Position numbers and translations under genes: made by a program
Notes under the pieces: model-generated
Database searches by the model: none
Told to the model about the DNA's origin: nothing
The model's input: the letters and a program-made list of their open reading frames with translations, nothing else
Shown: positions 1-44,150 of the stretch, in pieces
How the letters are laid out: each line of letters opens with the position of its first letter
Position numbering within the stretch: position 1 is the first letter of the stretch
Source of the DNA: a virus
Lineage: Duplodnaviria; Heunggongvirae; Uroviricota; Caudoviricetes
Reading direction: 5' to 3' (one strand)
DNA length: 44,150 bases
Virus record (IMG/VR): IMGVR_UViG_3300045988_004957

Positions 1-1713
1 ACCGCAGAAACTCACCCTGACGAGTGGGCGATGTTCATCAGGTACGCCGTGAGCGACATCACTGCGATGCGTGAAGTCTTCCATAAGCTGCCGCGTTGGG
101 GTAACTCCGAGTTCGAAGACCGTGTACTGGAACTGGACCAGTTGATTAACGACCGCGGATTTAAGGTTGACGTTGCACTGGCAGAAGCCGCGATTGAAGC
201 CGTGGAGAAGCACAAAGCGCAGCTACAGGAAGAAGCACAGCGCAAATACGGCGGCTCGCTTACTGGTAAAGACTTCCTGCCGATTCTGCGTGAACTTGCA
301 CCAGCGCACCGCATCCACAACGCGCAGAAGTCTACGCTTAACGACCTGTTGGCGGATGATGATTTACCGGACGACGCACGCACGATTATCGAAATGCGCC
401 TCGGGGCCGCGTCCACAGCGTCAACGAAATATAACCCGCTGCTGTTAGGGCGCTCGTCGGACGACCGCCGTCGTGGTTGCATTCAGTACGGCGGAGCCAA
501 GCGTACATTACGATTTGCCGGTAAAGGCTTTCAGCCGCAGAACCTCGCGCGTGGGTACTATCACGATGATGAACTGGATAAAGGTATTTCAGCGTTACTT
601 AAGGGCCGCGCGCATCGCCGTTTCGATGTCGCTAAGCTAACGGCATCGACGGTGCGTAGCTGCATTATCCCGGAAGCCGGAAAAAAGTTTGTCGTCGCCG
701 ATTACTCTAACGTTGAAGGTCGGGGGCTTGCGTGGCTGGCAGGCGAAGAAACCGCGCTAGATACGTTCCGCGCCGGGCTGGACATTTACTGTGTAACCGC
801 GGGTAAGATGTTCGGCATGGAGCCGGATTACATTAAGAAGGAACGCAAAGACTTGCGCCAGATTGGTAAAGCCTGCGAGCTTGGCCTCGGCTACGCTGGT
901 GGTGTTGGCGCTTTCGTTCAGTTTGCTAAGAACCTCGGACTTGACCTTGTTGATATGTCAAAAACAATGGACGGTACTTTCCCGGACCACATCTGGGCGG
1001 CTACCGCACGCGGCTATGAATGGGCACGTATTCAGGAAGCCAAGCGACCGCCGCGACCCGGGGAGAAGGATGACCGACCATCGTATATTCTTGATAAGAA
1101 AGTGTGGCGTACCTGTGACGCTATCAAGCGTATGTGGCGAGAGTCACACCCTGAAACAGTAGCTTTCTGGCGAGATATTGAAGACGCAGCTATGGCCGCT
1201 ATCCGCAATCCAGGTAAAGAGTTCACCGCAGGACCGCGAGGCGTTAAGTTTTCGCGTAACATAGAGACAGACAACAACGGCGACAAAGTCGCGGGCTGGT
1301 GGTTGCGCATGACGTTGCCGTCGGGTCGCGTTATGTCATACCCGGGCGTCGGATTAAGTGTGTCGAAAGAGACAGACGAAGATGGAAAGGTGTCTACTAA
1401 CGTGCGCATCAAGTACCAGGGCGAAAACCAGTTAACCCGGCAGTGGGGCTTCCAGTACACCTACTCTGGTAAACTGGTGGAAAACTGCACTCAGGCGTTG
1501 TGCCGTGATTTGCTGGCCAACGCGCTGCTGAACGTAGAAGCAAACGGTTATCCAATTGTACTTCATGTCCACGATGAGATTATCTGCGAAACTCCAGATA
1601 CGCCGGAATACAATGTCGCAGAGCTTGAGCGATTGATGTGCGAATTACCAGAATGGGCGGAGGGGTTCCCTCTTGTAGCGGAAGGTCAGGAGTTAAAACG
1701 CTATGCTAAGTAA
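1..1713 (+). CDS. DNA polymerase, family A (polymerase domain; 5' end outside window)
   Basis: Frame 1 is open from base 1 with no start in the window; about 570 codons ending TAA 1711-1713; HVHDEIICE-type motif near the C-terminus; N-terminal exonuclease fragment found at the window end. Confidence 0.85.
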   Translation, partial: TAETHPDEWAMFIRYAVSDITAMREVFHKLPRWGNSEFEDRVLELDQLINDRGFKVDVALAEAAIEAVEKHKAQLQEEAQRKYGGSLTGKDFLPILRELAPAHRIHNAQKSTLNDLLADDDLPDDARTIIEMRLGAASTASTKYNPLLLGRSSDDRRRGCIQYGGAKRTLRFAGKGFQPQNLARGYYHDDELDKGISALLKGRAHRRFDVAKLTASTVRSCIIPEAGKKFVVADYSNVEGRGLAWLAGEETALDTFRAGLDIYCVTAGKMFGMEPDYIKKERKDLRQIGKACELGLGYAGGVGAFVQFAKNLGLDLVDMSKTMDGTFPDHIWAATARGYEWARIQEAKRPPRPGEKDDRPSYILDKKVWRTCDAIKRMWRESHPETVAFWRDIEDAAMAAIRNPGKEFTAGPRGVKFSRNIETDNNGDKVAGWWLRMTLPSGRVMSYPGVGLSVSKETDEDGKVSTNVRIKYQGENQLTRQWGFQYTYSGKLVENCTQALCRDLLANALLNVEANGYPIVLHVHDEIICETPDTPEYNVAELERLMCELPEWAEGFPLVAEGQELKRYAK

Positions 1714-1834
1714 ACTGATTATCGCGGTACTGGCGGGATTTGCCGCAGGTGTCTACTGTCACGAGGGTCAATACGGCATGATGGTTGCCATATTGGGCAT
1801 GTTCATCGCAATTTATCTGTGGGTGCTGGAATGA
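1703..1834 (+). CDS. small hydrophobic protein (43 aa)
   Basis: ATG 1703 overlapping the polymerase stop; one predicted TM helix; below ORF-track length cutoff. Confidence 0.3.
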   Translation: MLSKLIIAVLAGFAAGVYCHEGQYGMMVAILGMFIAIYLWVLE

Positions 1835-1916
1835 AAATTTACCGGTTCTACGAAGAAGACTGTCGAATCTGCCCGCGCTGCGGTATTGAGCATACCAAAC
1901 GTGAGGGGTGCGTGTT

Positions 1917-2069
1917 ATGAGAATGTTTGTATTCGGGTCGATAGTAACCATGCTCGCACTGTTACTCGGTGCGGGAATAGCTGCTATGTTCTGTTACGGC
2001 CTGTTCTTTCAGTTTGCCGGTGTTGCCCTTCTAGGCGGGGCTTTCCTTACCTGGATGCTGCGGTCATGA
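1917..2069 (+). CDS. small membrane protein (50 aa)
   Basis: ATG 1917, hydrophobic throughout, stop TGA overlaps ATG of the next gene (ATGA). Confidence 0.3.
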   Translation: MRMFVFGSIVTMLALLLGAGIAAMFCYGLFFQFAGVALLGGAFLTWMLRS

Positions 2070-2350
2070 CTAAAGAGGGCCGCATCCAGAAATACGCAAA
2101 AGAGCGATTTGAGGCCCTTGGGGGCCTCGTTCGTAAACTTTCCTACGAGGGGCGTTCCGGCGCTCCCGACCTGCTGGTAATTCTCCCCGGCGGCATCGTC
2201 TGGTTCGTCGAGGTGAAGAAAGACGAAAGCACGAAGCCTGACCCGCACCAGTTACGAGAGCACGAGCGGATGCGTAAGCGTGGTGCAAATGTTTTTGTAG
2301 TTGGTTCGTTCAAACAGGTTGACACCCTAATAGCGAACTATTATAGTTAG
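2066..2350 (+). CDS. VRR-NUC domain nuclease
   Basis: 95 codons from ATG 2066; LLVILPGG..VWFVEVKKDE..Q..E resembles a VRR-NUC / PD-(D/E)XK core; ORF-track start 1886 probably too far upstream. Confidence 0.65.
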   Translation: MTKEGRIQKYAKERFEALGGLVRKLSYEGRSGAPDLLVILPGGIVWFVEVKKDESTKPDPHQLREHERMRKRGANVFVVGSFKQVDTLIANYYS

Positions 2351-2380
2351 CCTTACACCAACAATATAAGGAATTGAGAA

Positions 2381-2572
2381 ATGAAACACGAATACGACCG
2401 CAAACCAGCACGTGACATCGTACCGGGCGACATGATTTTCAACGTTAAGACCCGTCGGCCTGTTGCCGTGGATACGGTGTTCGTCGAGTCGAACGGTAAA
2501 CTGGTTATCGAAGACGTAACTGGCAACGTTACCGCGTTCGGGCGTAAAGAGCTTGTTCTGGTGGCAAAATGA
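2381..2572 (+). CDS. hypothetical protein (63 aa)
   Basis: RBS AAGGAA upstream of ATG 2381; stop overlaps helicase start. Confidence 0.5.
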   Translation: MKHEYDRKPARDIVPGDMIFNVKTRRPVAVDTVFVESNGKLVIEDVTGNVTAFGRKELVLVAK

Positions 2573-3993
2573 GTAAGTTTCAAAGGCGCGAATACCAGAA
2601 GCTCATGACTTCGTTCATGCTGCAACACCCGCGCTGTAATATCTGGTGTGGCATGGGAGGGGGTAAAACCTCCTCTACTATGTGGGTGTTAAACCGCTTG
2701 TTCCGCAACGGGCAGCTTACAGAAGAGGACCGCGTGTTAATCCTCGCCCCGTTGCGTGTTGCGTCGGGTACGTGGCCTGCAGAACAAGAGAAATGGAACT
2801 TCCCTTGTCTGCGTGTCGTCGATGCGACCGGTTCGGAGAAGCGCCGCATCGCGGCGCTGGAGTCAGACGCTAACGTGGTGTGCACTAACTACGAAGTTAT
2901 CGAGTGGCTAATTGACTACTACGGCAAAGACGACTGGCCTTTTACGGTTATCGTTGCCGATGAAAGCACGAAGCTTAAATCGTTCCGCAGCCGTTCGGGT
3001 GGTAGCAAGCGGGCAAAGGCGCTCAGCAAGGTTGCGTTCGGAAAGGTTAAGCGTTTCATCAACCTGACAGGCACACCGTCACCAAACGGCCTCAAAGACT
3101 TGTGGGGTCAGAACTGGTTTATCGACGCTGGCGAGCGCCTCGGCTCTTCGTACACAGCATTCACCGACCGCTGGTTTAACTCGGTACAGAAAGGTAAATC
3201 GGCTATGGCCCGCGAGTATCATGCACGACCGGGTGCGGATAATGAGATTCATCAGAAGATGAAAGACATCAGCCTGACCATAGACCCTGCCGAGTGGTTT
3301 GGTTGTGAAGCGCCTGTTATCGTACCGGTGGAAATAGACCTGCCGAAGAAAGCGCGTCAGGCGTACATAGATATGGAGGAGAAGTTATTCGCAGAACTGG
3401 AGAGCGGGGAAGTTGAAGCGGCTAACGCTGCGGCGAAGACCTCAAAGTGCTTGCAGATTGCATCTGGTGCCGTGTATGTGTCAGGGCCGGATGGCGAAGC
3501 GACCAAAGACTGGGAGAAAGTGCACGACACGAAACTGGATGCGCTCGAGTCGATTGTTGAGGAGTTGCAGGGTGCGCCGTTGCTGGTAGCCTATCAGTTT
3601 AAACACGAACTGGAGCGTATCCTTAAGCGATTCCCACAGGCACAGGCGTTCGCCAAAGGCGCTAGGGGGAACAAGCAGATGGAAGCGTGGAACCGTGGGG
3701 AAATCGAGATTTTATGCGTGCATCCTGCGTCAGCCGGGCATGGTTTGAATTTACAGGACGGGGGTCATCATCTGGCGTTCATCTCGCAAGGCTGGAACCT
3801 TGAGCACTATTTGCAGGTTGTTGAGCGCATAGGCCCAGTCCGCCAGAAACAGGCGGGTCACGAGCGCCCGGTGTTCCTTTATCACATCGTTGCTAAAGAC
3901 ACTCTGGACGAGGTTGTCGCCGCGCGTACCGACGAGAAGAAATCGGTACAGGAAGAGTTGCTTAATTACATGAAGAGACGAGGTAAGAAATGA
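2569..3993 (+). CDS. SNF2/DEAD-like superfamily-2 helicase
   Basis: Walker A GMGGGKT, DEST box in VIVADESTKLK, C-terminal helicase-like region; 474 aa. Confidence 0.8.
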   Translation: MSKFQRREYQKLMTSFMLQHPRCNIWCGMGGGKTSSTMWVLNRLFRNGQLTEEDRVLILAPLRVASGTWPAEQEKWNFPCLRVVDATGSEKRRIAALESDANVVCTNYEVIEWLIDYYGKDDWPFTVIVADESTKLKSFRSRSGGSKRAKALSKVAFGKVKRFINLTGTPSPNGLKDLWGQNWFIDAGERLGSSYTAFTDRWFNSVQKGKSAMAREYHARPGADNEIHQKMKDISLTIDPAEWFGCEAPVIVPVEIDLPKKARQAYIDMEEKLFAELESGEVEAANAAAKTSKCLQIASGAVYVSGPDGEATKDWEKVHDTKLDALESIVEELQGAPLLVAYQFKHELERILKRFPQAQAFAKGARGNKQMEAWNRGEIEILCVHPASAGHGLNLQDGGHHLAFISQGWNLEHYLQVVERIGPVRQKQAGHERPVFLYHIVAKDTLDEVVAARTDEKKSVQEELLNYMKRRGKK

Positions 3994-4505
3994 TGGATTT
4001 CGAAGAGTTTCTACTTAAAGCTCATCTGCTGGCGCGTGGGTTTGACGCTGACCGTCTCCAGGTAGTCTTAGCCCCTGGAGTAGCTACGTTTTACCTGTGG
4101 GGGTTTGACGGTAGGCTTCGCGGATACCAGCATTACAAACCACATGCCGAAAAGAACTGTAAAAACCCTAAAGACGCGCGGTACTTTACCAGAACAACAA
4201 GGCCGTGTTTATGGGGGCTTGAGTATTTGCCGGAAAGCGGGGTGGTATTTGTTACCGAAAGCATATTCAAAGCCGTAGCCTTGATGAATTGCGGGTTCAA
4301 TGCTGTAAGCGCACTGGGGTCAAATATATCAACAGACCTACGGCAGCAAATGTCACTTTTGCCGTATGACTGGGTGTGCGCTGGCGACAATGATAAAGCT
4401 GGATTAAAGTTCAGCAAAACATTCACCAGAGGATTTGTATCTAACGACCTTGATGAACTTTGTGAAGAAGAAATAACGTATCTTGCGAGGAAATTTACCA
4501 GATGA
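3990..4505 (+). CDS. Toprim-domain protein (primase-like)
   Basis: Toprim signature E ... DxD (VFVTESIFKA ... VCAGDNDKAG); start overlaps helicase stop. Confidence 0.55.
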   Translation: MMDFEEFLLKAHLLARGFDADRLQVVLAPGVATFYLWGFDGRLRGYQHYKPHAEKNCKNPKDARYFTRTTRPCLWGLEYLPESGVVFVTESIFKAVALMNCGFNAVSALGSNISTDLRQQMSLLPYDWVCAGDNDKAGLKFSKTFTRGFVSNDLDELCEEEITYLARKFTR

Positions 4506-4639
4506 ACATCATAGCCCCAATTCCGGCATTGCAAAAACGTATCAAGGAACTCGAAGAAGAGGTTCTGCGGCTACGTCAGCAAAGAGACGCCGCTAATGCG
4601 CAACTGGCGTTTGTACTGGAGAAGTTATCAGAAGAGTAG
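4502..4639 (+). CDS. hypothetical coiled-coil protein (45 aa)
   Basis: ATG 4502 overlapping previous stop; heptad-like KELEEEVLRLRQQ; last ORF before terminator. Confidence 0.35.
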   Translation: MNIIAPIPALQKRIKELEEEVLRLRQQRDAANAQLAFVLEKLSEE

Positions 4640-4643
4640 AGAA

Positions 4644-4670
4644 AAGGCCCCGTTTGGGGCCTTAGTTTTA
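4644..4670. terminator. bidirectional rho-independent terminator
   Basis: AAGGCCCC-GTTT-GGGGCCTT followed by AGTTTTA; lies between convergent plus operon and minus tailspike gene. Confidence 0.7.
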
Positions 4671-6653
4671 AGCCAACGACATTCGGGAGTTAGCGAAAGC
4701 TAAAGCCTGAGCCTGCGTCGTAAACTCAGCGATGAAGAAGTCACTAAATCTGATAACAGCACCTGAACCTCCCCCAGTAGAGACGTACAGACCTACAGTA
4801 CCGTTAGCGGAAGCTTTACCCACCCCAAATGTGCTAATCCACTCACCAGACTTAGTATAAACGCTACCCATAGTAATACCTAACGTTATACTCACATCTG
4901 CTGTTCCTGATTGGAGGCGAGAGTTGACGCCCCACACGTACCATCTACCGGATGTAAGTGTCGTTCTTGACGCTACCATTTCATATAAACCGGACCCAGG
5001 GAATGAAAATTCGGTACATGTAGCGGCGTGAAGTCCGTCAGATACAGTCGAACCGTTAACGGTACCGCTACCAGAAAAATTATGGCTACCTGAGTCAAAT
5101 GTGATAGCTTTTAACTTATTCCCCGTCGGCGTATTAAACACTCGTCCCCTTGTTAAATTTCCTCGTAGAGACAAGTTTGTAGTGGCTATCGTTGCGGATT
5201 GCGACGCGACAGACTCTACAATAACGTCCTTTCCAGAGCTGCCGTTTAAATACACGTCGTGGGCTACGATGGTGCTTTGTGCATCCACTACAATATCCTG
5301 ATTACCATAGGCGTTGTCAAAACGGCAACCATAAGTTACTAAGTTGGAGTTGGATAGCTCGATGTTATTGAGATAAGAATACTCAGCAAAGAATATCGCG
5401 GTGTCTACCAACTTGAGAACTCGCGGTTTTTGCGCCACGCCGTCTACCTGAACAGCCGATGATGTTGCAATAGCTTCCATCCATACATTGGATACCCCGC
5501 ATGGAGATGTAGGACAGTCACCCGATTTGCTTTTTAAATATATCCCGCCGCCTCCGGAAGCCTCAATAATGGAGTCTTTAAGCCACCATCCGCCTATCCC
5601 GCCGTTATCGACAGTGCCGTTTAGGTAGACGGCATAGGTGGAGATGCCGTCGAAGTGGATATTGTAGAGGGTATCGGCCCCGCAATGCATCTCTGAGCCA
5701 CTAATCGCGTAATACCCCCAATCACACGTAGATACCCCAATATTTCTCCATGTATTACCGATGTTCCCGGAAGGCTTCTGAATGGCCTTGTTGATGTTGT
5801 GGATGTATAAATCACTAAAATTATGACGTCCGGAATATTTGTCTGACGGGTCAAAACTAATACCTGCGGCCCCAGTTGTACCTGTACCATCTACGGCAAA
5901 ACCACCGCTGTGTCGAAACTGCCAGTGCGGGGTGGATAAATTAACCTGTACAGTATTTGCATAGTTTGCCGATGGTTTTAATATTGCAGCACCACCTACA
6001 CCTTTTATCTGCTTACTACCCAGAGTGATTGCTTCTGTATACTCACCCGGAGAAACAATTAAGTCGTTTTTAGTTAACGACGCATCTACCGCGGCTTGAA
6101 GGGTAGAAAAGTCGCCAGAATGCTTAATATCATTGTTACGTGCAAGCAAACTCCTTTCGCCACTGCCTATGTTCTTGGCACCTTCCGCGTCAGATAATGT
6201 TTCAACGGTGTTACCGTTGGAAAAAGACACCAGTGAAGCCCCTAAACCGGCGGTACTTGACGCCAAATCATTACGCAAATTTTGGTCTGTCTGCGGCTTC
6301 CAGTTAGCGTTACCGACTGGATTAAAACTCGCGGGAACAACAACCGGCAACGTACCCGCATATGAGTACCACGTCTTGCTTACGGGGTCATACACCACTT
6401 TGTCGCGGTCATTAACTGTTAACGTACCGCCGGTGGAAAAGTCCCACGATACGGGAGAAAAACCGGCATCACGCAACACAGCAGGAAGCGTCTTCTGGGT
6501 CTGCCCGGTAACAGGGTTGGTCGCGTAATCAATATCGGCGCCACCAGCAACCCCGCCGGATTTACCGGTGATAACCTCGGCTTCAAAAATTTGGTGTTTC
6601 TTGACGGTTTGTAAATCCGCCAGGCTTAAAACGTCACCGCATCCGCTTGACAT
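4668..6653 (-). CDS. tailspike with pectate-lyase-like beta-helix
   Basis: 661 aa, Gly/Asn/Ser-rich repetitive segments typical of right-handed beta-helix depolymerases; last gene of tail module. Confidence 0.65.
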   Translation of the reverse strand: MSSGCGDVLSLADLQTVKKHQIFEAEVITGKSGGVAGGADIDYATNPVTGQTQKTLPAVLRDAGFSPVSWDFSTGGTLTVNDRDKVVYDPVSKTWYSYAGTLPVVVPASFNPVGNANWKPQTDQNLRNDLASSTAGLGASLVSFSNGNTVETLSDAEGAKNIGSGERSLLARNNDIKHSGDFSTLQAAVDASLTKNDLIVSPGEYTEAITLGSKQIKGVGGAAILKPSANYANTVQVNLSTPHWQFRHSGGFAVDGTGTTGAAGISFDPSDKYSGRHNFSDLYIHNINKAIQKPSGNIGNTWRNIGVSTCDWGYYAISGSEMHCGADTLYNIHFDGISTYAVYLNGTVDNGGIGGWWLKDSIIEASGGGGIYLKSKSGDCPTSPCGVSNVWMEAIATSSAVQVDGVAQKPRVLKLVDTAIFFAEYSYLNNIELSNSNLVTYGCRFDNAYGNQDIVVDAQSTIVAHDVYLNGSSGKDVIVESVASQSATIATTNLSLRGNLTRGRVFNTPTGNKLKAITFDSGSHNFSGSGTVNGSTVSDGLHAATCTEFSFPGSGLYEMVASRTTLTSGRWYVWGVNSRLQSGTADVSITLGITMGSVYTKSGEWISTFGVGKASANGTVGLYVSTGGGSGAVIRFSDFFIAEFTTQAQALAFANSRMSLA

Positions 6654-6665
6654 ATAGAGTCCTCT

Positions 6666-9233
6666 TTAATTAAAACCATTGCTGAATCCGTCGGAGAAAC
6701 CGCTGCCGTATGGCGCGACGCCGTCGTATTTATAGAATCCGTCATCATAGTTGTAGCCCGTAATCTTGACCGTGCGGTCGTCGCCGGGGTCGATTGAAGA
6801 AACAACTATCTTCTGAGCATTATGCCTTGCTTCGTTGCCGAATGAAAACTCAGTTTTTAGCGCACTATTCCCCGTGTAGATTGCCTCCTCCGGCGCGGAG
6901 AGCATAATCACTTCGCGGTCGTGGCTTCCTTTGATAACAGAAATACTCTGCACAGAGCCGTCGCGCTTCTTAAGAATGATGGAATGGTCATCACCAGGAG
7001 TAAACGTAACAGGCTGAGACAGCGTCAGCGTAAGGCCATTGACGGCAACAACATAACCATCCTGCGGCGCGATACGCGAGCCTTTAACCACACTGATTAC
7101 GCCGCCGGGAGTAGCGAGAGCGCCTTCTTCGGTAGCTTCGAACTCTACGACAACTTTACTTAACGTGTTGCGCTGGTAGCGACGCCACGCCAGCCAGTAC
7201 GCTTGCTGATAGTTACGTACACCCTTCGATTCGTACTCCTCGGTGTTCGCGCCGAGTTCTTCCGGGATATAAATCGTCTCCTGTACGTTTGTATCCGGGT
7301 CAATGTACGAGAACGACAGGCTATCGTAGGTTGTCGAATCGTTGAACGTGCGCGTCCATTTCTCCGTACCGGTCGTTTTGCTGCGGTGGGTGAAAACCAT
7401 CTCAGGCCCCGCAACAGGACGGTCGAATCGCAGCATAATATCAGCACCTTTACGGTATGCCGTACAAAACACGGCTTCCGCGATGGTCTGAACGATGTCT
7501 TGCATGGTTGTGTCGTAGTCGTCGAATGTGTAGCAGAACTGCCCGGCTAATTCACTGTCAAAATACGACTCAATTTCTTCCTGCACGGCAAGTAACTTGT
7601 CCATATTTGCCGTTGTCAGTTCCAGATTACCCACCACAGGGTCACGCGCCAGCCTGATTAGCGACTGCACGGCCTGAGTGTTCGGTGTCATTACCGTATC
7701 GAATACGCCGTTACCTAAGTATTTGTAGCACATCTCGGTTGCAATCATGCGCAGTTCCGGTTCGGACACCTCGGCTGCACGTGGGGTTTGTTTACGGGCG
7801 CAGTGTACGGTAGTACGGTTGCCGTAGTGGGGGGTTGTGTCCAGCGACTGCCCATACAGATTAGTGAAAGTAACCTCGTCGCTAACAGTACCTTCAAAAT
7901 CTTTATCGGTGTCCGAAACACGACGCATACGGGCGCGGAATCTGGAAGCAGTTGGTAAACTTCCGTAAAGAGTAATCCCTGTGTAATCCGTGTTCCGGCC
8001 TGTTACGGTTCCTCGTACGGTAAATATGTCACCTACAGGCTGTTTCAATTCATCTACCATCTGGTATTGCAGTTCGACTGTCACTGAAGCGCGGTTATAG
8101 TCGCCGTTGTATTTGTACATGCCGTTGCTGGCAGCCACATTGGCTACAACACGGTCGACGGTTCCGCGGGTGATGTACGCCCATTCAGAGAGGGAAGCCG
8201 CGTAAGTATCCGCCGGGCCTATAAGATGGTTGCCCTCTTCACCTATAAACCACACAGACGTCCCTAGCTGGTTCCATACTGATTGATTAGGGCTGATATC
8301 TACCGTTAGCGTGGTTTCACTAACCGAAAGGACAGTGTACCCCCCGTCCAGGTTAACCTCATTACCTAAAGACCCTGGGGTTGTGTCTGCATATACGTTA
8401 TCGAAATATGCCATGTCTCCGACCGCCAAAAACTCATCGAAACCAGCGTCATCGCCTACTACAACGCCGGTTGTTCCCTGCCGTTGGACGGTGTAGCCCT
8501 GCACGTCTATAGCAATGTCATTAGGTGCGGGAAGAACAGCGCCATCGACATCGGCATTCTTAAATGTAACGTACAACTTCTGGTCTATCGGGTCGCCAAT
8601 ATGCAATTGTGGGGCGTTGGTGTTATTCGGCGAAGTGTAAGGGGAATACACCGCCACCGACGAGCCAGTTATCTCGCTGATTCGGGTATCTGCCTCAGTT
8701 ACACCGTCTTCCTCAATATGTAGATACCCACGACCGGCGTCGTAGTACGCGTATTCAATAAGCGCCCCCGCGGCATTAAACACCTTATATGTCTGCATCA
8801 GGTCATTGGGGATGGTCTGCACTGTCCCGCAGATATCATAGGAACGCTCATAAGGTCGTGGCTTGTTTGAGCGGTCGGTGAGACTGTTGTTAGGCGACGT
8901 AGCCTGATTGTTGGTAGCGGAATAATTAGCGTTAGCCGCTGTGTTTAGCCCGAACAATTTGGCGATTGGCTTAAGGATGAAACTGAATACACTCCCGATG
9001 GCGTCGCCAATGCCGCCGCCAGCGCCCTCAATAATGTGGTACACGGCGTCCTCGTCTTTGAGCGCGTCGAAGTCGTCTGTAACATCAGTATCATCACCAA
9101 TCTCGCCAAGATAGACGCGTACCGGAACGCCGTCCGGGATACGGTTAACGACAAACTCCATCGGCATCCCGACGTGTTTTGTACGGTTGAAAGCGCCATC
9201 AGCGTTTCGCGTGTAGTGCAGGATTATCGCCAA
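6666..9233 (-). CDS. central tail fiber / host specificity protein (J-like)
   Basis: 855 aa ORF directly downstream of K/L-like tail genes in the minus-strand tail operon. Confidence 0.6.
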   Translation of the reverse strand: MAIILHYTRNADGAFNRTKHVGMPMEFVVNRIPDGVPVRVYLGEIGDDTDVTDDFDALKDEDAVYHIIEGAGGGIGDAIGSVFSFILKPIAKLFGLNTAANANYSATNNQATSPNNSLTDRSNKPRPYERSYDICGTVQTIPNDLMQTYKVFNAAGALIEYAYYDAGRGYLHIEEDGVTEADTRISEITGSSVAVYSPYTSPNNTNAPQLHIGDPIDQKLYVTFKNADVDGAVLPAPNDIAIDVQGYTVQRQGTTGVVVGDDAGFDEFLAVGDMAYFDNVYADTTPGSLGNEVNLDGGYTVLSVSETTLTVDISPNQSVWNQLGTSVWFIGEEGNHLIGPADTYAASLSEWAYITRGTVDRVVANVAASNGMYKYNGDYNRASVTVELQYQMVDELKQPVGDIFTVRGTVTGRNTDYTGITLYGSLPTASRFRARMRRVSDTDKDFEGTVSDEVTFTNLYGQSLDTTPHYGNRTTVHCARKQTPRAAEVSEPELRMIATEMCYKYLGNGVFDTVMTPNTQAVQSLIRLARDPVVGNLELTTANMDKLLAVQEEIESYFDSELAGQFCYTFDDYDTTMQDIVQTIAEAVFCTAYRKGADIMLRFDRPVAGPEMVFTHRSKTTGTEKWTRTFNDSTTYDSLSFSYIDPDTNVQETIYIPEELGANTEEYESKGVRNYQQAYWLAWRRYQRNTLSKVVVEFEATEEGALATPGGVISVVKGSRIAPQDGYVVAVNGLTLTLSQPVTFTPGDDHSIILKKRDGSVQSISVIKGSHDREVIMLSAPEEAIYTGNSALKTEFSFGNEARHNAQKIVVSSIDPGDDRTVKITGYNYDDGFYKYDGVAPYGSGFSDGFSNGFN

Positions 9234-9589
9234 AATTCAATCTCCGTGTACGTGTCTCTGAGATCCGCCAGCCTGTCAAGCCGTACCTGACGGGAAGCAA
9301 GCTCGCAATGGCTCACCATCCCGTCGAAGTAAACTCCTGCGTGCCACACGATACGACCGCCGCGGCGATACCCCATAAGCACCGCACAGAAGTTTTCAGG
9401 CTTATCAATTTTTGTAAGCCCCTTCGTGTTGCGATGCCCTTCGTCAAACGCTTCGTTAATCGCCGTTGGGCTTGCAACGTCGAACGCTGGGGTTTCTAAC
9501 CCGGCATCCGCGCGGACAATGCGCACGTGATGCCAGCAATTACGTTTGCGAAAGTCGTAAGGTATTCCCGTGTAGTCGTTAATATTCAT
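9224..9589 (-). CDS. tail assembly protein, NlpC/P60-like (K-like)
   Basis: Cys-His motif CWHHV and conserved His downstream; position between L-like and J-like genes. Confidence 0.55.
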   Translation of the reverse strand: MNINDYTGIPYDFRKRNCWHHVRIVRADAGLETPAFDVASPTAINEAFDEGHRNTKGLTKIDKPENFCAVLMGYRRGGRIVWHAGVYFDGMVSHCELASRQVRLDRLADLRDTYTEIEFWR

Positions 9590-10101
9590 GTAGTCAACAG
9601 GCCGCGTAATAACGGTATCTCTTTAGGTGTCATCAGTATACCAGTGCTTCGCTGGTTCAGCATAGGTGTACCGACATCCGCAGAGAACTCGCCCTTCTCC
9701 TGGTTGATGGCCTGTAACTCGTACACGACAGGGCCATCCGCCGGGTAAGACAGGTCGGTGCTGACGTAACGGCGGAAGACGAACTTCGGCAACTCGGTAT
9801 TGCTCATCGGGATTTTATCCATCTCATCGTCAAGTTGATTGAGAATATCCGGTAAAGTAAACGTAGTCGTCTGGTCCATATCACTGTTGTTAGCCGCCCC
9901 CGACGCCTCCATCGGGGTTGGCTCGAACGTGATAATTTCGCCTGTCTCCAGTGTTGCCGTGAGTTCCTGTAACCCGCGCACAAGATAGTACGTCTTAGAC
10001 AGCAACGGGTGGCTGATTTGCAACGTGATGTAGTCCATCTCGCCGTCGGGGTTGGAGGCCAGCTTACGGCGATAGGCGGCTTCTACTGATTCCTGGCTCA
10101 T
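9586..10101 (-). CDS. minor tail protein (L-like position)
   Basis: 171 aa ORF, start/stop coupled with neighbours in tail operon. Confidence 0.5.
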   Translation of the reverse strand: MSQESVEAAYRRKLASNPDGEMDYITLQISHPLLSKTYYLVRGLQELTATLETGEIITFEPTPMEASGAANNSDMDQTTTFTLPDILNQLDDEMDKIPMSNTELPKFVFRRYVSTDLSYPADGPVVYELQAINQEKGEFSADVGTPMLNQRSTGILMTPKEIPLLRGLLTT

Positions 10102-10104
10102 AAG

Positions 10105-11502
10105 TTAACTGTCCACATTAAAATCAATACGGGTGATGTACTTGCTTCCCCACGCAGAGTCTGCTTGAGGGATGGCGGCGTAACCGTCAACAGACGGAAC
10201 GTTTACCACAGAGCCGTCTGAATATGTAATATCAATGCTTGTTGCACCGTTCATTACTACTTTTGCCGATGCCGTCGTTCGGGTTACCGGTGACGATTCG
10301 GTTACTATTGGCGACGTGGCAAAAGGTGATTTTTCTATTTGCATCGCGCACACTAATATCCCACTAACCCCGTCACCGACAAATGAACCAACGGCGGAGT
10401 TGTTGTACACCCATGACGCTAAAAGCAGAGAAGATGCGCCGCCCTGGCGTATAGCTACCGTTTCTGTAAATCGATACCAACCATCGCCAAGCTCTGCTAT
10501 ATCGCTGCCGGGGGCGCCTGCGTAAATAACCCCTGTCGATAAGTTAGCAACACAATCCGCGATAAACCCAGCATCATCAGCGGCGCGAAGTCTCGCATAA
10601 TTATAACCATAGGCCTTAGCAACGTAACTGAGAGTGTATACATCACCCTCCGCAAAAGCGGAAGACACCGATTGATATACGAGATGGCTGTCGTTTGTCT
10701 GGTTCTGGACTAGCGAGAACGTACCACCGTTTAGAAATCCGTCAACTGCATCCGACACTGTTGTTCTAGTTTTAGTCCACGATGCGTCAGATAATTTCGA
10801 CGATTTAATCAGGATATTACTGGACGCGGATTCCGGCGGAACACGTCCAACAGCAACCCCATCAATAAACGTAAGAGGCCATTCATTAGCGGCGGACTGC
10901 ACAAGATTGCCGTTGCGGTTGATGTAATAAACCTGCGGCGCGTCATACACAATGCGGCTATCAAGAGTCGACGCCAGAAGGTTAATCGGTGGATACCCGG
11001 CAGGCCCTTCATTGCTCCAGATGCGCGGGAACGTTGTCTCATAGTTCGCGTATATTTTCAGGAAACTGCCCAGGCAATCACCATAACAGCCATACAAATC
11101 TGGCAGATTGTTAATCAGACACTGGTTCTCGAGGTCCTGGAACGGTGATTTCTCAGCGGTTGCCGTGAAAGTAATTGTCCAGTTAATCCCGTCTTCAGTG
11201 GACTCGGCGACGGTGGATGTAATGGTGACTTGATAATCCTCAATACCCATGCCGAAGTCGTGCGCCATCCAGAAACTTGACGCGCCACCATCGACTTTCT
11301 CGAGGAACGACAGAAACGCCTGCCGCCCCATTGCGGATGTAATCAGGGTTACGCTTATTGGGAACACATCATAATACGTGTCACGGCCTTGACGCACTCC
11401 GCCACCGGCTAAATCTACACTCCAGACGTTGTTGCGTCTGGTCATTGAGTAGCCTTTCGATACCACCGGCTTAAGGCTACGTGGGAAATATAAGTCGCTC
11501 AT
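10105..11502 (-). CDS. minor tail protein (distal tail region)
   Basis: 465 aa ORF immediately downstream of tape measure gene. Confidence 0.5.
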   Translation of the reverse strand: MSDLYFPRSLKPVVSKGYSMTRRNNVWSVDLAGGGVRQGRDTYYDVFPISVTLITSAMGRQAFLSFLEKVDGGASSFWMAHDFGMGIEDYQVTITSTVAESTEDGINWTITFTATAEKSPFQDLENQCLINNLPDLYGCYGDCLGSFLKIYANYETTFPRIWSNEGPAGYPPINLLASTLDSRIVYDAPQVYYINRNGNLVQSAANEWPLTFIDGVAVGRVPPESASSNILIKSSKLSDASWTKTRTTVSDAVDGFLNGGTFSLVQNQTNDSHLVYQSVSSAFAEGDVYTLSYVAKAYGYNYARLRAADDAGFIADCVANLSTGVIYAGAPGSDIAELGDGWYRFTETVAIRQGGASSLLLASWVYNNSAVGSFVGDGVSGILVCAMQIEKSPFATSPIVTESSPVTRTTASAKVVMNGATSIDITYSDGSVVNVPSVDGYAAIPQADSAWGSKYITRIDFNVDS

Positions 11503-13841
11503 TATTTAAACCCCGGCGCATTTCTTGTGGCCTTGCGGGCCTTGCTAATCTTACTGTTACTGTTCTGCAAAGAGGCAGCCACTTGCTCCTCGATGATGAT
11601 ACGCAAACGGCCTTCATCATCTTGCTCAGTGGATACGTTGCCGATTTGAGAACTCGTGTTGTTTACGATAGTAACATTAGACGGTCCGGAAGAAGACCCG
11701 TTTTGCCCCATAATTTCTTTCATCTGCTGTGCGGTGCGTACACGTGACGCACCAGCGGGCATGATAACTTCTGGTTTACCGCGTTCGGCGATGGTTGAAG
11801 CCTGCCCCGCGGATAACTGTCCGCCCTGTTCACGTGCGGACCTGATAGCGGAAATCTGCGCCATACCCGCCCCAACGGCAGCAGCGGCAGCTACAGGAGC
11901 CAGGAACGGGCCAACTACAGGGATAGCCGCTGTTGACTTATACGCCTCAATAGCCGCGGTGTACGTGGCTATAGTGGCCTGCACGATAGCGAATGCCTTG
12001 TACGCGCCAGAAGCCTCGCCCAAAGCCGAACCGATGTTTGAGGCCATGTTACCGAAGGCCGTTGCCGTTGCGTCGGCACGCTTCGTGGCGTACTGCTCGT
12101 TGATGGCATTAAGCGCAGCCTGATACTGCTTCTCACTAATCAAACCCTGCTCGCGGTACTTATCTGCTACCGACAGTTTCTGCTGTTCCTGAATGTTGAG
12201 AAGCTCAAGCTCAGCGGCGTTCTGACCCATAATCTGAGCCATGAAGTCTTCACCTTTCTGGTTCTTTTCCTGCCGTTCTTTCTCTCGTTTAGCGAGTTCC
12301 TCCTGGCGAGCAGTGTCCGCTTCCAGCATAATCTGCGTCTTGGCGTTTTCGTACTGCTGGTCGCTAAGAAGCTGATTGCCGTAAAACTCCTGTAGCTTGG
12401 TTAACTGCTGTTCCTGGTTGGCTTCTATTTTCTGGAATACGTCATCATTGAGATGAATTGACTGATAGTAGAAATCCTCCGCGGCTTTCTTCTGGCGCTC
12501 GAACGCATCCGCTGCTTTCTTAGCGGCTTTTGCACCCGCGCTATCATCTTCAGATCCGCCGCCGGTACCAGTTACCTTAAATTTACTAAGCCCTTCTTCC
12601 TTAGCGGCTTCTTTGTCGATGTCATACGCTGCGCGTTTAAGCGCGACGATATTTTGCTGAGCCTCCACCTGTTCGCGGAAACTTTTACGTGTCAGGTCCG
12701 CAACGTCGCGCTGAGTATCCAGTGCCATCCCCAGCTGGAAGTTAATATTTTTTGCTACGTCTACGGATTCCCCTGGTGTGAAGGCGGCCTTAACCAGCCG
12801 ACCGGCATCCTGCGCCCCTTTAACCATATCCTCAAAGAAGCGCTCCATCGCGGTAAATTCTTCCGCGATGAAATCGAGCGCATCGGCGGCTGATTCCGCT
12901 ATGGTTGTCGCCGTTTGTTCGCCGCTATCCGTGATACTTTTGCTACTAAAATCCCAAAGCTCATTTAGCCCGTTTATCGCATCACCCACGAAACCAAATG
13001 CCGCGTCGAATGACATCTCTATTGCGCTTCCTACTTCCGACGCGATGTCACCCCACATACGCATCTCTGCGGCAAGTTCACCGGATGCAACCTGTGCGTT
13101 AAGTTCCTGGATTAAATCATCGATGTATCGGATAGGTTCGGCGAGCGCACCAACATCAAGACTGGTAGCCAGTGTCATTTTTAACTGCGACCATGAGTCG
13201 CTGGCACTGGCGATGGCCCCGTTAAGTGTGTTGGCCTGGTCCGCCATAGCCCCCGCGAAGTTTACGTTACCGATGTTGAGCAGGTATTGCTCGATGTCGG
13301 CAGCGCTCTTCTTAACTACCGTAGTAGTACCCTGGAATGTAAATTCAACATCGTTTTTGTTCTGTTTGGCCTTGATACCAAATTCTTTAAGGCGCTCAAA
13401 TTCAAAAGTACTAGCGTCTGCAACCGCCTCAATCATCTGATTCAGGTCTTTACCCATAGCAGCGGCGGTGTTTCCGTAGGAACGCAACGCTTCTTCTGAC
13501 GGTGTAAGACCAAGCGCCACAAGTTTACGGAATCCCTCTACCGCCTGTTCAAGGCCATACGGAGTGTCGCGCGCGAAGTCTTGCAGGATGCTTAACGCCT
13601 GTCTTGCACCCTGCGTGCTTCCGGTTAGTGTTTTCAGGCTGGCGGACATCTTGTCCAGTTGCCGTTGGGATTCTACCAGTTCCTGTGCGGCCTTGTAAGC
13701 GGTAGCGGCGACGATGGAAGCGAGGCCCGCTACCGCAGCTCCGGCTACCTTTGCAGACTTGGAAAGGTTATCAAGACGGTCTGATGTAGCTTTCGCGCCT
13801 TGCTCTGATACTTTTACAACTAAACTAGCTACATCAGCCAT
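11502..13841 (-). CDS. tail tape measure protein
   Basis: 779 aa, Ala/Gln/Glu-rich helical protein downstream of chaperone pair. Confidence 0.8.
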   Translation of the reverse strand: MADVASLVVKVSEQGAKATSDRLDNLSKSAKVAGAAVAGLASIVAATAYKAAQELVESQRQLDKMSASLKTLTGSTQGARQALSILQDFARDTPYGLEQAVEGFRKLVALGLTPSEEALRSYGNTAAAMGKDLNQMIEAVADASTFEFERLKEFGIKAKQNKNDVEFTFQGTTTVVKKSAADIEQYLLNIGNVNFAGAMADQANTLNGAIASASDSWSQLKMTLATSLDVGALAEPIRYIDDLIQELNAQVASGELAAEMRMWGDIASEVGSAIEMSFDAAFGFVGDAINGLNELWDFSSKSITDSGEQTATTIAESAADALDFIAEEFTAMERFFEDMVKGAQDAGRLVKAAFTPGESVDVAKNINFQLGMALDTQRDVADLTRKSFREQVEAQQNIVALKRAAYDIDKEAAKEEGLSKFKVTGTGGGSEDDSAGAKAAKKAADAFERQKKAAEDFYYQSIHLNDDVFQKIEANQEQQLTKLQEFYGNQLLSDQQYENAKTQIMLEADTARQEELAKREKERQEKNQKGEDFMAQIMGQNAAELELLNIQEQQKLSVADKYREQGLISEKQYQAALNAINEQYATKRADATATAFGNMASNIGSALGEASGAYKAFAIVQATIATYTAAIEAYKSTAAIPVVGPFLAPVAAAAAVGAGMAQISAIRSAREQGGQLSAGQASTIAERGKPEVIMPAGASRVRTAQQMKEIMGQNGSSSGPSNVTIVNNTSSQIGNVSTEQDDEGRLRIIIEEQVAASLQNSNSKISKARKATRNAPGFK

Positions 13842-14193
13842 CGTTTCTACCCTCGAAAATAGCGTCTAAGCTCATGATGATGTCAGATTCAAACATGCCT
13901 ATATTCTGGCCTGAAACGGTGCTGTATGCCACTAAATCCGACCATCTTAACTGTTCGCGCGGGTACATCTTGATGCCATCGTCATCCACTCGGCGGGTAA
14001 ATTTGATTTCCCGGTACTTCTCGAAGGTGGTTAATAGTTCAGGGGGGCATTCCGGCCCGGTGTCCTGCGTTGCTTCCGGCGCATCTTGCATAACCCCCAT
14101 AGCAATTAGCGCGGCTTTATGCCCGTCGGCAATACTGTCAAACTCCCGCCGTTTGTGGCGGGCTATGAAGTTCCAACGGGCAAACTGGAGCAA
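13834..14193 (-). CDS. tail assembly chaperone, T-like frame
   Basis: ORF in the -1 frame relative to the upstream chaperone, beginning before its stop; annotated start is TTG. Confidence 0.5.
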   Translation of the reverse strand: MLQFARWNFIARHKRREFDSIADGHKAALIAMGVMQDAPEATQDTGPECPPELLTTFEKYREIKFTRRVDDDGIKMYPREQLRWSDLVAYSTVSGQNIGMFESDIIMSLDAIFEGRNDG

Positions 14194-14198
14194 CGCGT

Positions 14199-14615
14199 CT
14201 ACTTTTCCTGCAATTGGTGAAGCTGTTCGTTGTGGAAAACAACAACGTGTTCAGCGAGGCGTTTATATTGTGAAAAAAGAGTATTCAGGTTCTCTTTATT
14301 AAATTCATCGTCGAGACTCCAACCGTTAACCAGTTCAAGTGCTAACTGGCGGTTAAGGTCCGTCGCGGCGTCTTCCATCTTAATGTTATATTCCGAGAAA
14401 TCTTTCAGTTCCTCGCATTTATCACGAAGCGGCTTCAGTTTACCTAACGACGCGCGGTACGCCAGGGTAAATGCACGCATGGCTTTAACCGCAACGTCTG
14501 CCTCCGGTGAAACAACGTTCAGCCACTCCCCTGAATCGGTGCCGTCTTTCAGTGGGATCGGCATACGGGCGCCTTTTTCTGCCTCAGCTTCGTAATAAAA
14601 ATCAGAAAGTTTCAT
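14199..14615 (-). CDS. tail assembly chaperone (G-like)
   Basis: 138 aa acidic ORF immediately upstream of the overlapping T-like frame and tape measure. Confidence 0.55.
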   Translation of the reverse strand: MKLSDFYYEAEAEKGARMPIPLKDGTDSGEWLNVVSPEADVAVKAMRAFTLAYRASLGKLKPLRDKCEELKDFSEYNIKMEDAATDLNRQLALELVNGWSLDDEFNKENLNTLFSQYKRLAEHVVVFHNEQLHQLQEK

Positions 14616-14722
14616 TCTTTAATCCTTTGGTTAAGAGGTTACGGGTTAAGGTTAATGCGCCAGACGGGAACCACCCGCTTTTCGTGTGCGACACTAGGCG
14701 CAAAATTATTCTATCACATTAC

Positions 14723-14751
14723 TTGCACACCCCAATATAATAGTGTACTAT
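14723..14751 (+). promoter_or_regulatory. sigma70-like promoter with embedded dyad (site 1)
   Basis: TTGCAC-17 bp-TACTAT; dyad AATAGT-GT-ACTATT at 14739..14752; 40 bp upstream of ATG 14793. Confidence 0.55.
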
Positions 14752-14792
14752 TCACTTACACCAACGATGTTATCCCAAACAGGAGCTACACC

Positions 14793-14984
14793 ATGACGGG
14801 TATTACTATGTTCTTCTTAATCATTATCGTTTTAGTTTATTTTATTCCATTTCTCGTGGCGCATATGCGCGACCATAAAGCGAAATTAGCGATATTCATG
14901 GCTAATCTGTTTCTTGGATGGGTTCTGCTGCCGTGGGTATTTATTTTAATCTGGGCTTGCAACTCGAATGTCAAAGAGAAGTGA
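14793..14984 (+). CDS. superinfection-immunity-like small membrane protein
   Basis: 63 aa, two TM helices, FIPFLVAHMRDH ... NLFLGWVLLPW pattern recalls Imm-type proteins; SD AGGAG 7 nt upstream. Confidence 0.5.
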   Translation: MTGITMFFLIIIVLVYFIPFLVAHMRDHKAKLAIFMANLFLGWVLLPWVFILIWACNSNVKEK

Positions 14985-15021
14985 GCTAGTATAGGACAAA
15001 TCCTAAGCACTAGGAATAAAC

Positions 15022-16152
15022 ATGGCCCGGAAGAAAATAACCGACGAACAGTTGCAGGAAGAATTGAACGCCGGTATGAAGAATGTAGATATCGCCCGTA
15101 AATACGGCATCTCAGACCGCGTAATTCGTATCCGTAAAGCGAAGCTGGCTAAGAAAGGCGTGGGCCACGGGCGCGACGTTAGCCACCTTGTGCCAGACGG
15201 CTACAAGATTAAAGGAACGTCGTCACTTGTGGACGAGTTCGGCAACACTAAGTTGCAATGGGTTAAGACTGATACCGACGCCGAACGTCAGGTTGAATTG
15301 ATGAAAGCCGTAATAGAGGGCATGAAGTCAGAGATTACGCCCGTTGCGCCTGTTAAAGCGGCGCGCGCCAAACGTGACGACAAGCTACTCAATCTTTACA
15401 CTGTATCTGATTTCCATCTCGGTATGCTGGCATGGGCCGATGAGAGCGGCGACGACTGGGACATGAAGATTGCAGAAGACCTGTTCTCTCGGTGGTTCGA
15501 CGCGGCGTTTCAGAAAGCACCGGATGCAGGAACAGGAGTTATTAACCTGCTTGGGGACTTCGCACACTTCGATAGTCTTGATGCCGTTACCCCGGAGTCG
15601 CGCCATGTATTAGATGCGGATACTCGCTATCAGAAACTGGTACGTTACATGATTCGTATGGTCCGCCGTGTTGTTGATATGGCGCTGGTTAAGCATCACA
15701 CAGTAAAACTTTTAATCGTTCAAGGTAACCACGACCCTGTTGGCTCCGTATGGCTTGCCGAAATGTTCACGGTTTTATACTCAAACGACAGCCGAGTGAT
15801 TGTTGATACGTCGCCGGATGTTTACAAGATGGTGCAACACGGCAAAACGACGCTGTTCTTCCATCACGGGCATAAAGCACGATTCGACGCTATCGAACCG
15901 GTTATGATTGCCAAGTTCCGTAAAGCGTTCGGCGAGAGTGTTTACAGCTACGCCCACGTAGGCCATCTGCACCACCAGAAGATTGTAGAAAGCCGTAACA
16001 TGATTATTGAGCAACACCGCACCTTAGCGGCTAAAGACGCCTACGCCTCTCGCGGCGGATGGATGTCGGGCCGCAGTGCAAATGTAATTACTTATAGCGC
16101 CGAATATGGCGAGGTCGCACGTTTAACTATTTCACCGGAGATGCTGGGATGA
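15022..16152 (+). CDS. metallophosphoesterase with N-terminal HTH-like region
   Basis: Calcineurin-like motifs DxH (SDFHLG), GDxxD (GDFAHFD), GNHD (QGNHDP), HHGH, GHLHH; basic HTH-like N-terminus. Confidence 0.7.
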   Translation: MARKKITDEQLQEELNAGMKNVDIARKYGISDRVIRIRKAKLAKKGVGHGRDVSHLVPDGYKIKGTSSLVDEFGNTKLQWVKTDTDAERQVELMKAVIEGMKSEITPVAPVKAARAKRDDKLLNLYTVSDFHLGMLAWADESGDDWDMKIAEDLFSRWFDAAFQKAPDAGTGVINLLGDFAHFDSLDAVTPESRHVLDADTRYQKLVRYMIRMVRRVVDMALVKHHTVKLLIVQGNHDPVGSVWLAEMFTVLYSNDSRVIVDTSPDVYKMVQHGKTTLFFHHGHKARFDAIEPVMIAKFRKAFGESVYSYAHVGHLHHQKIVESRNMIIEQHRTLAAKDAYASRGGWMSGRSANVITYSAEYGEVARLTISPEMLG

Positions 16153-16637
16153 AAGATATTGTAATTTTCGATTTAGACGGGACATTGGCCGACGGTACCC
16201 ATCGCTTACACCTGTTACCAAAAGATAACTACGGAGAAACGTGGGCGTGGAAGCCATTTAACATGGCCTGCAAAGATGACGCTCCGATATACGACAATAT
16301 CCATTTGTGTAGCGTACTGTGGCATTCCGGACTTACTATAATTATCCTTACCGGGCGAAGTGATGACGCTGAGGAGGAGACTCGCGAATGGTTACGAGAG
16401 AATAACGTTAGGTTTGACACGCTAATCATGCGCAGCAAACACGACAACAGAAAAGACATCGTAATTAAAGAAGAGGTGTTGCGTGCTTTCGGACTGGAAA
16501 GAATCTTGTGTGCGTTCGACGACTCTCCAGCGGTAATAAAGCATTTCCGTGACCTCGGCATAACCGCACACGCAGTTACCGAATACGACTGTAACGGGAA
16601 CTCTACACACTTAAAACCACACGGGAGCGATAAATAA
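16149..16637 (+). CDS. HAD-superfamily phosphatase
   Basis: N-terminal DxDGT motif (FDLDGTLADGT) and downstream Asp-rich motif; ATGA overlap with upstream gene. Confidence 0.65.
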   Translation: MKDIVIFDLDGTLADGTHRLHLLPKDNYGETWAWKPFNMACKDDAPIYDNIHLCSVLWHSGLTIIILTGRSDDAEEETREWLRENNVRFDTLIMRSKHDNRKDIVIKEEVLRAFGLERILCAFDDSPAVIKHFRDLGITAHAVTEYDCNGNSTHLKPHGSDK

Positions 16638-17191
16638 TGGCTAAGGTAATTATTCTTAATGGCCCCGCGGGTTGCGGGAAAGACACGCTTGCTATGGCGC
16701 TGGTAGAAATGGGCTTTGCGAAAGGAACTACCAGTTTCAAGAATCCAATGTTCAATATTGCTTTGGCAGCGTTAGGCCAGGATGCTTACCACGAATTTCT
16801 CGACGGCTACGACGACCGGGCGCGGAAAGAAAAACCCGAGGGTTTTCTTAATGGGTTGTCCCGCCGCCAGTTAATGATTGCCATTTCTGAGCAATTCATT
16901 AAACCGGTATTCGGCGATGATTATTTCGGTAAGTATCTTGCTGAAAACTTGCCTGACGGCGACGAAGTTTTTGTAGTGTCCGACGGTGGATTCGCCAGTG
17001 AAGTTGCCCCTATCGTCGCCGCGGGGCATGACGTGCGAATCGTCCGCCTCCATCGTGACGGCTATACGTTCATCGGCGATAGCCGTGGCTATCTGTACGA
17101 TGTTAGTGGTGTAAAAGATTACGACACCTACATCATACCGGGTGACGTTAAATCGAACGTTATAGACATTGCTTTAAAATTAGGTTTGTAA
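16637..17191 (+). CDS. P-loop kinase (dNMP-kinase-like)
   Basis: Walker A with GKDT variant (NGPAGCGKDTLA); 184 aa; last gene before terminator. Confidence 0.6.
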   Translation: MAKVIILNGPAGCGKDTLAMALVEMGFAKGTTSFKNPMFNIALAALGQDAYHEFLDGYDDRARKEKPEGFLNGLSRRQLMIAISEQFIKPVFGDDYFGKYLAENLPDGDEVFVVSDGGFASEVAPIVAAGHDVRIVRLHRDGYTFIGDSRGYLYDVSGVKDYDTYIIPGDVKSNVIDIALKLGL

Positions 17192-17195
17192 GAAA

Positions 17196-17222
17196 AAGGC
17201 CCCGAAAGGGGCCTTAGTTTTA
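17196..17222. terminator. bidirectional rho-independent terminator
   Basis: AAGGCCCC-GAAA-GGGGCCTT followed by AGTTTTA; near-identical to the terminator at 4644. Confidence 0.7.
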
Positions 17223-18392
17223 TGCGTAGGTGATACGTTGAATTACGATAGACGACTGGTACTGATTGCCGGTAGCCTGGCCTTCAATGGACTGAGTGAT
17301 TGACTCAGGCCCACCAATCTCAGGTGTAACCGCCGTAAGCTCTGCTCGTTTCAAACTGAAAGACATAGCCCCGTTTACCCCTGCCAGAATAGAGTTAATC
17401 TCTACCTGCTGCTCGTTGATAAACTTCTGAATCATCGCCATGTCGTACAGCTTGCCAGAGATAGAGAATGTGTTAGCTGCGCGTCCACGTTCGACGAACG
17501 CCACGCTACTGTTACCGAGTTCGAACTGCGCGGAAGCTCCGTTGTCGTTGGTGATGGTGAGAGTATCGCAACGCAACGGCGTGGAGCCATCGAACACCGA
17601 CACATCTACCGACGAGAACGGCTCATCGGTGAACGTAACCTGAGAGAAATCAGAGCCAGACGGCGGCGCGGTAAGAATCTCCTGACTCAGGCCGATGAAC
17701 GGGAAGCTGCCGGTGACCATGGCGTTAACCGCCTGCTCTACGGTAAAGCCAGAGATTTCCACACCTTTGGTCAGCATGTACGCGTCCGGGTTACCACACT
17801 GGCCCTTGAACCACGTCAGGATGGAGAACGTCTTACACGCGTTACCGGTTTCCAGCTTGTCGCCAGTTTTTGCGTCAGTGGTTACTGTCTCTGCTGTCAG
17901 CGTGTGCTGAATACCTGCGCCCGTAACTACCAGAGCGGAAACCGCGGTCACGATAAACGGTTTTGCGTTGTCGCCGGTTAAGTCGGTGAACGCAATAAGG
18001 TCGCCAACTTCTACACCGTCAGTAATGAAGCTACCGGCAGCGCGGGTGAATGTTTTACCTGCTGGGGCGACCATAATTTCGGCGCCAGTAATCTCTACCC
18101 CAGCTTGCCACGTAGAAGTCATCGCTCCCGCAAGGAAATCATCCTGGCTACGAGAGCTAAGTTCGATGGCGTACTCCCCGCTAACCTGTTTGTTACCGGT
18201 TCGGATGGATGTAGTTTCACGGCTGCCGTCTAGTTCGTTGGAAGTCAGCGCATCGCGGGTTACGGCAGGAACACCGCCAGTGTTACGCAACGGCGACCAG
18301 ACAGGGTTAGCCGGTGTTACGCCCGGGGTAGTTTCCGCCACATAGAATTGCGCGGTATTCGCGCCCTTAAAAGGAGTTGTAGCCATATTCAC
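17220..18392 (-). CDS. putative major tail protein
   Basis: 390 aa Thr/Gly/Ala-rich ORF at the position of a major tail subunit. Confidence 0.5.
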   Translation of the reverse strand: MNMATTPFKGANTAQFYVAETTPGVTPANPVWSPLRNTGGVPAVTRDALTSNELDGSRETTSIRTGNKQVSGEYAIELSSRSQDDFLAGAMTSTWQAGVEITGAEIMVAPAGKTFTRAAGSFITDGVEVGDLIAFTDLTGDNAKPFIVTAVSALVVTGAGIQHTLTAETVTTDAKTGDKLETGNACKTFSILTWFKGQCGNPDAYMLTKGVEISGFTVEQAVNAMVTGSFPFIGLSQEILTAPPSGSDFSQVTFTDEPFSSVDVSVFDGSTPLRCDTLTITNDNGASAQFELGNSSVAFVERGRAANTFSISGKLYDMAMIQKFINEQQVEINSILAGVNGAMSFSLKRAELTAVTPEIGGPESITQSIEGQATGNQYQSSIVIQRITYA

Positions 18393-18805
18393 AGCCTCTT
18401 GGTGAATGCAATAAAGTTAATTGACAATGGTCGTTTGGCCCATCCGTTTTCTACAATCAGCGGCCCCAGGCTAACCGATTGAACCTCGGCGCAGATGTCG
18501 TTACGTGAAAATGACTTACCTGATTTAAACGCCGTGTTAAGTAAGTCTGCCATTTTATTGATTGGCGCGCTACCCTTCACCGATGCGTAGTTAATGTCGA
18601 CCTGATAAATACCAGAGCGTTGTTCCGTGAAGAATAAGTCAGCCTGCTCGGTATCCGCCAGCAACATGTAACTTGCCAGATACGGCGTATCTGTTGACGT
18701 CGGCGCGTCGATGTTTTCAAGCGCTACCTTGATGCCGTTGGTGGTTCCGAAGGCTACCAGCGGCACATCAAACGCTTTTGTTAAGTCCTCAAAGTAGCCC
18801 ATCAT
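18389..18805 (-). CDS. putative tail completion / terminator protein
   Basis: 138 aa ORF immediately upstream of major tail gene; ATGA coupling. Confidence 0.4.
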   Translation of the reverse strand: MMGYFEDLTKAFDVPLVAFGTTNGIKVALENIDAPTSTDTPYLASYMLLADTEQADLFFTEQRSGIYQVDINYASVKGSAPINKMADLLNTAFKSGKSFSRNDICAEVQSVSLGPLIVENGWAKRPLSINFIAFTKRL

Positions 18806-19197
18806 CTCACCTTGCTAGCTTCTTCGTTAATGAGTTGCTGGAAGCGGGACACGTTAGTCCTGACGAATCCTTGCGGGGCCTGTTGCGACCAGCCATACTC
18901 CAGCCGTTGTGCATACGGCAGGTTATTTGTCAGCGTGAACTCATGCCAGTCGGTGGCTTTCAGCACGAAACTTGTAGCGTTTCCGGTTGCTGTGTTTCCT
19001 GATTTATCCGTAGCATCCGTAATCCCGGAAGCAGGAGTACCGCCAGATGCCATCCAGTTCATGCGAAACCGACCAGTATCTACCGGACTCGCCTTTATAA
19101 TAGCGGAAAACAGCTTGATAGACACCTGACGCATCACCTTCTCAGGGTTCTTCTTCGCCTTTTCCACGAACTTAGAGACGTCCAGCGCGAAACTCAT
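18802..19197 (-). CDS. HK97 gp10-like head-tail protein
   Basis: PVDTGRFRMNW motif characteristic of gp10-type neck proteins. Confidence 0.5.
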   Translation of the reverse strand: MSFALDVSKFVEKAKKNPEKVMRQVSIKLFSAIIKASPVDTGRFRMNWMASGGTPASGITDATDKSGNTATGNATSFVLKATDWHEFTLTNNLPYAQRLEYGWSQQAPQGFVRTNVSRFQQLINEEASKVR

Positions 19198-19553
19198 TTT
19201 CTCACCTGAATAAAGTAGGCCACAACATCATCGTTAACCACCTTCTTCTCAATGGCTACGACGGACCATTGCTCGCCGCCGAATTGCACTTTGTCTTCCA
19301 TCTTAGGAACGACGCTGTAATCGGCTTTAACAATCATGTCACCAGCCTGAATCGTCGTACCGTTCACCAGACCCGCATTAACAGGAACCGGAACGGCCTT
19401 CAACGGCAACACTTCGTCCGCAGACCAGACGTACTCACCGAGAACTTCATCCCACACTTTCGAGCCAGCGCGAATCAGAGATACCGTGCTACCGAATTTG
19501 GTTAACAGGCGTGTACCTACGCCTTGCATACGTTTACTGAAAGCTGTGCTCAT
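19194..19553 (-). CDS. putative head-tail joining protein
   Basis: Start moved to ATG 19553 (overlaps upstream stop as TGATG); ORF-track start 19607 would overlap previous gene. Confidence 0.4.
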   Translation of the reverse strand: MSTAFSKRMQGVGTRLLTKFGSTVSLIRAGSKVWDEVLGEYVWSADEVLPLKAVPVPVNAGLVNGTTIQAGDMIVKADYSVVPKMEDKVQFGGEQWSVVAIEKKVVNDDVVAYFIQVRK

Positions 19554-20167
19554 CAGGCGGCCTCCAGTCTCGAGATAACCAGTAGCGCGGATGGTGCTGT
19601 ACCCCATGCGGTTACGGTAGCCGCTTGCGGGTATACGCCGCCGAAGTTGCTTCCGGCGCTATCCCGCATAATCTGAACGGCAAACGTCTGGCCTGCTGTT
19701 GGGTTAATAACAACGCGAGATTCAATCGGGATTGTGGTGTCCGCGCTTACCAGTTTCGTGGCGGCTGGCGAGCCGTACTGAGCGCCGTTTACTAAAATAC
19801 GTGATAGCAGGATTGACGTTCCGCTGGCCCCGGTGCGTCCCGCTTGTAACTTGATGCGAACGGCGTAGTTACCTGCGGTGTTGAACGTAACCAGCCCCGC
19901 AGCATTAATCATTACCGGGTCTGACGCGCTACCCTGCGCGGAGCCGAAAGTTAACTGCAACGCCGTATCTACTGCGGTAGGCGCTTGCGCTACTGTCGAC
20001 GCAGCGCGGAGAACTTCAACCTCTTTAACACCCGGAGTGGCGTAAATAGGTGAGTCAGCCATCTGGGTTAATACCCCGCGCAACTTCGCAGGCGTAATAA
20101 GTCCGGTCGTGTTGTCCGGTAGCTCGGAACCGATTAGCGTGAATATCTCTGATTTAGTCTTCGCCAT
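19553..20167 (-). CDS. virion structural protein (hypothetical)
   Basis: 204 aa ORF in head-tail connector region. Confidence 0.4.
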   Translation of the reverse strand: MAKTKSEIFTLIGSELPDNTTGLITPAKLRGVLTQMADSPIYATPGVKEVEVLRAASTVAQAPTAVDTALQLTFGSAQGSASDPVMINAAGLVTFNTAGNYAVRIKLQAGRTGASGTSILLSRILVNGAQYGSPAATKLVSADTTIPIESRVVINPTAGQTFAVQIMRDSAGSNFGGVYPQAATVTAWGTAPSALLVISRLEAA

Positions 20168-20169
20168 TT

Positions 20170-20682
20170 TTAACCCCGGTACACGTTAAACGAGAAACCA
20201 TTGTTAAGACCGCCACACAATAACGGGCGTAAAGCGTCGTCAGCAGCGGTAATCGCGGTCGTAGCGCCACTGTTGCCATTGTTGAAGTAGGTCACTGTTA
20301 CCGCACCCTCGACACGCTCAGTCTGCACGGAACGCCCATCAGAGTTAGCCCGAACATCAGTTCCTGCGCCATATGTAACAGCGGCGATTACCTGCGCCCG
20401 GATTAACTGCGACGGAATATCATTATCCGCTACAGTGAAGCCGTTCAGTGTTGTTCCCGTACGTGGGTACGCCAGAGACTGTTCGGCGGATACCCGGCGA
20501 CCGCACATCTGCGGTTCCGCAAGCCCGACATAAGTGGCGCCGTTACGCAAGGCCACCTCCGCGGCGGTATCGTCTTCCGGTAGCTCAAGGCCATAATTAG
20601 CCGCTAACGCGCGGGCGTCAGCCAGACTAATGTAACTGTCGGCATTCGGGACGATTGCCCCAGTTTCCACGATTAGCGGCAT
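20170..20682 (-). CDS. head-tail connector / adaptor-like protein
   Basis: N-terminal YISLADARALAANYGL helix typical of gp6-type connectors; SD GAGGAA. Confidence 0.45.
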   Translation of the reverse strand: MPLIVETGAIVPNADSYISLADARALAANYGLELPEDDTAAEVALRNGATYVGLAEPQMCGRRVSAEQSLAYPRTGTTLNGFTVADNDIPSQLIRAQVIAAVTYGAGTDVRANSDGRSVQTERVEGAVTVTYFNNGNSGATTAITAADDALRPLLCGGLNNGFSFNVYRG

Positions 20683-20685
20683 AAA

Positions 20686-20866
20686 TTATTCCTCTGACTT
20701 ACGGCGGCGACGCTTAGTGCCACCGCCGTTGTTGTGCGCTTCTTCGTTGTCCGGTTGAACCGCTACCAGTTCATCCGCTTCTACAACACCGCGAACGGGC
20801 ATAACCTGACCGTCAACAACATCAACGTGGGTGTACTTTTCGCGGATTACATAATTATCTGCCATG
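20686..20866 (-). CDS. hypothetical protein (59 aa)
   Basis: ATG 20866 with SD AAGGAAAGG; basic C-terminus; below ORF-track cutoff. Confidence 0.35.
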
Positions 20867-20901
20867 ACCTTTCCTTATTACGGCCCCGAAGGGCCGCGGT
20901 A

Positions 20902-21252
20902 TTAAGATACAGTTGCTACGGTGCTGCTGGAGATAATATTACCATATACATCGTGGACAACCACTTTATACGTACCGGAATCGGTAGTAGCGAGCGAAGT
21001 TTTCTCGTAGGTGGCGGCGGTAGCGCCTGGGATAGCGTTGTTATCTTTGTACCACTGGTATGTGTACGGGGCCAGACCGCCAGTTACGGCTACGGTAAGA
21101 GTCATCGTCTGCCCCGTAGACTTGGTAGTGGTAGCGGCAAGTGCGGTAGAAAAAGATGCGGGCGAGATATTCGCCATATCGATTTCAACCTGACCATCGG
21201 CAGGAGAATCATCAGAAACACCAGTAATACGACGTTTGATTACATCAACCAT
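20902..21252 (-). CDS. Ig-like domain protein
   Basis: PYTYQWYKDN ... TDSGTYKVVV pattern of bacterial Ig-like domains; SD AAAGGAG. Confidence 0.5.
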   Translation of the reverse strand: MVDVIKRRITGVSDDSPADGQVEIDMANISPASFSTALAATTTKSTGQTMTLTVAVTGGLAPYTYQWYKDNNAIPGATAATYEKTSLATTDSGTYKVVVHDVYGNIISSSTVATVS

Positions 21253-21264
21253 TTTTAAGCTCCT

Positions 21265-21564
21265 TTAGCTTACAGTTCCTGCATTTTTAAGCGCAGTCAA
21301 CAGATTTGCTACGGTAGTGCGCAGCGCGGTTACATCAGTTCGAAGTTTGTTGTACTCGGCTACAAGGGCATCGAACTCGGTCTTAGTCGGGTCCGCAGCG
21401 GACTGCGACCCGGCAGCAGCGGTAATGGCCGCGGGGGCGGCTACAGTAGCTGACTTTTTAACCCCACCAACTACGCTGGTAGTAGCCGGCGTTACTGGGA
21501 TGTCAAAGTCGCCGAAGTCGACATTCTGAAGGCTGCGAGGCAAGCCTTTTCCGGTCTTAGCCAT
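21265..21564 (-). CDS. hypothetical virion protein
   Basis: 99 aa ORF downstream of major capsid terminator, SD AAGAGG. Confidence 0.45.
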   Translation of the reverse strand: MAKTGKGLPRSLQNVDFGDFDIPVTPATTSVVGGVKKSATVAAPAAITAAAGSQSAADPTKTEFDALVAEYNKLRTDVTALRTTVANLLTALKNAGTVS

Positions 21565-21586
21565 AATTTACCTCTTAGTAAATGAA

Positions 21587-21607
21587 AAGAGGGACCGAAG
21601 TCCCTCT
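21587..21607 (-). terminator. rho-independent terminator after major capsid gene
   Basis: Minus strand AGAGGGAC-TTCG-GTCCCTCT followed by TTTTCATTT, 17 nt after capsid stop. Confidence 0.6.
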
Positions 21608-21623
21608 CGATTATATCTTAACC

Positions 21624-22673
21624 TTAAGCCCCGACACCAGTTACCAGGAAGGCAATCGGTACATGCTTACGGTCAACCACACGGTTCCAGTTGGAAGCGT
21701 TCGCCAGGTCCTGCCAGGAAGCAGAGCGGGCGATAGTCTCGGTGCCGTTGCCGGTGATTACAGTGCTGGTGAAACTGTAACCAAACGGATGCAGCAACCA
21801 GGTCTTACGGGTCCACAGGGTTTCGACACCACCACCGTTACCGCGAGACGCTTCGCGCTCGTATTCCAGCGGGTTTGACGGAGAACCTTCGCCGTAACCG
21901 ATAGCACCGTTGCCGAAGATGATGGAGATGAACTTACGGCTGTTGCCAGTTCCGACTACGGTCATGCTGTCGTCAACAATCACACGATAGCCCTGGTAGG
22001 TGGCGAACATGGTGTTGTTGTCAGCGTCGCGAATGAAGTCGATAAGCTGCTGCTTACGCGCCTGCGCATAAACGAAGCTGTGCATCGCGATAGCGCCAAG
22101 CACTTCACCACCGTTACCCATCAGCGCATCGCCCATAGTCTGGGTAGCATCGATGAACGCGCCGGAGTCGAAGCCCAGAGTAGCGGACACGTCAATAACC
22201 ATGTCGTTCTGCTCGTGGTACGCATCGGTAGCCGCTACGTTATCATTGTACAGACCGAGCGCGGTAGCAATAAGACGGCGTTGTGCCTGACGCTGCCAGA
22301 AGTTATCCAGACGGGAAGCCACGGATTGCAGCGGATTCTGGCTGGTCAGTTCTACCGTCAGGTCAGCCTGACCAAAACCTTCGTTCAGGTAAGCTACGCG
22401 AACATCCATCTCACCGGTTTGCACGTTACGCGGGGTGGCGACGTCCTGATATACGTCGTTCGAGTAGTTCGGCTCGATAGAGGTATCAATAGCTTTCCAG
22501 TACGGCAGGACCGCTTTGTTGGACGGGCCGTTTGCGATAGCGGCGGCATACGGAGTCGAGGTAAGGATACCGGACTGGAAGAACGCGGTTTTCTCTACCG
22601 GGTCCTCTGTCATGTAGGACAGGATTACCGATTCTTTACCAGTTACGATGTCGCCGATAGTAGTAATTGCCAT
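21624..22673 (-). CDS. major capsid protein
   Basis: 349 aa ORF between scaffold-like gene and strong terminator; SD GAGGAA; TAATG coupling to scaffold. Confidence 0.7.
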   Translation of the reverse strand: MAITTIGDIVTGKESVILSYMTEDPVEKTAFFQSGILTSTPYAAAIANGPSNKAVLPYWKAIDTSIEPNYSNDVYQDVATPRNVQTGEMDVRVAYLNEGFGQADLTVELTSQNPLQSVASRLDNFWQRQAQRRLIATALGLYNDNVAATDAYHEQNDMVIDVSATLGFDSGAFIDATQTMGDALMGNGGEVLGAIAMHSFVYAQARKQQLIDFIRDADNNTMFATYQGYRVIVDDSMTVVGTGNSRKFISIIFGNGAIGYGEGSPSNPLEYEREASRGNGGGVETLWTRKTWLLHPFGYSFTSTVITGNGTETIARSASWQDLANASNWNRVVDRKHVPIAFLVTGVGA

Positions 22674-23387
22674 TATTTTTTCCTCAGGGCTTTAAGTTGC
22701 CGTTCAAATTCGGCAGGGTTCGATTCGTACAGAGCGATACGCTCCGCTTCACTCATGTCTTTAAACGCTGGTGCGGCCCCGCCGCCTTTGCTACCGGAAG
22801 CCCCGCCGCCGGAAGCTGCATTTGCTTTAATCAAATGTGAAAACGCTTTGTGTTCTCGCAAGTATTTGCGGAACTGTTCCGGGTCAGTCGTGATTACGTT
22901 GCCGTCTGCGCCAACAAACTTAGTAACCACGTCATCGCCTTCGAACTCAGTCTTAACGAACGGCGCAAGAATGTCCACTGCTTCTGGGGTAATAAAGTCA
23001 CCCGCGAAAGAGCCTAGCACCGCTTTACGTTCGCTGCCGAGGATACGCTCTGCCATTCTGGAGATGCGACCGTCTTTCTCGGCTAACACCGGGTCATACT
23101 GGCTACGAATCGTCTTTTCGAACTCATCCATCTTACCAGCGGCTTTTAACGCCTCCTGGTGCGCGCGCTGCCGTTCTTCTTCGGCCTCTTTTGCTTTGCG
23201 AGCGGCTTCTTTCTTCTCCGCGAGCAATGCTTCCTGATTAGCCTTAAGCCCGGCAACTTCTTTCTCAATCAGCGCCTGAACTTCTTCAGCGGTGAACATT
23301 TTCGGCGCGTCACCGCCACCAGCTTTATCTTCTGCCCCAGCTTCTTCCTGGAACGGATAACGTAAAAAACGATTCATAGTCAGTATG
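22673..23387 (-). CDS. scaffolding protein
   Basis: Charged Ala/Glu/Lys-rich coiled-coil directly upstream of capsid gene; start taken at ATG 23387 rather than upstream TTG 23431. Confidence 0.55.
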
Positions 23388-23459
23388 TCCCCTGGACGTT
23401 GGAATCCGGGCCTCCCGGATTTACATGTCAAGAATAAATTATTCCAACATACAAGGCAA

Positions 23460-23723
23460 CTATTCCAGAATATTCCTCACGTAATCCTGCAACATGAACA
23501 CTTTCAGCCGCAGCTGCCGTACGCATTCAGCGTTCTGAACGTCGATAGCTAAATCCTCGTCAGCGTCGCTACTTGGCGCTGCCAGTTTGCACGGAGGCTG
23601 CATCATCGTCGTATCCGGTAATGGAATTAGCGTTTGCGACGGCGTGGGACTTGAGCTGCACGCGCTCAGGGTCAAAAGTGCACACGCTGCGACCCGGCGT
23701 TTTAATGTATTTAACGACTTCAC
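23460..23723 (-). CDS. o-spanin (Rz1-like lipoprotein)
   Basis: Signal peptide with lipobox LSAC then Pro-rich mature part; begins inside i-spanin gene in another frame and extends past it. Confidence 0.7.
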   Translation of the reverse strand: MKSLNTLKRRVAACALLTLSACSSSPTPSQTLIPLPDTTMMQPPCKLAAPSSDADEDLAIDVQNAECVRQLRLKVFMLQDYVRNILE

Positions 23724-23955
23724 GGGTAATCACCTCTGATTTCGTCTTGCCTTCGTTGTCGGCGGCGGCGGCCTTTGATTCGTCCTGCTGCTGCCGTTGT
23801 GTTTTCTTCGCTAACTCAGCCTGCGCTTTCTGCTGTTGCTGCGAAACGAGATTCGCCCGGCCTTCGCTCCAGCCGCTGCGATACTGGTAAATGCCGTGGG
23901 CGTAAGCCAGGATGATGAAACATGCTCCCGCTACGACAGTTGCTTTAAGATTCAT
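23569..23955 (-). CDS. i-spanin (Rz-like)
   Basis: N-terminal TM helix followed by charged Gln/Ala/Lys-rich periplasmic domain; overlaps o-spanin. Confidence 0.7.
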   Translation of the reverse strand: MNLKATVVAGACFIILAYAHGIYQYRSGWSEGRANLVSQQQQKAQAELAKKTQRQQQDESKAAAADNEGKTKSEVITREVVKYIKTPGRSVCTFDPERVQLKSHAVANANSITGYDDDAASVQTGSAK

Positions 23956-23979
23956 GTTTCCCCTTTCTCGATAAGTAAA

Positions 23980-23999
23980 GCCCTGCCTTAAAGCAGGGC
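23980..23999 (-). terminator. GC hairpin with T-rich tail on minus strand
   Basis: GCCCTGC-6 nt-GCAGGGC, followed on minus strand by TTTACTTAT. Confidence 0.45.
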
Positions 24000-24065
24000 G
24001 CTAGTCCTTATCATTTAAACATAGAAACGGCGTAATCTAAGTAAACCTGTTACTTTTTACACAAG

Positions 24066-24208
24066 CAATAGAGTATGGCCCTTCCGAACGCGTCAGCGTA
24101 ACTACACTCAGGACTTACGTCCCGCTCCGTTACCTGCCCGCGCCGCGGTCGCTTGTTCATACTTCACAAGCTCAGGTGGAGCTTATCATATTTTTAGTGA
24201 AAAGTCAA
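24066..24208. repeat. dispersed ~145-bp non-coding repeat, copy A
   Basis: Aligns with 36397..36539 over about 143 bp incl. identical 43-bp block 24143..24185. Confidence 0.9.
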
Positions 24209-24274
24209 CTATTCGAATAGTTTATTCCAACATTTACAATTCGGTGGAATAACTGGAATACGTAAATAAATAGT

Positions 24275-24303
24275 TTGCACACCCCAATATAATAGGGTAC
24301 TAT
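24275..24303 (+). promoter_or_regulatory. sigma70-like promoter with embedded dyad (site 2)
   Basis: TTGCAC-17 bp-TACTAT, near-identical to site 1; dyad at 24291..24304. Confidence 0.55.
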
Positions 24304-24330
24304 TCAGTTAACTTAAACAGGAGGTGAAAA

Positions 24331-24534
24331 ATGTATGCAATTTGCGAAGTAGTTCAAGAGTTCGATGAAGAGTTCGACGGTGACTTGTGCCGTGTTAAAA
24401 AGGTTCTGCAGGTTTTCCCTGACGCAATGTCTGCTTACAGGGCATTAGATATATTTGAACCTGGAAGATACGGGGATTATGACACTGTTCTGAGGGTTGT
24501 CCATGAGCAGGATTTAAACACAAGATTCCGTTGA
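24331..24534 (+). CDS. hypothetical protein (moron-like, 67 aa)
   Basis: Lone plus-strand ORF with SD AGGAGGTGA, own promoter and terminator inside minus-strand structural module. Confidence 0.55.
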   Translation: MYAICEVVQEFDEEFDGDLCRVKKVLQVFPDAMSAYRALDIFEPGRYGDYDTVLRVVHEQDLNTRFR

Positions 24535-24539
24535 AAACT

Positions 24540-24562
24540 AAGGCCCCTTAATGGGGCCTTTT
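24540..24562. terminator. bidirectional rho-independent terminator
   Basis: AGGCCCC-TTAAT-GGGGCCT followed by TTTTAT; between convergent genes. Confidence 0.65.
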
Positions 24563-24563
24563 A

Positions 24564-25025
24564 TCATTCTGGTTTAGCGACCTTCGCCGCTTTACTGACG
24601 GCCTCTACGCCACCGGCATCGGTAACTTTAACGAAGTATTCACCAACTGCATTAACCGTCAGAGACAAGGCCTCTTCCGGGGCGTTTACCACTTCCTTAC
24701 CGTCTTTGTACCAGGTCAGAGCATACGGTGCTTTACCCGCCTTAACTTCGACAGTGATAGTTGCGCTGCCATCTGTAAGTTCAGTGTCTTTCGGTTGCAC
24801 AGAGAAGTACACGTCACCAGCGTCCGCCAGATACGGAATCTCGTAAAGCATGCCAGCAGCGGGTAACGCAATACCGGTTTTATCTGCAAACGGCATATCG
24901 TCCACTGGCGCACCCAGTACACTTTCGTCTTCAATAAATACCACGTTCTCGCCAGAGCCAGACACGCGGGCGTACTGGACTACGCGACGAGACGGTACGT
25001 CAGTTACTTTGAAAAAGCCCATCAT
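24564..25025 (-). CDS. Ig-like domain virion protein
   Basis: APYALTWYKDGKEV ... VGEYFVKV Ig-like pattern; between head morphogenesis gene and spanins. Confidence 0.5.
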   Translation of the reverse strand: MMGFFKVTDVPSRRVVQYARVSGSGENVVFIEDESVLGAPVDDMPFADKTGIALPAAGMLYEIPYLADAGDVYFSVQPKDTELTDGSATITVEVKAGKAPYALTWYKDGKEVVNAPEEALSLTVNAVGEYFVKVTDAGGVEAVSKAAKVAKPE

Positions 25026-26101
25026 TATTCCCCTTTCAGATAATCAGCAACACGTTTATCGAGTTCCGCCATCTGCTTAAGCGTGAGCGGATTCCCGAAA
25101 CCATCTACAGATATTACGCGAAACTCTTCCGGCGATATACCGCTGTTACGGAAAATCTTACCTCGCACCGGGCCGAGCGCCTGGTCCTGAAACCACGCCG
25201 GTTGTTGTTTAAGGAACTCGTAGTAAGTGGTGTCTGCGCTTACCTGAGTGCCACCTTCCGCGCCTTTAGCCGCGCGTTTTGCGCCTTTATCGAGGAAGTC
25301 GAACTCGGAACTGATTACCGGAGCCGTGCACGACCGGCAGTTCGGATGGGCTGGGGGCATCGGCCCCTTACCAATTTCCCACGTCATCCCGTCTCTGACC
25401 CTGCAAATCGTACTGGTGCGGCTGTCAAGCGTTGACACCCACTCGTACTTCTCGATGATGTCGTCGTTCTGGCGGTACGTCTCGTTACGGGCCTCGTTGG
25501 ATACGTGGGACAGCGCGGTGCGGATTACCGTAGTCGCGTTACGTTCTGAGATGTCGGCTAGTCCACCAGCGCCAACAACATTCTTAACAATCTGCCGTGT
25601 GGTTTGACCTTGCACAAAGCCCATCTTAACTCCAGTTACAAGACGTGCTACTTCCGTTTCGCCCCATCCAGACATCAGCTTGGTGAAATCAACGGGCTTG
25701 TCGCTCAATGATAATGGTTGAAACTCGGCAGCGGACCATACCTGCTCAGCGGTAGGCGTAACAAATTCCGCGTCTACGTTGGCGGTCAGTGTCTTTACGT
25801 TCCACTCAGCCTCGTACGCCGCCAGTTCCTTAAGGTCGTCTGTTAGCTTTGTTTGCCAGTCACCCGTAATACCGGTTAGTGCTTCTTCCAGGTCGCGTAA
25901 CAGTTTATTCAGTCGCGCAGTGCTGCGACCGTCGTCACCGAATAACAGCACCTGCCGTTTGATTTCATCCCTTATCTCCTGAATGAACGGCGTGAGGTCT
26001 TTCACCTCACCGGATGCGGTGCGTTGCAGCCATATCTGATGGCTGATTAGGGATGTAAGTAAGCTCATAGATAAACCCTGTGGCGCTAAAGTTAATAGCA
26101 T
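25025..26101 (-). CDS. head morphogenesis protein (minor head)
   Basis: 358 aa ORF immediately downstream of portal, as for Mu F / SPP1 gp7-type proteins. Confidence 0.55.
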   Translation of the reverse strand: MLLTLAPQGLSMSLLTSLISHQIWLQRTASGEVKDLTPFIQEIRDEIKRQVLLFGDDGRSTARLNKLLRDLEEALTGITGDWQTKLTDDLKELAAYEAEWNVKTLTANVDAEFVTPTAEQVWSAAEFQPLSLSDKPVDFTKLMSGWGETEVARLVTGVKMGFVQGQTTRQIVKNVVGAGGLADISERNATTVIRTALSHVSNEARNETYRQNDDIIEKYEWVSTLDSRTSTICRVRDGMTWEIGKGPMPPAHPNCRSCTAPVISSEFDFLDKGAKRAAKGAEGGTQVSADTTYYEFLKQQPAWFQDQALGPVRGKIFRNSGISPEEFRVISVDGFGNPLTLKQMAELDKRVADYLKGE

Positions 26102-26110
26102 ACTATAAGA

Positions 26111-26126
26111 AAGCCCCTTTCGGGGC
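26111..26126 (-). terminator. hairpin / attenuator after portal gene
   Basis: AGCCCC-GAAA-GGGGCT on minus strand followed by TTCTTAT. Confidence 0.4.
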
Positions 26127-26137
26127 TATAGGTGAAC

Positions 26138-27619
26138 TTACTGCTGAGTGGTGTCCTGTTGCTGCGCCGACTGCGGAATCTCTCCCGCTACCTGAGCAAC
26201 AGAACCCAACGGCAGAGGTGCGTCTTCAATAGCGTTCTGAATGTCCTCATCTGTCCAGTCAGTCACACCTGCCTTGCGCAACGCAGCATAGTAAGCGGTG
26301 GCGGGTAGCAGGCCAGCGTTAATATCCGCCATCCACTGAGCGCGGTCCTGAGCTGTCATAGGTTGCAGGAAGAATTCCATATTCAGCTTGAACTCAATCT
26401 CAGTATCTTCACTAAGCCCAAGCATACCCGCAACCCAGCGCAACGCATCGGTATACGCCATGCTTACATTACGTGCTATTGTTGCCATGACTGACGTGTC
26501 GGCGCCGCGTTGCAGGCGGGCCGATTCCGCGGTGATTTGCTGCGTCGGGGTGATAAGCTGCGCGCCAATCTGGATGGCCTGATTCTCTTTATCCAGCATA
26601 TTCTGTTTGGCGAGGTTAGTTTCCGCCGCCTGAACCAGAAACGCATTTCCGCCGGAGCCGATGTTGTGGCCTGAACGCGACCCCATGCGTATGCCGTGTG
26701 GGTTGGCTTCTTTCCACTGCTCCATGCTCATGTTCTCGCCGGGGGCAATGAACAGTGTCGGTTGACCTACTATAAAGCTGGCCTCTTCCACATCGGCCGA
26801 ATTTCTGAAGTGTCCTATATTTAGCTCAGCTAACGGCAGTAAAGGCGCATCGTCTATAGTGGCGTCGTTGTTGCTTGCGCCAATGAACGTGAACGGGATT
26901 TTACCGCGCAACTGTTCGCCGAGTTCCGGGAAGATTTCGATTACTTCATCCTGTGCGCCACCTTCGGCATCGAAGCGGTAGATGCGCTGGCGGTAGCGAC
27001 CGTCAATCAGGTCAAGGACGCGGTATTGCTCGCCGAATTTTGTTTCAAACTCAGCGCCTGGTTCCGAGTATTCCCATGCCTCACGCAATACAACCATCGT
27101 CACGCGGTTCACTGAACCGATGCGGGTGAGTCTCCAGTTGATAATGTTCTCCGCGGTATAGAATGCGATTACCGGGTTTAATAATCCCGCGTTCTGCTCT
27201 GCCGCCGTTGCTGCGGCTGTTTCCGGGGCGTCCACCAGCAACCCGCCACGGCCTATCGAGTTAATCTCCATCAGCGTATCCTGCGCGTGCTGCCACAGCC
27301 CGACACCTGAACCGTCAGCGTTGTGCAACAGGTACTCAAGTTCAGGCGGGATAATCTGCTCAGGGTCTTTGCGCATCACTGACCCCGTCATCCCCGCCAG
27401 CGTGCGTTTGGTGAAATTGTAGCAGATAGCGCCGTTCTCGTATTCTTCCTGTCGCTGTGCTGCGTAGGTCTGGTCAGGCTCGTTCTTCCCGACGTTGCGC
27501 AGATAGCGGATAAGGTCGCCTTCAAGAGCGTGGCGTACCTTCTGCCATTTATCGAAGTGATGCAGCCATTCCCGGTGTTTTGTCTTAACACCCTGATTCT
27601 GACCGTTCATAGTTAACAT
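26138..27619 (-). CDS. portal protein
   Basis: 493 aa acidic ORF between terminase large subunit and head morphogenesis gene. Confidence 0.65.
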   Translation of the reverse strand: MLTMNGQNQGVKTKHREWLHHFDKWQKVRHALEGDLIRYLRNVGKNEPDQTYAAQRQEEYENGAICYNFTKRTLAGMTGSVMRKDPEQIIPPELEYLLHNADGSGVGLWQHAQDTLMEINSIGRGGLLVDAPETAAATAAEQNAGLLNPVIAFYTAENIINWRLTRIGSVNRVTMVVLREAWEYSEPGAEFETKFGEQYRVLDLIDGRYRQRIYRFDAEGGAQDEVIEIFPELGEQLRGKIPFTFIGASNNDATIDDAPLLPLAELNIGHFRNSADVEEASFIVGQPTLFIAPGENMSMEQWKEANPHGIRMGSRSGHNIGSGGNAFLVQAAETNLAKQNMLDKENQAIQIGAQLITPTQQITAESARLQRGADTSVMATIARNVSMAYTDALRWVAGMLGLSEDTEIEFKLNMEFFLQPMTAQDRAQWMADINAGLLPATAYYAALRKAGVTDWTDEDIQNAIEDAPLPLGSVAQVAGEIPQSAQQQDTTQQ

Positions 27620-27631
27620 TGAATAATCCTC

Positions 27632-28903
27632 TTAAAGTGCGAAAGTCACCGGGACGTTAATAACTGGTTTGCGAATCGGCATTTCATACGCGATAGGGTA
27701 TGTGGTTCCATCATTCTGGTGGTCCACACCGCCTGATTTATCCGGTTCGCCGTTCTTGTCGTAAGCCTGTTGCTCCAGGCATCGTGCGGTAACAGGGCAA
27801 GCCTGTTCATTAATCATGACCATACCAGATTCAAGCGCCTTATTCATCGCCGCTACGCGGTCTTTAACCGGTGGGTTTGTCGATTTAGCGCGCACTTCGA
27901 AGCCGGCCTGCTGTAACTGGGCAATATCAGATGTGCTGGCGTTGTTACTTTTACGGTTTTTACCGCTTGCGTCGGGGTACATAACGATATAGTGGCCCTT
28001 ACTTTTCCAGCGCTCTGTTACGGCTCTCACCACATCGGGCGTATCGAACATATCCACCAACTCGGCGACTGCATGCCAGACTTTGCCACGTTGCACGTAA
28101 ACTGTACTAGCCATGTGGCCTACGTTAAAGTCCTGCCCGATATACAGAGTCTCGCCTGGTTTTATCGTTTCGCGGCTGCTGTTTTTCCTGCGGTCATAGG
28201 CGTAATAGACAGTCCCCGCCGTCAGGTTGACGAACTCGCCGTTGATGTAGGCGTCAATCAACTGACCTGGGTATGTGTCGCGTAACGACTGCACATAATC
28301 TTCTGGCAGGAACGGGTTAGACAGGGTGGACGCCTGAATCATCTCGTAGCCTGGATTCTTTTTGACTACCCAGCGGTCATGTACGAAACGGAATCCTTCC
28401 GGGGTAGTGAACACGGAAACGGTATTAGCAGGTTTCGGTGTAATAGGTTTATATGTCCGCGGCAACTGGCGGTTACGGGCGATGACTTTGTTCCACGCGT
28501 GCTCGGCGTGCTCCATGTTAAGGGTGTCCAACTCGTCGATTTTCGCACGAAACGATTCGTAGCCAACGATTCGTGCTGGATTATCAAGTGTACGCAGAAC
28601 AAAATCCCCAAATTGTCCGGAAGACGTATAGATTATGTTGTCAGACTTGTTGTATTTGTACCGGATACCCCAGTCGGTGAGCTTTTCTTCCATACGCGGT
28701 GCAAGGATGAGGCGCACCAGGTCATAAGTCGGCTCATACATGGCGATGATAGAATCGCTACCACCTTCCATGCTGTCGAGTAGTGCAGAGTTGCACATAA
28801 CTTCGGATTTACCCGTACCGAAGCCAGCTACGAATGCCGGAAACTTGCAATGCATACCGAGAAACGCGCCTTGCGGCTCCGTTGCCGTGATATTAACGTT
28901 CAC
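27632..28903 (-). CDS. terminase large subunit
   Basis: Walker A GFGTGKS near N-terminus, C-terminal nuclease-like half; 423 aa. Confidence 0.85.
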   Translation of the reverse strand: MNVNITATEPQGAFLGMHCKFPAFVAGFGTGKSEVMCNSALLDSMEGGSDSIIAMYEPTYDLVRLILAPRMEEKLTDWGIRYKYNKSDNIIYTSSGQFGDFVLRTLDNPARIVGYESFRAKIDELDTLNMEHAEHAWNKVIARNRQLPRTYKPITPKPANTVSVFTTPEGFRFVHDRWVVKKNPGYEMIQASTLSNPFLPEDYVQSLRDTYPGQLIDAYINGEFVNLTAGTVYYAYDRRKNSSRETIKPGETLYIGQDFNVGHMASTVYVQRGKVWHAVAELVDMFDTPDVVRAVTERWKSKGHYIVMYPDASGKNRKSNNASTSDIAQLQQAGFEVRAKSTNPPVKDRVAAMNKALESGMVMINEQACPVTARCLEQQAYDKNGEPDKSGGVDHQNDGTTYPIAYEMPIRKPVINVPVTFAL

Positions 28904-29402
28904 CGGACACCACCTTAATTGTTACTTCGCTGATTGGCTCGTCGCGTACTTCTTCGGCGACAACTGTTTTATTCAGGCCCAGTTTCGCGGCAGCAAACGT
29001 AGCAGAGATGCCCGCGGCCCCCGTTTCAGTGAAGTATGCCTCTTCCAGCGCCTGTGCTGTCTCCCAGGCTTCTGCAAATGCGGGAATCTCACGCAGCCAA
29101 AGCTTAATAATCGGGATAGTGACTCCGATGTGTAAGGCGAAGCGGGCCAGTGACGGTGGTTTATCCTGAATCAGCGGGCGTTCGTCACCCTTAGACGTAG
29201 GCACAAGCTCCCACGACGTGCGGTCGAAGAACTCGATTAGTGCATCGCAATAGCCCGGGTCCCACAACGCGGCGGAATTACGGGATGATTGATAAAGGCT
29301 CTGTTTACCGCGCGGTCGTTTACGGCGACGGTTTGCGCTAACAGCTTCTTTATGCGCAGCTTGCACCACCTCTGGTGATGGTTGCTTAAGTGTAAGTTTC
29401 AT
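28893..29402 (-). CDS. putative terminase small subunit
   Basis: ORF overlapping terminase large start; start taken at ATG 29402 with SD AGGGGG; basic N-terminal region. Confidence 0.45.
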   Translation of the reverse strand: MKLTLKQPSPEVVQAAHKEAVSANRRRKRPRGKQSLYQSSRNSAALWDPGYCDALIEFFDRTSWELVPTSKGDERPLIQDKPPSLARFALHIGVTIPIIKLWLREIPAFAEAWETAQALEEAYFTETGAAGISATFAAAKLGLNKTVVAEEVRDEPISEVTIKVVSGER

Positions 29403-29500
29403 ATAACCCCCTGACATATGCGTCTGACCATCAGAGCGCACCAGACGCGCCCTACGCGTCTAAAGGGATTATATAAGGGGATTGGGCGGGATGTACAGAA

Positions 29501-29520
29501 AAGCCCTCCGTAGAGGGCTT
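29501..29520 (-). terminator. hairpin terminator / attenuator
   Basis: AAGCCCTC-TACG-GAGGGCTT on minus strand followed by TTCTGT. Confidence 0.5.
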
Positions 29521-29578
29521 GTATCAGTTATATAGGCCGTGGCGTGGCGCTCGTTTACCGTCGCCGCCGTAATGGTCG

Positions 29579-29851
29579 TTAGCTACCGCTATAACCCAGG
29601 CATTCGGAAAGACTAAAAGTTGCATTAAATTCCTCAAGGTCTATTTTACGAATACATGGTGAAAGGCAATCAGCGAAAACCAACTCACCAGAATCAATAA
29701 CGACGAATCGCCAGCCTTTGAATATGTTCTCGGAAATACCCTCCGCAACTTCGCGTACATTAGGCATGTGTTCTGGGAAATCGTGGAAGTTTCTGGACAA
29801 AAATTCAAGGGCCTCACACCGGTTTATGTGGTAGTTATCATATCCAATCAT
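29579..29851 (-). CDS. hypothetical protein
   Basis: 90 aa ORF, last of a tightly coupled minus-strand small-gene cluster. Confidence 0.45.
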   Translation of the reverse strand: MIGYDNYHINRCEALEFLSRNFHDFPEHMPNVREVAEGISENIFKGWRFVVIDSGELVFADCLSPCIRKIDLEEFNATFSLSECLGYSGS

Positions 29852-30108
29852 TCCCCGCTCTCCTCTTTAGCGATGCGTTGCTCTGTTTTAGTGATACCGC
29901 GGCGCGTGAATAACACCGGGCTTGTCTTAACGTGCGTCATAAGGCGGTTATTATAAATTACATGGCGCTCGCATTTCACGTCTTTGCTGTACTTCGCAAT
30001 CGTCATTTCGTTGAGGCCTGTTTGTCGGCACGTCTCCGCCATCGTGCCAAATTCTTTAATAAGGTTAGGAATGCTGGTAATCATCCTAAGAAATTCCTCG
30101 TCGTCCAC
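29848..30108 (-). CDS. hypothetical protein
   Basis: 86 aa ORF, ATGA coupling to downstream gene. Confidence 0.45.
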   Translation of the reverse strand: MDDEEFLRMITSIPNLIKEFGTMAETCRQTGLNEMTIAKYSKDVKCERHVIYNNRLMTHVKTSPVLFTRRGITKTEQRIAKEESGE

Positions 30109-30202
30109 ATCGCATTAGTATCTGCCCCACAGAAACCCAACCAATAGTCCGATGAAGTAACTAAGACCGACCAGGCCAATAACAACCTCAAGACTCATAC
30201 TC

Positions 30203-30403
30203 TTACCCCACTATCTCATCACCTAGCCACGCCGTTTCTCGTATATCGTCGACCACACAAGCGGCGTGCTCGCGGCTAATTGCAAAAATGTAGAAGCTGA
30301 ACTTCTTCCCGTCGGCGTCGATGTGGTTAACCGAGTATGGTTTCCACAGGACGCCATCAATAACTACCGGTTCAGGCGCTTTCATCTTCTGGTCCGACAA
30401 CAT
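30203..30403 (-). CDS. hypothetical protein
   Basis: 66 aa ORF in co-directional cluster. Confidence 0.4.
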   Translation of the reverse strand: MLSDQKMKAPEPVVIDGVLWKPYSVNHIDADGKKFSFYIFAISREHAACVVDDIRETAWLGDEIVG

Positions 30404-30662
30404 TGTCGTACAGCGGGATTATCACATCAGCCCCATCCTTTGAAGCTGCGGTTGCCGTGTTGTAATAAGCCAGCGAAGAACTGTCTTCACCGACGAACAA
30501 CCCCGCGTACACGTTCGGTTCTTGCGTCTTAATAGCCAGTAACTCCTTAAACGCCTCCAGTTGAAACTCACCGTTAATTGACAGTTGCCCGCCTAACGTC
30601 TGTTTCTCTGACTCAAGGACCAGAATACGACGCTCAAGTGACGCGATTGTGATTTTAGGCAT
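30372..30662 (-). CDS. hypothetical protein
   Basis: 96 aa ORF in co-directional cluster. Confidence 0.45.
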   Translation of the reverse strand: MPKITIASLERRILVLESEKQTLGGQLSINGEFQLEAFKELLAIKTQEPNVYAGLFVGEDSSSLAYYNTATAASKDGADVIIPLYDNVVGPEDESA

Positions 30663-30886
30663 TATTCGGCTCCCTCATAAAAATCGCCATTTCGGTAATC
30701 CCCATCGAAATCGTCAGAAATAGCGCGCCCCTTGTTCATGTTGAAGCGGCTAATCAGCTCACGGCGGCGTTCCATAAGATTATCCACCTGCCGTAAGTGG
30801 TGTTCGATGTGGGTGTCAATCCACGCTATTTCAGATTCACCGGTCGCGGATTCGACGCATGCTTTTTCATATTCGTTATTAGTCAT
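30662..30886 (-). CDS. hypothetical protein
   Basis: 74 aa ORF, ATGA coupling with upstream ORF. Confidence 0.45.
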   Translation of the reverse strand: MTNNEYEKACVESATGESEIAWIDTHIEHHLRQVDNLMERRRELISRFNMNKGRAISDDFDGDYRNGDFYEGAE

Positions 30887-31041
30887 ACTTTACGCTCTCC
30901 CCACATGCGATTGAGATACTTGTTCTTGTCCGGCCCGGGGAAACTGTTACGTTTCATCAGTTCCTCGCGTGTCGGGAACGGGGTGTGGCTGACTTTACGG
31001 CCTACTCGTATTGACGGGTTTATTTGAACTTGTTCACTCAT
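30883..31041 (-). CDS. hypothetical protein (52 aa)
   Basis: ATG 31041 with SD GGGAGG, ATGA coupling on both sides; below ORF-track cutoff. Confidence 0.4.
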   Translation of the reverse strand: MSEQVQINPSIRVGRKVSHTPFPTREELMKRNSFPGPDKNKYLNRMWGERKV

Positions 31042-31235
31042 TCTACAACCTCCCATTTAACGCCGTGGAAGCCATCACCTTCATCGTTACCAAAGTCTAT
31101 GAAAATACAGCAGTCGTCGTCGGAGTCTATATAACCGAAACCAGTAGCTGTCGGGTTGTACACATCGTACACTTTACCCTCTGTCACATAGTCAAGGGCG
31201 GCTAACCAGAGAATTTTAGCGGCTTTAACTTTCAT
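31038..31235 (-). CDS. hypothetical protein
   Basis: 65 aa acidic ORF in coupled cluster. Confidence 0.45.
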   Translation of the reverse strand: MKVKAAKILWLAALDYVTEGKVYDVYNPTATGFGYIDSDDDCCIFIDFGNDEGDGFHGVKWEVVE

Positions 31236-31381
31236 TTCTTCTCTCCTGCATAAGCTGCTTTAAGTGTCTGCATCGCAGCGAACCAGAACGCGTCCGCTGG
31301 AATGCTGTTGCTCAGGTTACTAACTGCGATGCGCGCCATCAGTTGCGCGTCTTTGAATGCTTCGATATCTGTGATTTTCAT
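31232..31381 (-). CDS. hypothetical protein (49 aa)
   Basis: ATG 31381 overlapping upstream stop (TAATG) and ATGA coupling downstream. Confidence 0.4.
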   Translation of the reverse strand: MKITDIEAFKDAQLMARIAVSNLSNSIPADAFWFAAMQTLKAAYAGEKK

Positions 31382-31581
31382 TAGTTATTCTCCAGTATTT
31401 CTAACGCTTTCACGAGGTAACGTTTACGTAAAACATCAGTCTGCGCGCTATTAGCCCTGCGTATGTAGCCCGCAGCAGCCCTCATCTGTAGTTTTTCCAC
31501 CGAACCATTCCCTATTATAGCTGATGCGATACATTTAACTTCGAGTTCTTCGGTTATTTCTATCGTCGATACGTTGCCCAT
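31381..31581 (-). CDS. hypothetical protein
   Basis: 66 aa, first gene after promoter 31616..31644; SD GGAG. Confidence 0.45.
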   Translation of the reverse strand: MGNVSTIEITEELEVKCIASAIIGNGSVEKLQMRAAAGYIRRANSAQTDVLRKRYLVKALEILENN

Positions 31582-31615
31582 TTCTCTCTACTCCGTTCTC
31601 GTTGTCGATGAAGTA

Positions 31616-31644
31616 AATATAATAGGGTCGAGGATAATAGTCAA
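31616..31644 (-). promoter_or_regulatory. sigma70-like promoter for small-gene cluster
   Basis: Minus strand TTGACT-17 bp-TATATT immediately downstream of the lysis-cassette terminator. Confidence 0.5.
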
Positions 31645-31674
31645 CTAGTCATCACAGAAAATAGATAAAAAAAA

Positions 31675-31702
31675 TCCCGGCTGGGTCAGGGCCGGGATAA
31701 AA
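31675..31702 (-). terminator. rho-independent terminator after lysis cassette
   Basis: Stem TCCCGGC / GCCGGGA with 9-nt loop flanked on minus strand by T4 and T8 runs. Confidence 0.7.
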
Positions 31703-31762
31703 CTGGAGAGCAGAGGGATGGAGCAGGAGGTGATTTAAGTATCGTCGGATTAGTCTTATGTG

Positions 31763-32248
31763 TCAACCTTTCACCGCGCGCCCGATAGCCTCTGCCTCTT
31801 GCCACGGTTTACCGTCGAACAGTGCCAGACGTCCGGCGGTACGGCGACGCAGGCCTAGTAACGGTTTGCCGTTCTGGTTGATGAACAGCGCCAGCTTAGC
31901 CCGCAGCGTTGCAATATCACCAGAACGCAGTGCCTTACCCGTGCCGGTAGTAGCTGCAATCACACCAGCACCTGCGTTGTATACCAGGTCGCACACTGCA
32001 TCGAACTGTGCCTGTGTCAATGAATGGTGTGCTGCTGCGTCAACCGCAGCTACGGCCTTAGCCATATCGCGATTCAGTAGCAGTAGACCTTGTCCCGGCG
32101 TGATTGTTTGCCCCGCCTTAACGTCCGGCCCGTAGTGACCGTACCCGATAGTCAGGTACTTCTCATTTGGCGTAGCACGATACGCAGTTCCGCGGAATCC
32201 CTCGAACGCGGCGGTGAATTTGATGCCATTGTTGCTAATGTTTCTCAT
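31763..32248 (-). CDS. endolysin (GH24 T4-lysozyme-like)
   Basis: N-terminal catalytic region FEGFRGTAYRATPNEKYLTIGYG with Glu-Asp-Thr spacing; no signal-anchor. Confidence 0.8.
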   Translation of the reverse strand: MRNISNNGIKFTAAFEGFRGTAYRATPNEKYLTIGYGHYGPDVKAGQTITPGQGLLLLNRDMAKAVAAVDAAAHHSLTQAQFDAVCDLVYNAGAGVIAATTGTGKALRSGDIATLRAKLALFINQNGKPLLGLRRRTAGRLALFDGKPWQEAEAIGRAVKG

Positions 32249-32778
32249 AAAGCACCTTCCCGTAATTTATGGTTCGCGAAAACCCCGTGTATCTTCTCTC
32301 TAGCTTCTTCGGCAACTAGCGCGGCTAGTTCTAGGTCCGCAAAGTATCCGTAAAAATACTTAATCTTATGTATTTTTAATTGAACGTACCATCCTCCTTG
32401 TTGCTTCTGCCACATAACGTTCTTAATACCGGATTTGCTGTCCTTTCTTGGCCCTTTGTTGCATCCGTTTTCGGATTTGTTGGCTTCACGTAAATTACAG
32501 AATCTATTATCACGACCATCGCCGTTTATGTGGTCTATTAGGGAGTTGGGCCATTCCCCTGTCATGTATAGCCAAGCGAGACGATGCGCCAAGTACCGCT
32601 TCCCACCGAAGGCTATGGAGCGATAGCCTGCACAATGGTTGGCGCCAGCCTCACTTCCCGCCCGAGCATTGTGCACACGTGTAGCTTTCCATGTAAAAAC
32701 TCCGGTATCGGGGTCGTAGTGTAAAACCTCGCGCAGCTTATCTGCGGTAAGTCCATTATCTGAAATGTTTCGAGACAC
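32245..32778 (-). CDS. HNH endonuclease
   Basis: HNH core LIDHINGDGRDNRFCNLREA..N; start taken at GTG 32778 with SD GGAGGA; ATGA coupling to endolysin. Confidence 0.75.
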   Translation of the reverse strand: MSRNISDNGLTADKLREVLHYDPDTGVFTWKATRVHNARAGSEAGANHCAGYRSIAFGGKRYLAHRLAWLYMTGEWPNSLIDHINGDGRDNRFCNLREANKSENGCNKGPRKDSKSGIKNVMWQKQQGGWYVQLKIHKIKYFYGYFADLELAALVAEEAREKIHGVFANHKLREGAL

Positions 32779-33028
32779 GCTTATGTCCTCCGTACGACAG
32801 CCACGCCTGACGAATCTGGCGCAGCGCAACTAAAGTGATTAATGTTTCCGGCAGCGTCGGTGACATGCTGCCTTGTAACAGGTGGATACAACCTGCGGCG
32901 CAGACAATAGCAGTGAGGATATACAGCACACGACCAAACAGACCGTCGTCTACGCTGGGGTGGTATACGTTAAACAGCGATGTGCCCCCGATTGCGAGCA
33001 TACCGCAAAACCAGAATAACTCATTCAT
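32756..33028 (-). CDS. two-TM membrane protein (holin-associated)
   Basis: ATG 33028 overlapping holin stop; two hydrophobic helices. Confidence 0.45.
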   Translation of the reverse strand: MNELFWFCGMLAIGGTSLFNVYHPSVDDGLFGRVLYILTAIVCAAGCIHLLQGSMSPTLPETLITLVALRQIRQAWLSYGGHKRVSKHFR

Positions 33029-33329
33029 TACCACCTCCGCGGCGTGCGATATATTCTCCGGCGACAATGCCAGAGAGACGGGAATAAATTGGCATCCAGA
33101 GAATAGCAATGATGAATCCAAGGCCCGCTATTTCGCGTTCACCTGCGATACCGAACCATTGAGCGGCGAGAGGCGCACCGAATACGGCGCACGCAAAGCC
33201 AGTGGCGAGAAAACAGAGAGCATCGACAGGGCCGGTAATAGTGGCTTTGTGTTGCCGTAAGCCTATTACCCCACCAGCTAATGCGGCAGCGAGAAGCCAC
33301 CCCGTCACTGTTTCAGTAAATTTATCCAA
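33021..33329 (-). CDS. putative holin
   Basis: 102 aa with TM helices and charged C-terminus, first gene of lysis cassette; start codon is TTG. Confidence 0.5.
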   Translation of the reverse strand: MDKFTETVTGWLLAAALAGGVIGLRQHKATITGPVDALCFLATGFACAVFGAPLAAQWFGIAGEREIAGLGFIIAILWMPIYSRLSGIVAGEYIARRGGGNE

Positions 33330-33375
33330 GATGAAGCCACCCCGTCACTGTTTCAGTAAATTTATCCAAGATGAA
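33293..33375. repeat. 40-bp tandem direct repeat (2 copies) across the holin start
   Basis: 33293..33332 identical to 33333..33372, next 3 nt also repeat. Confidence 0.9.
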
Positions 33376-33444
33376 TCCTCCAGGTGCGTATTAAGTATGC
33401 AGTAACTGGAGGATAGCACGGTTAGGAATTATCTTAATAACGGT

Positions 33445-33742
33445 TTATTTATGACGCCAGATGTATTGTCGTCTCTGCGGTTTAGTCGGAATATCATCGT
33501 ATCCGAGCGATTTCCAGTAATTAAATAACCGATTAGCGATTGCCGCGCGTTCCTGTGTTTTAAACTCTCCTAGATTCACGGCCTTTCCGTTCTGGAATCC
33601 ACAGGCGCGGATAGCTTTACGCCGTTCTTGTATCTCTGGGTACAGCACGTTACGGCGACGCTTGTGTATACGTGTCTTCGCTCTCGGTGACAGCGGCGCA
33701 AGGCCGCTTCGTTTCAGGATGTCAGTTGCTAACGACATCACT
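33445..33742 (-). CDS. hypothetical protein
   Basis: Start taken at ATG 33742; basic 98 aa ORF. Confidence 0.4.
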
Positions 33743-33940
33743 CCACCCCTCCACATGTGTAACCGACCCACAGTTCGCGCACTCGACGTAATCAGGGTAC
33801 TGGTCTTTGTATTTCTGTAACTCAGCTTCAAGTTCCTGCAGTTTAAAATCAAGGTTCTGGTAATCCTCAAATTTAACCCACTCCCCATTACGGTCGATGA
33901 AATGGTTATCCGACCCATATTTAGAATATCTTGCCACCAT
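33722..33940 (-). CDS. hypothetical protein
   Basis: Start ATG 33940 with SD AGGAGAAG; CxxC near C-terminus. Confidence 0.45.
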   Translation of the reverse strand: MVARYSKYGSDNHFIDRNGEWVKFEDYQNLDFKLQELEAELQKYKDQYPDYVECANCGSVTHVEGWSDVVSN

Positions 33941-33942
33941 AA

Positions 33943-34146
33943 TCACTTCTCCTGTTTTCCAAGTCGCTTAGGTGAGCAGATAGCGCGTACCTCTGAATCG
34001 TTGGGCTTGTCGCCCTGAAACAGGAAGTGCGCGTTCTCTGCGGCGCGTGCCGCTGACTGGCACGCCTCCATCGAGTAAAACGTTTCTGATGCCGCTAGTT
34101 GCATCTGGCCCGCCGACAATACCCAGATAAATAAGATGCTGGTCAT
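33943..34146 (-). CDS. small secreted-like protein
   Basis: ATG 34146 (ATGA coupling); hydrophobic N-terminal signal-like segment. Confidence 0.4.
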   Translation of the reverse strand: MTSILFIWVLSAGQMQLAASETFYSMEACQSAARAAENAHFLFQGDKPNDSEVRAICSPKRLGKQEK

Positions 34147-34676
34147 TGCTTCGCCTCCACACCACATTTACGGCAATACGGAACACCAGGTCTATTGCCA
34201 AAAACCGTCTTACATCTCCACTCATGCTCACATTCCTGAGTATCGTTTTTCGGTTTATATACCTTGTCGTCCCACTCACGTTTACCACATTTAGAGCAAA
34301 GCTCACTACCAGGAACGTTGTTCGGATTGCCTTCGCTGAGAAACAACCCAGGCATAATAATCCAAGAGTGCTCGCATTCCTGAACGTCTTCCTTACGGCA
34401 ACCGGATTGCTCGGGTCCGTGTTCGCCTGCTACGTAGCTCTTCCCATTAGGCAGTGGGCCGCCGTGGTTGGTTACACGGTAGAAGTCCTCATTCATTAAC
34501 GTTATTGTCCCCAGTAGCTCATCCACCAGCGCCGAAGCATCACGTAACTGATTCTTTAGTGACTGCACCTCATGCGCCAGGTCTTCGCACCGGTTGTTAT
34601 TTACCTGCTGCCGTAGCTGGTCAATCAGGTACTCGAATACTTCGTTTTTATTGTTCACTCTGTCTCCCCCCCTCAC
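34143..34676 (-). CDS. Cys/His-rich hypothetical protein (zinc-ribbon-like repeats)
   Basis: Two internal repeats QECEH.W ... C.KCG; coiled-coil N-terminus; real start may be GTG 34658. Confidence 0.5.
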   Translation of the reverse strand: MRGGDRVNNKNEVFEYLIDQLRQQVNNNRCEDLAHEVQSLKNQLRDASALVDELLGTITLMNEDFYRVTNHGGPLPNGKSYVAGEHGPEQSGCRKEDVQECEHSWIIMPGLFLSEGNPNNVPGSELCSKCGKREWDDKVYKPKNDTQECEHEWRCKTVFGNRPGVPYCRKCGVEAKQ

Positions 34677-34955
34677 TTATTCAACAGCACCTGTTATTGC
34701 TATAAGCCCGGTGTTACCGCGGCGGCGATACTTACGAATCACCGTTTTAAGCTCTTCATTGCTACTCTGATGCCCGAAAGTTATAGGCAACTCCCCCCCG
34801 CCGGCCATACCAAACTCAGTAGCTATTGGCTTGTCTCGCCACCCCTGGATGAACCCGTTACTGTCACGCGTTATGTATCTGTAGTTGTTGGGGAGGGGCA
34901 ACTCCAGCCCCTCAAAATCAACAGTCACGGTGTAGCTGCTAAAATTCATAGTCAA
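34677..34955 (-). CDS. hypothetical protein
   Basis: ORF-track start is TTG; ATG at 34949 more likely. Confidence 0.45.
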   Translation of the reverse strand: MTMNFSSYTVTVDFEGLELPLPNNYRYITRDSNGFIQGWRDKPIATEFGMAGGGELPITFGHQSSNEELKTVIRKYRRRGNTGLIAITGAVE

Positions 34956-35088
34956 TTACCCCGAACTCATTGATGATTTGAGCCTTGTAGAAGTTGCCGT
35001 TTGAGGCCAGGTGATATGCCTGCGCCATAGTCATCTCACGGTAAGTTGCTGCGCTGTTTTCAAACTCCATAATCATCAAAGTAACCAT
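34939..35088 (-). CDS. hypothetical protein (49 aa)
   Basis: ATG 35088 with SD GGAGAGG, first ORF downstream of promoter site 3. Confidence 0.35.
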   Translation of the reverse strand: MVTLMIMEFENSAATYREMTMAQAYHLASNGNFYKAQIINEFGVIDYEF

Positions 35089-35118
35089 CTCTGCCTCTCC
35101 TCTCGTTTGTGTAAATGA

Positions 35119-35147
35119 ATAGTAGACTATTCTATCCCAGTGTGCAA
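35119..35147 (-). promoter_or_regulatory. sigma70-like promoter with embedded dyad (site 3)
   Basis: Minus strand TTGCAC-17 bp-TACTAT; perfect dyad AATAGT-AG-ACTATT at 35118..35131. Confidence 0.5.
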
Positions 35148-35283
35148 GTAAATTTTATTGGTGTCTGTTATTGTTGCATCTCCTGCAATAGTCGCTTCGA
35201 TTGTTGCGTTTCGTGCAAGTGTCGCCTTTTGACGACACTAAGCTAAAGTTGTACGCTGCTGTGTAGCAGCGTAAGTCACTCAG

Positions 35284-35457
35284 TCAATTAGTAACCTTTT
35301 GACCTGTTACACCACCTGTTATACCCGCCCTTGCTTGCACACCAGCTTTCCACGCCCGCCACGCAAGACGCGTCTTAACGTTCAGGTACTCTTTCTTCGA
35401 ACCCTTGTTAACCGGCAGCCCCTCGACGATGGCCCATCGTTCAAATGCTTCTCTCAT
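35284..35457 (-). CDS. hypothetical protein
   Basis: Start taken at ATG 35457; basic. Confidence 0.35.
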   Translation of the reverse strand: MREAFERWAIVEGLPVNKGSKKEYLNVKTRLAWRAWKAGVQARAGITGGVTGQKVTN

Positions 35458-35508
35458 ACCAACCCCCACAACGCGTGCGCCACATAAACGGCGCTGACAA
35501 TTAAAATG

Positions 35509-35745
35509 TTATCCACGGCAACCTCCCTCAGAGTCGTCGGCACGAGCATCATGATTAGATGCCGTTGTGTATACCTTCGCTTCTGCCTTAGTTACCGGGA
35601 TTGTGTATCTTCCTGTCTTAATCCACCAGCCATCCTCACAGGAATCCAGTACATTGAAAACATCACCCACATTTACGCCTATTTTCTCGAGAGTATCACC
35701 ATCTTCTTCGTAGATAACGGTGTTATCTGTAATTATGATTTGCAT
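35509..35745 (-). CDS. hypothetical protein
   Basis: ATG 35745 overlapping upstream stop; acidic 78 aa. Confidence 0.45.
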   Translation of the reverse strand: MQIIITDNTVIYEEDGDTLEKIGVNVGDVFNVLDSCEDGWWIKTGRYTIPVTKAEAKVYTTASNHDARADDSEGGCRG

Positions 35746-35936
35746 CACTTCACCCCTTTGAATTTAAAATTGTTGCCGATGAGTGTTAAATTATCTCTGA
35801 AAGCGTAACCATGTTTCTTTCGTACAAGACCCCATACGTCTACAGCGGTACTATATTCATCCTCATTCTGGGTAACTATTACGTACTGTCCGCCGCGTTT
35901 TGTTTTAACCAACTGACCCTTCTTAAACATAACCAT
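35745..35936 (-). CDS. hypothetical protein
   Basis: Small basic ORF, SD AGAGGAG. Confidence 0.45.
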   Translation of the reverse strand: MVMFKKGQLVKTKRGGQYVIVTQNEDEYSTAVDVWGLVRKKHGYAFRDNLTLIGNNFKFKGVK

Positions 35937-35948
35937 CACTCCTCTGTC

Positions 35949-36167
35949 TTATTTAAAGTAGATAGCAAATTTCTTGTAACCCGCTGGCTCGTTACGAAGT
36001 CCTTTACCGTTAGCGAAACGTTGTACGTTAACAAAATCATTTTCATCCATTCCGTCGGTGTCGAACGTAAAGAAGTTGCGCTTGTTCCCGATAATTACGC
36101 GCTCTGAGATATCGATGCCGTAAACTTCTTTGATTGCGGAAACTACGCTTGCGGTCGCTTTGTTCAT
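35949..36167 (-). CDS. hypothetical protein
   Basis: 72 aa, first gene after promoter site 4; SD AAGGAA. Confidence 0.45.
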   Translation of the reverse strand: MNKATASVVSAIKEVYGIDISERVIIGNKRNFFTFDTDGMDENDFVNVQRFANGKGLRNEPAGYKKFAIYFK

Positions 36168-36201
36168 TTCTAAATTCCTTATGTCTCGTTCCGATAAGTG
36201 A

Positions 36202-36230
36202 ATAGTATCCTATTATGTTGGGGTGTGCAA
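36202..36230 (-). promoter_or_regulatory. sigma70-like promoter with embedded dyad (site 4)
   Basis: Minus strand TTGCACACCCCAACATAATAGGATACTAT; dyad at 36201..36214. Confidence 0.55.
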
Positions 36231-36396
36231 GATAATAGTTACGTTGCCGTTGTGATTCTTTTGTTTCTTTAAAGAGTACGCAACGCAGCGGGTGGGCTAA
36301 AGCCCACCCCAGCGGAGTGAAGTACTCTCTACCTTGCTTACGGCAACTATAGAAACTTTTAATTATTAGTGACTTGGGTTATTTAGACGGGATTTA

Positions 36397-36539
36397 CAAT
36401 AGATTATGGCCCTTCCGAATGCAGGCAGCGACACTACACTCAGTGCTGACGCACCGCTCCGTTTCCTGCCGCACCGCGGTCGCTTGTTCATACTTCACAA
36501 GCTCAGGTGGAGCTTAGCACATTTCTTAGTAAAAGTCAA
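36397..36539. repeat. dispersed ~145-bp non-coding repeat, copy B
   Basis: Paralogue of 24066..24208; identical 43-bp block at 36474..36516. Confidence 0.9.
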
Positions 36540-36646
36540 TACCATTAGCATCTTTTGTATATTAGTAACTTTGTGTGGTGTTTTGGTTGCTTTTACATTC
36601 ACGCTATCCTATACTCGTTTTCACCAAACAAACAGGAGATATAAAA

Positions 36647-36829
36647 ATGCAGCATTACATGACACAGAATGAAGTGGCTGAACGTATCGGGGTGACACGT
36701 CAAACAATTAATAACTGGTTGCGCAGCGGTAAATTCCCTGATTGCTGTATTAAGGTTATGGGTCGCCGTTTACCAGGAACATTTGACCGTAATAAAGTTG
36801 AAGCATGGATTAAGGAGAACGTGAAATGA
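36647..36829 (+). CDS. AlpA/excisionase-like HTH DNA-binding protein
   Basis: 60 aa from ATG 36647 (SD CAGGAG); GKFP ... W pattern of AlpA-type HTH proteins. Confidence 0.55.
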   Translation: MQHYMTQNEVAERIGVTRQTINNWLRSGKFPDCCIKVMGRRLPGTFDRNKVEAWIKENVK

Positions 36830-37038
36830 TTGGGCGTATGGGTTGTTACTTTGAAAACTGTAAAGTTAAATACTGGTTTAAGTTTGCGTCGGAAATTACT
36901 GACAGCGGATTCTATGCGGAAATATGTAAGCCTAATCATTTGTTGGAACCGACACGCATTATTAAGATGCCAATCGAGGCTTTAAGTAAGTGTCGTTTCT
37001 ACGCTTCGGAGCGTGCGTGGATTGCGGGCGTTAAGTAA
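36826..37038 (+). CDS. hypothetical protein
   Basis: 70 aa, ATGA coupling to upstream gene. Confidence 0.45.
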   Translation: MIGRMGCYFENCKVKYWFKFASEITDSGFYAEICKPNHLLEPTRIIKMPIEALSKCRFYASERAWIAGVK

Positions 37039-37106
37039 AAGAAACCCCAACGCCAGAACGTCGGGGCTAAAGTACAAATCATCAAAGTAAGCATAAGGAT
37101 TATACA

Positions 37107-37235
37107 ATGACAAAGTTAATAGTTCCACAGCTACGCCGCCAGAAACACGGCGCTGACTTCTTCGCACCGGTAAAGATGAACCGCGCAATGCGCCGTATGC
37201 AGGAAGCCTTAGAACGTGCGGAGAAAAAGAAATGA
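37107..37235 (+). CDS. hypothetical protein (42 aa)
   Basis: ATG 37107 with SD AAGGA; basic; stop overlaps next start. Confidence 0.35.
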   Translation: MTKLIVPQLRRQKHGADFFAPVKMNRAMRRMQEALERAEKKK

Positions 37236-39484
37236 ATATTGTTTTTGCAACGCTGCGCAACACATTCGATAAAAACCCTGTAGCGCGTGAGATGCCGCTC
37301 GAGCAGTTTGTGGAGTATGTCTGCGATACATCGAAGCGTTTATCCGTGGATCCGTCGTGGTCTAAGGAAGAGTACGACGCTGCCAAGATTAAGCAGAAAG
37401 CTATTGCGCCTGTTGGGGGTCGCCGTAAAAACGCTATCCTGGAAGACAGTGTGGTTAAGTTCGATTTTGACCATCTCAACCGTACTCAGTACCGCGACCT
37501 TACCCGCAAATTCAAGAACGCACCGTTCTTCAATATTCTGCATACAACGGCATCGCATCAGCATGTGTGTAAAAACGGTGATTACGCCTTCCGCGTTCTG
37601 GTTCCGGCTCGCACGCCGTTTAACTCTAACGACGCGTGGATGGTCCAACGGGCTATTTGTGCAGAGTTAGAAATAGATGAAGCCTTGCGTGACCACTGCA
37701 CGGAAGACGGCAACCGCCTTATCTATCTGCCACATAGAGAGTCAAAGATAACGGTTACAGAAGGGCGTGTTATCCGTGCCGAGCGGTACATCAAGAAAGC
37801 CGAAGAGATGGGGTTGAGTAAACGTGAAGTTAAGACACTTGCCGCCGATGAGTATGGGCTTAACGCTGATATAGCGCATTTCTGCGAAGCCGAGCTTGGC
37901 CTTGACGCTTTATCTTCCGGGCGCGGGTACGAAGTCCCATGCCCTAACGAACATCTGCATACAGGCAAAGGCTCCACAAGCATCATGCTTGATGGTAAAG
38001 AAGTGCGCTTTGTGTGCCAGCATACAAACAACGGCGCTTGCACCGAGCTTAACCGCCGACAGCATTTGGCCCTGCGTATGTGCGGCCTGCCAGACGAGCT
38101 TAACGTAGACAAGCAACCTATCAGTATTAACAGCATTCGTGCGGCTCTGCCTGATTTACCGGATGAAGAGATTGAAGAACTGCACCGCACAGAGAACGAG
38201 GAGCCTGTAACTTGCACGCTGGAAGACCTTGAAGAAGAGGACGAGTTACCAGAACCGGTAAAGGCTGATTTCGTCGTTGAGGGGTACATGCCGTCGGATT
38301 GTATCTGGGATATTGTCGGGGAATCCGGCACGTACAAATCATTCTATACGCTGGGGATGATGTACCTGAGCGCCGCCGGGTACCGGTTTGCGGGGGCTGA
38401 CACCCAACGTTGCCACCATTTCTATATTGACGGCGAGGGTGGTGCAGCTACACGAACACGTATTGATGCACTCGCGGCTAAATATGGCGAGGAAGGTAAA
38501 GATTATGTACATGTCATCGATATGGGCGAAATACTCGCTACGCATGGTGATAAAAAAATTCCAGCTCTAATCCACAGGATGCGCGAAACCGCAGGGGATG
38601 AACCTATTGGCATGGTTGCCTTCGACACCCTTAACCAGACGCTGGCCCTGACGATTGATAAGTTCGACGAGAACAGTTCATCAACAGCAATCGGCATGGG
38701 TAAAGTTATCGCCATCCTGAAAGAAGTACGCGATGCAACTAAAGCCGCAGTAGGCGTTGTCCACCATACGCCGAAGGGTGGAAAGAAAGCACGCGGCAGT
38801 GGGGCGCTGTATGCGGGTGTTGACGTGGAACTGACAATCGAACGTGCAACCGACCGTCAGATAAACGTATATCACTCGAAATTCAAGCACGGTCCGCAAC
38901 AGAAGACGGTTGGCATGGTACTGGAGTCTGTACAGTTCCGTGAAGCACCGCCGCCGAAAGAGTACCGCGCGGTTGAGTTCCTCGGTAGCACAGAGGAATA
39001 CGGCACAATAGTAAACCTCGACCTGCCTGAGCCGCACAAGGCGCTTGTATTGATGCCGTGGGGCTTCGAGCCATTCAAGACCGACGAGGAGAAAGAGAGG
39101 GAAGAAGGGTTAACTAACGAAGGTAAACAAAATGTACGTAAAACCATAGAGAACGCCGTCAACAGTTCCGAGGCCACGATACTCGCGGCGTTTGAACTGG
39201 CGGAGGGGACCTACAACGGCAACGAGGGCATCACGGTATCCGCAGCGAATAAGCTCGCGCAGTCTGACCCCAACGCAAAGGCGTTTAACTCCAAAGAAGC
39301 CATAGAACGCGGGAAGATTAAGAAAATGGTTGAGGCTGGGTATCTTGTTCCGGGTACTGACGAAAACAATCAGATAATCCCAGGCCGTTACAGACTGAAC
39401 ACCATGATAACAGATAACAAGATTCCGAAGACAATATACGAACCGAATGAAATGCTGACAGTGACCGAGGAGGATTTGGAATGA
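37232..39484 (+). CDS. DNA primase / helicase
   Basis: 750 aa: Cys/His cluster CPNEHLH...C, Walker A-like GESGTYKS and Walker B VAFD in a RecA-like C-terminal half. Confidence 0.65.
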   Translation: MNIVFATLRNTFDKNPVAREMPLEQFVEYVCDTSKRLSVDPSWSKEEYDAAKIKQKAIAPVGGRRKNAILEDSVVKFDFDHLNRTQYRDLTRKFKNAPFFNILHTTASHQHVCKNGDYAFRVLVPARTPFNSNDAWMVQRAICAELEIDEALRDHCTEDGNRLIYLPHRESKITVTEGRVIRAERYIKKAEEMGLSKREVKTLAADEYGLNADIAHFCEAELGLDALSSGRGYEVPCPNEHLHTGKGSTSIMLDGKEVRFVCQHTNNGACTELNRRQHLALRMCGLPDELNVDKQPISINSIRAALPDLPDEEIEELHRTENEEPVTCTLEDLEEEDELPEPVKADFVVEGYMPSDCIWDIVGESGTYKSFYTLGMMYLSAAGYRFAGADTQRCHHFYIDGEGGAATRTRIDALAAKYGEEGKDYVHVIDMGEILATHGDKKIPALIHRMRETAGDEPIGMVAFDTLNQTLALTIDKFDENSSSTAIGMGKVIAILKEVRDATKAAVGVVHHTPKGGKKARGSGALYAGVDVELTIERATDRQINVYHSKFKHGPQQKTVGMVLESVQFREAPPPKEYRAVEFLGSTEEYGTIVNLDLPEPHKALVLMPWGFEPFKTDEEKEREEGLTNEGKQNVRKTIENAVNSSEATILAAFELAEGTYNGNEGITVSAANKLAQSDPNAKAFNSKEAIERGKIKKMVEAGYLVPGTDENNQIIPGRYRLNTMITDNKIPKTIYEPNEMLTVTEEDLE

Positions 39485-39795
39485 ATATTTACGATTTTAT
39501 AGATAACCCGTTTAAAGCAGTGAAGGCAGGATACCGCCCGTCATACCTGACATGTGTTTCCGCTGTAAGCAACAACTGGTGGACTTTTTGTGTGTATGCA
39601 GCGGGGATTTTTGCGGAGTTTAAAGACATTTTAGACATGACGCTGGCAGAGATTATAAAGTGCCTTTTCAAATTAATTATATCGATAACTATTGTTATAA
39701 GTTTTCCTGTAAGTGCGTGGTTTCTCGCCTGGATTCAGTACCTGAACGTGCAACACACTATTAAGAATTTGGAAGAACTCGATAAGTTGCTATAA
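39481..39795 (+). CDS. hypothetical membrane protein
   Basis: ATGA coupling with primase-helicase; two hydrophobic helices. Confidence 0.45.
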   Translation: MNIYDFIDNPFKAVKAGYRPSYLTCVSAVSNNWWTFCVYAAGIFAEFKDILDMTLAEIIKCLFKLIISITIVISFPVSAWFLAWIQYLNVQHTIKNLEELDKLL

Positions 39796-39800
39796 AAAGA

Positions 39801-39820
39801 AAGGGGCTTTAAGCCCCTTC
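39801..39820. terminator. bidirectional hairpin terminator
   Basis: AAGGGGCTT-T-AAGCCCCTT between convergent genes; overlaps 3' end of XRE gene. Confidence 0.6.
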
Positions 39821-40024
39821 ACCTAACGCCAGCCACTTGGCGTCTACTTCCAGAACTTCCGCCAGTTTGAACAGCGTTGCCGGGCGGACGTCCTGAGTTA
39901 CTCCAAGTGCCAGTTGGTTAATCGCGCCCTGGGAAACGCCGGTCAGGGCCGCCAAACGGCGCTGGGAGATGCCGAGTTCTTTACGGCGTTGTTCTACACG
40001 GATACCTAGTTCAGATGGTTGCAT
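39809..40024 (-). CDS. XRE-family HTH transcriptional regulator
   Basis: HTH signature LGISQRRLAALTGVSQGAINQLALG; SD AAGGAG; divergent from replication operon. Confidence 0.7.
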   Translation of the reverse strand: MQPSELGIRVEQRRKELGISQRRLAALTGVSQGAINQLALGVTQDVRPATLFKLAEVLEVDAKWLALGEGA

Positions 40025-40044
40025 GTCAATTACTCCTTAGTCAG

Positions 40045-40117
40045 TTGATATGTGAATAGTACCATATTAATTATTTTAGAAAAGCCCATTGACATGTGAA
40101 TAGTTCGCTATTATAGT
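40045..40117 (+). promoter_or_regulatory. two tandem promoters with dyad operators (sites 5 and 6)
   Basis: TTGATA-17 bp-TAATTA (weak -10) and TTGACA-17 bp-TATAGT; dyads at 40055..40068 and 40099..40112. Confidence 0.55.
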
Positions 40118-40145
40118 TAGCCCATACCAAACGAGAGGGGCGGAT

Positions 40146-40373
40146 ATGAACACAATAACGGGAGCCATAGCTAAAGGTTTTCTAGCAATTTTCGGAGAAT
40201 CGCAGGAAGTGTGCACAAAACATAAATTTGTACTTTCTTGCGTAGTCGGGGACGAGTTTGATGGGTTCGATAAACTTGTTGTCTGCGACCATTGCGGGCA
40301 AGAAGCTATTCAACACCCAAACGGTAAATTTGAATTAATAGACGATAGCCTTACAGAAGGCGACGGCGAGTAA
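40146..40373 (+). CDS. hypothetical protein (CxxC-containing)
   Basis: 75 aa, first gene after switch promoters; CDHCG motif; SD GAGAGGGG. Confidence 0.45.
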   Translation: MNTITGAIAKGFLAIFGESQEVCTKHKFVLSCVVGDEFDGFDKLVVCDHCGQEAIQHPNGKFELIDDSLTEGDGE

Positions 40374-40397
40374 CCCAAATAAACAGGAGAATAAATA

Positions 40398-40916
40398 ATG
40401 TTAGAGAAATTCTTAGTATTACTGGAACGTTTCGTAGTTGCGCATGAACTGATTGCTGCGAACAGTGCACGCCGTACTGAACTGCCGAAGGCTATCACGG
40501 CGCCATATGGTAAAGACGTCGACAGTGGTGTCGCAGAAACTGCAACAATCACGCCTACTGTTGTAAAAGAAGAAACAAAAGAAATCCCGGTCGAGGGTGA
40601 AGACGTAGTTGACACTAAACCGGCAGAAGAAGAGAAGCCGAAACGCAAGCCGCGTAAAGCTAAAGTAGAGGAACCTGCGCCAGAACCGGAAGAAGAGAAA
40701 GAAGAAGTCGATTACAAGTCTCTGCGTGACCAGATTCAGGCCATCGACGATGCAATTAATGAAGGTCCTAGCGATGCCGCGTGCGATGATTCTGATGAAC
40801 TGCTGGAAGAGTTCACAGGTAAGAAGATGAAGATTGCCGCGATTAAAGACGAAGACCTGGTTGAGTACCTGGAACGCCTGACAGCAATCAAGAACAAGTA
40901 TTTCGAAGAAGAATAA
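40398..40916 (+). CDS. acidic hypothetical protein
   Basis: 172 aa with Glu/Asp-rich C-terminal half and a basic KPKRKPRKAK patch; strong SD. Confidence 0.5.
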   Translation: MLEKFLVLLERFVVAHELIAANSARRTELPKAITAPYGKDVDSGVAETATITPTVVKEETKEIPVEGEDVVDTKPAEEEKPKRKPRKAKVEEPAPEPEEEKEEVDYKSLRDQIQAIDDAINEGPSDAACDDSDELLEEFTGKKMKIAAIKDEDLVEYLERLTAIKNKYFEEE

Positions 40917-40923
40917 CTATCTC

Positions 40924-40942
40924 GCGGCCTTCGGGCCGCTTT
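40924..40942 (+). terminator. intra-operon hairpin attenuator
   Basis: GCGGCC-TTCG-GGCCGC followed by TTTAACT. Confidence 0.45.
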
Positions 40943-40959
40943 AACTGAGGGTCGGAATT

Positions 40960-41232
40960 ATGATTTACCAACTCTACCGAGCCGTCGACAGGCGGGATAA
41001 CACAGAGGCGCTATGGCTATTGCGTGCTCCGTCCGGTGCGCACCAGATGGAAGAGATGGCGTACTTAGGAAAAGTACCACGGCCTAAAGATATAGGCCGT
41101 CACGTGTCACAGATTAAGCGCACAACTTTCGCCAAGCCTGACTTTTATGTCTTCGAGTCTATGTATGGGTGGGCCATGCACTGCGACCATAAGACACGAC
41201 ATTTAATTGACCAGTGGGAGAACAGGGTATGA
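40960..41232 (+). CDS. hypothetical protein
   Basis: 90 aa ORF, SD GAGGG. Confidence 0.45.
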   Translation: MIYQLYRAVDRRDNTEALWLLRAPSGAHQMEEMAYLGKVPRPKDIGRHVSQIKRTTFAKPDFYVFESMYGWAMHCDHKTRHLIDQWENRV

Positions 41233-41486
41233 ATTGGGTTAGCGTAAACGAAGCACTACCAGAGTCAAAAGATGATTCTGTTTTAGTTTGCTCAGTAGAC
41301 GGAAGTAAATGCGACGATAATGGGTTCCCGGAAGGCGGAATTGATTTTGTGCATATACAGGACTATTTCGACGACATTACTGCTGGGCTGGATGAAAACG
41401 GAAATCAGTTATATACGAAACGGTATATCGAGATGGGTATAACACACTGGATGTATTTACCAGAACTACCGGAGGAGGCTAAATAA
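41229..41486 (+). CDS. DUF551-like protein
   Basis: C-terminal ITHWMYLPELP motif; start taken at ATG 41229 (ATGA coupling). Confidence 0.45.
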   Translation: MNWVSVNEALPESKDDSVLVCSVDGSKCDDNGFPEGGIDFVHIQDYFDDITAGLDENGNQLYTKRYIEMGITHWMYLPELPEEAK

Positions 41487-42727
41487 TGATTCTAAAAGAA
41501 CGAGGCGGCAATAATGATGTACACGCCTTACTGTCGCCGTCAGGCGCTAAAAAGTGGCTGAGTTGTGCCGCATCGTTGGCCTGTGAAAAAGATATTCCTA
41601 ATACGTCGGGTAAAGCCGCGGTATTAGGCACAGCAATGCACACCATAGCAGAGATGCACCTTAACCAGTACATCAAAGGCACTGCGTTGCCGTTAGAGCG
41701 TGAAGTTGGAGCTTACGTGCTGGATGAAGGCAAAGGCCAGATTAAGGCACTAATCAGTCCGATGAAAGGCGCGGTACTGATTACGGCTGACATGATTGAG
41801 CAGGTGCGTAAGTACACCGACTACTGCAAAGCGCTTATCGACGTAGCGACTTACGCCAAGCTGGAAATGCGTGTCAATCTTACTGAGGTATTGCATCCGG
41901 GGTATGAAGGCGTTGAGACGTTCGGAACCGCTGACCTCGTTGCTGTCCAGGAACTGGCAAACACCGACGAGCACATGCTCATTATCGGCGACCTGAAAAC
42001 CGGGCGGCATCGCGTCGAAGCGAAAGAAAACAAGCAGCTTATGCTTTACGCTCTCGGTGTTTATCGCCGACTCAAGAGACGTTATAACATAACAGTTGTT
42101 CGTCTGGTAATCTTCCAGCCGTACACTGGCGGCGCGTCGGAGTGGGACATCTCGGTTGAAGGTATGGAGCTGTTCGCTAAGTTCGCACAGAAACGCGCAC
42201 TGTTAGCGCTTGATGCTTATCACCGTGGCAAGAAGAACCTGAAAGCGTCAGACTTCAAGCCGTCGGTTGATGGTTGTCAGTGGTGCCGGTTCTCTGAACA
42301 GTGCGTCGCGCGTACAAAGACGGTTAACTCTGTGCTGGCGGAAGAACTGGAGGACGACTTTGCCCTGGAACTTACGCCGGAGCAACTCGTAGCTGAGTAT
42401 GAGAAGTTGCCGTTGTTGCGCCAGCACATCGACAAGGTTGAGAAAGCGATGGCTGCCGCGTTGCATTCCGGTAAGAAAGTGCCGGGGTACAAGCTGGTTG
42501 AAGGCCGCCCGGGTAATCGTGCGTGGAAAGATGCAGAGAAAGTGGCTGGCAAGTATGGCATAGCGCTAATGAAGCAAGTGCTCATGACGCCAACCGAAGC
42601 GGTTAAAGTTGTGCCTGAAGATGAACTGAAAGACTTCATTACACGTAAGCCAGGCGCACCATGTGTCGCAACGGCAGATGACAAACGTCCTGAGTGGAAT
42701 CAGGTTACAGAGGAGGATTTAGAATGA
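41486..42727 (+). CDS. PD-(D/E)XK nuclease, Cas4/RecB-like
   Basis: Core D ... IGDLKTG ... QLMLYALG plus C-terminal Cys cluster CQWCRFSEQC typical of Cas4-like Fe-S exonucleases. Confidence 0.55.
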   Translation: MILKERGGNNDVHALLSPSGAKKWLSCAASLACEKDIPNTSGKAAVLGTAMHTIAEMHLNQYIKGTALPLEREVGAYVLDEGKGQIKALISPMKGAVLITADMIEQVRKYTDYCKALIDVATYAKLEMRVNLTEVLHPGYEGVETFGTADLVAVQELANTDEHMLIIGDLKTGRHRVEAKENKQLMLYALGVYRRLKRRYNITVVRLVIFQPYTGGASEWDISVEGMELFAKFAQKRALLALDAYHRGKKNLKASDFKPSVDGCQWCRFSEQCVARTKTVNSVLAEELEDDFALELTPEQLVAEYEKLPLLRQHIDKVEKAMAAALHSGKKVPGYKLVEGRPGNRAWKDAEKVAGKYGIALMKQVLMTPTEAVKVVPEDELKDFITRKPGAPCVATADDKRPEWNQVTEEDLE

Positions 42728-42927
42728 TTCAAGTAAATGAAATGCCGACTGATAAAGATTTTTTGATGGTATGGCGCTGGGATGGGTATCTACACTCGGA
42801 ATCGTTCACGTTCTTGAACGGTACCATGATGCGATACGACCCTGTAGAGGATGAGTTCGAACCGGCCGATATGCTTAATTTCGAGAACATAATCCCTATT
42901 GCAAAATTTTATTTGACACCTGAATAG
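42724..42927 (+). CDS. hypothetical protein
   Basis: ATG 42724 overlapping nuclease stop (ATGA); 67 aa. Confidence 0.45.
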   Translation: MIQVNEMPTDKDFLMVWRWDGYLHSESFTFLNGTMMRYDPVEDEFEPADMLNFENIIPIAKFYLTPE

Positions 42928-42941
42928 TTAGCTATTATAGT
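42913..42941 (+). promoter_or_regulatory. sigma70-like promoter with embedded dyad (site 7)
   Basis: TTGACA-17 bp-TATAGT; dyad 42923..42936 in spacer; overlaps 3' end of upstream ORF. Confidence 0.55.
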
Positions 42942-43000
42942 TCTAATCACTGACCGGGCAGCTTCCCGGAGTAAACGAAACTTAAAAGCGAGAAATTAAG

Positions 43001-43627
43001 ATGGGTATTAAACTGAATCTGCGTAAAGTAAACACTGCTTGGGTTAACGTATTTGAACGTGAAAAAGACCGTGAAAACGATGATGGCTCAATCACTAAAG
43101 GCCAGTACAGCGCGACTATCATCCTGCCGTCTGACCATGCTCAAATCGATGCACTCTACGACACCGTTTACGCTGTAGTTGAAGAAGCGTTAGGCGCAGC
43201 CGCTGCCGAGAAATGGATGAAGTCCAACTACGGTGAAGGTAAGCACATGGATAAATGCGCGATTAAAGACATTGCCGAGCGCGACAATCCGTTTGAAGAC
43301 TTCCCGGAAGGCTTCTACTTCAAAGCGAAGGCACAGAAACAGCCGCTGATTGTAACCTCTAAAAAAGGTGAGACTCAGGTAGAGCAGGACTTCAACGTAG
43401 ACGGCGAACAGATTGAAGGTGAACAGGTTTACAGCGGATGCTTAGCTAACGTAAGCGTTGAAATCTGGTTCAGCCAGAAATACAAAGTCCTCGGCGTTAA
43501 CCTGCTGGCGATTAAATACGTTGGCGAAGGCAAAGCGTTCGGCGGTTCTAAAGTCGCCGCGAGCGTCAATGACCTGGAAGATGACGAAGAAGATGAAGCA
43601 CCGCGCCGTGAACGTCGTCGCCGCTAA
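43001..43627 (+). CDS. putative ssDNA-binding protein (DUF2815-like)
   Basis: 208 aa with acidic Arg-rich tail; sits between Cas4-like nuclease and DNA polymerase. Confidence 0.45.
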   Translation: MGIKLNLRKVNTAWVNVFEREKDRENDDGSITKGQYSATIILPSDHAQIDALYDTVYAVVEEALGAAAAEKWMKSNYGEGKHMDKCAIKDIAERDNPFEDFPEGFYFKAKAQKQPLIVTSKKGETQVEQDFNVDGEQIEGEQVYSGCLANVSVEIWFSQKYKVLGVNLLAIKYVGEGKAFGGSKVAASVNDLEDDEEDEAPRRERRRR

Positions 43628-43647
43628 TATCTGAATCAATTTTAACT

Positions 43648-43670
43648 AAGGCCCTTCATTGGGCCTTTTT
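43648..43670 (+). terminator. rho-independent terminator / attenuator
   Basis: AAGGCCC-TTCATT-GGGCCTT followed by TTTTTAC. Confidence 0.6.
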
Positions 43671-43687
43671 ACTAGGGGTCAAAAATA

Positions 43688-44150
43688 ATGAGTTACCTGT
43701 TCTTAGACTTTGAAACATTCTCAGAAGCCGATTTGAAGAAAGTCGGTTCTTACGCTTACGCCGAACACCCGTCAACCGAAGTGCTTATCTGTACATATGC
43801 TTTTGACGACGAACCTGTGCGGGTATGGGATTGCACCGACGGCAGCGACATGCCGGGGGATTTACACCGCGCACTGCGCCGCCTTGTTAAGCCCAACAGC
43901 CGCATCAAGATGGTGTGGCACAACGGTGGACTTTTCGATCGCCTAATCATGAAACACTGCTGGGACTTTGATATTCCGGTAAGTAACACCATTGATACTA
44001 TGATTTGGGCGTTCCGTCACGCGCTGCCGGGTTCTCTTGATGCGCTGTGCGAAGTGCTGGGCGTGTCTGCAGACAACGCGAAAGATAAACGCGGCAAGGC
44101 TCTGATTAAGCGTTTCTCTAAACCGACGCCGAAGAACTACAAAATCCGCC
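43688..44150 (+). CDS. DNA polymerase family A, N-terminal 3'-5' exonuclease domain (3' end outside window)
   Basis: ATG 43688; Exo I-like motif LFLDFETFS; frame still open at window end. Confidence 0.8.
   Translation, partial: MSYLFLDFETFSEADLKKVGSYAYAEHPSTEVLICTYAFDDEPVRVWDCTDGSDMPGDLHRALRRLVKPNSRIKMVWHNGGLFDRLIMKHCWDFDIPVSNTIDTMIWAFRHALPGSLDALCEVLGVSADNAKDKRGKALIKRFSKPTPKNYKIR

Follow-up and report, generated by a model that had tools for sequence, protein, structure and literature searches.

The HNH endonuclease gene in the lysis cassette of this phage is very probably a recently acquired, free-standing homing endonuclease gene, I-HmuI-like and equipped with an AP2-type domain; its cleavage and homing activities are presumed. 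The window analysed here, a stretch of 44,150 nucleotides, is a complete Kagunavirus genome (Guernseyvirinae) from a phage of E. coli, and all features described below lie on its minus strand. A previous sequence-only reading of the window had reported a holin, a second membrane protein, the HNH gene and a GH24 endolysin as a lysis cassette. All four genes were found at those positions and in that order, but the HNH gene does not lie between genes. It is inserted within the endolysin gene, behind codon 10, and now uses the start of that gene.

The HNH open reading frame (32245..32778) starts with GTG, encodes 177 amino acids and is preceded at a distance of 7 nt by the Shine–Dalgarno (SD) sequence GGAGGA (32791..32786). 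The protein matches Pfam HNH_3 (E = 2.5e-14) and PHROG 99 (E = 1.3e-69). Its N-terminal region and core are I-HmuI-like, with the HNH_3 domain at residues 62–105 (32464..32595), and an AP2-like DNA-binding domain is predicted in the C-terminal part at residues 117–165 (32284..32430). The HNH (beta-beta-alpha-metal) domain retains its catalytic residues, and D82-H83, N95 and N104/N107 are invariant across 34 homologues. Residues 1–10 were modelled with low confidence (mean pLDDT of 57), and many members of the family start right at the Leu-Thr that follows residue 10. The reading frame is intact in 34 of 34 records, and pN in the HNH lineages (0.17–0.24) is far below pS (0.86–0.96), although the dN/dS ratio was withheld for the diverged lineages because their synonymous sites are saturated. 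Judged by these substitution patterns, the protein evolves under purifying selection. All metagenomic homologues (67–80% identical) are located directly upstream of a Phage_lysozyme gene, and tblastn with both HNH alleles found no second HNH_3 gene in the window.

The junctions of the insertion can be read at the codon level. In about 100 relatives without the HNH gene, the endolysin starts at the same SD sequence and GTG that now head the HNH gene, with the N-terminus MSRNISDNGL|HFTAAFEG. The captured endolysin start (32749..32791) spans the SD sequence GGAGGA and endolysin codons 1–10 from the GTG onwards (MSRNISDNGL), and in the HNH-less phages Bas72 and Shelanagig the corresponding sequence begins the endolysin (VSRNISDNGLHFTAAFEG and MSDRNISDNGLHFTAAFEG). 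This stretch tracks the genus of the host phage, as only 20 of 30 positions are identical between the window and the Salmonella phage SETP13 compared with 98% identity over the following 500 nt. The alignments thus indicate that the captured start is host sequence outside the mobile insert, which now initiates the HNH reading frame. The mobile insert proper appears as a gap of 530 bp (32219..32748) in the alignment with Bas72. It contains HNH codons 11–177, a new SD sequence (GGAAGGTG, 32260..32253) and a new ATG (32248) followed by nine endolysin codons in recoded form, and it thereby supplies the first 10 codons of the endolysin, whose N-terminus now reads MRNISNNGIK|FTAAFEG. With the SD sequence, the ATG and the recoded codons provided by the insert, the endolysin stays complete. 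Both the capture of the start and its replacement are seen at the codon level in Kagunavirus as well as in Jerseyvirus. Directly 3' of the insert, the window has the same sequence (ACCGCCGCGTTCGAGGG) as HNH-less alleles. Any self-immunity would therefore have to come from the ten recoded codons and the interruption. As the previous reading had noted, the HNH gene overlaps both of its neighbours, sharing 23 nt with the end of the second holin gene and an ATGA with the endolysin gene (HNH stop and endolysin start), and the cassette is still read as a single series of overlapping genes despite the insert.

A group I intron or an intein was considered and rejected. The insert is wholly coding, the HNH protein and the endolysin are separate reading frames with their own SD sequences and starts, and the region 31500..33500 has no match to an Rfam group I or group II intron at E ≤ 1. 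The sole Rfam matches, two to terminator-like sRNAs at 31667..31722, fall below the threshold.

The gene occurs patchily, in a minority of the phages of two genera, and sits at exactly the same codon in them. Of about 112 Kagunavirus-like records, about 100 lack it and have an uninterrupted junction, and most Jerseyviruses lack it too; the counts of relatives contain RefSeq/GenBank duplicates and vary with the BLAST coverage thresholds. A 60-nt junction query recovered the uninterrupted junction in 104 records. This query was used in place of a 201-nt one, which was set aside because pieces up to about 600 nt apart were joined and the flanks of a 527-nt insertion could have been merged. Two alleles were distinguished. 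Allele A, the one present in the window, is found largely complete in 18 records at 96–100% nucleotide identity, while allele B occupies the same codon in 16 records with 49% amino acid identity to allele A. The closest whole-genome relatives of the window have either no HNH gene or allele B. None of the relatives shows an ancestral copy elsewhere, a finding that would have spoken against recent insertion. Two supposed further variants did not hold up. The 291-bp gene labelled as an HNH endonuclease in Salmonella phages S55 and LDW16 is a mis-annotated holin rather than a third type, and the sequences initially separated as "S102 type" and "SHAK7858 type" are one allele (94% nucleotide identity). 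In Bas73 and Bas74 only a footprint of the gene is left, consisting of the 5' 78 nt and the 3' 39 nt of the reading frame after an in-frame deletion of 417 nt. The deletion is bounded by GTTTT microhomologies, is equivalent to 32700..32284, and keeps the ATGA junction.

The insert is considerably more similar among its carriers than the sequences that surround it. Between the window and the E. coli phage BUCT825, 575 nt (32785..32211) are 100% identical and are bounded by mismatches at 32786 and 32210, so that the identical tract extends 37 nt upstream of the insert and 8 nt past it into the endolysin. The HNH body is identical at 500 of 500 positions, compared with 76% identity for holin I, 83% for holin II and 88–90% for the endolysin. 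In the comparison with SETP13 the identity is 98% in the HNH body and within the insert, but 35–80% outside of it (37–52% in the holins and 75–78% in the endolysin). The same DNA thus occurs in a few Kagunaviruses and in Salmonella Jerseyviruses with very different flanks, and by this comparison the insert was acquired horizontally and recently. The previous description of a "domesticated or recently inserted homing-type element" is strongly supported in its second part; its first part finds no support, given the dispensability of the gene in most relatives.

The tract could also have moved as a passive passenger, with an inactive or irrelevant HNH protein, by ordinary homologous recombination among co-infecting Guernseyvirinae. 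The locus is visibly mosaic in this subfamily, in which the small genes upstream of the holins vary and a gene for an HslV-like protease may or may not be present there, the endolysin of the window contains a substitution patch specific to it, and 575 bp could pass between co-infecting mosaic phages without help from an endonuclease. We nevertheless consider this explanation unlikely. The tract of identity is tightly centred on the HNH gene, with mismatches reappearing within 1–8 nt of either cassette end, and the identical cassette is present in genera whose holins fail to align. The same codon was moreover targeted by two distinct HNH alleles, and the conservation of the reading frame and of the catalytic residues, together with the low pN relative to pS, also weigh against it.

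Homing, the explanation we favour, could proceed as follows. During co-infection the enzyme would nick or cut an endolysin allele that lacks the insert, close to the insertion site, with the cut in an HNH-less fragment predicted near GATAATGGATTGCATTTTACCGCC. Repair off the HNH-carrying genome would copy in the cassette along with adjacent endolysin 5' sequence, a process that would amount to intronless homing with co-conversion. The carrier would be shielded from its own enzyme by the interruption as such and by the recoded first codons. Once fixed in a lineage, the gene could decay, as the footprint in Bas73 and Bas74 suggests. Its precise loss, by recombination between the repeated N-terminal segments, would be expected to leave hybrid endolysin N-termini (e.g., MSRNISDNGLKF). 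Homing by free-standing HNH enzymes, nicking and co-conversion are taken here from the general mechanism (PMC2988022), and the enzyme is of no evident service to the phage. Allele B alone shows a clear co-conversion tract. In SHAK7858, the initial ~120–135 nt of the endolysin are 93–100% identical to Salmonella phage S102 but only ~60% identical to the Kagunavirus Bas72, and past this point the relationship flips and the gene is nearer to Bas72 than to S102. With allele A of the window, the endolysin sequence that accompanies the element is limited to the ten recoded codons, and no co-conversion beyond them is evident.

These observations lead us to speculate about a wider scenario, which we put forward tentatively and regard as improbable. 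Alleles A and B may long have competed for one endolysin codon across at least two genera, with the recoded 5' stretches of the endolysin (10 codons with allele A, about 43 with allele B) serving as immunity, and the exchange of starts may have made endolysin translation dependent on the insert in an addiction-like manner. If so, endonucleases would drive marker exclusion and the replacement of endolysin 5' alleles between phages of E. coli and Salmonella, and the element, even in the form of a 38-codon remnant, could not be lost without a lysis defect. Each gene would be driven by the other, the selfish gene through the ribosome binding site of its host gene and the host gene through the 3' end of the insert's reading frame.

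The inserted reading frame could also have turned into a translational regulator of the endolysin. Endolysin synthesis might require ribosomes that terminate at the HNH stop, and the module would then tune the holin:endolysin ratio or the timing of lysis. The endolysin ATG overlaps the HNH stop, the new SD sequence lies within the HNH coding sequence, and the deletion in Bas73 and Bas74 is in-frame and leaves a 38-codon reading frame with the same ATGA end. However, this deletion is a single event common to the two phages and one third of random deletions would be in-frame, and in SETP13 the HNH stop is located 14 nt inside the endolysin gene and forms no ATGA. A role as a coupling device is the least probable of the explanations discussed here. 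Only slightly more credible, and still very unlikely, is the recruitment of the HNH protein to a phage function, such as assistance to the terminase in packaging (as in HK97 gp74-type proteins) or degradation of host DNA at lysis. The gene is expressed from within the late lysis operon, with the terminase genes about 2.3 kb downstream of it, it is under purifying selection, and a genome paper on one Kagunavirus speculates that the HNH genes of that phage may promote packaging (PMC9825357). Yet the roughly nine in ten Kagunavirus-like records and the majority of Jerseyviruses that have no HNH gene represent viable phages, and the gene was deleted in the lineages of Bas73 and Bas74. About 11 small genes (~2.3 kb) separate it from the terminase, so that it adjoins neither terminase nor portal, and an I-HmuI-like core combined with an AP2 domain is the architecture of site-specific homing enzymes.

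The remaining components of the lysis system were also confirmed. Holin I, which is class I-like (33021..33329; TTG start, 102 amino acids, three hydrophobic segments), matches PHROG 2359 (holin, E = 3.7e-29), and relatives annotate the same gene as a holin. Holin II is class II-like (32756..33028; ATG start, 90 amino acids, two hydrophobic segments) and matches PHROG 2508 (holin, E = 7.8e-34); the holin II ATG and the stop codon of holin I overlap (ATGAATGA). The endolysin (31763..32248; 161 amino acids) is a GH24 enzyme of the T4/P22-lysozyme type, with matches to Pfam Phage_lysozyme (E = 2.9e-27) and to PHROG endolysin families. By sequence it is a soluble, canonical holin-dependent GH24 endolysin, with Glu16, the putative catalytic residue near the N-terminus, in a conserved FEGFRG motif, no SAR or signal segment and no hydrophobic stretch (maximum Kyte–Doolittle value of 1.33). 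The strong terminator that had been placed at the end of the cassette is indeed present as an intrinsic terminator (31666..31698), with a GC-rich 8-bp stem (31698–31691 paired with 31681–31674), a 9-nt loop and a T8 tract (31673–31666); its folding energy is -13.9 kcal/mol (z-score -2.2). A consensus terminator scan skipped it because the 9-nt loop exceeds the scan's loop limit of 8. The terminator is kept in SHAK7858, Bas72 and Bas73, and Shelanagig has one annotated at the equivalent place.

A separate feature of the cassette, unmentioned in the previous reading, is a perfect 40-bp tandem duplication (2.1 copies, 33293..33375) across the holin I start. It is the only tandem repeat in the window (Tandem Repeats Finder score of 166, 100% matches). 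If genuine, the duplication places the SD sequence GGAGGA (33381..33376) 40 nt from the holin I TTG and yields an out-of-frame upstream reading frame of 15 codons (TTG at 33369 to TAA at 33322). It is present in none of 115 related records, each of which spans 76 nt compared with the 116-nt query.

The spanin genes are located apart from the cassette, 7.8 kb away, as previously proposed. The Rz-like i-spanin (23569..23955; 128 amino acids, PHROG 2536, E = 1.3e-55) has an N-terminal transmembrane domain at residues 1–24. The Rz1-like o-spanin (23460..23723; 87 amino acids, +1 frame) matches PHROG 5672 (E = 3.2e-30) and PHROG 1267 (E = 1.3e-19). The lipoprotein signal, on which the assignment of the spanin candidates had been made to depend, was found on inspection: Rz1 has a signal peptide (MKSLNTLKRRVAACALLTLSA|C) with the lipobox LSAC and a predicted lipidated Cys22, in addition to Cys45 and Cys67. 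The Jersey spanin family is described as an overlapped two-component system with a 155-nt overlap and conserved Cys45/Cys67 (Kongari et al. 2018; PMC6139136). The pair in the window agrees with this family in the N-terminal transmembrane domain, the lipobox with its cysteine, the 155-nt overlap between Rz and Rz1, and both conserved cysteines. In a contiguous lambda-type cassette the spanin genes directly follow the endolysin, but here they lie within the head-gene cluster. Rz has the same position in SHAK7858, with a Hoc-like head gene on one side and the scaffold gene on the other, and the distant-spanin layout of SHAK7858 is shared by fBC-Eco01 (PMC9825357). Because the layout recurs in these two phages, distant spanins are a clade trait; they are the norm of the clade, involve no rearrangement and are unconnected with the HNH insertion. 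The "split lysis module" of the sequence-only reading is the standard Jersey/K1G-family arrangement and not peculiar to this phage (PMC6139136; PMC9825357).

The insertion is a fairly ordinary result in the sense that it adds a new example of a well-known phage element and leaves current understanding in place; both the free-standing kind of homing endonuclease gene and its influence on phage mosaicism are already well established. It does have consequences for annotation. The HNH and endolysin genes carry a duplicated N-terminal coding motif, and gene callers often mis-start or mislabel both. In BUCT825 the HNH gene is cut into two reading frames, in S4lw it is called a "class I holin", in S55 and LDW16 the holin is called an "HNH endonuclease", and in Bas72 the annotated endolysin is 31 codons too short. 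The locus also offers a compact and tractable system in small siphoviruses of E. coli and Salmonella that already serve as chassis for synthetic biology and therapy. It would allow measurement of HNH-AP2 homing, of cross-genus co-conversion, of the competition of two alleles for one site, and of the cost or benefit of a selfish gene within a lysis operon. For phage engineering, the site after endolysin codon 10 naturally tolerates an in-operon insertion of 0.5 kb.

The closest counterparts of the element are found in the Salmonella Jerseyviruses SETP13, SETP7, AG11, SB3, STP03 and pink and in the E. coli Kagunaviruses BUCT825 and ZCEC5, which carry the same HNH gene at 96–100% nucleotide identity. 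It has the same position in these phages (after the NISDNGL codons) and the same replacement start (MRNISNNGIKF), and several of them annotate it as an "HNH (homing) endonuclease", but their flanks differ (holins 37–83% identical). The Jerseyvirus version has an ATG as its captured start (MPNRNISDNGL), and its HNH reading frame ends 14 nt within the endolysin gene. A literature search that covered few subscription journals found no account of the architecture of this locus, of the start capture or of the cross-genus transfer, and one paper lists a homing endonuclease only as an accessory gene (PMC8425127).

Among well-studied systems, I-HmuI and I-HmuII are HNH nicking homing endonucleases of the Bacillus phages SPO1 and SP82. 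The gene for I-HmuI lies in the DNA polymerase gene, inside a group I intron, and the C-terminal domain of the enzyme is a helix-turn-helix, whereas the enzyme of the window is free-standing with an AP2-like C-terminal domain. No ribozyme core accompanies it, and the endolysin has its own SD sequence and ATG. Small HNH proteins encoded fairly near terminase genes are also known from phages of the HK97 gp74 type. Those proteins are reported (Kala et al. 2014, cited in PMC9825357) to be conserved throughout their phage groups, to adjoin the terminase and portal genes and to be required for cos cleavage, whereas the gene described here is absent from ~90% or more of relatives and is part of the lysis operon. 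The T4-type Seg and Mob genes are free-standing and sporadic, spread by recombinational repair with co-conversion of their flanks, and include HNH members that nick one strand (PMC2988022). The HNH gene of the window is likewise free-standing and sporadic among relatives. Seg and Mob genes are, however, usually intergenic and cut hundreds of base pairs away, while the gene of the window continues in frame from the ten initial codons of a host gene, whose ribosome binding site it uses. HNH homing genes within a host coding region whose function is kept are exemplified by mobE in nrdA of Aeromonas phage Aeh1 and mobA in the T4 topoisomerase gene (PMC2988022). These insertions result in two polypeptides that must reassemble, whereas in the window the upstream piece of 10 codons is dropped from the endolysin and the cassette provides a full substitute N-terminus, leaving a single polypeptide. 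A GIY-YIG homing gene is located between the spanin genes of the T5-like phages Shivani and phiR201, where the downstream gene needs a regenerated, functional N-terminus (PMC6139136). The two cases share the placement of a homing gene among lysis genes but differ in nuclease family, target gene and phage group, and start capture, as seen in the window, is not described for Shivani and phiR201.

A megablast search with the locus as query matched 253 phage records, all of them Guernseyvirinae, with identities of about 88–96% to E. coli Kagunaviruses and lower values to Salmonella Jerseyviruses. Over its full 44,150 bp the window can be aligned, circularly permuted and reverse-complemented, to phage SHAK7858 from one end to the other (about 95% identity), and it is therefore a complete Kagunavirus genome. 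SHAK7858 is filed as Autographiviridae/Kayfunavirus and named vB_EcoM; it is actually a Kagunavirus siphovirus. Every gene discussed here (holins, HNH, endolysin, spanins) lies on the minus strand. The four lysis-cassette genes proposed in the sequence-only reading are ORFs with which profile searches (PHROG, Pfam) concur: holin I (33329..33021; TTG start, 102 aa, three hydrophobic segments; PHROG holin family, 3.7e-29), holin II (33028..32756; 90 aa, two hydrophobic segments; PHROG holin family, 7.8e-34), the HNH endonuclease (32778..32245; 177 aa; Pfam HNH_3, 2.5e-14; PHROG 99 'HNH endonuclease', 1.3e-69) and the endolysin (32248..31763; 161 aa; Pfam Phage_lysozyme, 2.9e-27). The HNH gene starts at a GTG with a strong Shine–Dalgarno sequence (SD), GGAGGA, at a 7-nt spacer, and it does overlap both neighbours, by 23 nt with the end of holin II and through an ATGA at the HNH stop and endolysin ATG. 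The terminator proposed at the cassette end is also real by sequence and folding (31698..31666, minus strand; 8-bp GC-rich stem, 9-nt loop, T8, dG -13.9 kcal/mol); a simple terminator scanner missed it solely through its loop limit. A promoter-like site (31644..31616) lies past the terminator.

Junctions were read per codon after aligning the locus with four relatives. The HNH gene had been described as lying between holin and endolysin, which is correct for its position in the cassette, but it is not intergenic: it is inserted in the 5' codons of the endolysin. The endolysin's own start in HNH-less phages is the SD and GTG overlapping holin II, as in Bas72 (GTG TCT CGA AAT ATT TCA GAT AAT GGA TTG CAT TTT ACC GCC, VSRNISDNGLHFTAAFEG) and the Salmonella phage Shelanagig (MSDRNISDNGLHFTAAFEG). 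The HNH gene of the window has captured this start, as that SD, the GTG and ten codons (MSRNISDNGL) lead directly into HNH sequence (TADKLREVLHYDPDTG). A replacement is supplied by a new SD (GGAAGGTG) inside the last HNH codons, after which the endolysin restarts as ATG AGA AAC ATT AGC AAC AAT GGC ATC AAA, followed by TTC ACC GCC (MRNISNNGIK, then FTAAFEG). From these two codon-level junctions, the mobile insert is placed at 32748..32219 (minus strand; 530 bp, net +527 bp).

The endolysin N-terminal codons are imperfectly repeated on the two sides of the insert (15/24 nt identical), with Ser TCA recoded to AGC and Arg CGA to AGA. The recoded codons are part of the mobile segment. Between the window and the Jerseyvirus SETP13 they differ at a single base, and the captured left-hand codons, which track host genus, are identical at 20 of 30 positions. 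In each of the seven HNH-carrying alleles examined the sequence is ...NG(L/I)KF, and in both empty alleles ...NGLHF. Since many enzyme homologues start with M-(L/I)-T where the window has Leu10-Thr11, and since HNH residues 1–10 are of low confidence in the structure model, MSRNISDNG is a borrowed leader rather than enzyme sequence. In the protein, an AP2-type domain comes after an I-HmuI-like DNA-binding sheet and HNH core, a layout typical for site-specific HNH enzymes of phages; several of these nick a single strand (PMC2988022). An intron reading of the insert was excluded, with no Rfam intron match.

The uninterrupted junction, counted with a 60-nt query at a coverage of at least 80%, is present in 104 records, including nearly all of the approximately 112 Kagunavirus-like records. 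The window's HNH type, allele A, was found nearly full-length in 18 records (BUCT825, ZCEC5 and nine distinct Salmonella Jerseyviruses, RefSeq duplicates counted once). A second type, allele B, with 49% amino acid identity to allele A, is inserted after the same endolysin codon in 16 records (SHAK7858, DUEC01 and eleven Jerseyviruses). The closest overall relatives of the window lack allele A: 22664BS2 and Bas72 are insert-free and SHAK7858 carries allele B. BUCT825 has 0 mismatches to the window over 32785..32211 (575 nt), with flanks of 76% (holin I), 83% (holin II) and 88–90% (endolysin) identity, and SETP13 is 98% identical in the HNH body, only 37–52% in the holin genes and 75–78% in the endolysin. 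These sequence comparisons establish horizontal transfer. Passive hitch-hiking, in which ordinary recombination moved the cassette, is an unlikely cause, given that the identical tract is tightly centred on the cassette, that two alleles share one codon and that the HNH protein is under selection.

A co-conversion tract is seen with allele B. The first ~120–135 nt of the SHAK7858 endolysin are 93–100% identical to those of Salmonella phage S102 and ~60% to Bas72, and the remainder is 90–100% identical to Bas72; the 5' segment of S102 is foreign too, relative to Shelanagig, a Jerseyvirus lacking the HNH. About 43 recoded endolysin codons therefore travel with allele B, and ten with allele A. 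Bas73 and Bas74 carry a deletion footprint (Bas73 record, 2565..2691; Bas74, PQ850627.1, ~40310..40422). The enzyme has been removed by an in-frame deletion of 417 nt (window equivalent 32700..32284) between GTTTT microhomologies; what is left, the ORF's 5' 78 nt and 3' 39 nt, forms a 38-codon ORF with ATGA still at its end, and the captured start and the replacement endolysin start are both retained. The footprint is annotated as a different-frame 105-nt 'hypothetical protein'. This one in-frame deletion event is the basis for regarding the insert as a purely regulatory 'coupling module', which we find scarcely credible.

The sequence-only reading had offered a domesticated or a recently inserted homing-type element. 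The latter is supported by the patchy distribution, identity discontinuity, allele-B co-conversion and decay footprint. Domestication, for packaging or another function, is contradicted by the absence of the HNH gene from ~90% or more of relatives, its natural deletion and its distance of ~11 genes from the terminase, and is very improbable.

Without exception, the nearest non-identical homologues in a search of 5.8 billion proteins (67–80% identity) immediately precede a Phage_lysozyme gene, on Guernseyvirinae-like contigs. One metagenomic homologue is preceded by an SD of its own, has its own start (MLTASRL...) and is followed by an endolysin beginning MPRNISDNGLKF; leaders of the others are endolysin-like and progressively decayed (MRNISDKDI, MPRNTNKPL, MPRTANRT). 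Between HNH lineages pN is 0.17–0.24 with synonymous sites saturated, a pattern of purifying selection; the protein has long been maintained in working form at this one locus. Many Felixounavirus (FelixO1-like) myoviruses carry a 49–50% identical HNH adjoining a 5'-3' exonuclease gene (tblastn; e.g. MN850605.1, 55956..56471), and therefore one enzyme family occupies another host-gene neighbourhood in an unrelated phage group.

Free-standing HNH homing is, in our judgement, the likely explanation. The enzyme would nick or cut the uninterrupted endolysin allele of a co-infecting phage, and repair templated on the carrier would copy the cassette in, as in the 'intronless homing' defined for the T4 Seg and Mob enzymes (PMC2988022). 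Its interrupted site and recoded codons would make the carrier refractory. The in-frame junction probably had a single origin, when HNH codon 2 became illegitimately joined to endolysin codon 9/10; with homology on both sides, the composite could then spread by efficient homing among Jersey- and K1G-type phages.

The start of holin I is spanned by a perfect 40-bp tandem duplication (33293..33375, minus strand). The window has no other tandem repeat, and none of 115 related records has this one. It parts the holin TTG (33329) from its SD GGAGGA (33381..33376), and the SD-proximal TTG copy (33369) opens a 15-codon out-of-frame ORF with its stop 3 nt beyond the real start. Because the holin frame has a stop codon five codons upstream, there is no in-frame alternative start. 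The duplication could be a real variant, in which case holin I would be made by weak initiation or re-initiation and lysis timing would be affected, or it could be an artefact of assembly or circularisation.

Just downstream of the insert, endolysin codons ~34–48 (32105..32147) form a window-specific substitution cluster, reading DVKAGQ in the window, DVTPGK in Bas72, Bas73 and BUCT825, and VKEGQ in Jerseyviruses; it has the look of a small mosaic patch in its own right. A 441-bp 'HslV-family peptidase / ATP-dependent protease' gene immediately 5' of holin I in BUCT825 (4550..4990), Bas73 (3302..3742), K-01, SZH-1 and 590B is lacking in the window (~33400..33450) and others, a second presence/absence polymorphism flanking the cassette. 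The ORF at 33445..33918 (minus strand) is at its longest 157 aa; only residues 61–157 match PHROG 9632 (97 aa), a family annotated as 294 bp in relatives, so its true start is probably internal. Upstream of the cassette, the small-gene region 34147..35743 has patchy homology to SHAK7858 (blastn gaps 34147–34594 and 35313–35743), includes a 177-aa ORF with repeated Cys pairs (34676..34143; CEHxW...CxKCG) and appears to be a swapped accessory-gene block. Several records are misannotated: BUCT825 splits the intact HNH into 'endonuclease' and 'hypothetical protein', Bas72 has the endolysin from an internal start (393 vs 489 nt), in S55 and LDW16 it is the holin that is called 'HNH endonuclease', and in S4lw the HNH is given as 'putative class I holin'.

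The proposed spanin pair is real. Rz (23955..23569, minus strand; N-terminal TMD) and Rz1 (23723..23460, minus strand) overlap by 155 nt, and Rz1 has the lipoprotein signal (signal peptide, lipobox LSAC, Cys22) together with Cys45 and Cys67. The pair corresponds exactly to the overlapped spanins of the 'Jersey family', K1G-type phages included, in which the overlap is 155 bp and Cys45/Cys67 are conserved (PMC6139136). The SHAK7858 spanins lie in the identical slot, with a Hoc-like head gene on one side and the scaffold gene on the other, and those of fBC-Eco01 are likewise separated (PMC9825357). The split lysis module, correctly recognised from the sequence, is therefore a clade-wide and previously described trait, neither specific to this genome nor caused by the HNH gene.

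Free-standing homing endonuclease genes, co-conversion tracts and host-gene splitting are textbook phenomena. The HNH gene is already in GenBank for several Jerseyviruses as 'HNH (homing) endonuclease', and a Jerseyvirus genome paper places a homing endonuclease among accessory, mobile genes (PMC8425127). A limited literature search found no description of the start-swap architecture, of two alleles sharing one codon or of a near-identical HNH copy common to E. coli and Salmonella phage genera. Split host genes are known from mobE in Aeh1 nrdA and mobA in T4 topoisomerase (PMC2988022), and a close lysis-gene parallel is found in T5-like phages, where a GIY-YIG gene lies between the spanin genes and the o-spanin N-terminus is regenerated (PMC6139136). 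Beside these systems, the locus adds an architectural nuance to a known kind of element, a solid but ordinary case for phage biology.

Follow-up and report, generated by a model that had tools for sequence, protein, structure and literature searches.

Microhomology-bounded spontaneous tandem duplications are classic in the genetics of phage T4 and of E. coli lacI. At the 5' end of the phage lambda holin gene S, control involves a stem-loop, sdi, and dual starts that yield S107 and S105. In phage MS2, the lysis gene L is reportedly translated by ribosomes that terminate nearby and then reinitiate. More generally, termination-reinitiation is documented in E. coli for stop and start codons spaced within −8 to +6 nt, with −8 less efficient than −4 or −1, and coupling needs no more than the last 15 nt of the upstream gene (PMC10666635). 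An overlap of 8 nt belongs to the NTGNNTRR class, and translational coupling has been described at overlapping gene pairs (PMC10666635; Huber et al., 2019, PMC6728339). Here, we analyzed a holin start region that can be compared with each of these systems. It lies in a viral DNA sequence of 44,150 nt (IMG/VR record IMGVR_UViG_3300045988_004957), the whole of which is referred to below as the window.

Results

Source genome and lysis cassette

The window is a near-complete genome (~44 kb) of a Kagunavirus-type (K1G-like, Guernseyvirinae) E. coli siphophage, a wild coliphage recovered by metagenome sampling. The closest genomes, Escherichia phages vB_EcoS-22664BS2 and SHAK7858, are collinear with it at 94–97% identity. 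No tRNA and no Rfam family was found anywhere in the window, the holin leader included. The lysis cassette is carried on the minus strand in the order holin1, holin2, an inserted HNH endonuclease gene, and a lysozyme-family endolysin; next to the holin, neither a sigma70-like promoter nor an intrinsic terminator was found.

33021..33329, minus strand: holin1, 102 aa; PHROG 2359 'holin' (E 3.7e-29); three hydrophobic helices by hydropathy
32756..33028, minus strand: holin2, 90 aa; PHROG 2508 'holin' (E 7.8e-34); two hydrophobic helices
32245..32778, minus strand: HNH_3 endonuclease gene, Pfam PF13392 (E 3e-14), inserted between holin2 and the endolysin
31763..32248, minus strand: endolysin, phage lysozyme family, Pfam PF00959 (E 2.9e-27)

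The holin1 protein ends in a charged tail (ARRGGGNE), and the endolysin lies 0.8 kb downstream; with its small size, three helices, charged tail, and nearby endolysin, holin1 is class I-like as judged from sequence. The gene is intact in 68 of 68 relatives, where synonymous codon differences outnumber non-synonymous ones by about 3:1, and its protein is unchanged in phages whose local DNA is only 87–95% identical to the window. This pattern indicates that holin1 is under purifying selection. A literature search for Kagunavirus holin function gave no study. The holin2 gene overlaps the end of holin1 and has a Shine-Dalgarno (SD) sequence of its own (GGAGGUGG, duplex −10.8 kcal/mol).

The 177-aa HNH protein of the window was matched exactly in other contigs. 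Among the relatives, SHAK7858, DUEC01, and several metagenomic contigs have its gene, and Bas72, Schulenburg, and 22664BS2 lack it. It sits ~0.5 kb from the duplication described below, and the ENA MEGAHIT contigs of the strain break near its 5' end, at 32715 and 32807; a link between the HNH gene and the duplication by way of break repair is speculation.

A perfect 40-bp tandem duplication at the holin1 start

The start region of holin1 contains the following array, which is missing from every relative.

33293..33375, minus strand: perfect tandem array, a 40-bp unit twice plus 3 nt (TTC)

Tandem Repeats Finder (TRF) reported for this segment a period of 40, 2.1 copies, 100% matches, zero indels, and a score of 166, while no other array in the window scored above 50. 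The unit is present 2.075 times at 100% identity. In gene orientation, copy 1 spans 33372..33333 and copy 2 spans 33332..33293, with no spacer between them. A repeat search found the 40-bp pair to be the sole perfect long direct repeat in the 44-kb genome; in 44 kb, with all periods to 500 allowed, the number of perfect tandem matches ≥43 bases long expected by chance is ~3e-19. The array agrees to the base with the two identical copies, and the 3 nt of a third, that had been described in an initial annotation made by reading the sequence.

Both borders of the duplication carry a 3-nt TTC microhomology (GGAGGA/TTC...GGC/TTC...GGC/TTC TCGC). In the direction of the gene, the sequence runs GGAGGA/TTCATCTTGGATAAATTTACTGAAACAGTGACGGGGTGGC/TTCATCTTG...GGTGGC/TTC TCGCTG. 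Every single-copy relative also has TTC at both borders (GGAGGA-TTC...GGC-TTC-TCGC), and the best explanation for the origin of the array, judging from these sequences, is that two TTC triplets separated by 40 nt underwent slippage or unequal exchange. The copies show zero divergence, so the duplication is very recent, as the initial annotation had offered among its explanations. Direct repeats of 40 bases readily undergo precise deletion, and the allele is therefore expected to revert to the wild type.

A tandem duplication bounded by microhomology is a textbook kind of mutation. Like those of T4 and lacI, this one has identical head-to-tail copies, a 3-nt border repeat, a length that shifts the frame, and single-copy ancestors, and it should revert precisely. 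Unlike them, it was not selected as a mutant in the laboratory but comes from phages in the wild, sampled by metagenomics, and it hits a translation-initiation region, where it creates an upstream ORF instead of a plain truncation. For a duplication at a holin start, no precedent was found in the literature.

Support for the duplication junction in an independent assembly of reads

Strain-specific neighboring genes were looked up by exact protein, which led to contigs of the strain in the Logan assembly of run SRR2565850; a literature search gave no publication that mentions the run or assembly accessions. Logan assembles at k=31, drops singleton k-mers, and contains no 31-mer repeated within one accession (PMC12424806). 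When the k=31 graph of the window was simulated, it contained a node of in-degree 2 starting at 33375 and a node of out-degree 2 starting at 33323, and it predicted that the upstream contig should end at 33346 and the downstream contig should start at 33322. Both predictions match the Logan contigs: one (L062) ends at 33346 and matches window 36503..33346 at 99.94% identity, and the other (L074), with its start at 33322, matches the 7285 nt of window 33322..26038 at 100% identity. Since the breaks fall on the predicted branch points, the duplication junction must have been present in the reads, in k-mers seen at least twice. Support for the junction in sequencing reads is thus indirect but exact. 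Strain SNPs were rejected as the cause of the breaks: no relative varies at the bases on either side of the 43-nt repeated segment, and the known polymorphic bases of the unit (27, 33, and 36) would put the break points elsewhere. More broadly, the exact break points of k=31 Logan contigs could serve as a read-level test of short tandem duplications.

These results bear on whether the true genome is single-copy, with the extra copy arising from an untrimmed k−1 overlap or from chimeric reads; the initial annotation had left an assembly artefact standing as an option. The repeat is perfect, its 40 nt equal k−1 at k=41, only one copy appears when this strain is assembled with MEGAHIT, and the window looks like a raw linear contig, all of which an artefact would explain. 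However, it would leave unexplained why an independent read assembly breaks at both predicted bases, which SNPs do not account for, and the 3-nt microhomology is typical of genuine slippage. The window is indeed an unrotated linear contig, but its ends abut in the DNA polymerase gene, 10 kb from the repeat, and an untrimmed circularization overlap was rejected on that ground. Nor does the window hold further anomalous indels: compared with the two closest genomes, each of the others is offset by another a few bases away, also found in one of the two, or intergenic. We therefore regard an artefact as largely refuted and very unlikely, and the duplication as genuine.

Relative to both closest genomes, 5 nt (GCTAC in SHAK7858) are missing where the contig ends meet (44150 and 1). 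This gap arises because the genome is circularly permuted and the window is a raw linear contig that stops short of closure; it is not a biological frameshift.

Copy number among related phages

Comparison with related phages had been proposed as a check, and it proved informative: the region is uniformly single-copy in all ~180 related sequences. In GenBank, 121 of the 121 phage records matching the region have one copy, and among the 60 matches listed of these 121, 141–143 query bases align to 101–103 record bases in two pieces each. The one long alignment expected of a two-copy genome occurred in none of the GenBank records matching the region. All 38 IMG/VR loci are likewise single-copy, as are ~24 further contigs (10 with an identical holin, 4 with a strain-specific 171-aa protein, and 10 with an identical HNH protein). 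An exact search of IMG/VR for the junction gave no match. Two metagenome matches and one genome match to the junction were rejected as chance 21-mers with unrelated flanks. Complete E. coli genomes gave no match, and thus this is not a prophage.

One of the single-copy sequences, the ENA contig k141_55196 (MEGAHIT), equals window 38659 to 32715 minus one 40-nt copy, two poly-G sites aside, and it shares its poly-G differences with the Logan contig. On these sequence comparisons, the duplication is private to one strain, and one- and two-copy alleles occur within essentially one phage strain. The two sites are a G versus A at 34794, in a 92-aa ORF, and G7 versus G6 at 34672, which is intergenic and in the SD of the next gene. 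Apart from the duplication, they are the sole differences between the window and the same-strain Logan and ENA contigs, and they could be real micro-variation or consensus error.

An upstream ORF and a displaced holin start

Since 40 leaves a remainder of 1 on division by 3, an upstream ORF of 15 codons now starts at the native initiation site, and holin1 begins at the second copy of the start codon. The elements of this arrangement are as follows.

33322..33369, minus strand: upstream ORF, MDKFTETVTGWLHLG, TTG plus 14 codons plus TAA, made by the duplication
33322..33329, minus strand: 8-nt stop/start overlap, TTGGATAA, second TTG (33329..33327) and upstream-ORF TAA (33324..33322)
33376..33381, minus strand: native strong SD, GGAGGA, spaced 6 nt from the first TTG; −9.3 kcal/mol for its duplex with the 16S 3' end
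33337..33343, minus strand: weak to moderate SD-like element, GGGGUGG, spaced 7 nt from the second TTG; −6.6 kcal/mol for its duplex, P(unpaired) 0.34

The first TTG is at 33369..33367, and the second opens the 102-aa holin. The upstream ORF encodes the first 12 holin codons, then an out-of-frame HLG, and stops. All relatives use the GGAGGA-N6-TTG start, and none of them carries the upstream ORF, so that a conserved regulatory upstream ORF or leader peptide was rejected. The GGGGUGG element falls in holin codons 9–11 of copy 1, at a spacing like that of the native SD (6–7 nt), and a small new junction hairpin is predicted at the second TTG. A rough initiation-energy model put the second TTG, acting alone, at 0.06–0.12 of the wild-type rate, an estimate that is crude (to a factor of several) and that leaves out ribosomes translating the upstream ORF. 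The overlap between the upstream-ORF stop and the holin start, which the explanation we favor renders as UUGGAUAA, lies on one mRNA strand and inside the spacing of about −8 to +6 nt that allows termination-reinitiation.

The anatomy thus stands as the initial annotation had it, with a strong GGAGGA and a TTG closed after 15 codons by TAA and a second TTG opening the holin. Its other proposals call for refinement. The SD before the second TTG is weaker, as claimed (−6.6 versus −9.3 kcal/mol), and is better described as a moderate GGGGUGG. Termination-reinitiation is plausible given the 8-nt overlap, but the statement that holin synthesis depends on it goes too far, because the second TTG has its own SD.

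The GGGGUGG element is found only in relatives in which Thr9-Gly10-Trp11 is written ACG GGG TGG, and many have ACA GGC TGG; in the latter, a like duplication would give the second start a still poorer ribosome-binding site.

A TGA lies in the holin frame between the two TTGs, and no N-extended holin can therefore arise without frameshifting. Given this TGA and the different frames of the two TTGs, initiation at the first TTG was rejected as a source of an N-terminally extended product, and a lambda-type dual-start holin/antiholin pair, with TTGs 40 nt apart, was rejected on the same grounds. A +1 slip at CUU-C that would give an extended holin is conceivable but unsupported.

The arrangement resembles coupled overlapping gene pairs in its co-directional ORFs, its NTGNNTRR 8-nt overlap, and its SD-like motif inside an upstream ORF of at least 15 nt. 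It differs from them in that the upstream ORF is an accidental 15-codon fragment, the start is UUG, and the coupling is putative. As with MS2 L, the lysis protein is predicted to be kept low by dependence on terminating upstream out-of-frame reading; the MS2 layout, however, is conserved and essential, whereas that of the window is a private mutation in a dsDNA phage with a canonical holin.

A conserved leader hairpin predicted to mask the native SD

The leader upstream of the first TTG is predicted to fold into a hairpin that includes the native SD.

33375..33414, minus strand: leader hairpin, 9 bp; 5' arm AUCCUCCAG (33414..33406), 3' arm CUGGAGGAU (33383..33375)

The predicted fold has an energy of −14.7 kcal/mol (z −3.76; 0/200 shuffles), and within it the P(unpaired) of the strong SD is 0.01–0.02. 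The 60–75 nt leader is nearly invariant in the relatives examined, also where the upstream gene differs, and rare stem variants retain or lengthen the hairpin (A-U to G-U in relative L046; a longer stem in L036). The hairpin matched no Rfam family. It is predicted to sequester the strong holin SD and, on this model, looks like a built-in throttle on holin translation. GGAGGA had been called the only strong SD of the region; the strength of its duplex holds, but the site is predicted to be buried in this conserved 9-bp stem.

By analogy with lambda sdi, the hairpin may act as an sdi-like throttle in this phage group. The likeness to lambda S extends to a hairpin at the holin ribosome-binding site (here predicted), a three-helix class I-like holin, and a lysis time that would be sensitive to holin supply. 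Unlike lambda S, the window has no dual in-frame start, its TTGs lying in different frames with a TGA of the holin frame between them; unlike sdi, the Kagunavirus hairpin is predicted to mask the SD itself, and its sequence is unrelated. A nearly invariant hairpin predicted to mask the holin SD across a phage group is a broader lead in its own right.

Discussion

Proposed effect of the duplication and its alternatives

The reading that we consider probable is that of a recent, private duplication that gives holin1 two initiation routes, lowers its synthesis, delays lysis, and can revert. The hairpin-masked strong GGAGGA site would serve only the 15-codon upstream ORF, and the holin start would be displaced 40 nt downstream, where it overlaps the stop of that ORF by 8 nt. 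Along one route, ribosomes finishing the upstream ORF would reinitiate at the overlapping UUG; along the other, initiation would be weak and independent, at GGGGUGG-N7-UUG. The net result would be fewer holin1 molecules per transcript and, for a threshold-triggered holin, later lysis. From this model, lower holin1 expression with later lysis is the most likely outcome. Loss of one copy would restore the wild type precisely, and the allele would be unstable. Several points weigh against this reading. Reinitiation could be minor, given that a −8 overlap is less efficient and that UUG starts are weak. The two-copy form and the single-copy MEGAHIT contig may share one sample of origin, in which case the former could be the minority allele, or even defective and dependent on complementation by the wild type. 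Finally, holin2 might make the level of holin1 irrelevant.

In a different account, the duplication is a tolerated knock-out or near knock-out of holin1, lysis proceeds through holin2 or through co-infecting single-copy siblings, and the extra copy is a neutral or deleterious passenger. The second TTG alone is predicted to be ~10-fold weaker, a second holin-like gene with its own strong SD follows directly, and a single-copy sibling is known in an essentially identical background. Yet the intactness of holin1 and its purifying selection across the 68 relatives make dispensability unlikely, the −8 overlap with its SD-like element forms a workable reinitiation site, and the abundance of the two-copy genome sufficed for its assembly into a complete contig of 44 kb, which argues that the allele is viable; we hold this account to be unlikely. 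Far less credible is the proposal of the initial annotation that the upstream ORF and its overlap evolved as a lysis-timing element of the phage group. The SD, the short ORF, and the 8-nt overlap with the holin start do resemble designed translational coupling, but the arrangement is missing from ~180 relatives, one of them identical elsewhere bar two poly-G sites; its copies are undiverged and so extremely young; and the upstream-ORF peptide is merely the first 12 holin codons continued out of frame. As a feature of the family, such a device is refuted, and we consider selection for it extremely improbable. There is similarly little reason to expect a reversible expansion/contraction switch, in which the annealing/exonuclease recombination of the phage would gain and lose the 40-bp copy at appreciable frequency. 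That both alleles are known from genomes otherwise essentially identical fits a switch without showing one. If it did operate, a clonal population would always mix early-lysing one-copy and late-lysing two-copy members and so bet-hedge its lysis time.

The one- and two-copy alleles form a natural near-isogenic pair of holin initiation regions, otherwise two poly-G sites apart. This pair makes a clean test case both for the way in which holin translation rate sets the lysis time of a non-model coliphage and for the capacity of an accidental upstream ORF with an 8-nt overlap to support reinitiation. The locus also matters for annotation: gene callers still give a 102-aa holin from the second TTG and overlook the displacement of the native ribosome-binding site.

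Additional observations

Several other repeated elements were noted in the window. Promoter- or operator-like boxes of the form TTGACA...GAATAGT..CTATTATAGTT occur at 2319, 36191, 40045, 40089, and 42913, and TTGCACACCCC...TACTAT boxes occur in both orientations at 14723, 24275, 35103, and 36186. Terminator-like hairpins (AAAAGGCCCC..GGGGCCTT) are located at 4642, 17194, and 24534, and a 71-nt repeat pair with 89% identity is located at 24138 and 36469. With regard to the reference genomes, the record of vB_EcoM_SHAK7858 (GenBank OR594183.1) bears a myovirus name and an Autographiviridae/Kayfunavirus classification, yet its sequence is collinear with a Kagunavirus-type siphophage; the record probably carries a taxonomy error.

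What the first reader, a model, noticed from the sequence alone, without database searches (positions are those of the whole stretch)
36168..36646. 480-bp non-coding hub beside the primase-helicase operon (candidate origin / regulatory region)
The gap between divergent genes 35949..36167 (minus) and 36647..36829 (plus) contains, in order, promoter site 4 with its dyad, a nested inverted repeat (outer arms AGAGTAC 36273..36279 and GTACTCT 36322..36328 enclosing GGGTGGGC-taaa-GCCCACCC at 36290..36309), repeat copy B, and a weak TTGCTT-17 bp-TATACT promoter-like element before the AlpA-like gene. Such a density of dyads next to a primase-helicase gene is what a replication origin or a transcriptional control hub would look like.
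Basis: inference. Interest (0 to 1): 0.45.

Follow-up and report, generated by a model that had tools for sequence, protein, structure and literature searches.

The report
Phage promoter hub with leader RNA
The 480-bp gap in this E. coli phage (Kagunavirus) genome is a three-promoter control region; its central repeat encodes a conserved folded RNA, absent from the RNA family database, that also sits ahead of the capsid genes and probably controls their transcription rather than marking a replication origin.

Summary
The window is a Kagunavirus (Guernseyvirinae) genome. The gap holds three promoters. One is a leftward promoter carrying the dyad, one of 11 AATAG-N4-CTATT sites against 0.9 expected by chance. 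One is a weak rightward promoter for the HTH_17 gene. The third lies inside "repeat copy B". Copy B and copy A (24 kb) are two copies of one unit read on the minus strand. The unit has a TTGACT-17-TGnTAAGCT promoter, then a ~100-115-nt RNA with a 5' hairpin and a long irregular stem-loop, then a stable hairpin. In 42 distinct versions 97% of the paired positions form base pairs, and 15 of 27 pairs show compensatory changes. G·U pairs fix the strand. Salmonella Jerseyviruses carry a divergent version at the copy-A position. Copy A is the only promoter-like element ahead of the Rz-scaffold-capsid operon, and it ends in a terminator 10 nt before the Rz ribosome-binding site. Rfam has no match. 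My best reading is a cis-acting late-operon leader, possibly a put-like antiterminator. That mechanism is inferred, not shown. An origin is neither supported nor excluded: the GC-skew minimum lies here but follows gene orientation, and there are no iterons or DnaA boxes.

The parts
36202..36230 (-). Leftward promoter P_L1: TTGCAC (36230-36225), 17 nt, TACTAT (36207-36202). The dyad AATAG-N4-CTATT (36201-36214) overlaps the -10. It drives the 72-aa gene 35949..36167 and the long leftward operon.
   Evidence: Sequence. Promoter family repeated at 14723, 24275, 35103 and 36195. Dyad found 11 times against 0.9 expected. Nearly identical in Bas70 and in every B-type locus. The same motif is reported as a PHIRE 'phage promoter' in Kagunavirus genome papers (PMC9825357).
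36273..36328 (-). It is terminator-like but lacks a clean U-tract.
   Evidence: Arms confirmed. Fold -32.4 kcal/mol, z -5.1. Not flagged by the terminator scan. Relatives carry non-homologous stable hairpins at this position: GGTGCC-TTCG-GGCACC in B3 types, and GGGCAGGC-TTAA-GCCTGCCC followed by TTTAG in Bas70.
36397..36510 (-). Leader RNA core, copy B. It has a 5' hairpin P1 (GCUUGU/ACAAGC), a 2-nt linker, and a long irregular stem-loop made of a basal helix (CCG.GGUGC / GCAUUCGG), a middle helix and an apical hairpin (GUGC-GUCA-GCAC).
   Evidence: Covariance-model hit at 129.5 bits, E 1.6e-32. RNAalifold structure and pair counts. Single-sequence minimum-energy fold has the same architecture. 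97.1% of cells pair on this strand against 86.9% on the other.
36511..36539 (-). Promoter P_B of the leader unit: TTGACT (36539-36534), 17 nt, TG-n-TAAGCT (-10 at 36516-36511). The predicted start is near 36504.
   Evidence: In 54 distinct Kagunavirus-type copies the -35 is TTGACT in 53, the -10 is TAAGCT in 54 and the TG is present in 54. Spacing is always 17 nt, but there are 18 different spacer sequences. Jerseyvirus versions have TAGACT-17-TGnTACGCT.
36587..36615 (+). Weak rightward promoter for the HTH_17 gene: TTGCTT-17-TATACT. It lies back to back with P_B. The ribosome-binding site AGGAGA is at 36634-36639 and the ATG at 36647.
   Evidence: Sequence. One substitution relative to Bas70 over about 60 nt. 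Below the threshold of the consensus scan.
36647..36829 (+).
   Evidence: Pfam HTH_17 at E 1.6e-8. No PF05930 match at E <= 0.01. No solved AlpA chain matches at E <= 1.
24066..24179 (-). Leader RNA core, copy A. This is the copy at the position occupied in every Guernseyvirinae genome examined.
   Evidence: Covariance-model hit at 143.2 bits. Alignment with copy B shows compensatory differences, GGAC/GTCC against GTGC/GCAC.
24180..24222 (-). Promoter P_A: -10 TAAGCT (24185-24180) and -35 TTGACT (24208-24203). A perfect 16-bp palindrome AACTATTCGAATAGTT (24207-24222) abuts and overlaps the -35.
   Evidence: Sequence. Conserved in 31 A-type loci.
23980..23999 (-). Intrinsic terminator after leader A: GCCCTGC-TTTAAGG-CAGGGC followed by TTTACTTATC. 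It lies 10 nt before the Rz (i-spanin) ribosome-binding site.
   Evidence: Flagged by the terminator scan. Fold -15.7 kcal/mol, z -3.7. The stem covaries T-A to C-G among loci. The Jerseyvirus equivalent is GCCCGGC-TTAC-GCCGGGC.

Best explanation
The gap is a divergent transcription-control region, not a demonstrable origin.

Layout.
- On the left is the dyad-bearing promoter P_L1, which drives the long leftward operon of small genes, holin/endolysin, terminase and portal.
- On the right is a weak promoter for the HTH_17 / primase-helicase operon.
- Between them sits 'repeat copy B', the second copy of a self-contained unit read on the minus strand.

The unit.
- It starts with an extended -10 sigma-70 promoter.
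- From about +1 it encodes a ~100-115-nt RNA made of a 5' hairpin and a long irregular stem-loop.
- After a variable spacer of about 55-90 nt comes a stable hairpin.
- Copy A of the unit is the only promoter-like element in front of the Rz-scaffold-major-capsid-tail operon. It ends in an intrinsic terminator 10 nt before the first ribosome-binding site.

What is shown: the sequence features, their conservation, covariation in the RNA helices, and the sense strand.

What is inferred:
1. The unit is transcribed by host RNA polymerase.
2. The RNA works in cis as the 5' leader of late operons.
3. Most likely mechanism, about 0.35 on its own: the nascent RNA makes the polymerase that transcribes it resistant to the hairpin behind it and to the internal terminators after the capsid gene (21608-21587) and the portal gene (26127-26112). 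This would be put-like processive antitermination without a dedicated phage protein.
For: Promoter.
- Hexamers, the TG and the 17-nt spacing are invariant across 54 distinct copies, while there are 18 different spacer sequences.
- Jerseyvirus versions change the hexamers but keep the spacing and the TG.

RNA structure.
- In 25 versions 96.9% of paired cells form pairs, against 28-42% when the partners are slid. There are 28 double-change cells against 7.3 in shuffles, 0 of 500 shuffles reaching that.
- In 42 distinct versions including Jerseyviruses, 97.1% pair, 15 of 27 pairs change on both sides, and there are 85 double-change cells against 21 +/- 3.9.
- Five divergent types folded singly give the same architecture.
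- 116 G·U cells make the other strand pair only 86.9%.

Leader role.
- Copy A follows a bidirectional terminator and is followed directly by the Rz ribosome-binding site.
- In SETP7 and AG11 nothing else lies between that upstream terminator and Rz.

Mechanism independent of terminator identity.
- Four non-homologous stable hairpins follow the leader in different lineages (types A, B/B2, B3 and Jersey), with z from -3.2 to -5.2. A fifth follows the unrelated unit that occupies the same slot in Bas70, z -3.9.
- I saw no complementarity between the leader and the copy-A terminator arms (by eye).

Other points.
- Internal terminators exist in both downstream operons.
- None of the ten small early-region proteins scanned matched a Q- or AlpA-type antiterminator family, and the published Bas70 annotation lists none.
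- The parallels with put are two similar copies, each just downstream of a promoter, each with two stem-loops (PMC9378689).
Against: - There are no transcript data. The only Kagunavirus RNA-seq paper found reports gene-level timing only (PMC12645636).
- The promoter's -10 (TAAGCT) matches the consensus at only 3 of 6 positions and is missed by the consensus scan.
- The hairpins after copy B and after the Jerseyvirus copies have poor U-tracts, so they may not terminate at all.
- The model of this RNA finds nothing in the HK022 immunity region that holds putL and putR (best E 3.5). The RNA is also longer than put, about 100-115 nt against about 70 nt.
- Only about half of the sampled Kagunavirus contigs carry a copy in this gap, so copy B is dispensable.
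- The very long hairpin after copy B could instead be an antitermination-resistant end, which would fit a stand-alone small RNA (compare PMC10325885, title and abstract only).
- Sequence-only alignment of the most divergent types recovers only the basal helix. The inner helices rest on within-type alignments and on a model-fitted alignment.
Confidence: 0.5

Rival explanations
1. The unit is a stand-alone small RNA gene: promoter, structured RNA of about 200 nt, terminator. The product would act in trans on host or phage targets. Its position ahead of the late operons would be incidental or give only weak read-through.
For: - It has its own promoter and a downstream stable hairpin in every lineage.
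- The structured core is supported by covariation.
- The slot in the gap is exchangeable: Bas70 carries an unrelated promoter-hairpin-terminator unit there.
- The copy-B hairpin is unusually long and stable, -32.4 kcal/mol.
Against: - Copy A would leave the Rz-scaffold-capsid operon with no promoter of its own.
- The hairpins lack the long U-tails typical of Hfq-dependent small RNAs.
- I did not search for a target complementary to the RNA.
Confidence: 0.2
2. The RNA is a cis-acting leader with a different job. It could be a 5'-terminal stem-loop that stabilises the late mRNA. It could also be the binding site of a phage or host protein, acting like N at nut or as a translational or timing regulator.
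For: - Hairpin P1 starts within about 1-3 nt of the predicted 5' end, the geometry of known 5' stabilisers (established knowledge of RNase E 5'-end dependence).
- Unpaired stretches are conserved within the Kagunavirus-type copies, for example GAGUGUAG. UUCGGAAGG is also kept in the Jerseyvirus versions. This suggests specific recognition.
- A 16-bp palindrome abuts the -35 of copy A.
Against: - A simple stabiliser would not need a 27-bp architecture conserved across genera.
- No candidate RNA-binding protein was identified.
- A boxA-like match near the hairpin is at chance level: 42 matches against 39 expected.
Confidence: 0.2
3. The gap is, or contains, the replication origin. One version is a transcription-primed origin, in which the P_B transcript forms an R-loop next to the AT-rich stretch 36329-36396, acting with the adjacent primase-helicase.
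For: - The cumulative GC-skew minimum is at 36633.
- Segments of 66-68% AT flank the GC-rich elements.
- The gap lies next to the primase-helicase operon.
- Promoter-plus-unwinding-element origins exist in phage T4 (my own knowledge).
Against: - The skew sign follows the coding strand in all seven gene blocks, so the minimum is expected at any divergent junction.
- No iterons. No DnaA-box enrichment, and none in the gap.
- The same unit sits 12 kb away among structural genes, and about half of the sampled relatives lack it here.
- Compensatory base changes and G·U pairs point to a folded RNA, not a persistent RNA-DNA hybrid.
Confidence: 0.08
4. The repeat encodes small proteins, as annotated in some GenBank records (for example the 41-aa MNKRPR... 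ORF at 36366..36491).
For: SHAK7858 and Schulenburg annotate small ORFs in the gap. Copies A and B both begin with MNKRPR.
Against: - The annotations are on opposite strands in different records.
- One-base indels between the copies shift the frame, so only the ends of the two peptides match.
- The ATG is missing in the B2 and Jerseyvirus versions.
- The substitutions are compensatory at the RNA level.
Confidence: 0.02

Closest known systems
HK022 put RNAs (putL, putR): cis-acting antiterminator RNAs of a lambdoid phage
   Same: There are two similar copies per genome, each downstream of a sigma-70 promoter at the head of a long operon. The RNA starts at or near the 5' end. It has two stem-loops with bulges. 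Terminators lie downstream. No dedicated antiterminator protein is recognisable (PMC9378689).
   Different: - There is no detectable homology: this RNA's model scores E > 3 on the HK022 immunity region.
- It is about 100-115 nt against about 70 nt, with a short first hairpin and a much longer second one.
- The host phage is virulent and the operons are late or structural rather than early.
- Activity is untested.
Lambda PR'-qut-6S RNA-tR' late module, with Q proteins and P. aeruginosa AlpA at PalpB
   Same: A promoter is followed within about 200 nt by a terminator placed just ahead of lysis and structural genes. The module is exchangeable between related phages (PMC7969949, PMC9371919).
   Different: - None of the ten small early-region proteins scanned matched a Q- or AlpA-type family.
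- The adjacent 60-aa HTH_17 protein is far too small: Pae AlpA has eight helices and DNA-contact residues at 128-142 (PMC9371919).
- The promoter spacer, where the Q and AlpA binding elements lie, is the variable part here.
- No conserved -10-like pause element is present.
- Here it is the transcript's fold that is conserved.
EAR RNA of the Bacillus eps operon, and the RNA of the conAn system of Gram-positive conjugative elements: other RNA-dependent processive antitermination systems
   Same: A structured RNA of about 100-120 nt inside or ahead of a long operon with internal terminators (my own knowledge for EAR; abstract of PMC8191782 for conAn).
   Different: The taxa are unrelated and there is no Rfam match. 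The conAn system also needs a protein partner. Function here is untested.
PHIRE 'phage promoter' motif tgAATAGTa-ccTATTat-T of Kagunavirus genomes
   Same: P_L1 in the gap is one of the seven perfect copies of this motif (PMC9825357).
   Different: The papers assign the motif to a phage RNA polymerase. No RNA polymerase is annotated in the complete Bas70 genome. The motif overlaps sigma-70-like hexamers and looks like an operator. The structured RNA unit is not mentioned in any of the papers I read.
Transcription-primed phage origins, such as T4 ori(uvsY) and ori(34)
   Same: A promoter is followed by a transcribed segment and an AT-rich stretch, near replication genes (my own knowledge).
   Different: Covariation points to a folded RNA rather than an R-loop. 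A copy lies among structural genes. There are no origin data.

Membership tests
HK022 put-type antiterminator RNA | Encoded just downstream of a sigma-70 promoter at the head of an operon | tested here: met
   The core begins directly after a conserved TTGACT-17-TGnTAAGCT promoter in both copies and in all relatives. The transcription start is inferred, not mapped.
HK022 put-type antiterminator RNA | About 70 nt with two stem-loops | tested here: inconclusive
   Two stem-loops separated by 0-2 nt are predicted in five types and supported by covariation. The RNA is about 100-115 nt and the proportions differ.
HK022 put-type antiterminator RNA | Sequence and structure homology to putL/putR | tested here: not met
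   Model R1 run with filters off on HK022 24000-31000 gives a best E of 3.5. No put model was available to run the test in the other direction.
HK022 put-type antiterminator RNA | Read-through of downstream terminators in cis without a phage protein, dependent on the beta' zinc-binding domain | not testable with these tools
   Needs in vitro transcription or reporter assays with rpoC mutants.
Q / Pae-AlpA type late antitermination module | Promoter followed by a terminator ahead of the late genes | tested here: met
   Copy A: terminator 23999-23980, 10 nt before the Rz ribosome-binding site. Copy B: a hairpin without a clean U-tract.
Q / Pae-AlpA type late antitermination module | A Q-like or AlpA-like protein with an RNA-exit-channel ring domain | tested here: not met
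   Ten small early-region proteins scanned against Pfam gave only HTH_17 and HTH_3. The Bas70 annotation lists no antiterminator. Not every window protein was scanned.
Q / Pae-AlpA type late antitermination module | A conserved protein-binding element between -35 and -10, and a -10-like pause element in the early transcribed region | tested here: not met
   The spacer is the variable part, with 18 variants. AAGTAT in the P1 loop is replaced in the B2, L123 and Jerseyvirus versions.
Iteron or DnaA-type replication origin | Three or more direct repeats (iterons), or DnaA boxes | tested here: not met
   Only short two-copy repeats are found. DnaA-box matches number 12 against 8.3 expected, with none in the gap.
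Iteron or DnaA-type replication origin | Skew switch and an AT-rich unwinding region | tested here: inconclusive
   The skew minimum is at 36633 and there are 66-68% AT segments. The skew follows the coding strand in 7 of 7 gene blocks.
Iteron or DnaA-type replication origin | Supports autonomous replication; peak of marker frequency | not testable with these tools
   Experimental.
Any Rfam 15 family | Score at or above the family's gathering threshold | tested here: not met
   No matches in the whole window at gathering thresholds. The best E in 36150-36700 is 3.3, and all hits are eukaryotic or unrelated families far below threshold.
AlpA family (Pfam PF05930), for gene 36647-36829 | Match to the Phage_AlpA profile | tested here: not met
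   The top hit is HTH_17 at E 1.6e-8, above its cut-off. PF05930 is absent at E <= 0.01.
Guernseyvirinae dyad promoter family (PHIRE motif) | AATAG-N4-CTATT embedded in sigma-70-like hexamers | tested here: met
   36201-36214 is a perfect site inside TTGCAC-17-TACTAT.

The most novel reading that the evidence does not exclude
The conserved leader is a new class of phage RNA that, by itself, converts host RNA polymerase into a terminator-resistant form. It would join the very small group of known RNA-based antitermination systems (put, EAR, the RNA of conAn). It would act as the late-gene switch of Guernseyvirinae, a large group of virulent E. coli and Salmonella phages of which more than 460 are sequenced and many are used in therapy.
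Probability: 0.3. Interest if true: 0.75.

Novelty: new variant of a known kind. Interest (0 to 1): 0.55.

Why it matters
Guernseyvirinae (Kagunavirus, Jerseyvirus) are among the most often isolated phages for therapy and biocontrol. How they time late gene expression is unknown, and they encode no recognisable late regulator of the Q type.

A covariation-supported RNA at the head of the capsid operon gives a concrete, testable candidate for that switch. If it acts like put, it adds a new and easily assayed RNA to a very small set of RNAs that reprogram bacterial RNA polymerase.

Practically, the result corrects spurious small-ORF annotations in many GenBank records. It also marks a compact cassette (promoter, leader, terminator) that matters for engineering these phages.

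Tried and rejected
1. AlpA as the antiterminator. I suspected the adjacent 'AlpA-like' gene might be a Q-like factor, as in P. aeruginosa. Rejected: Pae AlpA is an eight-helix protein of about 150 aa (PMC9371919). The window protein is a 60-aa HTH_17 with no PF05930 match and no match to a solved AlpA chain.

2. BoxA / Nus-dependent element near the hairpin. The match at 36266-36277 has three mismatches, and such matches are at chance frequency, 42 against 39 expected.

3. Thermodynamic signal. Single-sequence z-scores for the leader are mostly weak, -0.3 to -1.9, with one type at -4.1. The structure evidence rests on covariation, not on energy.

4. Plus-strand RNA. It pairs less well, 86.9% against 97.1%.

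5. Wider distribution.
The covariance model confirmed only two Kagunavirus contigs, so nothing can be said about occurrence outside these phages.
- Two viral scans were too narrow or too loose.
- The weak model hit in L175 (E 0.065) lies inside a coding region of an unrelated GC-rich phage contig. The hit in L198 (E 0.064) is equally weak and was not examined.

6. Sequence-only alignment of Kagunavirus and Jerseyvirus versions misaligns the interior and recovers only the basal helix.

7. A brute-force hairpin script timed out. I replaced it with folds of representative hairpins.

8. Literature. Searches on Guernseyvirinae, Kagunavirus, Jerseyvirus and MB78 found no description of this RNA or of an origin.
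Full report
**Identity of the window.** The region 35900-36900 matches 183 phage records, all Escherichia, Salmonella, Raoultella, Klebsiella or Shigella phages of the Kagunavirus/Jerseyvirus group (Guernseyvirinae). The best match is 99.4% to Escherichia phage SHAK7858. The complete annotation of a relative, Bas70, gives the gene order. Leftward from the gap (window orientation) run many small genes, then holins, endolysin, terminase, portal, head morphogenesis and a Hoc-like gene. Rightward run an HTH gene, the helicase-primase and the other replication genes.

**The observation.** The gap lies between ORFs 35949..36167 (-) and 36647..36829 (+).
- The dyad-bearing promoter is TTGCAC (36230-36225), 17 nt, TACTAT (36207-36202) on the minus strand, with AATAG-N4-CTATT at 36201-36214.
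- The nested inverted repeat is at 36273-36328.
- Repeat copy B is at 36397-36540 and copy A at 24066-24209.
- The weak TTGCTT-17-TATACT element is at 36587-36615.

The features are more than chance in specific ways. The dyad occurs 11 times in the window against 0.9 expected. The nested repeat folds at -32.4 kcal/mol with z -5.1. Copy B is an 82-92% repeat of copy A. A generic consensus scan of 35500-37500 finds no excess of promoters or terminators, so the argument has to rest on comparative data.

**Repeat copy B is a transcription unit on the minus strand.** Aligning copies A and B showed compensatory differences in a hairpin (GGAC-TTAC-GTCC against GTGC-TGAC-GCAC) and single-base indels that shift the frame of the small ORF. 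I collected related loci from IMG/VR and GenBank.

Read on the minus strand, every copy begins with TTGACT, 17 nt, TG-n-TAAGCT. Among 54 distinct Kagunavirus-type copies the -35 is TTGACT in 53, the -10 and the TG are invariant, and the spacing is always 17 nt. There are nevertheless 18 different spacer sequences. That is the pattern expected of a working sigma-70 promoter. Jerseyviruses SETP7 and AG11 have TAGACT-17-TGnTACGCT at the same place.

**The transcribed segment is a structured RNA.**
- RNAalifold on 25 distinct versions predicts a 5' hairpin P1 and a long irregular stem-loop.
- Counted on that alignment, 96.9% of cells pair, against 28-42% when the partners are slid. There are 28 double-change cells against 7.3 in shuffles, 0 of 500 reaching that. 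Three pair types occur at each of two long-range positions: C-G/U-A/A-U, and U-A/A-U/G-C.
- A covariance model built from this alignment found 75 hits in 77 loci. Twelve are Jerseyvirus versions at E 1e-8 to 1e-10, whose P1, middle helix and apical hairpin have different sequences.
- On the resulting alignment of 42 distinct sequences, 97.1% of cells pair and 15 of 27 pairs change on both sides. There are 85 double-change cells against 21 +/- 3.9, 0 of 500. This alignment is fitted to the model and so leans towards the structure.
- As independent checks, five divergent types folded singly give the same architecture. A sequence-only alignment recovers the basal helix with U-A/C-G/A-U covariation but misaligns the interior.
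- 116 G·U cells make the opposite strand pair only 86.9%. The sense strand is therefore the window's minus strand.
- Rfam 15 has no match.

**Context of the two copies.**

Copy A:
- A bidirectional terminator (24536-24563) lies upstream. In this phage a small divergent gene lies between that terminator and copy A.
- A 16-bp palindrome AACTATTCGAATAGTT abuts the -35.
- About 70 nt after the core comes an intrinsic terminator (23999-23980, flagged). Its stem covaries among loci.
- The terminator lies 10 nt before the ribosome-binding site of Rz. The scaffold, major capsid and tail genes follow.
- In SETP7 and AG11 nothing but this unit lies between the upstream terminator and Rz.
- I found no other promoter-like element for this operon. 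Transcription of the capsid genes must therefore pass through the leader and its terminator.

Copy B:
- It is followed by the nested hairpin of the finding, then by P_L1 and the leftward operon.
- In other lineages the hairpin is replaced by non-homologous stable hairpins. B3 variants carry a (CTCA)n tract followed by GGTGCC-UUCG-GGCACC.
- Bas70 has an unrelated unit in the same slot, with its own TTGAAA-18-TATAAT promoter, a 13-bp hairpin and a canonical terminator. The two outer promoter modules of the gap stay almost identical.
- About half of the roughly 40 Kagunavirus contigs sampled carry a B-type copy (my tally).
- One contig has a B-like core in the A position, which points to exchange between the copies.

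**Mechanism.** The layout is a promoter, a folded RNA starting at about +1, a variable spacer and then a hairpin or terminator, all ahead of long operons. Those operons contain further strong terminators, after the capsid gene at 21608-21587 and after the portal gene at 26127-26112. This is the layout of processive antitermination modules.
- The downstream hairpins are non-homologous, and I saw no complementarity to the leader by eye. A riboswitch-like alternative-pairing mechanism is therefore unlikely, and a mechanism that modifies the polymerase itself is favoured.
- The ten small early-region proteins I scanned gave no Q- or AlpA-type match, and the published Bas70 annotation lists none.
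- The closest functional analogue is therefore HK022 put: two similar RNAs with two stem-loops, just downstream of promoters, acting without protein (PMC9378689).
- Membership in the put family is not supported. The model finds nothing in HK022, and the size and shape differ.
- I put about 0.35 on put-like antitermination. I put about 0.2 on another cis role (5' stabiliser or protein-binding leader) and about 0.2 on a trans-acting small RNA.
- None of this is shown. There are no transcript-end data for these phages, and the one Kagunavirus RNA-seq paper found is gene-level only.

**The origin hypothesis.**
- All seven gene blocks have a skew sign equal to their coding strand. Any divergent junction between the longest minus block and a plus block would give this minimum.
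- There are no iterons and no DnaA boxes in the gap.
- The AT-rich stretches, 66-68% AT, are ordinary promoter and spacer DNA.
- The 'dyads' are accounted for by an operator-like site, an RNA hairpin and RNA helices.
- An origin here cannot be excluded, and a transcription-primed origin is conceivable. I give it about 0.08.

**The other elements of the hub.**
- The dyad AATAG-N4-CTATT is the motif that Kagunavirus genome papers report as seven PHIRE 'phage promoters' (PMC9825357, PMC7203180). No RNA polymerase is annotated in the complete Bas70 genome, and the motif overlaps sigma-70-like hexamers.
- Two adjacent copies at 40045 and 40089 face the XRE-type HTH_3 gene 39809-40024. I infer that the dyad is that regulator's operator.

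**Verdict.** 'Control hub' is supported. 'Origin' remains open but has no positive evidence. The part of real interest is the repeat: a conserved, covariation-supported leader RNA unit that is not in Rfam and was not described in any paper I found, at the head of the late operons. It is detected by blastn in 181 records. Divergent versions are present in the Jerseyvirus genomes examined. About 460 records in total carry a closely related capsid gene.

Noticed in passing
window 33293-33372: A perfect tandem duplication of a 40-bp unit (GAAGCCACCCCGTCACTGTTTCAGTAAATTTATCCAAGAT, two copies, 100% identical) in the holin/small-gene region.
   Followed up: no
window 2329, 14739, 24291, 35118, 36201, 40099, 42923 (perfect); 24200, 26094, 31636, 40055 (one mismatch): The dyad AATAG-N4-CTATT forms a set of 11 sites against 0.9 expected by chance. 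It is the PHIRE 'phage promoter' motif of the literature. Two adjacent sites at 40045/40089 face the XRE-type repressor-like gene 39809-40024(-), which suggests the dyad is that protein's operator.
   Followed up: partly
window 21587-21608 (-) and 26112-26127 (-): Strong intrinsic terminators lie inside the late operons. One is directly after the major capsid gene and one is between the portal and head-morphogenesis genes.
   Followed up: no
window 4642-4669, 17193-17221, 24534-24563, 43644-43671: A family of near-identical bidirectional terminators (AAAAGGCCCC-loop-GGGGCCTT) sits at the ends of the transcription blocks.
   Followed up: no
L042 (Bas70) about 36260-36600, reverse strand: A relative without copy B has an unrelated small unit in its place. 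It consists of TTGAAA-18-TATAAT, a 13-bp hairpin, and a canonical terminator GGGCAGGC-TTAA-GCCTGCCC followed by TTTAG. The slot therefore holds exchangeable small transcription units.
   Followed up: partly
L002, L129, L131, L132, L133, L135 (B3-type hubs): A (CTCA)n microsatellite with n = 2 to 6 lies between the leader core and a GGTGCC-TTCG-GGCACC hairpin. It is C-rich and G-poor, like a Rho-loading tract.
   Followed up: no
L008 (contig 3300045988_039442), A position: This A-context copy carries a B-like core sequence, which implies recombination or gene conversion between the two copies within a genome.
   Followed up: no
window 24207-24222: A perfect 16-bp palindrome AACTATTCGAATAGTT abuts and overlaps the -35 of the copy-A promoter, centred near -42. 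Copy B lacks it. SETP7 has a different palindrome, TGAATACTTTATTCA, upstream. It is a possible activator or repressor site for late timing.
   Followed up: no
window 36350-36375 and 36546-36571: Imperfect 26-nt direct repeats (77% identical) flank copy B. They could be a remnant of how the copy was inserted, or chance in AT-rich DNA.
   Followed up: no
OR594183.1 (SHAK7858) record: The closest GenBank record, a Kagunavirus-like siphovirus genome, is filed under Autographiviridae / Kayfunavirus and named vB_EcoM. This looks like a taxonomy or naming error in the record.
   Followed up: no

Follow-up and report, generated by a model that had tools for sequence, protein, structure and literature searches.

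What does a repressor-and-operator control region do in a phage that shows no route to lysogeny? The question is raised by a 121-bp gap (positions 40025-40145) between a minus-strand ORF for an XRE-family regulator (39809-40024) and a plus-strand ORF that begins at 40146, in a 44,150-nt stretch of tailed-phage (Caudoviricetes) DNA, here called the window. A preliminary description placed this gap correctly and read it as a lambdoid-style divergent switch with two tandem rightward promoters, in a nearly complete genome lacking lysogeny genes, and suggested that the regulator might time early-to-middle transcription in a virulent phage.

The window belongs to the genus Kagunavirus (Guernseyvirinae). 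Positions 39400-41000 are 99.8% identical over 1.6 kb to Escherichia phage vB_EcoM_SHAK7858 and match 466 phage records, almost all from Kagunavirus or Jerseyvirus; gene order agrees with that of phage Schulenburg. The ends of the window cut through the DNA polymerase gene, of which only 2 codons are lost between the right end and base 1, so that the window is, as had been supposed, essentially a whole genome, circularly permuted. It represents a strictly lytic E. coli siphovirus of the Kagunavirus type. The published papers found on these phages report lytic behaviour, and several of them state that there is no repressor yet list a 'DicA' repressor gene.

The ten largest unassigned ORFs of the window encode one PNKP-type phosphatase, one AAA_18 and one HNH protein, and others without a family; an integrase, a recombinase or a partition or telomere (protelomerase) function was not among them. 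Nor do the complete annotations of Schulenburg and Jersey list any such function. A megablast search with region 36000-42800 (6.8 kb) against 5,426 complete E. coli genomes and their plasmids found nothing, and 185,579 species genomes (one genome per species) held no close homologue of the XRE protein, the best being 51% identical and in unrelated contexts. Of the two signs of a temperate phage, namely integrase, transposase, partition or telomere genes and prophage copies, neither was found. The claim that lysogeny genes are lacking therefore stands for integrase, and needs qualification for a 60-aa HTH_17 protein at 36647-36829 that carries the PHROGs label 'excisionase and transcriptional regulator'. 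Lambdoid relics are present too, in the form of NinH, NinX/DUF551 and a P22-like endolysin. Scanning the window for Rfam families and tRNA genes gave no matches.

The regulator and the end of its transcript are as follows.
Positions 39809-40024, minus strand: XRE / 434-Cro-like repressor gene, a single-domain ORF of 71 aa.
Positions 39800-39820, minus strand: intrinsic terminator at the end of the XRE transcript, a 9-bp stem followed by a T-run.

The terminator makes the XRE gene monocistronic. The convergent helicase-primase operon ends at this place too, and phage Schulenburg has a terminator annotated at the equivalent position. The 71-aa XRE product is the sole XRE-type repressor of the genome and matches Pfam HTH_3 (PF01381) over residues 11-65 (E 3.9e-13; 49.7 bits, cut-off 23). 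Among solved structures it is closest to 434 Cro and the DNA-binding domain of 434 repressor (E about 1e-5), the match to 434 Cro 1zug covering residues 6-68 at E 8.5e-6. The AlphaFold model is mostly helical (pLDDT 81), and Foldseek aligned it with HipB, 434 Cro (2cro, 3cro), P22 c2, SinR and C-proteins at TM 0.6-0.7 and probability 1.00; for so small a domain the accompanying E-values were weak (at least 4e-3). With 71 aa in total and neither a C-terminal oligomerisation domain nor an S24 / RecA-cleavable domain, the protein is a Cro-type single-domain repressor rather than a CI-type one. In relatives the gene is named 'Cro', 'transcriptional repressor', 'DicA' or 'hypothetical', and beyond the subfamily the protein comes closest to those of temperate phages, phiP27, Stx-converting phages and Mcat13 among them.

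Within the gap, a 25-nt direct repeat (40045-40069 and 40089-40113; 84% identity, 44-bp spacing) carries one 14-bp dyad in each copy. The two dyad operators reported earlier, with centres put at about 44 bp apart, are thus real features of the sequence, and the spacing is exactly 44 bp. The elements of the gap are listed below; promoters here and throughout are consensus predictions.
Positions 40099-40112, no strand: operator B, a perfect dyad (5+5) AATAG-TTCG-CTATT, AATAGTTCGCTATT, within the spacer of the rightward promoter.
Positions 40055-40068, no strand: operator A, an imperfect dyad AATAG-TACC-ATATT, AATAGTACCATATT, 9/10.
Positions 40089-40117, plus strand: predicted rightward promoter (class I, see below), TTGACA-17-TATAGT, 11/12.
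Positions 40045-40074, plus strand: weak rightward promoter-like element, the first of the supposed tandem promoters, TTGATA-18-AATTAT, 9/12.
Positions 40056-40064, minus strand: candidate XRE promoter, with an extended -10 TGgTACTAT that overlaps operator A.
Positions 40073-40100, minus strand: alternative candidate XRE promoter, TTCACA-16-TAAAAT, 10/12, with a -35 that overlaps operator B.

The proposal of two tandem rightward promoters is only half convincing: the right one is near-consensus, but the left scores 9/12, having a -35 without the TATAGT -10 of class I, and probably represents the leftward promoter of the XRE gene instead. The minus-strand sequence of operator A, AATATGGTACTATT, contains the extended -10 TGgTACTAT; the TG of this element arises from operator A's single mismatch, and the -10 aligns with the TACTATTCA -10 block of four promoters of a second class described below. 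Two variants of operator A in related loci, TGATACTAT and TGCTACTAT, both retain TGn, and the homologous position in phage Jersey reads TTGCGT-17-TACTAT, directed at the repressor gene. The extended -10 and its alignment with the second class make the left element a likely promoter/operator of the XRE gene, and the left dyad is probably an operator on the repressor's own leftward promoter rather than part of a second rightward one. The hexamers of the alternative promoter at 40073-40100 are less conserved in relatives. A 9-nt inverted repeat (40022-40030 and 40088-40096) was rejected as a further operator, being explained by the occurrence of TTGACATG at the rightward -35 and across the XRE start codon.

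A switch confined to 40025-40145 is not what the genome holds, as the dyad lies on about ten promoters around it. The window holds 7 perfect copies of AATAG-N4-CTATT where 0.05 would be expected (about 140-fold) and, with at most one mismatch allowed, 11 where 0.9 would be; 0 of 100 shuffles reached either count. Nine of these 11 dyads overlap intergenic promoter-like elements ahead of non-structural operons. In what we call class I, TTGACA is followed by 4 nt and the dyad, and TATAGT begins at the dyad's last base. The 44-kb window has only three 11/12 sigma-70 matches, all three with the dyad in the spacer: the rightward promoter above and the following two.
Positions 2319-2347, plus strand: class I promoter of the helicase / HNH operon, perfect dyad 2329-2342; Jersey homologue at 29238-29266.
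Positions 42913-42941, plus strand: class I promoter of the SSB / DNA polymerase operon, perfect dyad 42923-42936.

The SSB promoter has homologues with the dyad in Jersey (32925-32953) and in phage Otaku. In class II, TTGCAC-17-TACTAT fires in the opposite direction relative to the motif and the dyad covers the -10, which reads TACTAT because the first two central bases of the dyad are always 'TA'.
Positions 14723-14752, plus strand: class II promoter (TTGCAC-17-TACTAT) of the Imm-like / phosphoesterase / PNKP operon, divergent from the tail operon, perfect dyad 14739-14752 over the -10.
Positions 24275-24304, plus strand: class II promoter before the small gene 24331-24534, perfect dyad 24291-24304.
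Positions 36201-36230, minus strand: class II promoter of a leftward small-gene cluster (first gene 35949-36167), perfect dyad 36201-36214.
Positions 35118-35147, minus strand: class II promoter of the next leftward cluster, perfect dyad 35118-35131; Jersey homologue at 39893-39920.

A third layout places a one-mismatch dyad over a TTGACT -35.
Positions 31616-31649, minus strand: predicted promoter TTGACT-17-TATATT, 10/12, with the one-mismatch dyad ACTAG-TTGA-CTATT over its -35; Jersey 42338-42371 shares this arrangement.
Positions 24180-24213, minus strand: possible promoter TTGACT-17-TGaTAAGCT, with the one-mismatch dyad AATAG-TTGA-CTTTT over its -35, facing the head/tail operon through a leader of roughly 190 nt.

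One-mismatch dyads number four, with about one expected by chance, and the element at 24180-24213 is thus uncertain. A further dyad match lies at 26094 and may be due to chance. The three registers of the dyad against the hexamers (spacer, -10 and -35) indicate an independent element rather than a part of one promoter template, and AATAG-N4-CTATT is probably the shared operator of about ten promoters, mostly of non-structural operons. Public records of relatives already carry annotations of the gene and the promoters; a description of the shared dyad or of its regulon was not found in our literature search, the 2015 'Jerseyvirinae' paper lying outside that search.

The dyads are conserved among relatives. 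In 37 of 37 Kagunavirus-type loci from IMG/VR contigs, operator B is perfect at -88 from the XRE start and a one-mismatch operator A lies at -44, so that the imperfection itself is conserved. The dyad of the 36201-36230 promoter is present in every related locus reaching that position, and those of the SSB and 35118-35147 promoters in nearly all loci extending that far; the sites persist despite mosaic gene content, with distances shifted by hundreds of bases by gene gain and loss. Alignment of the intergenic region (38 distinct sequences, 36 of Kagunavirus type and two unalignable outliers) showed the ten half-site bases of operator B to be invariant in the 36, the central 4 bp to occur in six versions, and the 4-5 nt that separate the dyad from its -35 to drift freely, indel included.

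Outside the genus, TAATAG-N4-CTATTA is the commonest dyad of Salmonella phage Jersey, with 4 perfect copies against 0.03 expected plus one-mismatch copies. The Jersey dyads lie at homologous promoters; the GenBank record of Jersey annotates 6 promoters and 4 of these carry the dyad. An imperfect copy adjoins the repressor gene. Phage SE1, whose host is likewise Salmonella and whose XRE protein is 40% identical, has a different dyad, [GT]ATTAG-N4-NTAWTA; the perfect palindrome TATTA-N6-TAATA occurs twice, at homologous divergent regions, against 0.05 expected. Otaku has one perfect dyad, in the SSB promoter, and AGTAG-AATA-C[TG]ATT variants elsewhere; no recognisable dyad was found in VLCpiS11a.

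Which protein binds the dyad? The XRE protein is the probable binder, a judgement drawn from sequence comparison. Operators of the 434 Cro family are 14-bp dyads with unconstrained central bases, and two of the dyads adjoin the XRE gene. A doubtful but serious competitor is the second small DNA-binding protein of the genome.
Positions 36647-36829, plus strand: 60-aa HTH_17 protein (Pfam HTH_17, E 4.9e-8; PHROG 66).

This protein, or another phage factor, might bind the dyad and leave the XRE protein with some other target; global regulation would in that case fall to the HTH_17 protein, working as a repressor or as a factor loaded at promoters, of which Q/AlpA-type antiterminators are an example. 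Its Kagunavirus and Jerseyvirus versions share 80-84% identity, which suits an unchanged dyad better than does the 48% identity of the XRE proteins, whose predicted recognition helices (SQGAINQ and SQSLITH) differ at four positions over the same dyad. The clean perfect regulon is moreover found only in the two genera with HTH_17, which tblastn and phmmer --max did not find in SE1, Otaku or VLCpiS11a, where the dyads are altered or degenerate. The K1B4 RNA-seq paper has an HTH gene among four early genes, which might be this one, the gene-number mapping being a guess. Small HTH_17/excisionase-type proteins are, however, not typically symmetric-dimer binders of 14-bp dyads, and no dyad lies immediately beside the start of the HTH_17 gene. 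A PDB sequence search with this protein gave marginal matches only.

The altered dyads of distant Guernseyvirinae can be read two ways, as co-evolution of the XRE protein with its site or as decay after loss of an HTH_17 binder. Covariation of operator and recognition helix was tried as a test and gave no clean pattern across Jersey, SE1, Otaku and VLCpiS11a. Two related loci, L011 and L021, are more informative. Within the 12-kb loci checked they lack the HTH_17 gene, which is replaced at its usual place by unrelated ORFs of 149 and 47 aa, yet every dyad is perfect; together with the perfect SSB-promoter dyad retained in Otaku, this tips the balance toward the XRE protein. A host factor is an unlikely binder because Jersey and SE1 share a host genus and differ in motif, and the symmetric one-base-pair change to TATTA-N6-TAATA in SE1 argues for a phage-encoded dimer instead. 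We know of no fit in spacing or sequence to the ArgR, Fur, TrpR, TyrR or Mar boxes.

We infer, from the arrangement of sites, that the XRE protein binds the dyad, that binding represses and when this would take effect, and we consider it moderately probable that the protein is a Cro-type repressor with genome-wide reach and autoregulation, which lowers the transcription of early and middle genes. On entry, host sigma-70 RNA polymerase would fire the consensus-like promoters of the phage, and the repressor, produced from its own short monocistronic unit, would accumulate. Presumably as a dimer, it would then occupy the 14-bp dyads inside the promoter cores: in the spacer of the three strongest promoters (those of the replication/recombination, SSB-polymerase and helicase operons), over the -10 of the four TTGCAC-17-TACTAT promoters and over the -35 of one or two others. 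A bound dyad at any of these registers would exclude polymerase, so that early and middle non-structural transcription would be turned down genome-wide, the affected operons being those for replication, recombination, nucleotide/RNA repair and small genes. The repressor's own promoter, with its conserved imperfect operator, would be repressed last, giving negative autoregulation. The earlier suggestion that the regulator may time early-to-middle transcription in a virulent phage thus appears the best reading, and is strengthened by the dyad's presence on about ten other promoters. RNA-seq of a Kagunavirus (K1B4) distinguishes three timing classes, which are too coarse for comparison with the proposed timing by the XRE protein.

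An extension of this scheme, in which one bound dimer would both repress early and activate late genes and the XRE protein would be the complete early-to-late switch, seems improbable to us. What suggests it is that the class II dyads at divergent regions lie about 42-45 bp upstream of the predicted start of the opposite late promoter. The late promoter of the tail operon (TTGGGG-16-TGaTAGAAT, 14735-14708) has a poor -35 and an extended -10, for which the Jersey equivalent is TGtTATTCT. Such a switch would resemble lambda CI at OR2/PRM and phi29 p4. In this scheme operator B might likewise stimulate the repressor's own promoter before operator A closes it. The p4 protein of the lytic Bacillus phage phi29 is a small DNA-binding protein that turns early promoters off and activates the late promoter; it has an unrelated fold and acts at one promoter cluster, and for the phage studied here late activation is only speculative.

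The proposed repressor most resembles 434 Cro, which likewise has 71 aa and a single-domain HTH_3 fold (39% identity in structural alignment) and acts at 14-bp dyads with a variable centre that overlap core promoters. If the likeness extends to function, early transcription would be turned down in lytic growth, with autoregulation, as by the Cro proteins of 434, lambda and P22; the action of lambda Cro at PL and PR is the same kind of turn-down on a smaller regulon. The 434 Cro operator is ACAA-N6-TTGT rather than AATAG-N4-CTATT, and 434 and lambda have two operator clusters, a CI partner and a tripartite OR/OL in place of about ten dispersed operators.

The lambdoid comparison of the preliminary description is apt as regards a repressor/operator control region with divergent promoters, repeated operators beside an XRE-family gene and an imperfect, presumably weaker operator on the repressor's own promoter. 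It fails as regards the switch itself, and the lambdoid CI/Cro immunity switch was rejected as a model. That switch has two divergently transcribed repressor genes and three adjacent operators of graded affinity at a spacing of about 23-24 bp; here there is one gene, hence no cI/cro pair, and two operators 44 bp apart, the XRE protein has no cooperativity or cleavage domain, and no lysogeny apparatus (integrase or prophage form) was found. The C proteins of restriction-modification (R-M) systems (C.AhdI, C.BclI, C.Esp1396I) are also small XRE-fold dimers that serve as timing devices through graded-affinity dyads at their own promoters, but they control one R-M operon from two adjacent C-boxes. 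An R-M controller circuit was rejected for this dispersed regulon, the XRE gene being monocistronic and no R-M genes lying near it. Mycobacteriophage L5 offers a parallel in dispersal: its repressor gp71 acts at many genome-wide 'stoperator' sites (tens in L5), which are asymmetric and orientation-dependent, are located mostly away from promoters and, L5 being temperate, serve to silence the prophage.

Few of the 'safe, strictly lytic' candidates for phage therapy and biocontrol are isolated more often than Kagunavirus and Jerseyvirus phages, and many deposited genomes carry a 'repressor', 'Cro' or 'DicA' label that papers ignore or deny. A role in timing the lytic cycle with no route to lysogeny, if true, would settle this doubt, which recurs in annotation. 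A compact model would follow as well, with about ten host-type promoters under one small repressor and one 14-bp site; it would show how transcription could be ordered by a virulent phage that has no RNA polymerase of its own, and would supply a set of repressible promoters for engineering these small genomes. Such a circuit is unsurprising in principle and easily tested; the phages are widely used and included in the BASEL collection.

That the XRE protein is instead a true immunity repressor, serving a non-integrated carrier or pseudolysogenic state or mainly the silencing of superinfecting relatives, perhaps through a degenerate lysogeny switch put to use for dormancy, is very unlikely. Its membership of the CI/Cro family, with its nearest outside relatives in temperate phages, would suit such a role, as would the lambdoid relics NinH, NinX/DUF551 and the P22-like endolysin, and operators on every strong early promoter could in principle silence the genome completely. 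Against this, the 71-aa protein has no domain beyond the HTH that could serve in oligomerisation or RecA-dependent cleavage, and no integrase, partition system or protelomerase was found; with the region absent from the 5,426 complete E. coli and 185,579 species genomes, a maintained dormant state is improbable, and the lytic behaviour in published papers points the same way. Also very unlikely is that the dyads have no dedicated protein and reflect duplicated promoter cassettes, or sequence favouring host RNA polymerase or a host factor: three class II promoters do share a near-identical cassette of roughly 40 nt (TTGCACACCCCAAyATAATAG..TACTATTCA) and the class I promoters are very alike, which is compatible with spread by duplication or gene conversion, and parts of the dyad double as -10 bases (TACTAT, TATAGT), but the dyad occurs in three registers, its half-sites are invariant while the bases between and beside them drift, it is kept in Jersey promoters with different flanks, and Jersey and SE1, from the same host genus, differ in motif.

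Returning to an autoregulated repressor as the preferred reading, the operon that would be controlled through operator B varies at its head.
Positions 40146-40373, plus strand: first gene of the rightward operon, 75 aa with four Cys, phrog_32657 (unknown function), no known family.
Positions 40398-42927, plus strand: conserved rightward operon, encoding acidic 172-aa, 90-aa, DUF551, DUF2800/PD-(D/E)XK nuclease and 77-aa proteins.

Neither the 75-aa Cys-rich protein nor the acidic 172-aa protein matched an HTH family. The 75-aa gene is accessory and missing from most relatives, among which the gene after the promoter varies; in most of them the 172-aa gene comes first, its product being 72% identical in Jersey, 39% in SE1 and 41% in Otaku.

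The 71-aa XRE repressor (39809-40024, minus strand) is 48% identical to its counterpart in Salmonella phage Jersey, placing it among the most divergent genes common to the two genera; by comparison, DNA polymerase is 95.6% identical, the small DNA-binding protein HTH_17 82% and the 172-aa protein 72%. The divergence is mostly C-terminal, with that half 33% identical as against 62% for residues 1-32. A distant XRE homologue (38% identity) is encoded by L039, an unrelated viral contig, in which three ATATCTGT-containing repeats lie around TTGACA at 5866-5925, just upstream of the homologue's gene. Judged from its sequence, the L039 locus is an independent example of the repressor-gene layout with a different putative operator.

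The intergenic alignment also showed that relatives differ, in mosaic fashion, in the gene directly downstream of the rightward promoter. Only a minority carry the 75-aa four-cysteine ORF (40146-40373); others have the acidic 172-aa gene directly first or different small ORFs.

The HTH_17 gene (36647-36829, plus strand), upstream of the helicase-primase, is exchanged for unrelated 149-aa and 47-aa ORFs, the latter Cys-rich, in the Kagunavirus-type contigs L011 (3551-4209) and L021 (8559-9144). The N-terminal half of the helicase-primase in both contigs is likewise unlike that of the window. Comparison with these contigs makes the HTH_17 region look like a swappable cassette. The divergent region preceding the HTH_17/helicase-primase operon contains a perfect 9-bp hairpin, GGGTGGGCT-AA-AGCCCACCC, at 36290-36309, without a T-run. 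In more distant Guernseyvirinae, the position that holds the HTH_17 cluster in Kagunavirus is taken by a long non-coding stretch of 360-585 bp:

L042 (phage SE1), 3751-4111, non-coding stretch
L058 (phage Otaku), 25988-26572, non-coding stretch
L059, 4743-5297, non-coding stretch

These stretches contain many short repeats, for example CTCCCCC, or TTGCGA/TCGCAA, and may represent an origin or iteron region.

Three class II promoters (14723-14757, 24275-24309 and 36196-36230) have in common a near-identical cassette of ~40 nt that includes the spacer ACCCCAA, a spacer not conserved in Jersey. Their likeness points to a recent duplication, to gene conversion or else to a second binding site.

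The region 23956-24213 (minus strand), ahead of the head/tail operon, whose first gene starts at 23955, comprises a promoter-like element and a ~190-nt leader that ends in a hairpin:

24208-24180, minus strand, promoter-like element TTGACT-17-TGaTAAGCT, identified from sequence, upstream of the leader
23999-23980, minus strand, GC-rich hairpin plus TTTACTT closing the leader, just ahead of the first gene

An Rfam scan of the window gave no match. Because this arrangement of promoter, leader and hairpin recalls lambda PR'-tR', the late genes might, by analogy, need antitermination.

The operon under the 14739 dyad (14793-17191, plus strand) encodes four proteins:

T4 Imm-like superinfection protein
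Calcineurin-type phosphoesterase
PNKP-type HAD phosphatase (E 3.3e-20)
AAA_18 kinase-like protein

By their predicted functions these resemble an RNA/DNA end-repair set. The Imm ORF, annotated at 14655, probably begins instead at an ATG close to 14793 that has a good AGGAG.

The contig junction falls inside the DNA polymerase gene (1-1713 and 43688-44149) with only two codons missing, and the window is therefore the whole circularly permuted genome. Elsewhere, on the minus strand, the endolysin gene (31763-32248) is directly preceded by an HNH_3 endonuclease ORF (32245-32829; E 3.1e-14), probably a homing endonuclease insertion.

Follow-up and report, generated by a model that had tools for sequence, protein, structure and literature searches.

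The 172-aa ORF at 40398–40916 (+) of the window—the whole 44,150-nucleotide stretch of phage DNA analyzed here—is a core gene of Guernseyvirinae-type siphophages, universal in the subfamily rather than a patchy accessory gene. It heads an operon encoding a DUF2800 exonuclease, a single-stranded DNA-binding protein (SSB), and PolA, and it is followed by a conserved GC-rich hairpin that probably acts as a leaky terminator or 3′-end stabilizer, lowering the expression of the genes downstream. The first-pass annotation had suggested that the product could be a DNA mimic or host-takeover factor. That suggestion is unsupported by the sequence comparisons and structural models presented below, and our best guess is instead an accessory role in phage DNA replication or recombination, to which synteny, core status, and protein architecture point.

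A core gene with fixed synteny

The ORF extends from the ATG at 40398 to the TAA at 40914–40916, the 172 codons that were originally described, and is preceded by a Shine–Dalgarno sequence, AGGAG (40385–40389, +), which lies 8 nt before the ATG and was recovered by inspection of the sequence and a repeat search. Its coding status is genuine, because homologs occur in 486 phage records and because, over the last 65 nt of the coding sequence, conservation is lower at codon position 3 (0.855) than at positions 1 and 2 (0.956 and 0.960).

The product contains 31 Glu, 14 Asp, 19 Lys, and 7 Arg, with a net charge of −19 and a pI of 4.54. The Glu/Asp-rich C-terminal half reported earlier is evident (28 D+E vs. 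12 K+R over residues 87–172), as is the short basic patch, KPKRKPRKAK, at K80–K89 (40635–40664, +), which is recognizable both from composition and from the alignment of relatives. The further description of the protein as highly acidic is accurate in one respect: at 26%, its Asp+Glu fraction is the highest among the 68 ORFs of the window. It does not extend to net charge per residue (−0.11), by which the protein ranks only fifth because 15% Lys+Arg accompanies the acidic residues, nor to pI, which is lower in a dozen ORFs. "Polyampholyte" is therefore the better label.

The window carries the genome of a Kagunavirus-type E. coli phage (subfamily Guernseyvirinae), and the region is 99% identical to genomes of that genus. 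The protein matches the phrog_3127 HMM over its full length (E 7.5e-67; residues 1–172 on profile positions 1–177 of 178), as do 23 of the 23 members of our alignment A2. A Foldseek search of BFVD returned only family members, among them Q9T1Z8 at 75% identity (E 4.2e-11). This UniProt entry, the "13.88 kDa late protein" of Salmonella phage MB78, is the source of the family name that GenBank relatives share; it is a 123-aa fragment, as against 172 aa here, and its name conveys a size and the word "late" but no function. Neither inherited name, "13.88 kDa late protein" or "TonB," is informative, and in at least one GenBank record the annotation is on the wrong strand. In K1B4, K1B4_003 is a putative homolog, assigned by position and length only.

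Core status is apparent from comparison with the helicase-primase: homologs of the 172-aa protein and of the helicase-primase occur, respectively, in 355 and 358 records of Salmonella phages, in 11 and 11 records labeled "Kagunavirus," and in 5 and 5 records of Serratia phages. Gene order is equally stable. The ORF172-like gene adjoins a helicase-primase or HTH gene and is succeeded by zero to four small ORFs and then by DUF2800, the Enc34-type SSB, and PolA; this order is found in Serratia phage Otaku, Salmonella phage vB_STM-ZS, Klebsiella phage 37P2, Edwardsiella phage eiAU, Dhillonvirus Bas83, and two metagenomic contigs. Throughout Guernseyvirinae, Eiauvirus, Dhillonvirus, and the metagenomic relatives, the ortholog always heads the exonuclease/SSB/PolA operon. 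Covariation between the 172-aa ORF and the type of helicase-primase N-terminus was looked for and not seen; phiEc3 is a counter-case, with the same ORF yet a different N-terminal half of the helicase. Phage PTXU04, considered as a relative with CRISPRi-ART fitness data, was rejected as unrelated (92 CDS, including a 2,198-aa polyvalent protein).

Operon context and expression

The rightward operon is sigma-70-driven and probably repressor-controlled. A promoter scan recovers TTGACA-17-TATAGT (40089–40117, +; 11 of 12 matches), whose spacer contains a palindrome, AATAG-TTCG-CTATT (40099–40112), that is probably an operator; a 25-nt direct repeat of this promoter/operator lies at 40045–40069, and the palindrome recurs in a second promoter at 42913–42941. 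Divergent from the operon is a gene for a 71-aa Cro/CI-like HTH regulator (39809–40024, −; Pfam HTH_3, E 3.9e-13; PHROG repressor families). The first small ORF of the operon (40146–40373, +) encodes 75 aa and belongs to phrog_32657, a family with no assigned function. Downstream of the 172-aa ORF and its hairpin, the Shine–Dalgarno GAGGG of the next gene (40947–40951, +; 7 nt past the hairpin) introduces ORF90 (40960–41232, +; phrog_4965), the first gene of a variable slot between hairpin and exonuclease. The DUF2800/PD-(D/E)XK exonuclease, identified by Pfam and PHROG, follows at 41486–42727 (+), and the Enc34/gp2.5-type ssDNA-binding and annealing protein, with its own promoter at 42913–42941, at 43001–43627 (+). 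No origin-type iterons were found in or near the 172-aa gene, and no phage RNAP gene was seen in the examined region.

Promoter 40089–40117 and the adjacent divergent repressor suggest early timing, which clashes with the "late" label derived from MB78. The fraction of E. coli-optimal codons, which is dominated in this protein by GAA and AAA, is 0.647, which ranks seventh among the 68 ORFs; the SSB ranks first, and a 349-aa ORF that is possibly the capsid gene ranks second. Neighboring genes score poorly (ORF75, 52; a DUF551 ORF, 51; ORF90, 67). The codon index, the strong promoter, and the Shine–Dalgarno suggest that the 172-aa protein is abundant; the genes behind it are poorly adapted.

Protein architecture

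Models and alignments divide the protein into three parts, namely a hydrophobic helix at the N-terminus, a mixed-charge linker that is disordered, and an acidic C-terminal domain of three helices. With a shallow alignment AF2 was uninformative (pLDDT 46), and a deeper alignment gave a confident prediction for the C-terminal domain. Residues 1–25 (40398–40472, +) comprise a near-invariant segment, MLEKFLVLLERFVVAHELIAANSAR, predicted to be helical at residues 2–25 (pLDDT about 78); across 23 sequences of down to 29% identity, R11, A15, E17, and A20 are invariant, and M1, L8, E10, F12, V13, and H16 are at least 90% conserved. Residues 26–105 (40473–40712, +) form an indel-rich linker in which acidic and basic blocks alternate. 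AF2 assigns it no secondary structure (block-mean pLDDT 41–59), so that nearly half of the protein, some 80 aa, is predicted to be disordered. The basic motif within this linker is conserved in kind: KPKRGRKP, in two copies, in Otaku; KPKRGRKK in eiAU; and three PAKSKKAPAKGK repeats in Bas83. Residues 106–172 (40713–40913, +) are modeled as three helices (106–122, 126–140, and 151–170; block-mean pLDDT 76–92) that share a conserved motif, LR..I...A.AI..GDSD...D.FDDLLE.Y. This domain, the only confidently folded acidic part, has a net charge of −10 over about 66 aa, and it is duplicated in P0134, P0150, and P0154. In P0143 and P0156 the N-terminal helix is fused to other sequence; these may be metagenomic chimeras and were set aside.

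DNA mimicry and nuclease inhibition

Structure prediction had been proposed as a check on DNA mimicry. The AF2 model does contain an acidic domain, at the C-terminus; nearly half of the whole protein is disordered, and Foldseek offers no mimic match. Searched against the PDB, the model recovers generic three-helix bundles only (best E 0.89). Sequence and profile searches of the PDB yield insignificant matches to unrelated proteins within the low-complexity linker (best profile E 0.1–0.18), and scans of the ORF with Pfam, NCBIfam, and PADLOC produce no match. Pfam applied to 23 family members returns only scattered low-complexity noise, and homology to known mimics and inhibitors (Gam, gp5.9, Abc2, Ocr, and ArdA) was sought in Pfam, the PDB, and Foldseek and not found.

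The genome's highest Asp+Glu fraction and an operon with an early-type promoter would be in keeping with an anti-restriction DNA mimic of the Ocr/ArdA type. Such proteins are compact and very negative as a whole, whereas this one is disordered over about half its length and includes a basic patch, has a pI of 4.54, and carries a net charge of only −0.11 per residue. Resistance to type I restriction would also be expected of a phage that carries one; Kagunavirus isolates are reported to show "a high sensitivity to RM systems" (PMC11990801), from which resistance can be judged only indirectly, and the region or the protein is present in four phages of that collection, Bas70, Bas72, Bas73, and Bas75. 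Given also the universality of the gene in the subfamily and its lack of homology in Pfam, PADLOC, or the PDB, we consider an Ocr/ArdA-type function extremely unlikely.

A different form of host takeover deserves somewhat more attention, namely inhibition of a host nuclease, for example by a Gam-like RecBCD decoy that shields the linear DNA of the phage as well as recombination by its own exonuclease and annealase. The acidic C-terminal domain (−10 over 66 aa) would then imitate DNA, while the basic patch or the N-terminal helix would serve as a tether; we judge both the function and this division of labor unlikely. The lambda gam gene is clustered with the exonuclease and annealase genes exo and bet, and here too the gene heads its operon directly upstream of exonuclease and annealase genes, with a strong promoter and a good codon index that suggest abundance. 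A conserved host target would, moreover, account for conservation across hosts. Old has a known connection to the inhibition of RecBCD by lambda Gam. Sensitivity to Old varies among Kagunavirus isolates (PMC11990801), which provides a lead rather than a test, and which is also an objection, since the gene itself is core. Further objections are that no PDB entry, nor Gam, gp5.9, Ocr, or ArdA, resembles the protein in sequence or fold, that compact DNA mimics do not typically have a conserved basic motif or a disordered linker of 80 aa, and that the net charge density of the protein is moderate.

A conserved hairpin after the stop codon

Seven nucleotides past the TAA lies the hairpin GCGGCC-UUCG-GGCCGC (40924–40939, +), with six G–C pairs and a cUUCGg tetraloop, as had been noted previously; it folds with −12.1 kcal/mol on its own and with −13.5 kcal/mol in context. 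The pattern GCGGCC-N4-GGCCGC occurs once in the window, and 0.24 matches would be expected by chance with one mismatch allowed. In its stem the structure has the form of an intrinsic terminator, taken here as at least 5 GC-rich bp with a loop of 3–8 nt, on the transcribed strand and after a stop codon. The U-tract that was claimed along with it is a less secure element: the tail, UUUAAC (40940–40945, +), does begin with a run of U, but of just three. The sequence after the hairpin, UUUAACUG, has 4 T in 8, below the 5 T in 8 that our terminator scan requires of a U-tract, and the scan does not list the hairpin. With a U-tract of just three U, the hairpin may terminate very weakly or not at all. 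In the curated Schulenberg record, a terminator is annotated behind the cro-like gene but none at the hairpin, and no Rfam family was matched anywhere in the window.

Conservation argues for a function nonetheless. The same hairpin is present in 48 of 55 related loci, with an invariant stem, a UUCG loop in 44 of the 48, and a TTTAAC-type tail in 45. Within Kagunavirus and Jerseyvirus the stem-loop (0.994) is more conserved than codon position 3 (0.855) or the spacer between stop and stem (0.78). An exact 22-mer of the hairpin occurs in 38 IMG/VR contigs, one copy in each; a mobile or repeated element is ruled out by this single occurrence per genome and by its confinement to this phage group.

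In seven other lineages, non-homologous GC-rich hairpins occupy the orthologous position, with energies of −13 to −22 kcal/mol. The MAFFT alignment (A3) misregistered these structures, so each was folded separately. They are GCCCCGG-UGCG-CCGGGGC, then UUCCC; GCCCCGG-UACG-CCGGGGC, then UUUUUAUA; GCCCCGG-CGCG-CCGGGGC, then UUUUAACC; UGGCCCGG-UUAUCG-CCGGGCCA, then CUUUUUAG; GGCCCGC-UAAUCU-GCGGGCC, then UAUUUUUAG; GGCCCCGG-UUCG-CCGGGGCU, then UUUACC, in which the closing U of the stem is the first of four U; and GGUGCCCUC..GAGGGCACC, then AAAC. Four or five U follow the hairpin in five of these lineages (Otaku, 37P2, eiAU, Bas83, with the tail UAUUUUU, and L061), UU in one, and none in one (L017/L020). 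Four lineages (L050, L052/L054, vB_STM-ZS, and L060) have no hairpin at all after the ortholog.

The first-pass annotation had called the hairpin an attenuator that makes the 172-aa protein more abundant than its downstream neighbors. The weak U-tract in the window counts against this claim, whereas the codon index, the conservation of the stem-loop, and the placement of other hairpins at the same spot speak in its favor. Because seven lineages place hairpins of different sequence there, six of them followed by two to five U, the conserved hairpin is probably a leaky terminator or a 3′-end stabilizer that lowers downstream gene expression, as far as comparative sequence evidence can indicate.

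We regard it as possible, though rather unlikely, that the hairpin does not terminate transcription and is instead a post-transcriptional barrier to 3′-to-5′ exonucleases once the transcript has been cleaved downstream, a translational element of the next gene, or a recombination junction for accessory genes. That only three U follow the stem here and none in L017/L020, and that neither scan nor curated annotation calls a terminator, would be consistent with all of these; the four or five U of the distant lineages, by contrast, represent canonical terminator design. A translational element is suggested by an alternative pairing of CGGCCUUCGG with CUGAGGGUCG that would cover the Shine–Dalgarno of the next gene (−15.7 vs. 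−13.5 kcal/mol), but this pairing is impossible in L010 or L015. A recombination junction would fit the contents of the variable slot, which is 42 to 1183 nt long: at least six different genes follow an identical junction, and its hairpin and Shine–Dalgarno are kept whichever gene comes next. It would leave the independent replacement by other hairpins unexplained. A stabilizer and a leaky terminator are in any case compatible, and both predict the same polarity.

The invariance of the hairpin sequence within Kagunavirus and Jerseyvirus could also hint at a regulator that binds nucleic acid, whether an N-like factor, an autoregulator whose basic patch contacts its own 3′ hairpin RNA, or a timing factor acting on host RNAP. 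Consistent with this are the conserved Lys/Arg-rich motif, the position of the gene as first or second beside the repressor/operator region, and the lack of a phage RNAP gene, a point that pertains only to the region examined. Across genera, however, the hairpin differs in sequence, and in four lineages it is absent, yet the protein motifs persist. The basic motif is itself variable (KPKRKPRKAK, KPKRGRKP, PAKSKKAPAKGK), no Rfam family is present in the window, and the protein resembles neither N nor Q nor anti-sigma families. A regulatory function of this type is, in our estimation, very unlikely.

A putative accessory of replication or recombination

The reading that we prefer, tentatively and at somewhat less than an even chance, joins these observations: a core gene that leads its operon, a product of three modules, a leaky or stabilizing hairpin, and an accessory function in replication or recombination. 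The N-terminal hydrophobic helix may mediate oligomerization or docking onto a partner, and the Lys/Arg/Pro patch of the linker is of a type that could bind nucleic acid non-specifically. The hairpin after the stop codon would act as a leaky intrinsic terminator, as a barrier to 3′-exonucleases, or as both, and on this proposal the upstream mRNA segment and the 172-aa protein would therefore accumulate above the variable accessory genes downstream. The same gene-then-hairpin arrangement may operate at the SSB gene, past which lies an analogous hairpin (AAGGCCC-UUCAUU-GGGCCUU, then UUUAC, then UAGGGG; 43648–43667, +; −13.0 kcal/mol). The protein itself would assist phage DNA replication or recombination in stoichiometric amounts, as an accessory factor or adaptor without enzymatic activity, and would not be an Ocr-type mimic. 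This molecular role is the most conditional part of the account; Pfam, PDB, and Foldseek searches recover no homology or structural match to any replication factor.

More speculatively, the phrog_3127 protein could be an unrecognized, obligatory third partner of the DUF2800/Enc34-SSB/PolA module, acting as a DNA-tethered hub, or else a new type of decoy for RecBCD or another host nuclease. A hub may hold nucleic acid with its basic patch and partner proteins with its acidic three-helix domain and N-terminal helix; a decoy may act stoichiometrically, at a dosage set by the conserved 3′ hairpin. We think it quite unlikely that either version is correct.

Significance and comparison with known systems

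A gene followed by an intra-operon hairpin is an ordinary layout for phages, and the gene had already been catalogued, without an assigned function. What the analysis adds, modestly, is that phrog_3127 is a core gene whose synteny holds throughout Guernseyvirinae, Eiauvirus, and Dhillonvirus. This makes the family a reasonable target in the search for a missing component of a replication/recombination module that serves several hundred sequenced E. coli and Salmonella phages considered as therapeutic candidates. On its left side, a hypervariable slot for accessory genes is bounded by the hairpin, which is useful for the engineering of such small phages and in anti-defense gene searches.

Hairpins after the genes of abundant products set differential expression within polycistronic operons. 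The hairpin described here resembles such intra-operon intrinsic terminators and mRNA-stabilizing structures in its GC-rich stem and UNCG-type tetraloop, placed right behind the end of a well-expressed coding sequence, in the U-run and ribosome-binding site that follow, in its restriction to the transcribed strand, and in the conservation of structure across genera. It departs from the canonical design in the window's U-tract of only three U. The basic motifs of the linker (KPKRKPRKAK, KPKRGRKP, KPKRGRKK, and PAKSKKAPAKGK) appear to resemble AT-hooks and the Lys/Pro/Ala-rich DNA-binding segments of histone H1 in composition only: a G-R-P core flanked by Lys/Arg, as in AT-hooks, was sought in the patches of the window and its relatives and is absent from both KPKRKPRKAK and KRGRK(P/K). 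T7 Ocr, ArdA, lambda Gam, and T7 gp5.9 are likewise small acidic proteins of early operons. The 172-aa protein has no sequence or structural likeness to any of the four, and it differs from them in its modular and half-disordered architecture, its basic motif, its lower charge density, and its distribution as a core gene.

Genomic setting of ORF172

Between 39800 and 41500, the window matches several Escherichia siphophages (genus Kagunavirus, Guernseyvirinae subfamily) at 97–99% identity, vB_EcoS-22664BS2, SHAK7858, and phiEc4 among them, and many other phages at 88–95%; the 466 phage records matching this region are chiefly Salmonella Jerseyvirus and E. coli Kagunavirus. The DNA polymerase A gene starts at 43689, runs to 44150, and resumes at 1–1713. 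Because this gene spans both of its ends, the window is a complete genome, circularly permuted and about 44 kb in size. Elsewhere in it, a perfect 40-nt tandem repeat (GAAGCCACCCCGTCACTGTTTCAGTAAATTTATCCAAGAT; 2.1 copies, 100% match) occupies 33293–33375. The N-terminal half of the helicase-primase (gene at 37232–39484; residues 1–343) is swapped among otherwise nearly identical phages, and many relatives match only residues 343–750 (e.g., phiEc3, 99.5% over that half).

ORF172 (40398–40916, + strand), the 172-aa ORF under study, has AGGAG 8 nt 5′ of its ATG and lies in a rightward series: ORF75, ORF172 with its hairpin, ORF90 (phrog_4965), a DUF551 ORF, a DUF2800/PD-(D/E)XK exonuclease, a small ORF, an Enc34/gp2.5-type SSB-annealase, and PolA. 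A near-consensus rightward promoter (TTGACA-17-TATAGT, 40089–40117) stands back to back with that of a divergent gene for a 71-aa Cro/CI-like HTH protein (39809–40024, − strand). The palindrome AATAG-N4-CTATT occurs in its spacer (40099–40112) and again (42923–42936) in that of a strong rightward promoter 5′ of the SSB gene (42913–42941); the promoter/operator block is repeated at 40045–40069, with a palindrome half-site near 40055. Since the palindrome recurs in both, the two rightward promoters are probably repressor-controlled, and the palindromes are probably operators of the HTH protein. That ORF172 is early, as the first-pass annotation had it, may reasonably be inferred from this operon layout. 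At 39799–39820, between the cro-like gene and a convergent 104-aa ORF (+), lies a hairpin (AAGGGGCU-UUA-AGCCCCUU) whose U-tract is clear only when read on the − strand (CUUUUUAUAG), not on the + strand; the Schulenberg record annotates a terminator at this site, after the cro-like gene.

A polyampholytic protein of a narrow family

The ORF172 product contains 31 Glu, 14 Asp, 19 Lys, and 7 Arg (net charge −19; pI 4.54). The acidic C-terminal half and basic patch first attributed to it are borne out by 28 acidic versus 12 basic residues in that half and by the run KPKRKPRKAK at K80–K89. Its description as highly acidic holds in part: the acidic fraction (26%) is the highest among 68 non-overlapping ORFs, but net charge per residue places the protein only fifth, and its pI is higher than that of a dozen ORFs, so that “polyampholyte” suits it better than “uniformly acidic.”

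Against phrog_3127 the product gives a full-length match (E 7.5e-67); Pfam, NCBIfam, and PADLOC give none. A word-seeded search recovered 2,350 close relatives, which are unnamed or called “hypothetical,” “TonB” (JGI), or “13.88 kDa late protein,” a name originating with Q9T1Z8, a 123-aa entry from Salmonella phage MB78. When 1.8 billion representative proteins were searched exhaustively with HMMER, only 36 clusters emerged; the family is therefore narrow. Alignments and AlphaFold2 define an N-terminal helix (residues 2–25, MLEKFLVLLERFVVAHELIAANS; pLDDT ~78) that is nearly constant down to 29% overall identity; a disordered, indel-rich linker (26–105) in which acidic blocks alternate with Lys/Arg/Pro-rich ones; and an acidic, three-helix C-terminal domain (106–170; block-mean pLDDT 76–92) with the family motif LR..I...A.AI..GDSD...D.FDDLLE.Y, duplicated in some relatives. 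PDB sequence searches and Foldseek gave nothing meaningful, the best Foldseek hits being generic helical bundles (E 0.89).

A hairpin replaced in sequence and retained in position

Seven nucleotides past the ORF172 stop codon lies the hairpin GCGGCC-UUCG-GGCCGC (40924–40939, + strand; −13.5 kcal/mol in context), a pattern unique within the window (0.24 matches expected by chance with one mismatch allowed). The hairpin was correctly described, but its “U-tract” is weak, consisting of UUU and then AACUG; the terminator scan did not call it, and the curated Schulenberg annotation has no terminator at this position. An alternative pairing of CGGCCUUCGG with CUGAGGGUCG (40921–40955), joining the hairpin's 5′ arm and loop to the ORF90 Shine-Dalgarno, has a slightly lower predicted energy (−15.7 kcal/mol) and would sequester that site; we treat it as incidental because it is impossible in two related loci (L010, L015).

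GCGGCC-N4-GGCCGC is found in 48 of 55 Kagunavirus/Jerseyvirus loci with an invariant stem, the loop being UUCG in 44 of these 48 and the tail TTTAAC-type in 45. Intrinsic terminators of E. coli often have UNCG tetraloops. Over this group, column conservation reaches 0.994 in the stem-loop, compared with 0.855 at third codon positions in the adjoining CDS and 0.78 in the stop-to-stem spacer. The exact 22-mer is confined to this phage group, with a single copy in each of 38 IMG/VR contigs. Further afield, different hairpins occupy the same position 3′ of ORF172 orthologues: GGUGCCCUC-GCUAU-UGAGGGCACC in L017 and L020 (tail AAAC); GCCCCGG-UGCG-CCGGGGC in L051 (UUCCC), with loop UACG in Serratia phage Otaku (UUUUUAUA) and CGCG in Klebsiella phage 37P2 (UUUUAACC); UGGCCCGG-UUAUCG-CCGGGCCA in eiAU (CUUUUUAG); GGCCCGC-UAAUCU-GCGGGCC in Bas83 (UAUUUUUAG); and GGCCCCGG-UUCG-CCGGGGCU in L061 (UUUACC), where a run of four U begins with the U that closes the stem. 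In four lineages no hairpin follows the orthologue. That the stem is wholly replaced while a stable hairpin, usually with a U-run, is kept argues for an RNA-level function on the + strand; a leaky terminator and/or 3′ stabiliser would fit best, and the attenuator first proposed thus gains comparative backing.

The SSB gene is trailed by a similar arrangement (43648–43667: AAGGCCC-UUCAUU-GGGCCUU, UUUAC, and a Shine-Dalgarno), and SSB is a protein required in stoichiometric amounts. By optimal-codon index, a rough measure, SSB ranks first and ORF172 seventh of 68 ORFs, with the DUF551 ORF 51st, ORF75 52nd, and ORF90 67th. The hairpins and codon index together make it plausible that the ORF172 product would be made in excess over downstream gene products, as had been suggested. 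Four hairpins in the genome (4644, 17196, 24540, 43648) share the form AAGGCCC(C)-loop-(G)GGGCCTT, and perfect GC-rich hairpin rows in the window number 39, counting overlapping readings, versus ~9 in mononucleotide shuffles.

Across loci L001–L061, 42 to 1183 nt, with 0–4 small ORFs, separate the ORF172 stop codon from the start of the exonuclease gene; at least six different first genes follow an identical hairpin-UUUAAC-UGAGGGUCGGAAUUAUG junction, the RBS part of which is repeated ahead of the next inserted gene in some genomes. The hairpin therefore bounds, on the left, a hypervariable slot for accessory genes that reaches to the DUF2800 exonuclease (40916–41486 in the window). In one GenBank relative, a Ral-like restriction-alleviation gene is annotated beside the ORF172 homologue.

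Distribution and possible function

By tblastn, the ORF172 protein is present in 486 phage records versus 651 for the helicase-primase, the excess being mostly Dhillonvirus; Salmonella phages account for 355 and 358 of these records, respectively, and for each protein 11 are “Kagunavirus” and 5 are Serratia phages. The family nonetheless extends into Dhillonvirus: in Haito_Bas83 (PQ850604.1), the annotated CDS Bas83_0052, with a Phe-, Arg-, and Cys-rich product, is on the wrong strand, and a 173-aa homologue bearing three PAKSKKAPAKGK repeats is encoded on the opposite strand (L058 4803–5324, −), with an ORF90 homologue after it. A further member is gp46 of Edwardsiella phage eiAU. In every case examined (Otaku, vB_STM-ZS, 37P2, eiAU, Bas83, and two metagenomic contigs), the homologue comes first or second in the operon, adjoins divergent regulator or helicase-primase genes, and is followed by 0–4 small ORFs, DUF2800, an Enc34-type SSB, and PolA. 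Such universal core status and fixed synteny would be expected of a module component, not of an accessory counter-defence gene.

The suggestion of a DNA mimic is not borne out. An Ocr/ArdA-type mimic is disfavoured by the lack of homology or fold match to the ORF172 protein, by its only moderate charge density, by a chain nearly half disordered and bearing a conserved basic motif, and by the high RM sensitivity reported for Kagunavirus isolates (PMC11990801); the region or protein is present in Bas70, Bas72, Bas73, and Bas75, four phages of the collection studied there. A Gam-like role against RecBCD is possible but unlikely: the position upstream of exonuclease and annealase genes would suit it, but the Old phenotype is variable whereas the ORF172 gene is constant. 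Host-takeover roles, taken all together, are unlikely, and a regulatory RNA/DNA-binding role is highly improbable. The best-supported reading, held tentatively, is that the protein may serve the replication/recombination module as a non-enzymatic accessory and be needed in quantity; core status, fixed synteny, very slow evolution of the N-terminal helix and C-terminal domain, SSB-like expression signals, and a linker of nucleic-acid-binding kind all point to it.

The SSB of the window (43001–43627, +) ends in an acidic run and then a basic tail (...DDEEDEAPRRERRRR), and differs in this from T7 gp2.5, whose tail is purely acidic. As for ORF172, the feature is real, and in part as first described: its protein and hairpin are uncharacterised members of familiar kinds, the phage early-operon accessory protein and the intra-operon hairpin.

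Follow-up and report, generated by a model that had tools for sequence, protein, structure and literature searches.

The present analysis concerns the two ends of a 44,150-nt phage record, referred to at its full length as the window, which hold the two parts of a DNA polymerase gene on the plus strand. The 5′ fragment (43688..44150) starts with the ATG at 43688-43690, the same start as in the polymerases of phages Bas74, Bas73, NTEC3, and K1G, and its frame remains open to 44150, giving 463 nt, or 154 codons plus the first base of codon 155. The 3′ fragment (1..1713) is open in frame 1 from base 1 to a TAA at 1711-1713 and supplies 570 codons, numbers 157-726, plus the stop. A sequence-only reading of the same DNA had described both frames as open at the window ends, which translation confirmed, and had stated that joining the ends directly brings in an early stop; when base 44150 is joined straight to base 1 the product reads YKIR-HRRNSP-stop, with the stop six codons past the junction. 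The junction point itself (44150..44150, plus strand) is where a circle would be 5 nt short, between base 44150 and base 1. Comparison of window suffixes with window prefixes gave no match at any length from 1 to 199 nt, and none of the repeat families in the window touches its ends; with no shared repeat and a 5-nt gap lying in coding sequence, the ends have the character of neither direct terminal repeats nor cohesive ends.

Directly upstream of the polymerase gene is a gene for a Gp2.5/Enc34-type ssDNA-binding protein (43001..43627, plus strand; Pfam Enc34_ssDNA-bd, E=4e-16), and in every fetched relative with this ssb gene (neighbourhoods in 8 assemblies) it is followed by an intact polymerase gene. 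A promoter-like repeat, consisting of TTGACA, 17 nt with ATAG..CTAT, and TATAGT, occurs at 2319-2352, 40089-40122, and 42913-42946, with a weaker copy at 27585-27618. One copy lies about 55 nt upstream of the ssb gene, and the ssb and polymerase genes may share this putative promoter. A scan of 43400-44150 for promoters and terminators returned nothing; by eye, a hairpin (GGCCC...GGGCC) with a T-run was spotted at about 43649-43672, falling just short of the scan rules. On the other side of the polymerase gene, several relatives carry immediately after it a gene of 231 aa (at 4995-5690 in locus L001, and in L009, L011, and L012), annotated as endonuclease VII in two BASEL phages; the window (about 1703-2070) and other relatives lack it, a pattern of presence and absence typical of a mobile endonuclease gene.

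Both fragments belong to a single gene and adjoin each other in it, since they match consecutive positions of the PHROG 17 DNA polymerase profile, the end fragment at 670-789 (E=4e-26) and the start fragment at 802-1232 (E=1e-106). Family A polymerases are recognized by motifs A (DYSxxE), B (RxxxKxxxxGxxYG), and C (HDE), and all three are found in the translation of the start fragment, as DYSNVE (in VVADYSNVEGR), RQIGKACELGLGYAGG, and HVHDE (in VLHVHDEII). The rebuilt protein, with its missing bases restored as described below, exceeded the Pfam DNA_pol_A cut-off over residues 371-470 (58.3 bits against 34.3) and matched 69 family-A polymerase sequences in PDB at E<=0.01, with Taq, Bst, and Klenow aligning at about residues 371-484. 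The exonuclease match was fainter, DNA_pol_A_exo1 scoring 22.0 bits against a cut-off of 23.6 (E=1.6e-4) over residues 60-186, with plausible exonuclease motifs at DFE (7-9), HNGGLFD (78-84; NGGLFD 79-84), and YAVSD (172-176, encoded by nt 43-57), the last of which would fit Exo III. The cut falls between residues 154 and 157, within the predicted exonuclease region, which agrees with the earlier placement of the window's end inside the exonuclease domain of a family-A polymerase. The accompanying claim that the window begins in the polymerase domain needs correction: it begins in the last part of the putative 3′-5′ exonuclease domain, because the Pfam exonuclease match reaches residue 186 of the rebuilt protein and YAVSD lies at nt 43-57.

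How much is missing between the ends could be read from relatives, by finding where the terminal 24-30 nt from either end of the window lie in each of 16 of them (5 GenBank phages, 2 IMG/VR contigs, 1 metagenome contig, and 8 ENA or Logan contigs). In 16 of 16 the gap between the window's last and first bases was exactly 5 nt within one open reading frame, the polymerase frame was single and intact, and the 5 nt together with the final C of the window encoded Arg-Tyr. The missing bases were GCTAC in 13 relatives, GCTAT in two, and GTTAC in one; with GCTAC, the final C of the window gives CGC TAC, or Arg155-Tyr156. Thirteen assemblies whose 24-nt flanks on each side are identical to those of the window continue straight through the junction. 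An exact search for the end-plus-start pattern found two relatives in IMG/VR, both reading through the junction, one among JGI/ENA metagenome contigs, and none among GTDB genomes. Adding GCTAC to the window yields an open reading frame of 2181 nt and 726 aa with no internal stop, the same length as the polymerase gene of Bas74, Bas73, NTEC3, and K1G, where the window by itself holds 463 + 1713 = 2176 nt; the rebuilt protein is 99.0% identical to that of Bas74, 98.9% to Bas73, 98.8% to NTEC3, and 97.5% to K1G. When 700 nt from each end were joined and compared with GenBank phages, 313 records matched, 282 of them with at least 80% of the query covered, and the best gave one unbroken alignment within a gene annotated as DNA polymerase, led by Escherichia phage SonjaBuckley_Bas74 at 98.4%. 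The joined query corresponds to 1404 nt in relatives rather than 1405 because the relatives have a 59-nt spacer between ssb and the polymerase gene, 1 nt shorter than the 60-nt spacer of the window. The ends are adjacent, then, with exactly 5 nt absent, and the gene rebuilt from them is intact. Across the junction, with these bases restored, a closed circle would read ...ATCCGCCGCTACACCGCAG..., and its predicted junction sequence is ...AAAATCCGCCGCTACACCGCAGAAA...

The window represents the complete genome of a virulent siphovirus of E. coli that belongs to the Kagunavirus group (Guernseyvirinae). It is collinear with NTEC3 and K1G, with matches at 90-96% identity, set against an ICTV genus guideline of approximately 70% genome-wide nucleotide similarity, and its length of 44.15 kb and full gene order correspond to those of complete relatives of 41-45.5 kb. 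Compared with the circular record OR594183 (44,517 nt), 42,771 of the 44,150 nt (97%) aligned with order kept at 86-98% identity, window position 1 falling at 28874 and position 44150 at 28880 of that record. This collinearity indicates that the window lacks no other sequence and contains none of foreign origin, i.e. that it is one full turn of the genome minus 5 nt. Four segments of the window have no counterpart in OR594183 (32233-32688, 34148-34522, 35467-35742, and 41236-41485), reflecting mosaicism in the lysis and early-gene regions. OR594183 (locus L016, vB_EcoM_SHAK7858) is labelled Autographiviridae and Kayfunavirus and named as a myovirus though it is collinear with the Kagunavirus-type window, and its taxonomic label looks wrong. 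No GenBank phage record was identical to the window, the best reaching about 96%; over its first 25 kb it is 96.1% identical to vB_EcoS-22664BS2, and window positions 3610-14056 are matched at 100% identity by a Logan contig (SRR2565850_2551). The phage belongs to a well-known group, Kagunavirus, as a new isolate or variant, and its polymerase is an ordinary member of the group's family-A polymerases. Scans of the window for tRNAs and against Rfam were both empty. Two copies of an intergenic segment of about 145 nt, at 24066-24208 and 36397-36539, lie 12.3 kb apart with about 88-90% identity and may be a duplicated regulatory region.

How the DNA of this phage is packaged bears on where an assembly of it might be opened. 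The terminase large subunit (27632..28903, minus strand) was recognized by PHROG and carries T4/P22-type N- and C-terminal domains, Pfam Terminase_6N and Terminase_6C, each at about E=1e-11; a candidate small subunit lies at 28893..29441 on the same strand (PHROG 3064 'terminase', E=6.5e-73). By these domains and published TerL trees the large subunit is of the type associated with headful packaging, while a sequence comparison with PDB structures found no homologue. TerL proteins of K1G-like phages cluster beside those of headful packagers (PMC5582158), the Kagunavirus fBC-Eco01 gave no termini by PhageTerm at 651x coverage (PMC9825357), and PhageTerm, restriction profile, and PFGE showed K47, of the sister genus Jerseyvirus, to be headful (PMC10783031). 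By analogy with these relatives, for which it is documented, the phage in the window probably packages by the headful mechanism as well. With headful packaging the virion DNA would be circularly permuted, and assemblies would close into a circle with no natural start and be opened at an arbitrary point. Among public assemblies, the full-length contigs of relatives start at many different positions and genes, and contig ends that fall within genes have been described for other assembled phage genomes (PMC9409062).

The split, out-of-frame polymerase is very probably a linearization or closure artefact of a circular genome that was opened in the polymerase gene with loss of 5 nt. The assembly would have been opened, or would have failed to close, inside this gene, the bases GCTAC (Arg155-Tyr156) being lost at the opening; the phage itself would carry one uninterrupted family-A polymerase of 726 aa with a predicted N-terminal 3′-5′ exonuclease, split only in the linear record. 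The most likely technical cause would be a small hole in read coverage, on either side of which an otherwise circular assembly path would stop, leaving a linear contig; a single such hole would place both window ends at one site. Faulty or excessive trimming during circularization is a possible alternative cause. The original interpretation, one circularly permuted genome cut in the polymerase gene, agrees with this account on each point apart from the domain in which the window starts: complete circular Kagunavirus genomes are collinear with the window and have its ends 5 nt apart, and the short segment suspected to be missing amounts to 5 nt exactly (GCTAC in the closest relatives). The finding named as speaking against it had been unrelated or host DNA at a window end, but both ends are polymerase and 5,426 complete E. 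coli genomes are without a match; the prediction of packaging strategy from the terminase, also proposed at that stage, leads through the Terminase_6N/6C architecture of TerL to the type found in headful packagers.

A second assembly breaks at the same site. Two MEGAHIT contigs of the ENA assembly ERZ27304706, found by exact-protein look-up (loci L017, L019, and L020), represent the same phage. The first, k141_46506 (32,805 nt; window 3-32807), terminates at window position 3, and the 16,651 nt fetched from it match window 3-16653 with 100% identity; the second, k141_55196 (11,376 nt), corresponds to window 32715-44131 and differs from it by two indels only. At the polymerase junction these contigs leave a gap of 26 nt, their ends stopping 2 and 19 nt short of those of the window, and they break once more near 32.7-32.8 kb, where they overlap by 93 nt. 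The break at the same spot points to a local hole in read coverage. An assembler that requires k-mers to be seen at least twice would stop slightly earlier, which would give the shorter ends of ERZ27304706, and the uneven shortfalls fit better with coverage tapering to nothing than with a pile-up of reads at a fixed DNA end. Of the partial polymerase products, that of 570 aa had no exact counterpart on record and that of 569 aa was recorded for just one contig, which gives no sign that many independent samples share the break. One IMG/VR locus (L005) had appeared to be a further break 59 nt from the junction and was rejected, the position being the edge of a stored piece and not a contig end.

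An alternative explanation could be that the window ends are real physical ends of DNA in the sample, either a fixed terminus (for example a cos site whose short 3′ overhang was removed in library preparation) or a site-specific cleavage in the polymerase gene, e.g. by the homing endonuclease of a co-infecting relative. We regard this as very unlikely. It draws on the ERZ27304706 contigs, which also stop 2 and 19 nt from the ends of the window, and two assemblies breaking at one place could indicate a real physical end if the read sets are independent; it also draws on the 231-aa gene, annotated as endonuclease VII in two BASEL phages, that some relatives carry after the polymerase gene and the window does not. 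The site nevertheless lies inside a polymerase frame that is intact in all relatives, the 13 assemblies with identical 24-nt flanks cross the junction, the TerL is of the headful type and relatives are without fixed termini, the MEGAHIT contig ends are ragged (2 and 19 nt short) and not a sharp pile-up, and the endonuclease insertion site is 1.7 kb away from the break. A real site-specific double-strand end within the polymerase gene, made by the homing endonuclease of a co-occurring relative or representing an unrecognized fixed terminus, is slightly harder still to credit; if true, it would account for the ends of two assembly records lying only a few bases apart.

Less probable again is that the window is a piece of some larger molecule, such as a prophage, a concatemer, or a chimeric contig, whose ends are not neighbours. 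We found no point in support of this. The window has the size and full gene order of complete relatives, on which its ends map 5 nt apart, and it carries neither an integrase nor host genes at its ends; the lack of any match in complete E. coli genomes further indicates that it is not a prophage with host flanks. Least probable of all is a circular genome that is truly 5 nt short, i.e. a frameshifted, polymerase-defective variant whose record happened to be opened exactly at the deletion, for which there is nothing beyond the missing bases themselves and the presence in the window of other unusual differences (the 40-nt duplication and the C7 run described below), and against which stand the need for an arbitrary cut point to coincide with a deletion to the base, the intact polymerase frame and conserved Arg-Tyr in 16 of 16 relatives, and the ENA contigs, which end at the site instead of crossing a deletion. 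A programmed frameshift, an intein, and a naturally split polymerase were all rejected because the frame is continuous in all relatives and the missing piece is only 5 nt.

There are other places where the sequence of the window departs from that of its relatives. A perfect tandem duplication of 40 nt (2.1 copies) occupies 33293-33372, with the repeat extending to 33375, and covers the TTG start and first 12 codons of a holin-like gene of 102 aa (33021-33329, minus strand). As a result the upstream duplicate is now a 15-codon frame ending in TAA, and the intact holin-like frame starts 40 nt further from its GGAGG ribosome-binding site. The 40-nt unit is single-copy in 19 of 19 relatives covering the region, including the near-identical k141_55196, from which the duplication is absent. 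This unique duplication is another sign of imperfect sequence, and in origin it may be either an assembly artefact or a real variant affecting the timing of lysis. In addition, a homopolymer between two minus-strand genes, at about 34665-34671 in an apparent ribosome-binding region, has seven C residues in the window (C7) against six in the ENA contig (C6).

The importance of a closure artefact at the polymerase gene is one of data quality only, with no new biology. The true genome would be the window plus GCTAC, a circle of approximately 44,155 nt, or approximately 44,115 nt if the 40-nt duplication is also an artefact. Annotation of the linear record as it stands would give two polymerase fragments or a pseudogene, and checks of completeness or circularity based on terminal repeats would call the contig linear.

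Compared with known systems, the window shares gene order and size with the Kagunavirus phages SonjaBuckley_Bas74 (PQ850627), GertrudWoker_Bas73, NTEC3, vB_EcoS-22664BS2, and K1G, from which it differs by mosaic changes in the early-gene region. In the records of these phages the polymerase gene is uninterrupted and the 40-nt tandem duplication is absent, whereas the window is opened in the gene, is 5 nt short, and contains the duplication. With family-A polymerases of the Klenow and T7 gp5 type the rebuilt enzyme has in common motifs A, B, and C and candidate exonuclease-like motifs, but it is distant from them in sequence, matching only at about residues 371-484 and with an exonuclease profile under the Pfam cut-off. 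Finally, de Bruijn assemblers usually leave an overlap of k-mer length at the ends of circular assemblies, 77 bp in one reported case (PMC9409062); unlike such assemblies of headful phages, the window has ends with no overlap and is 5 nt short, which suggests that closure failed or that trimming was excessive.
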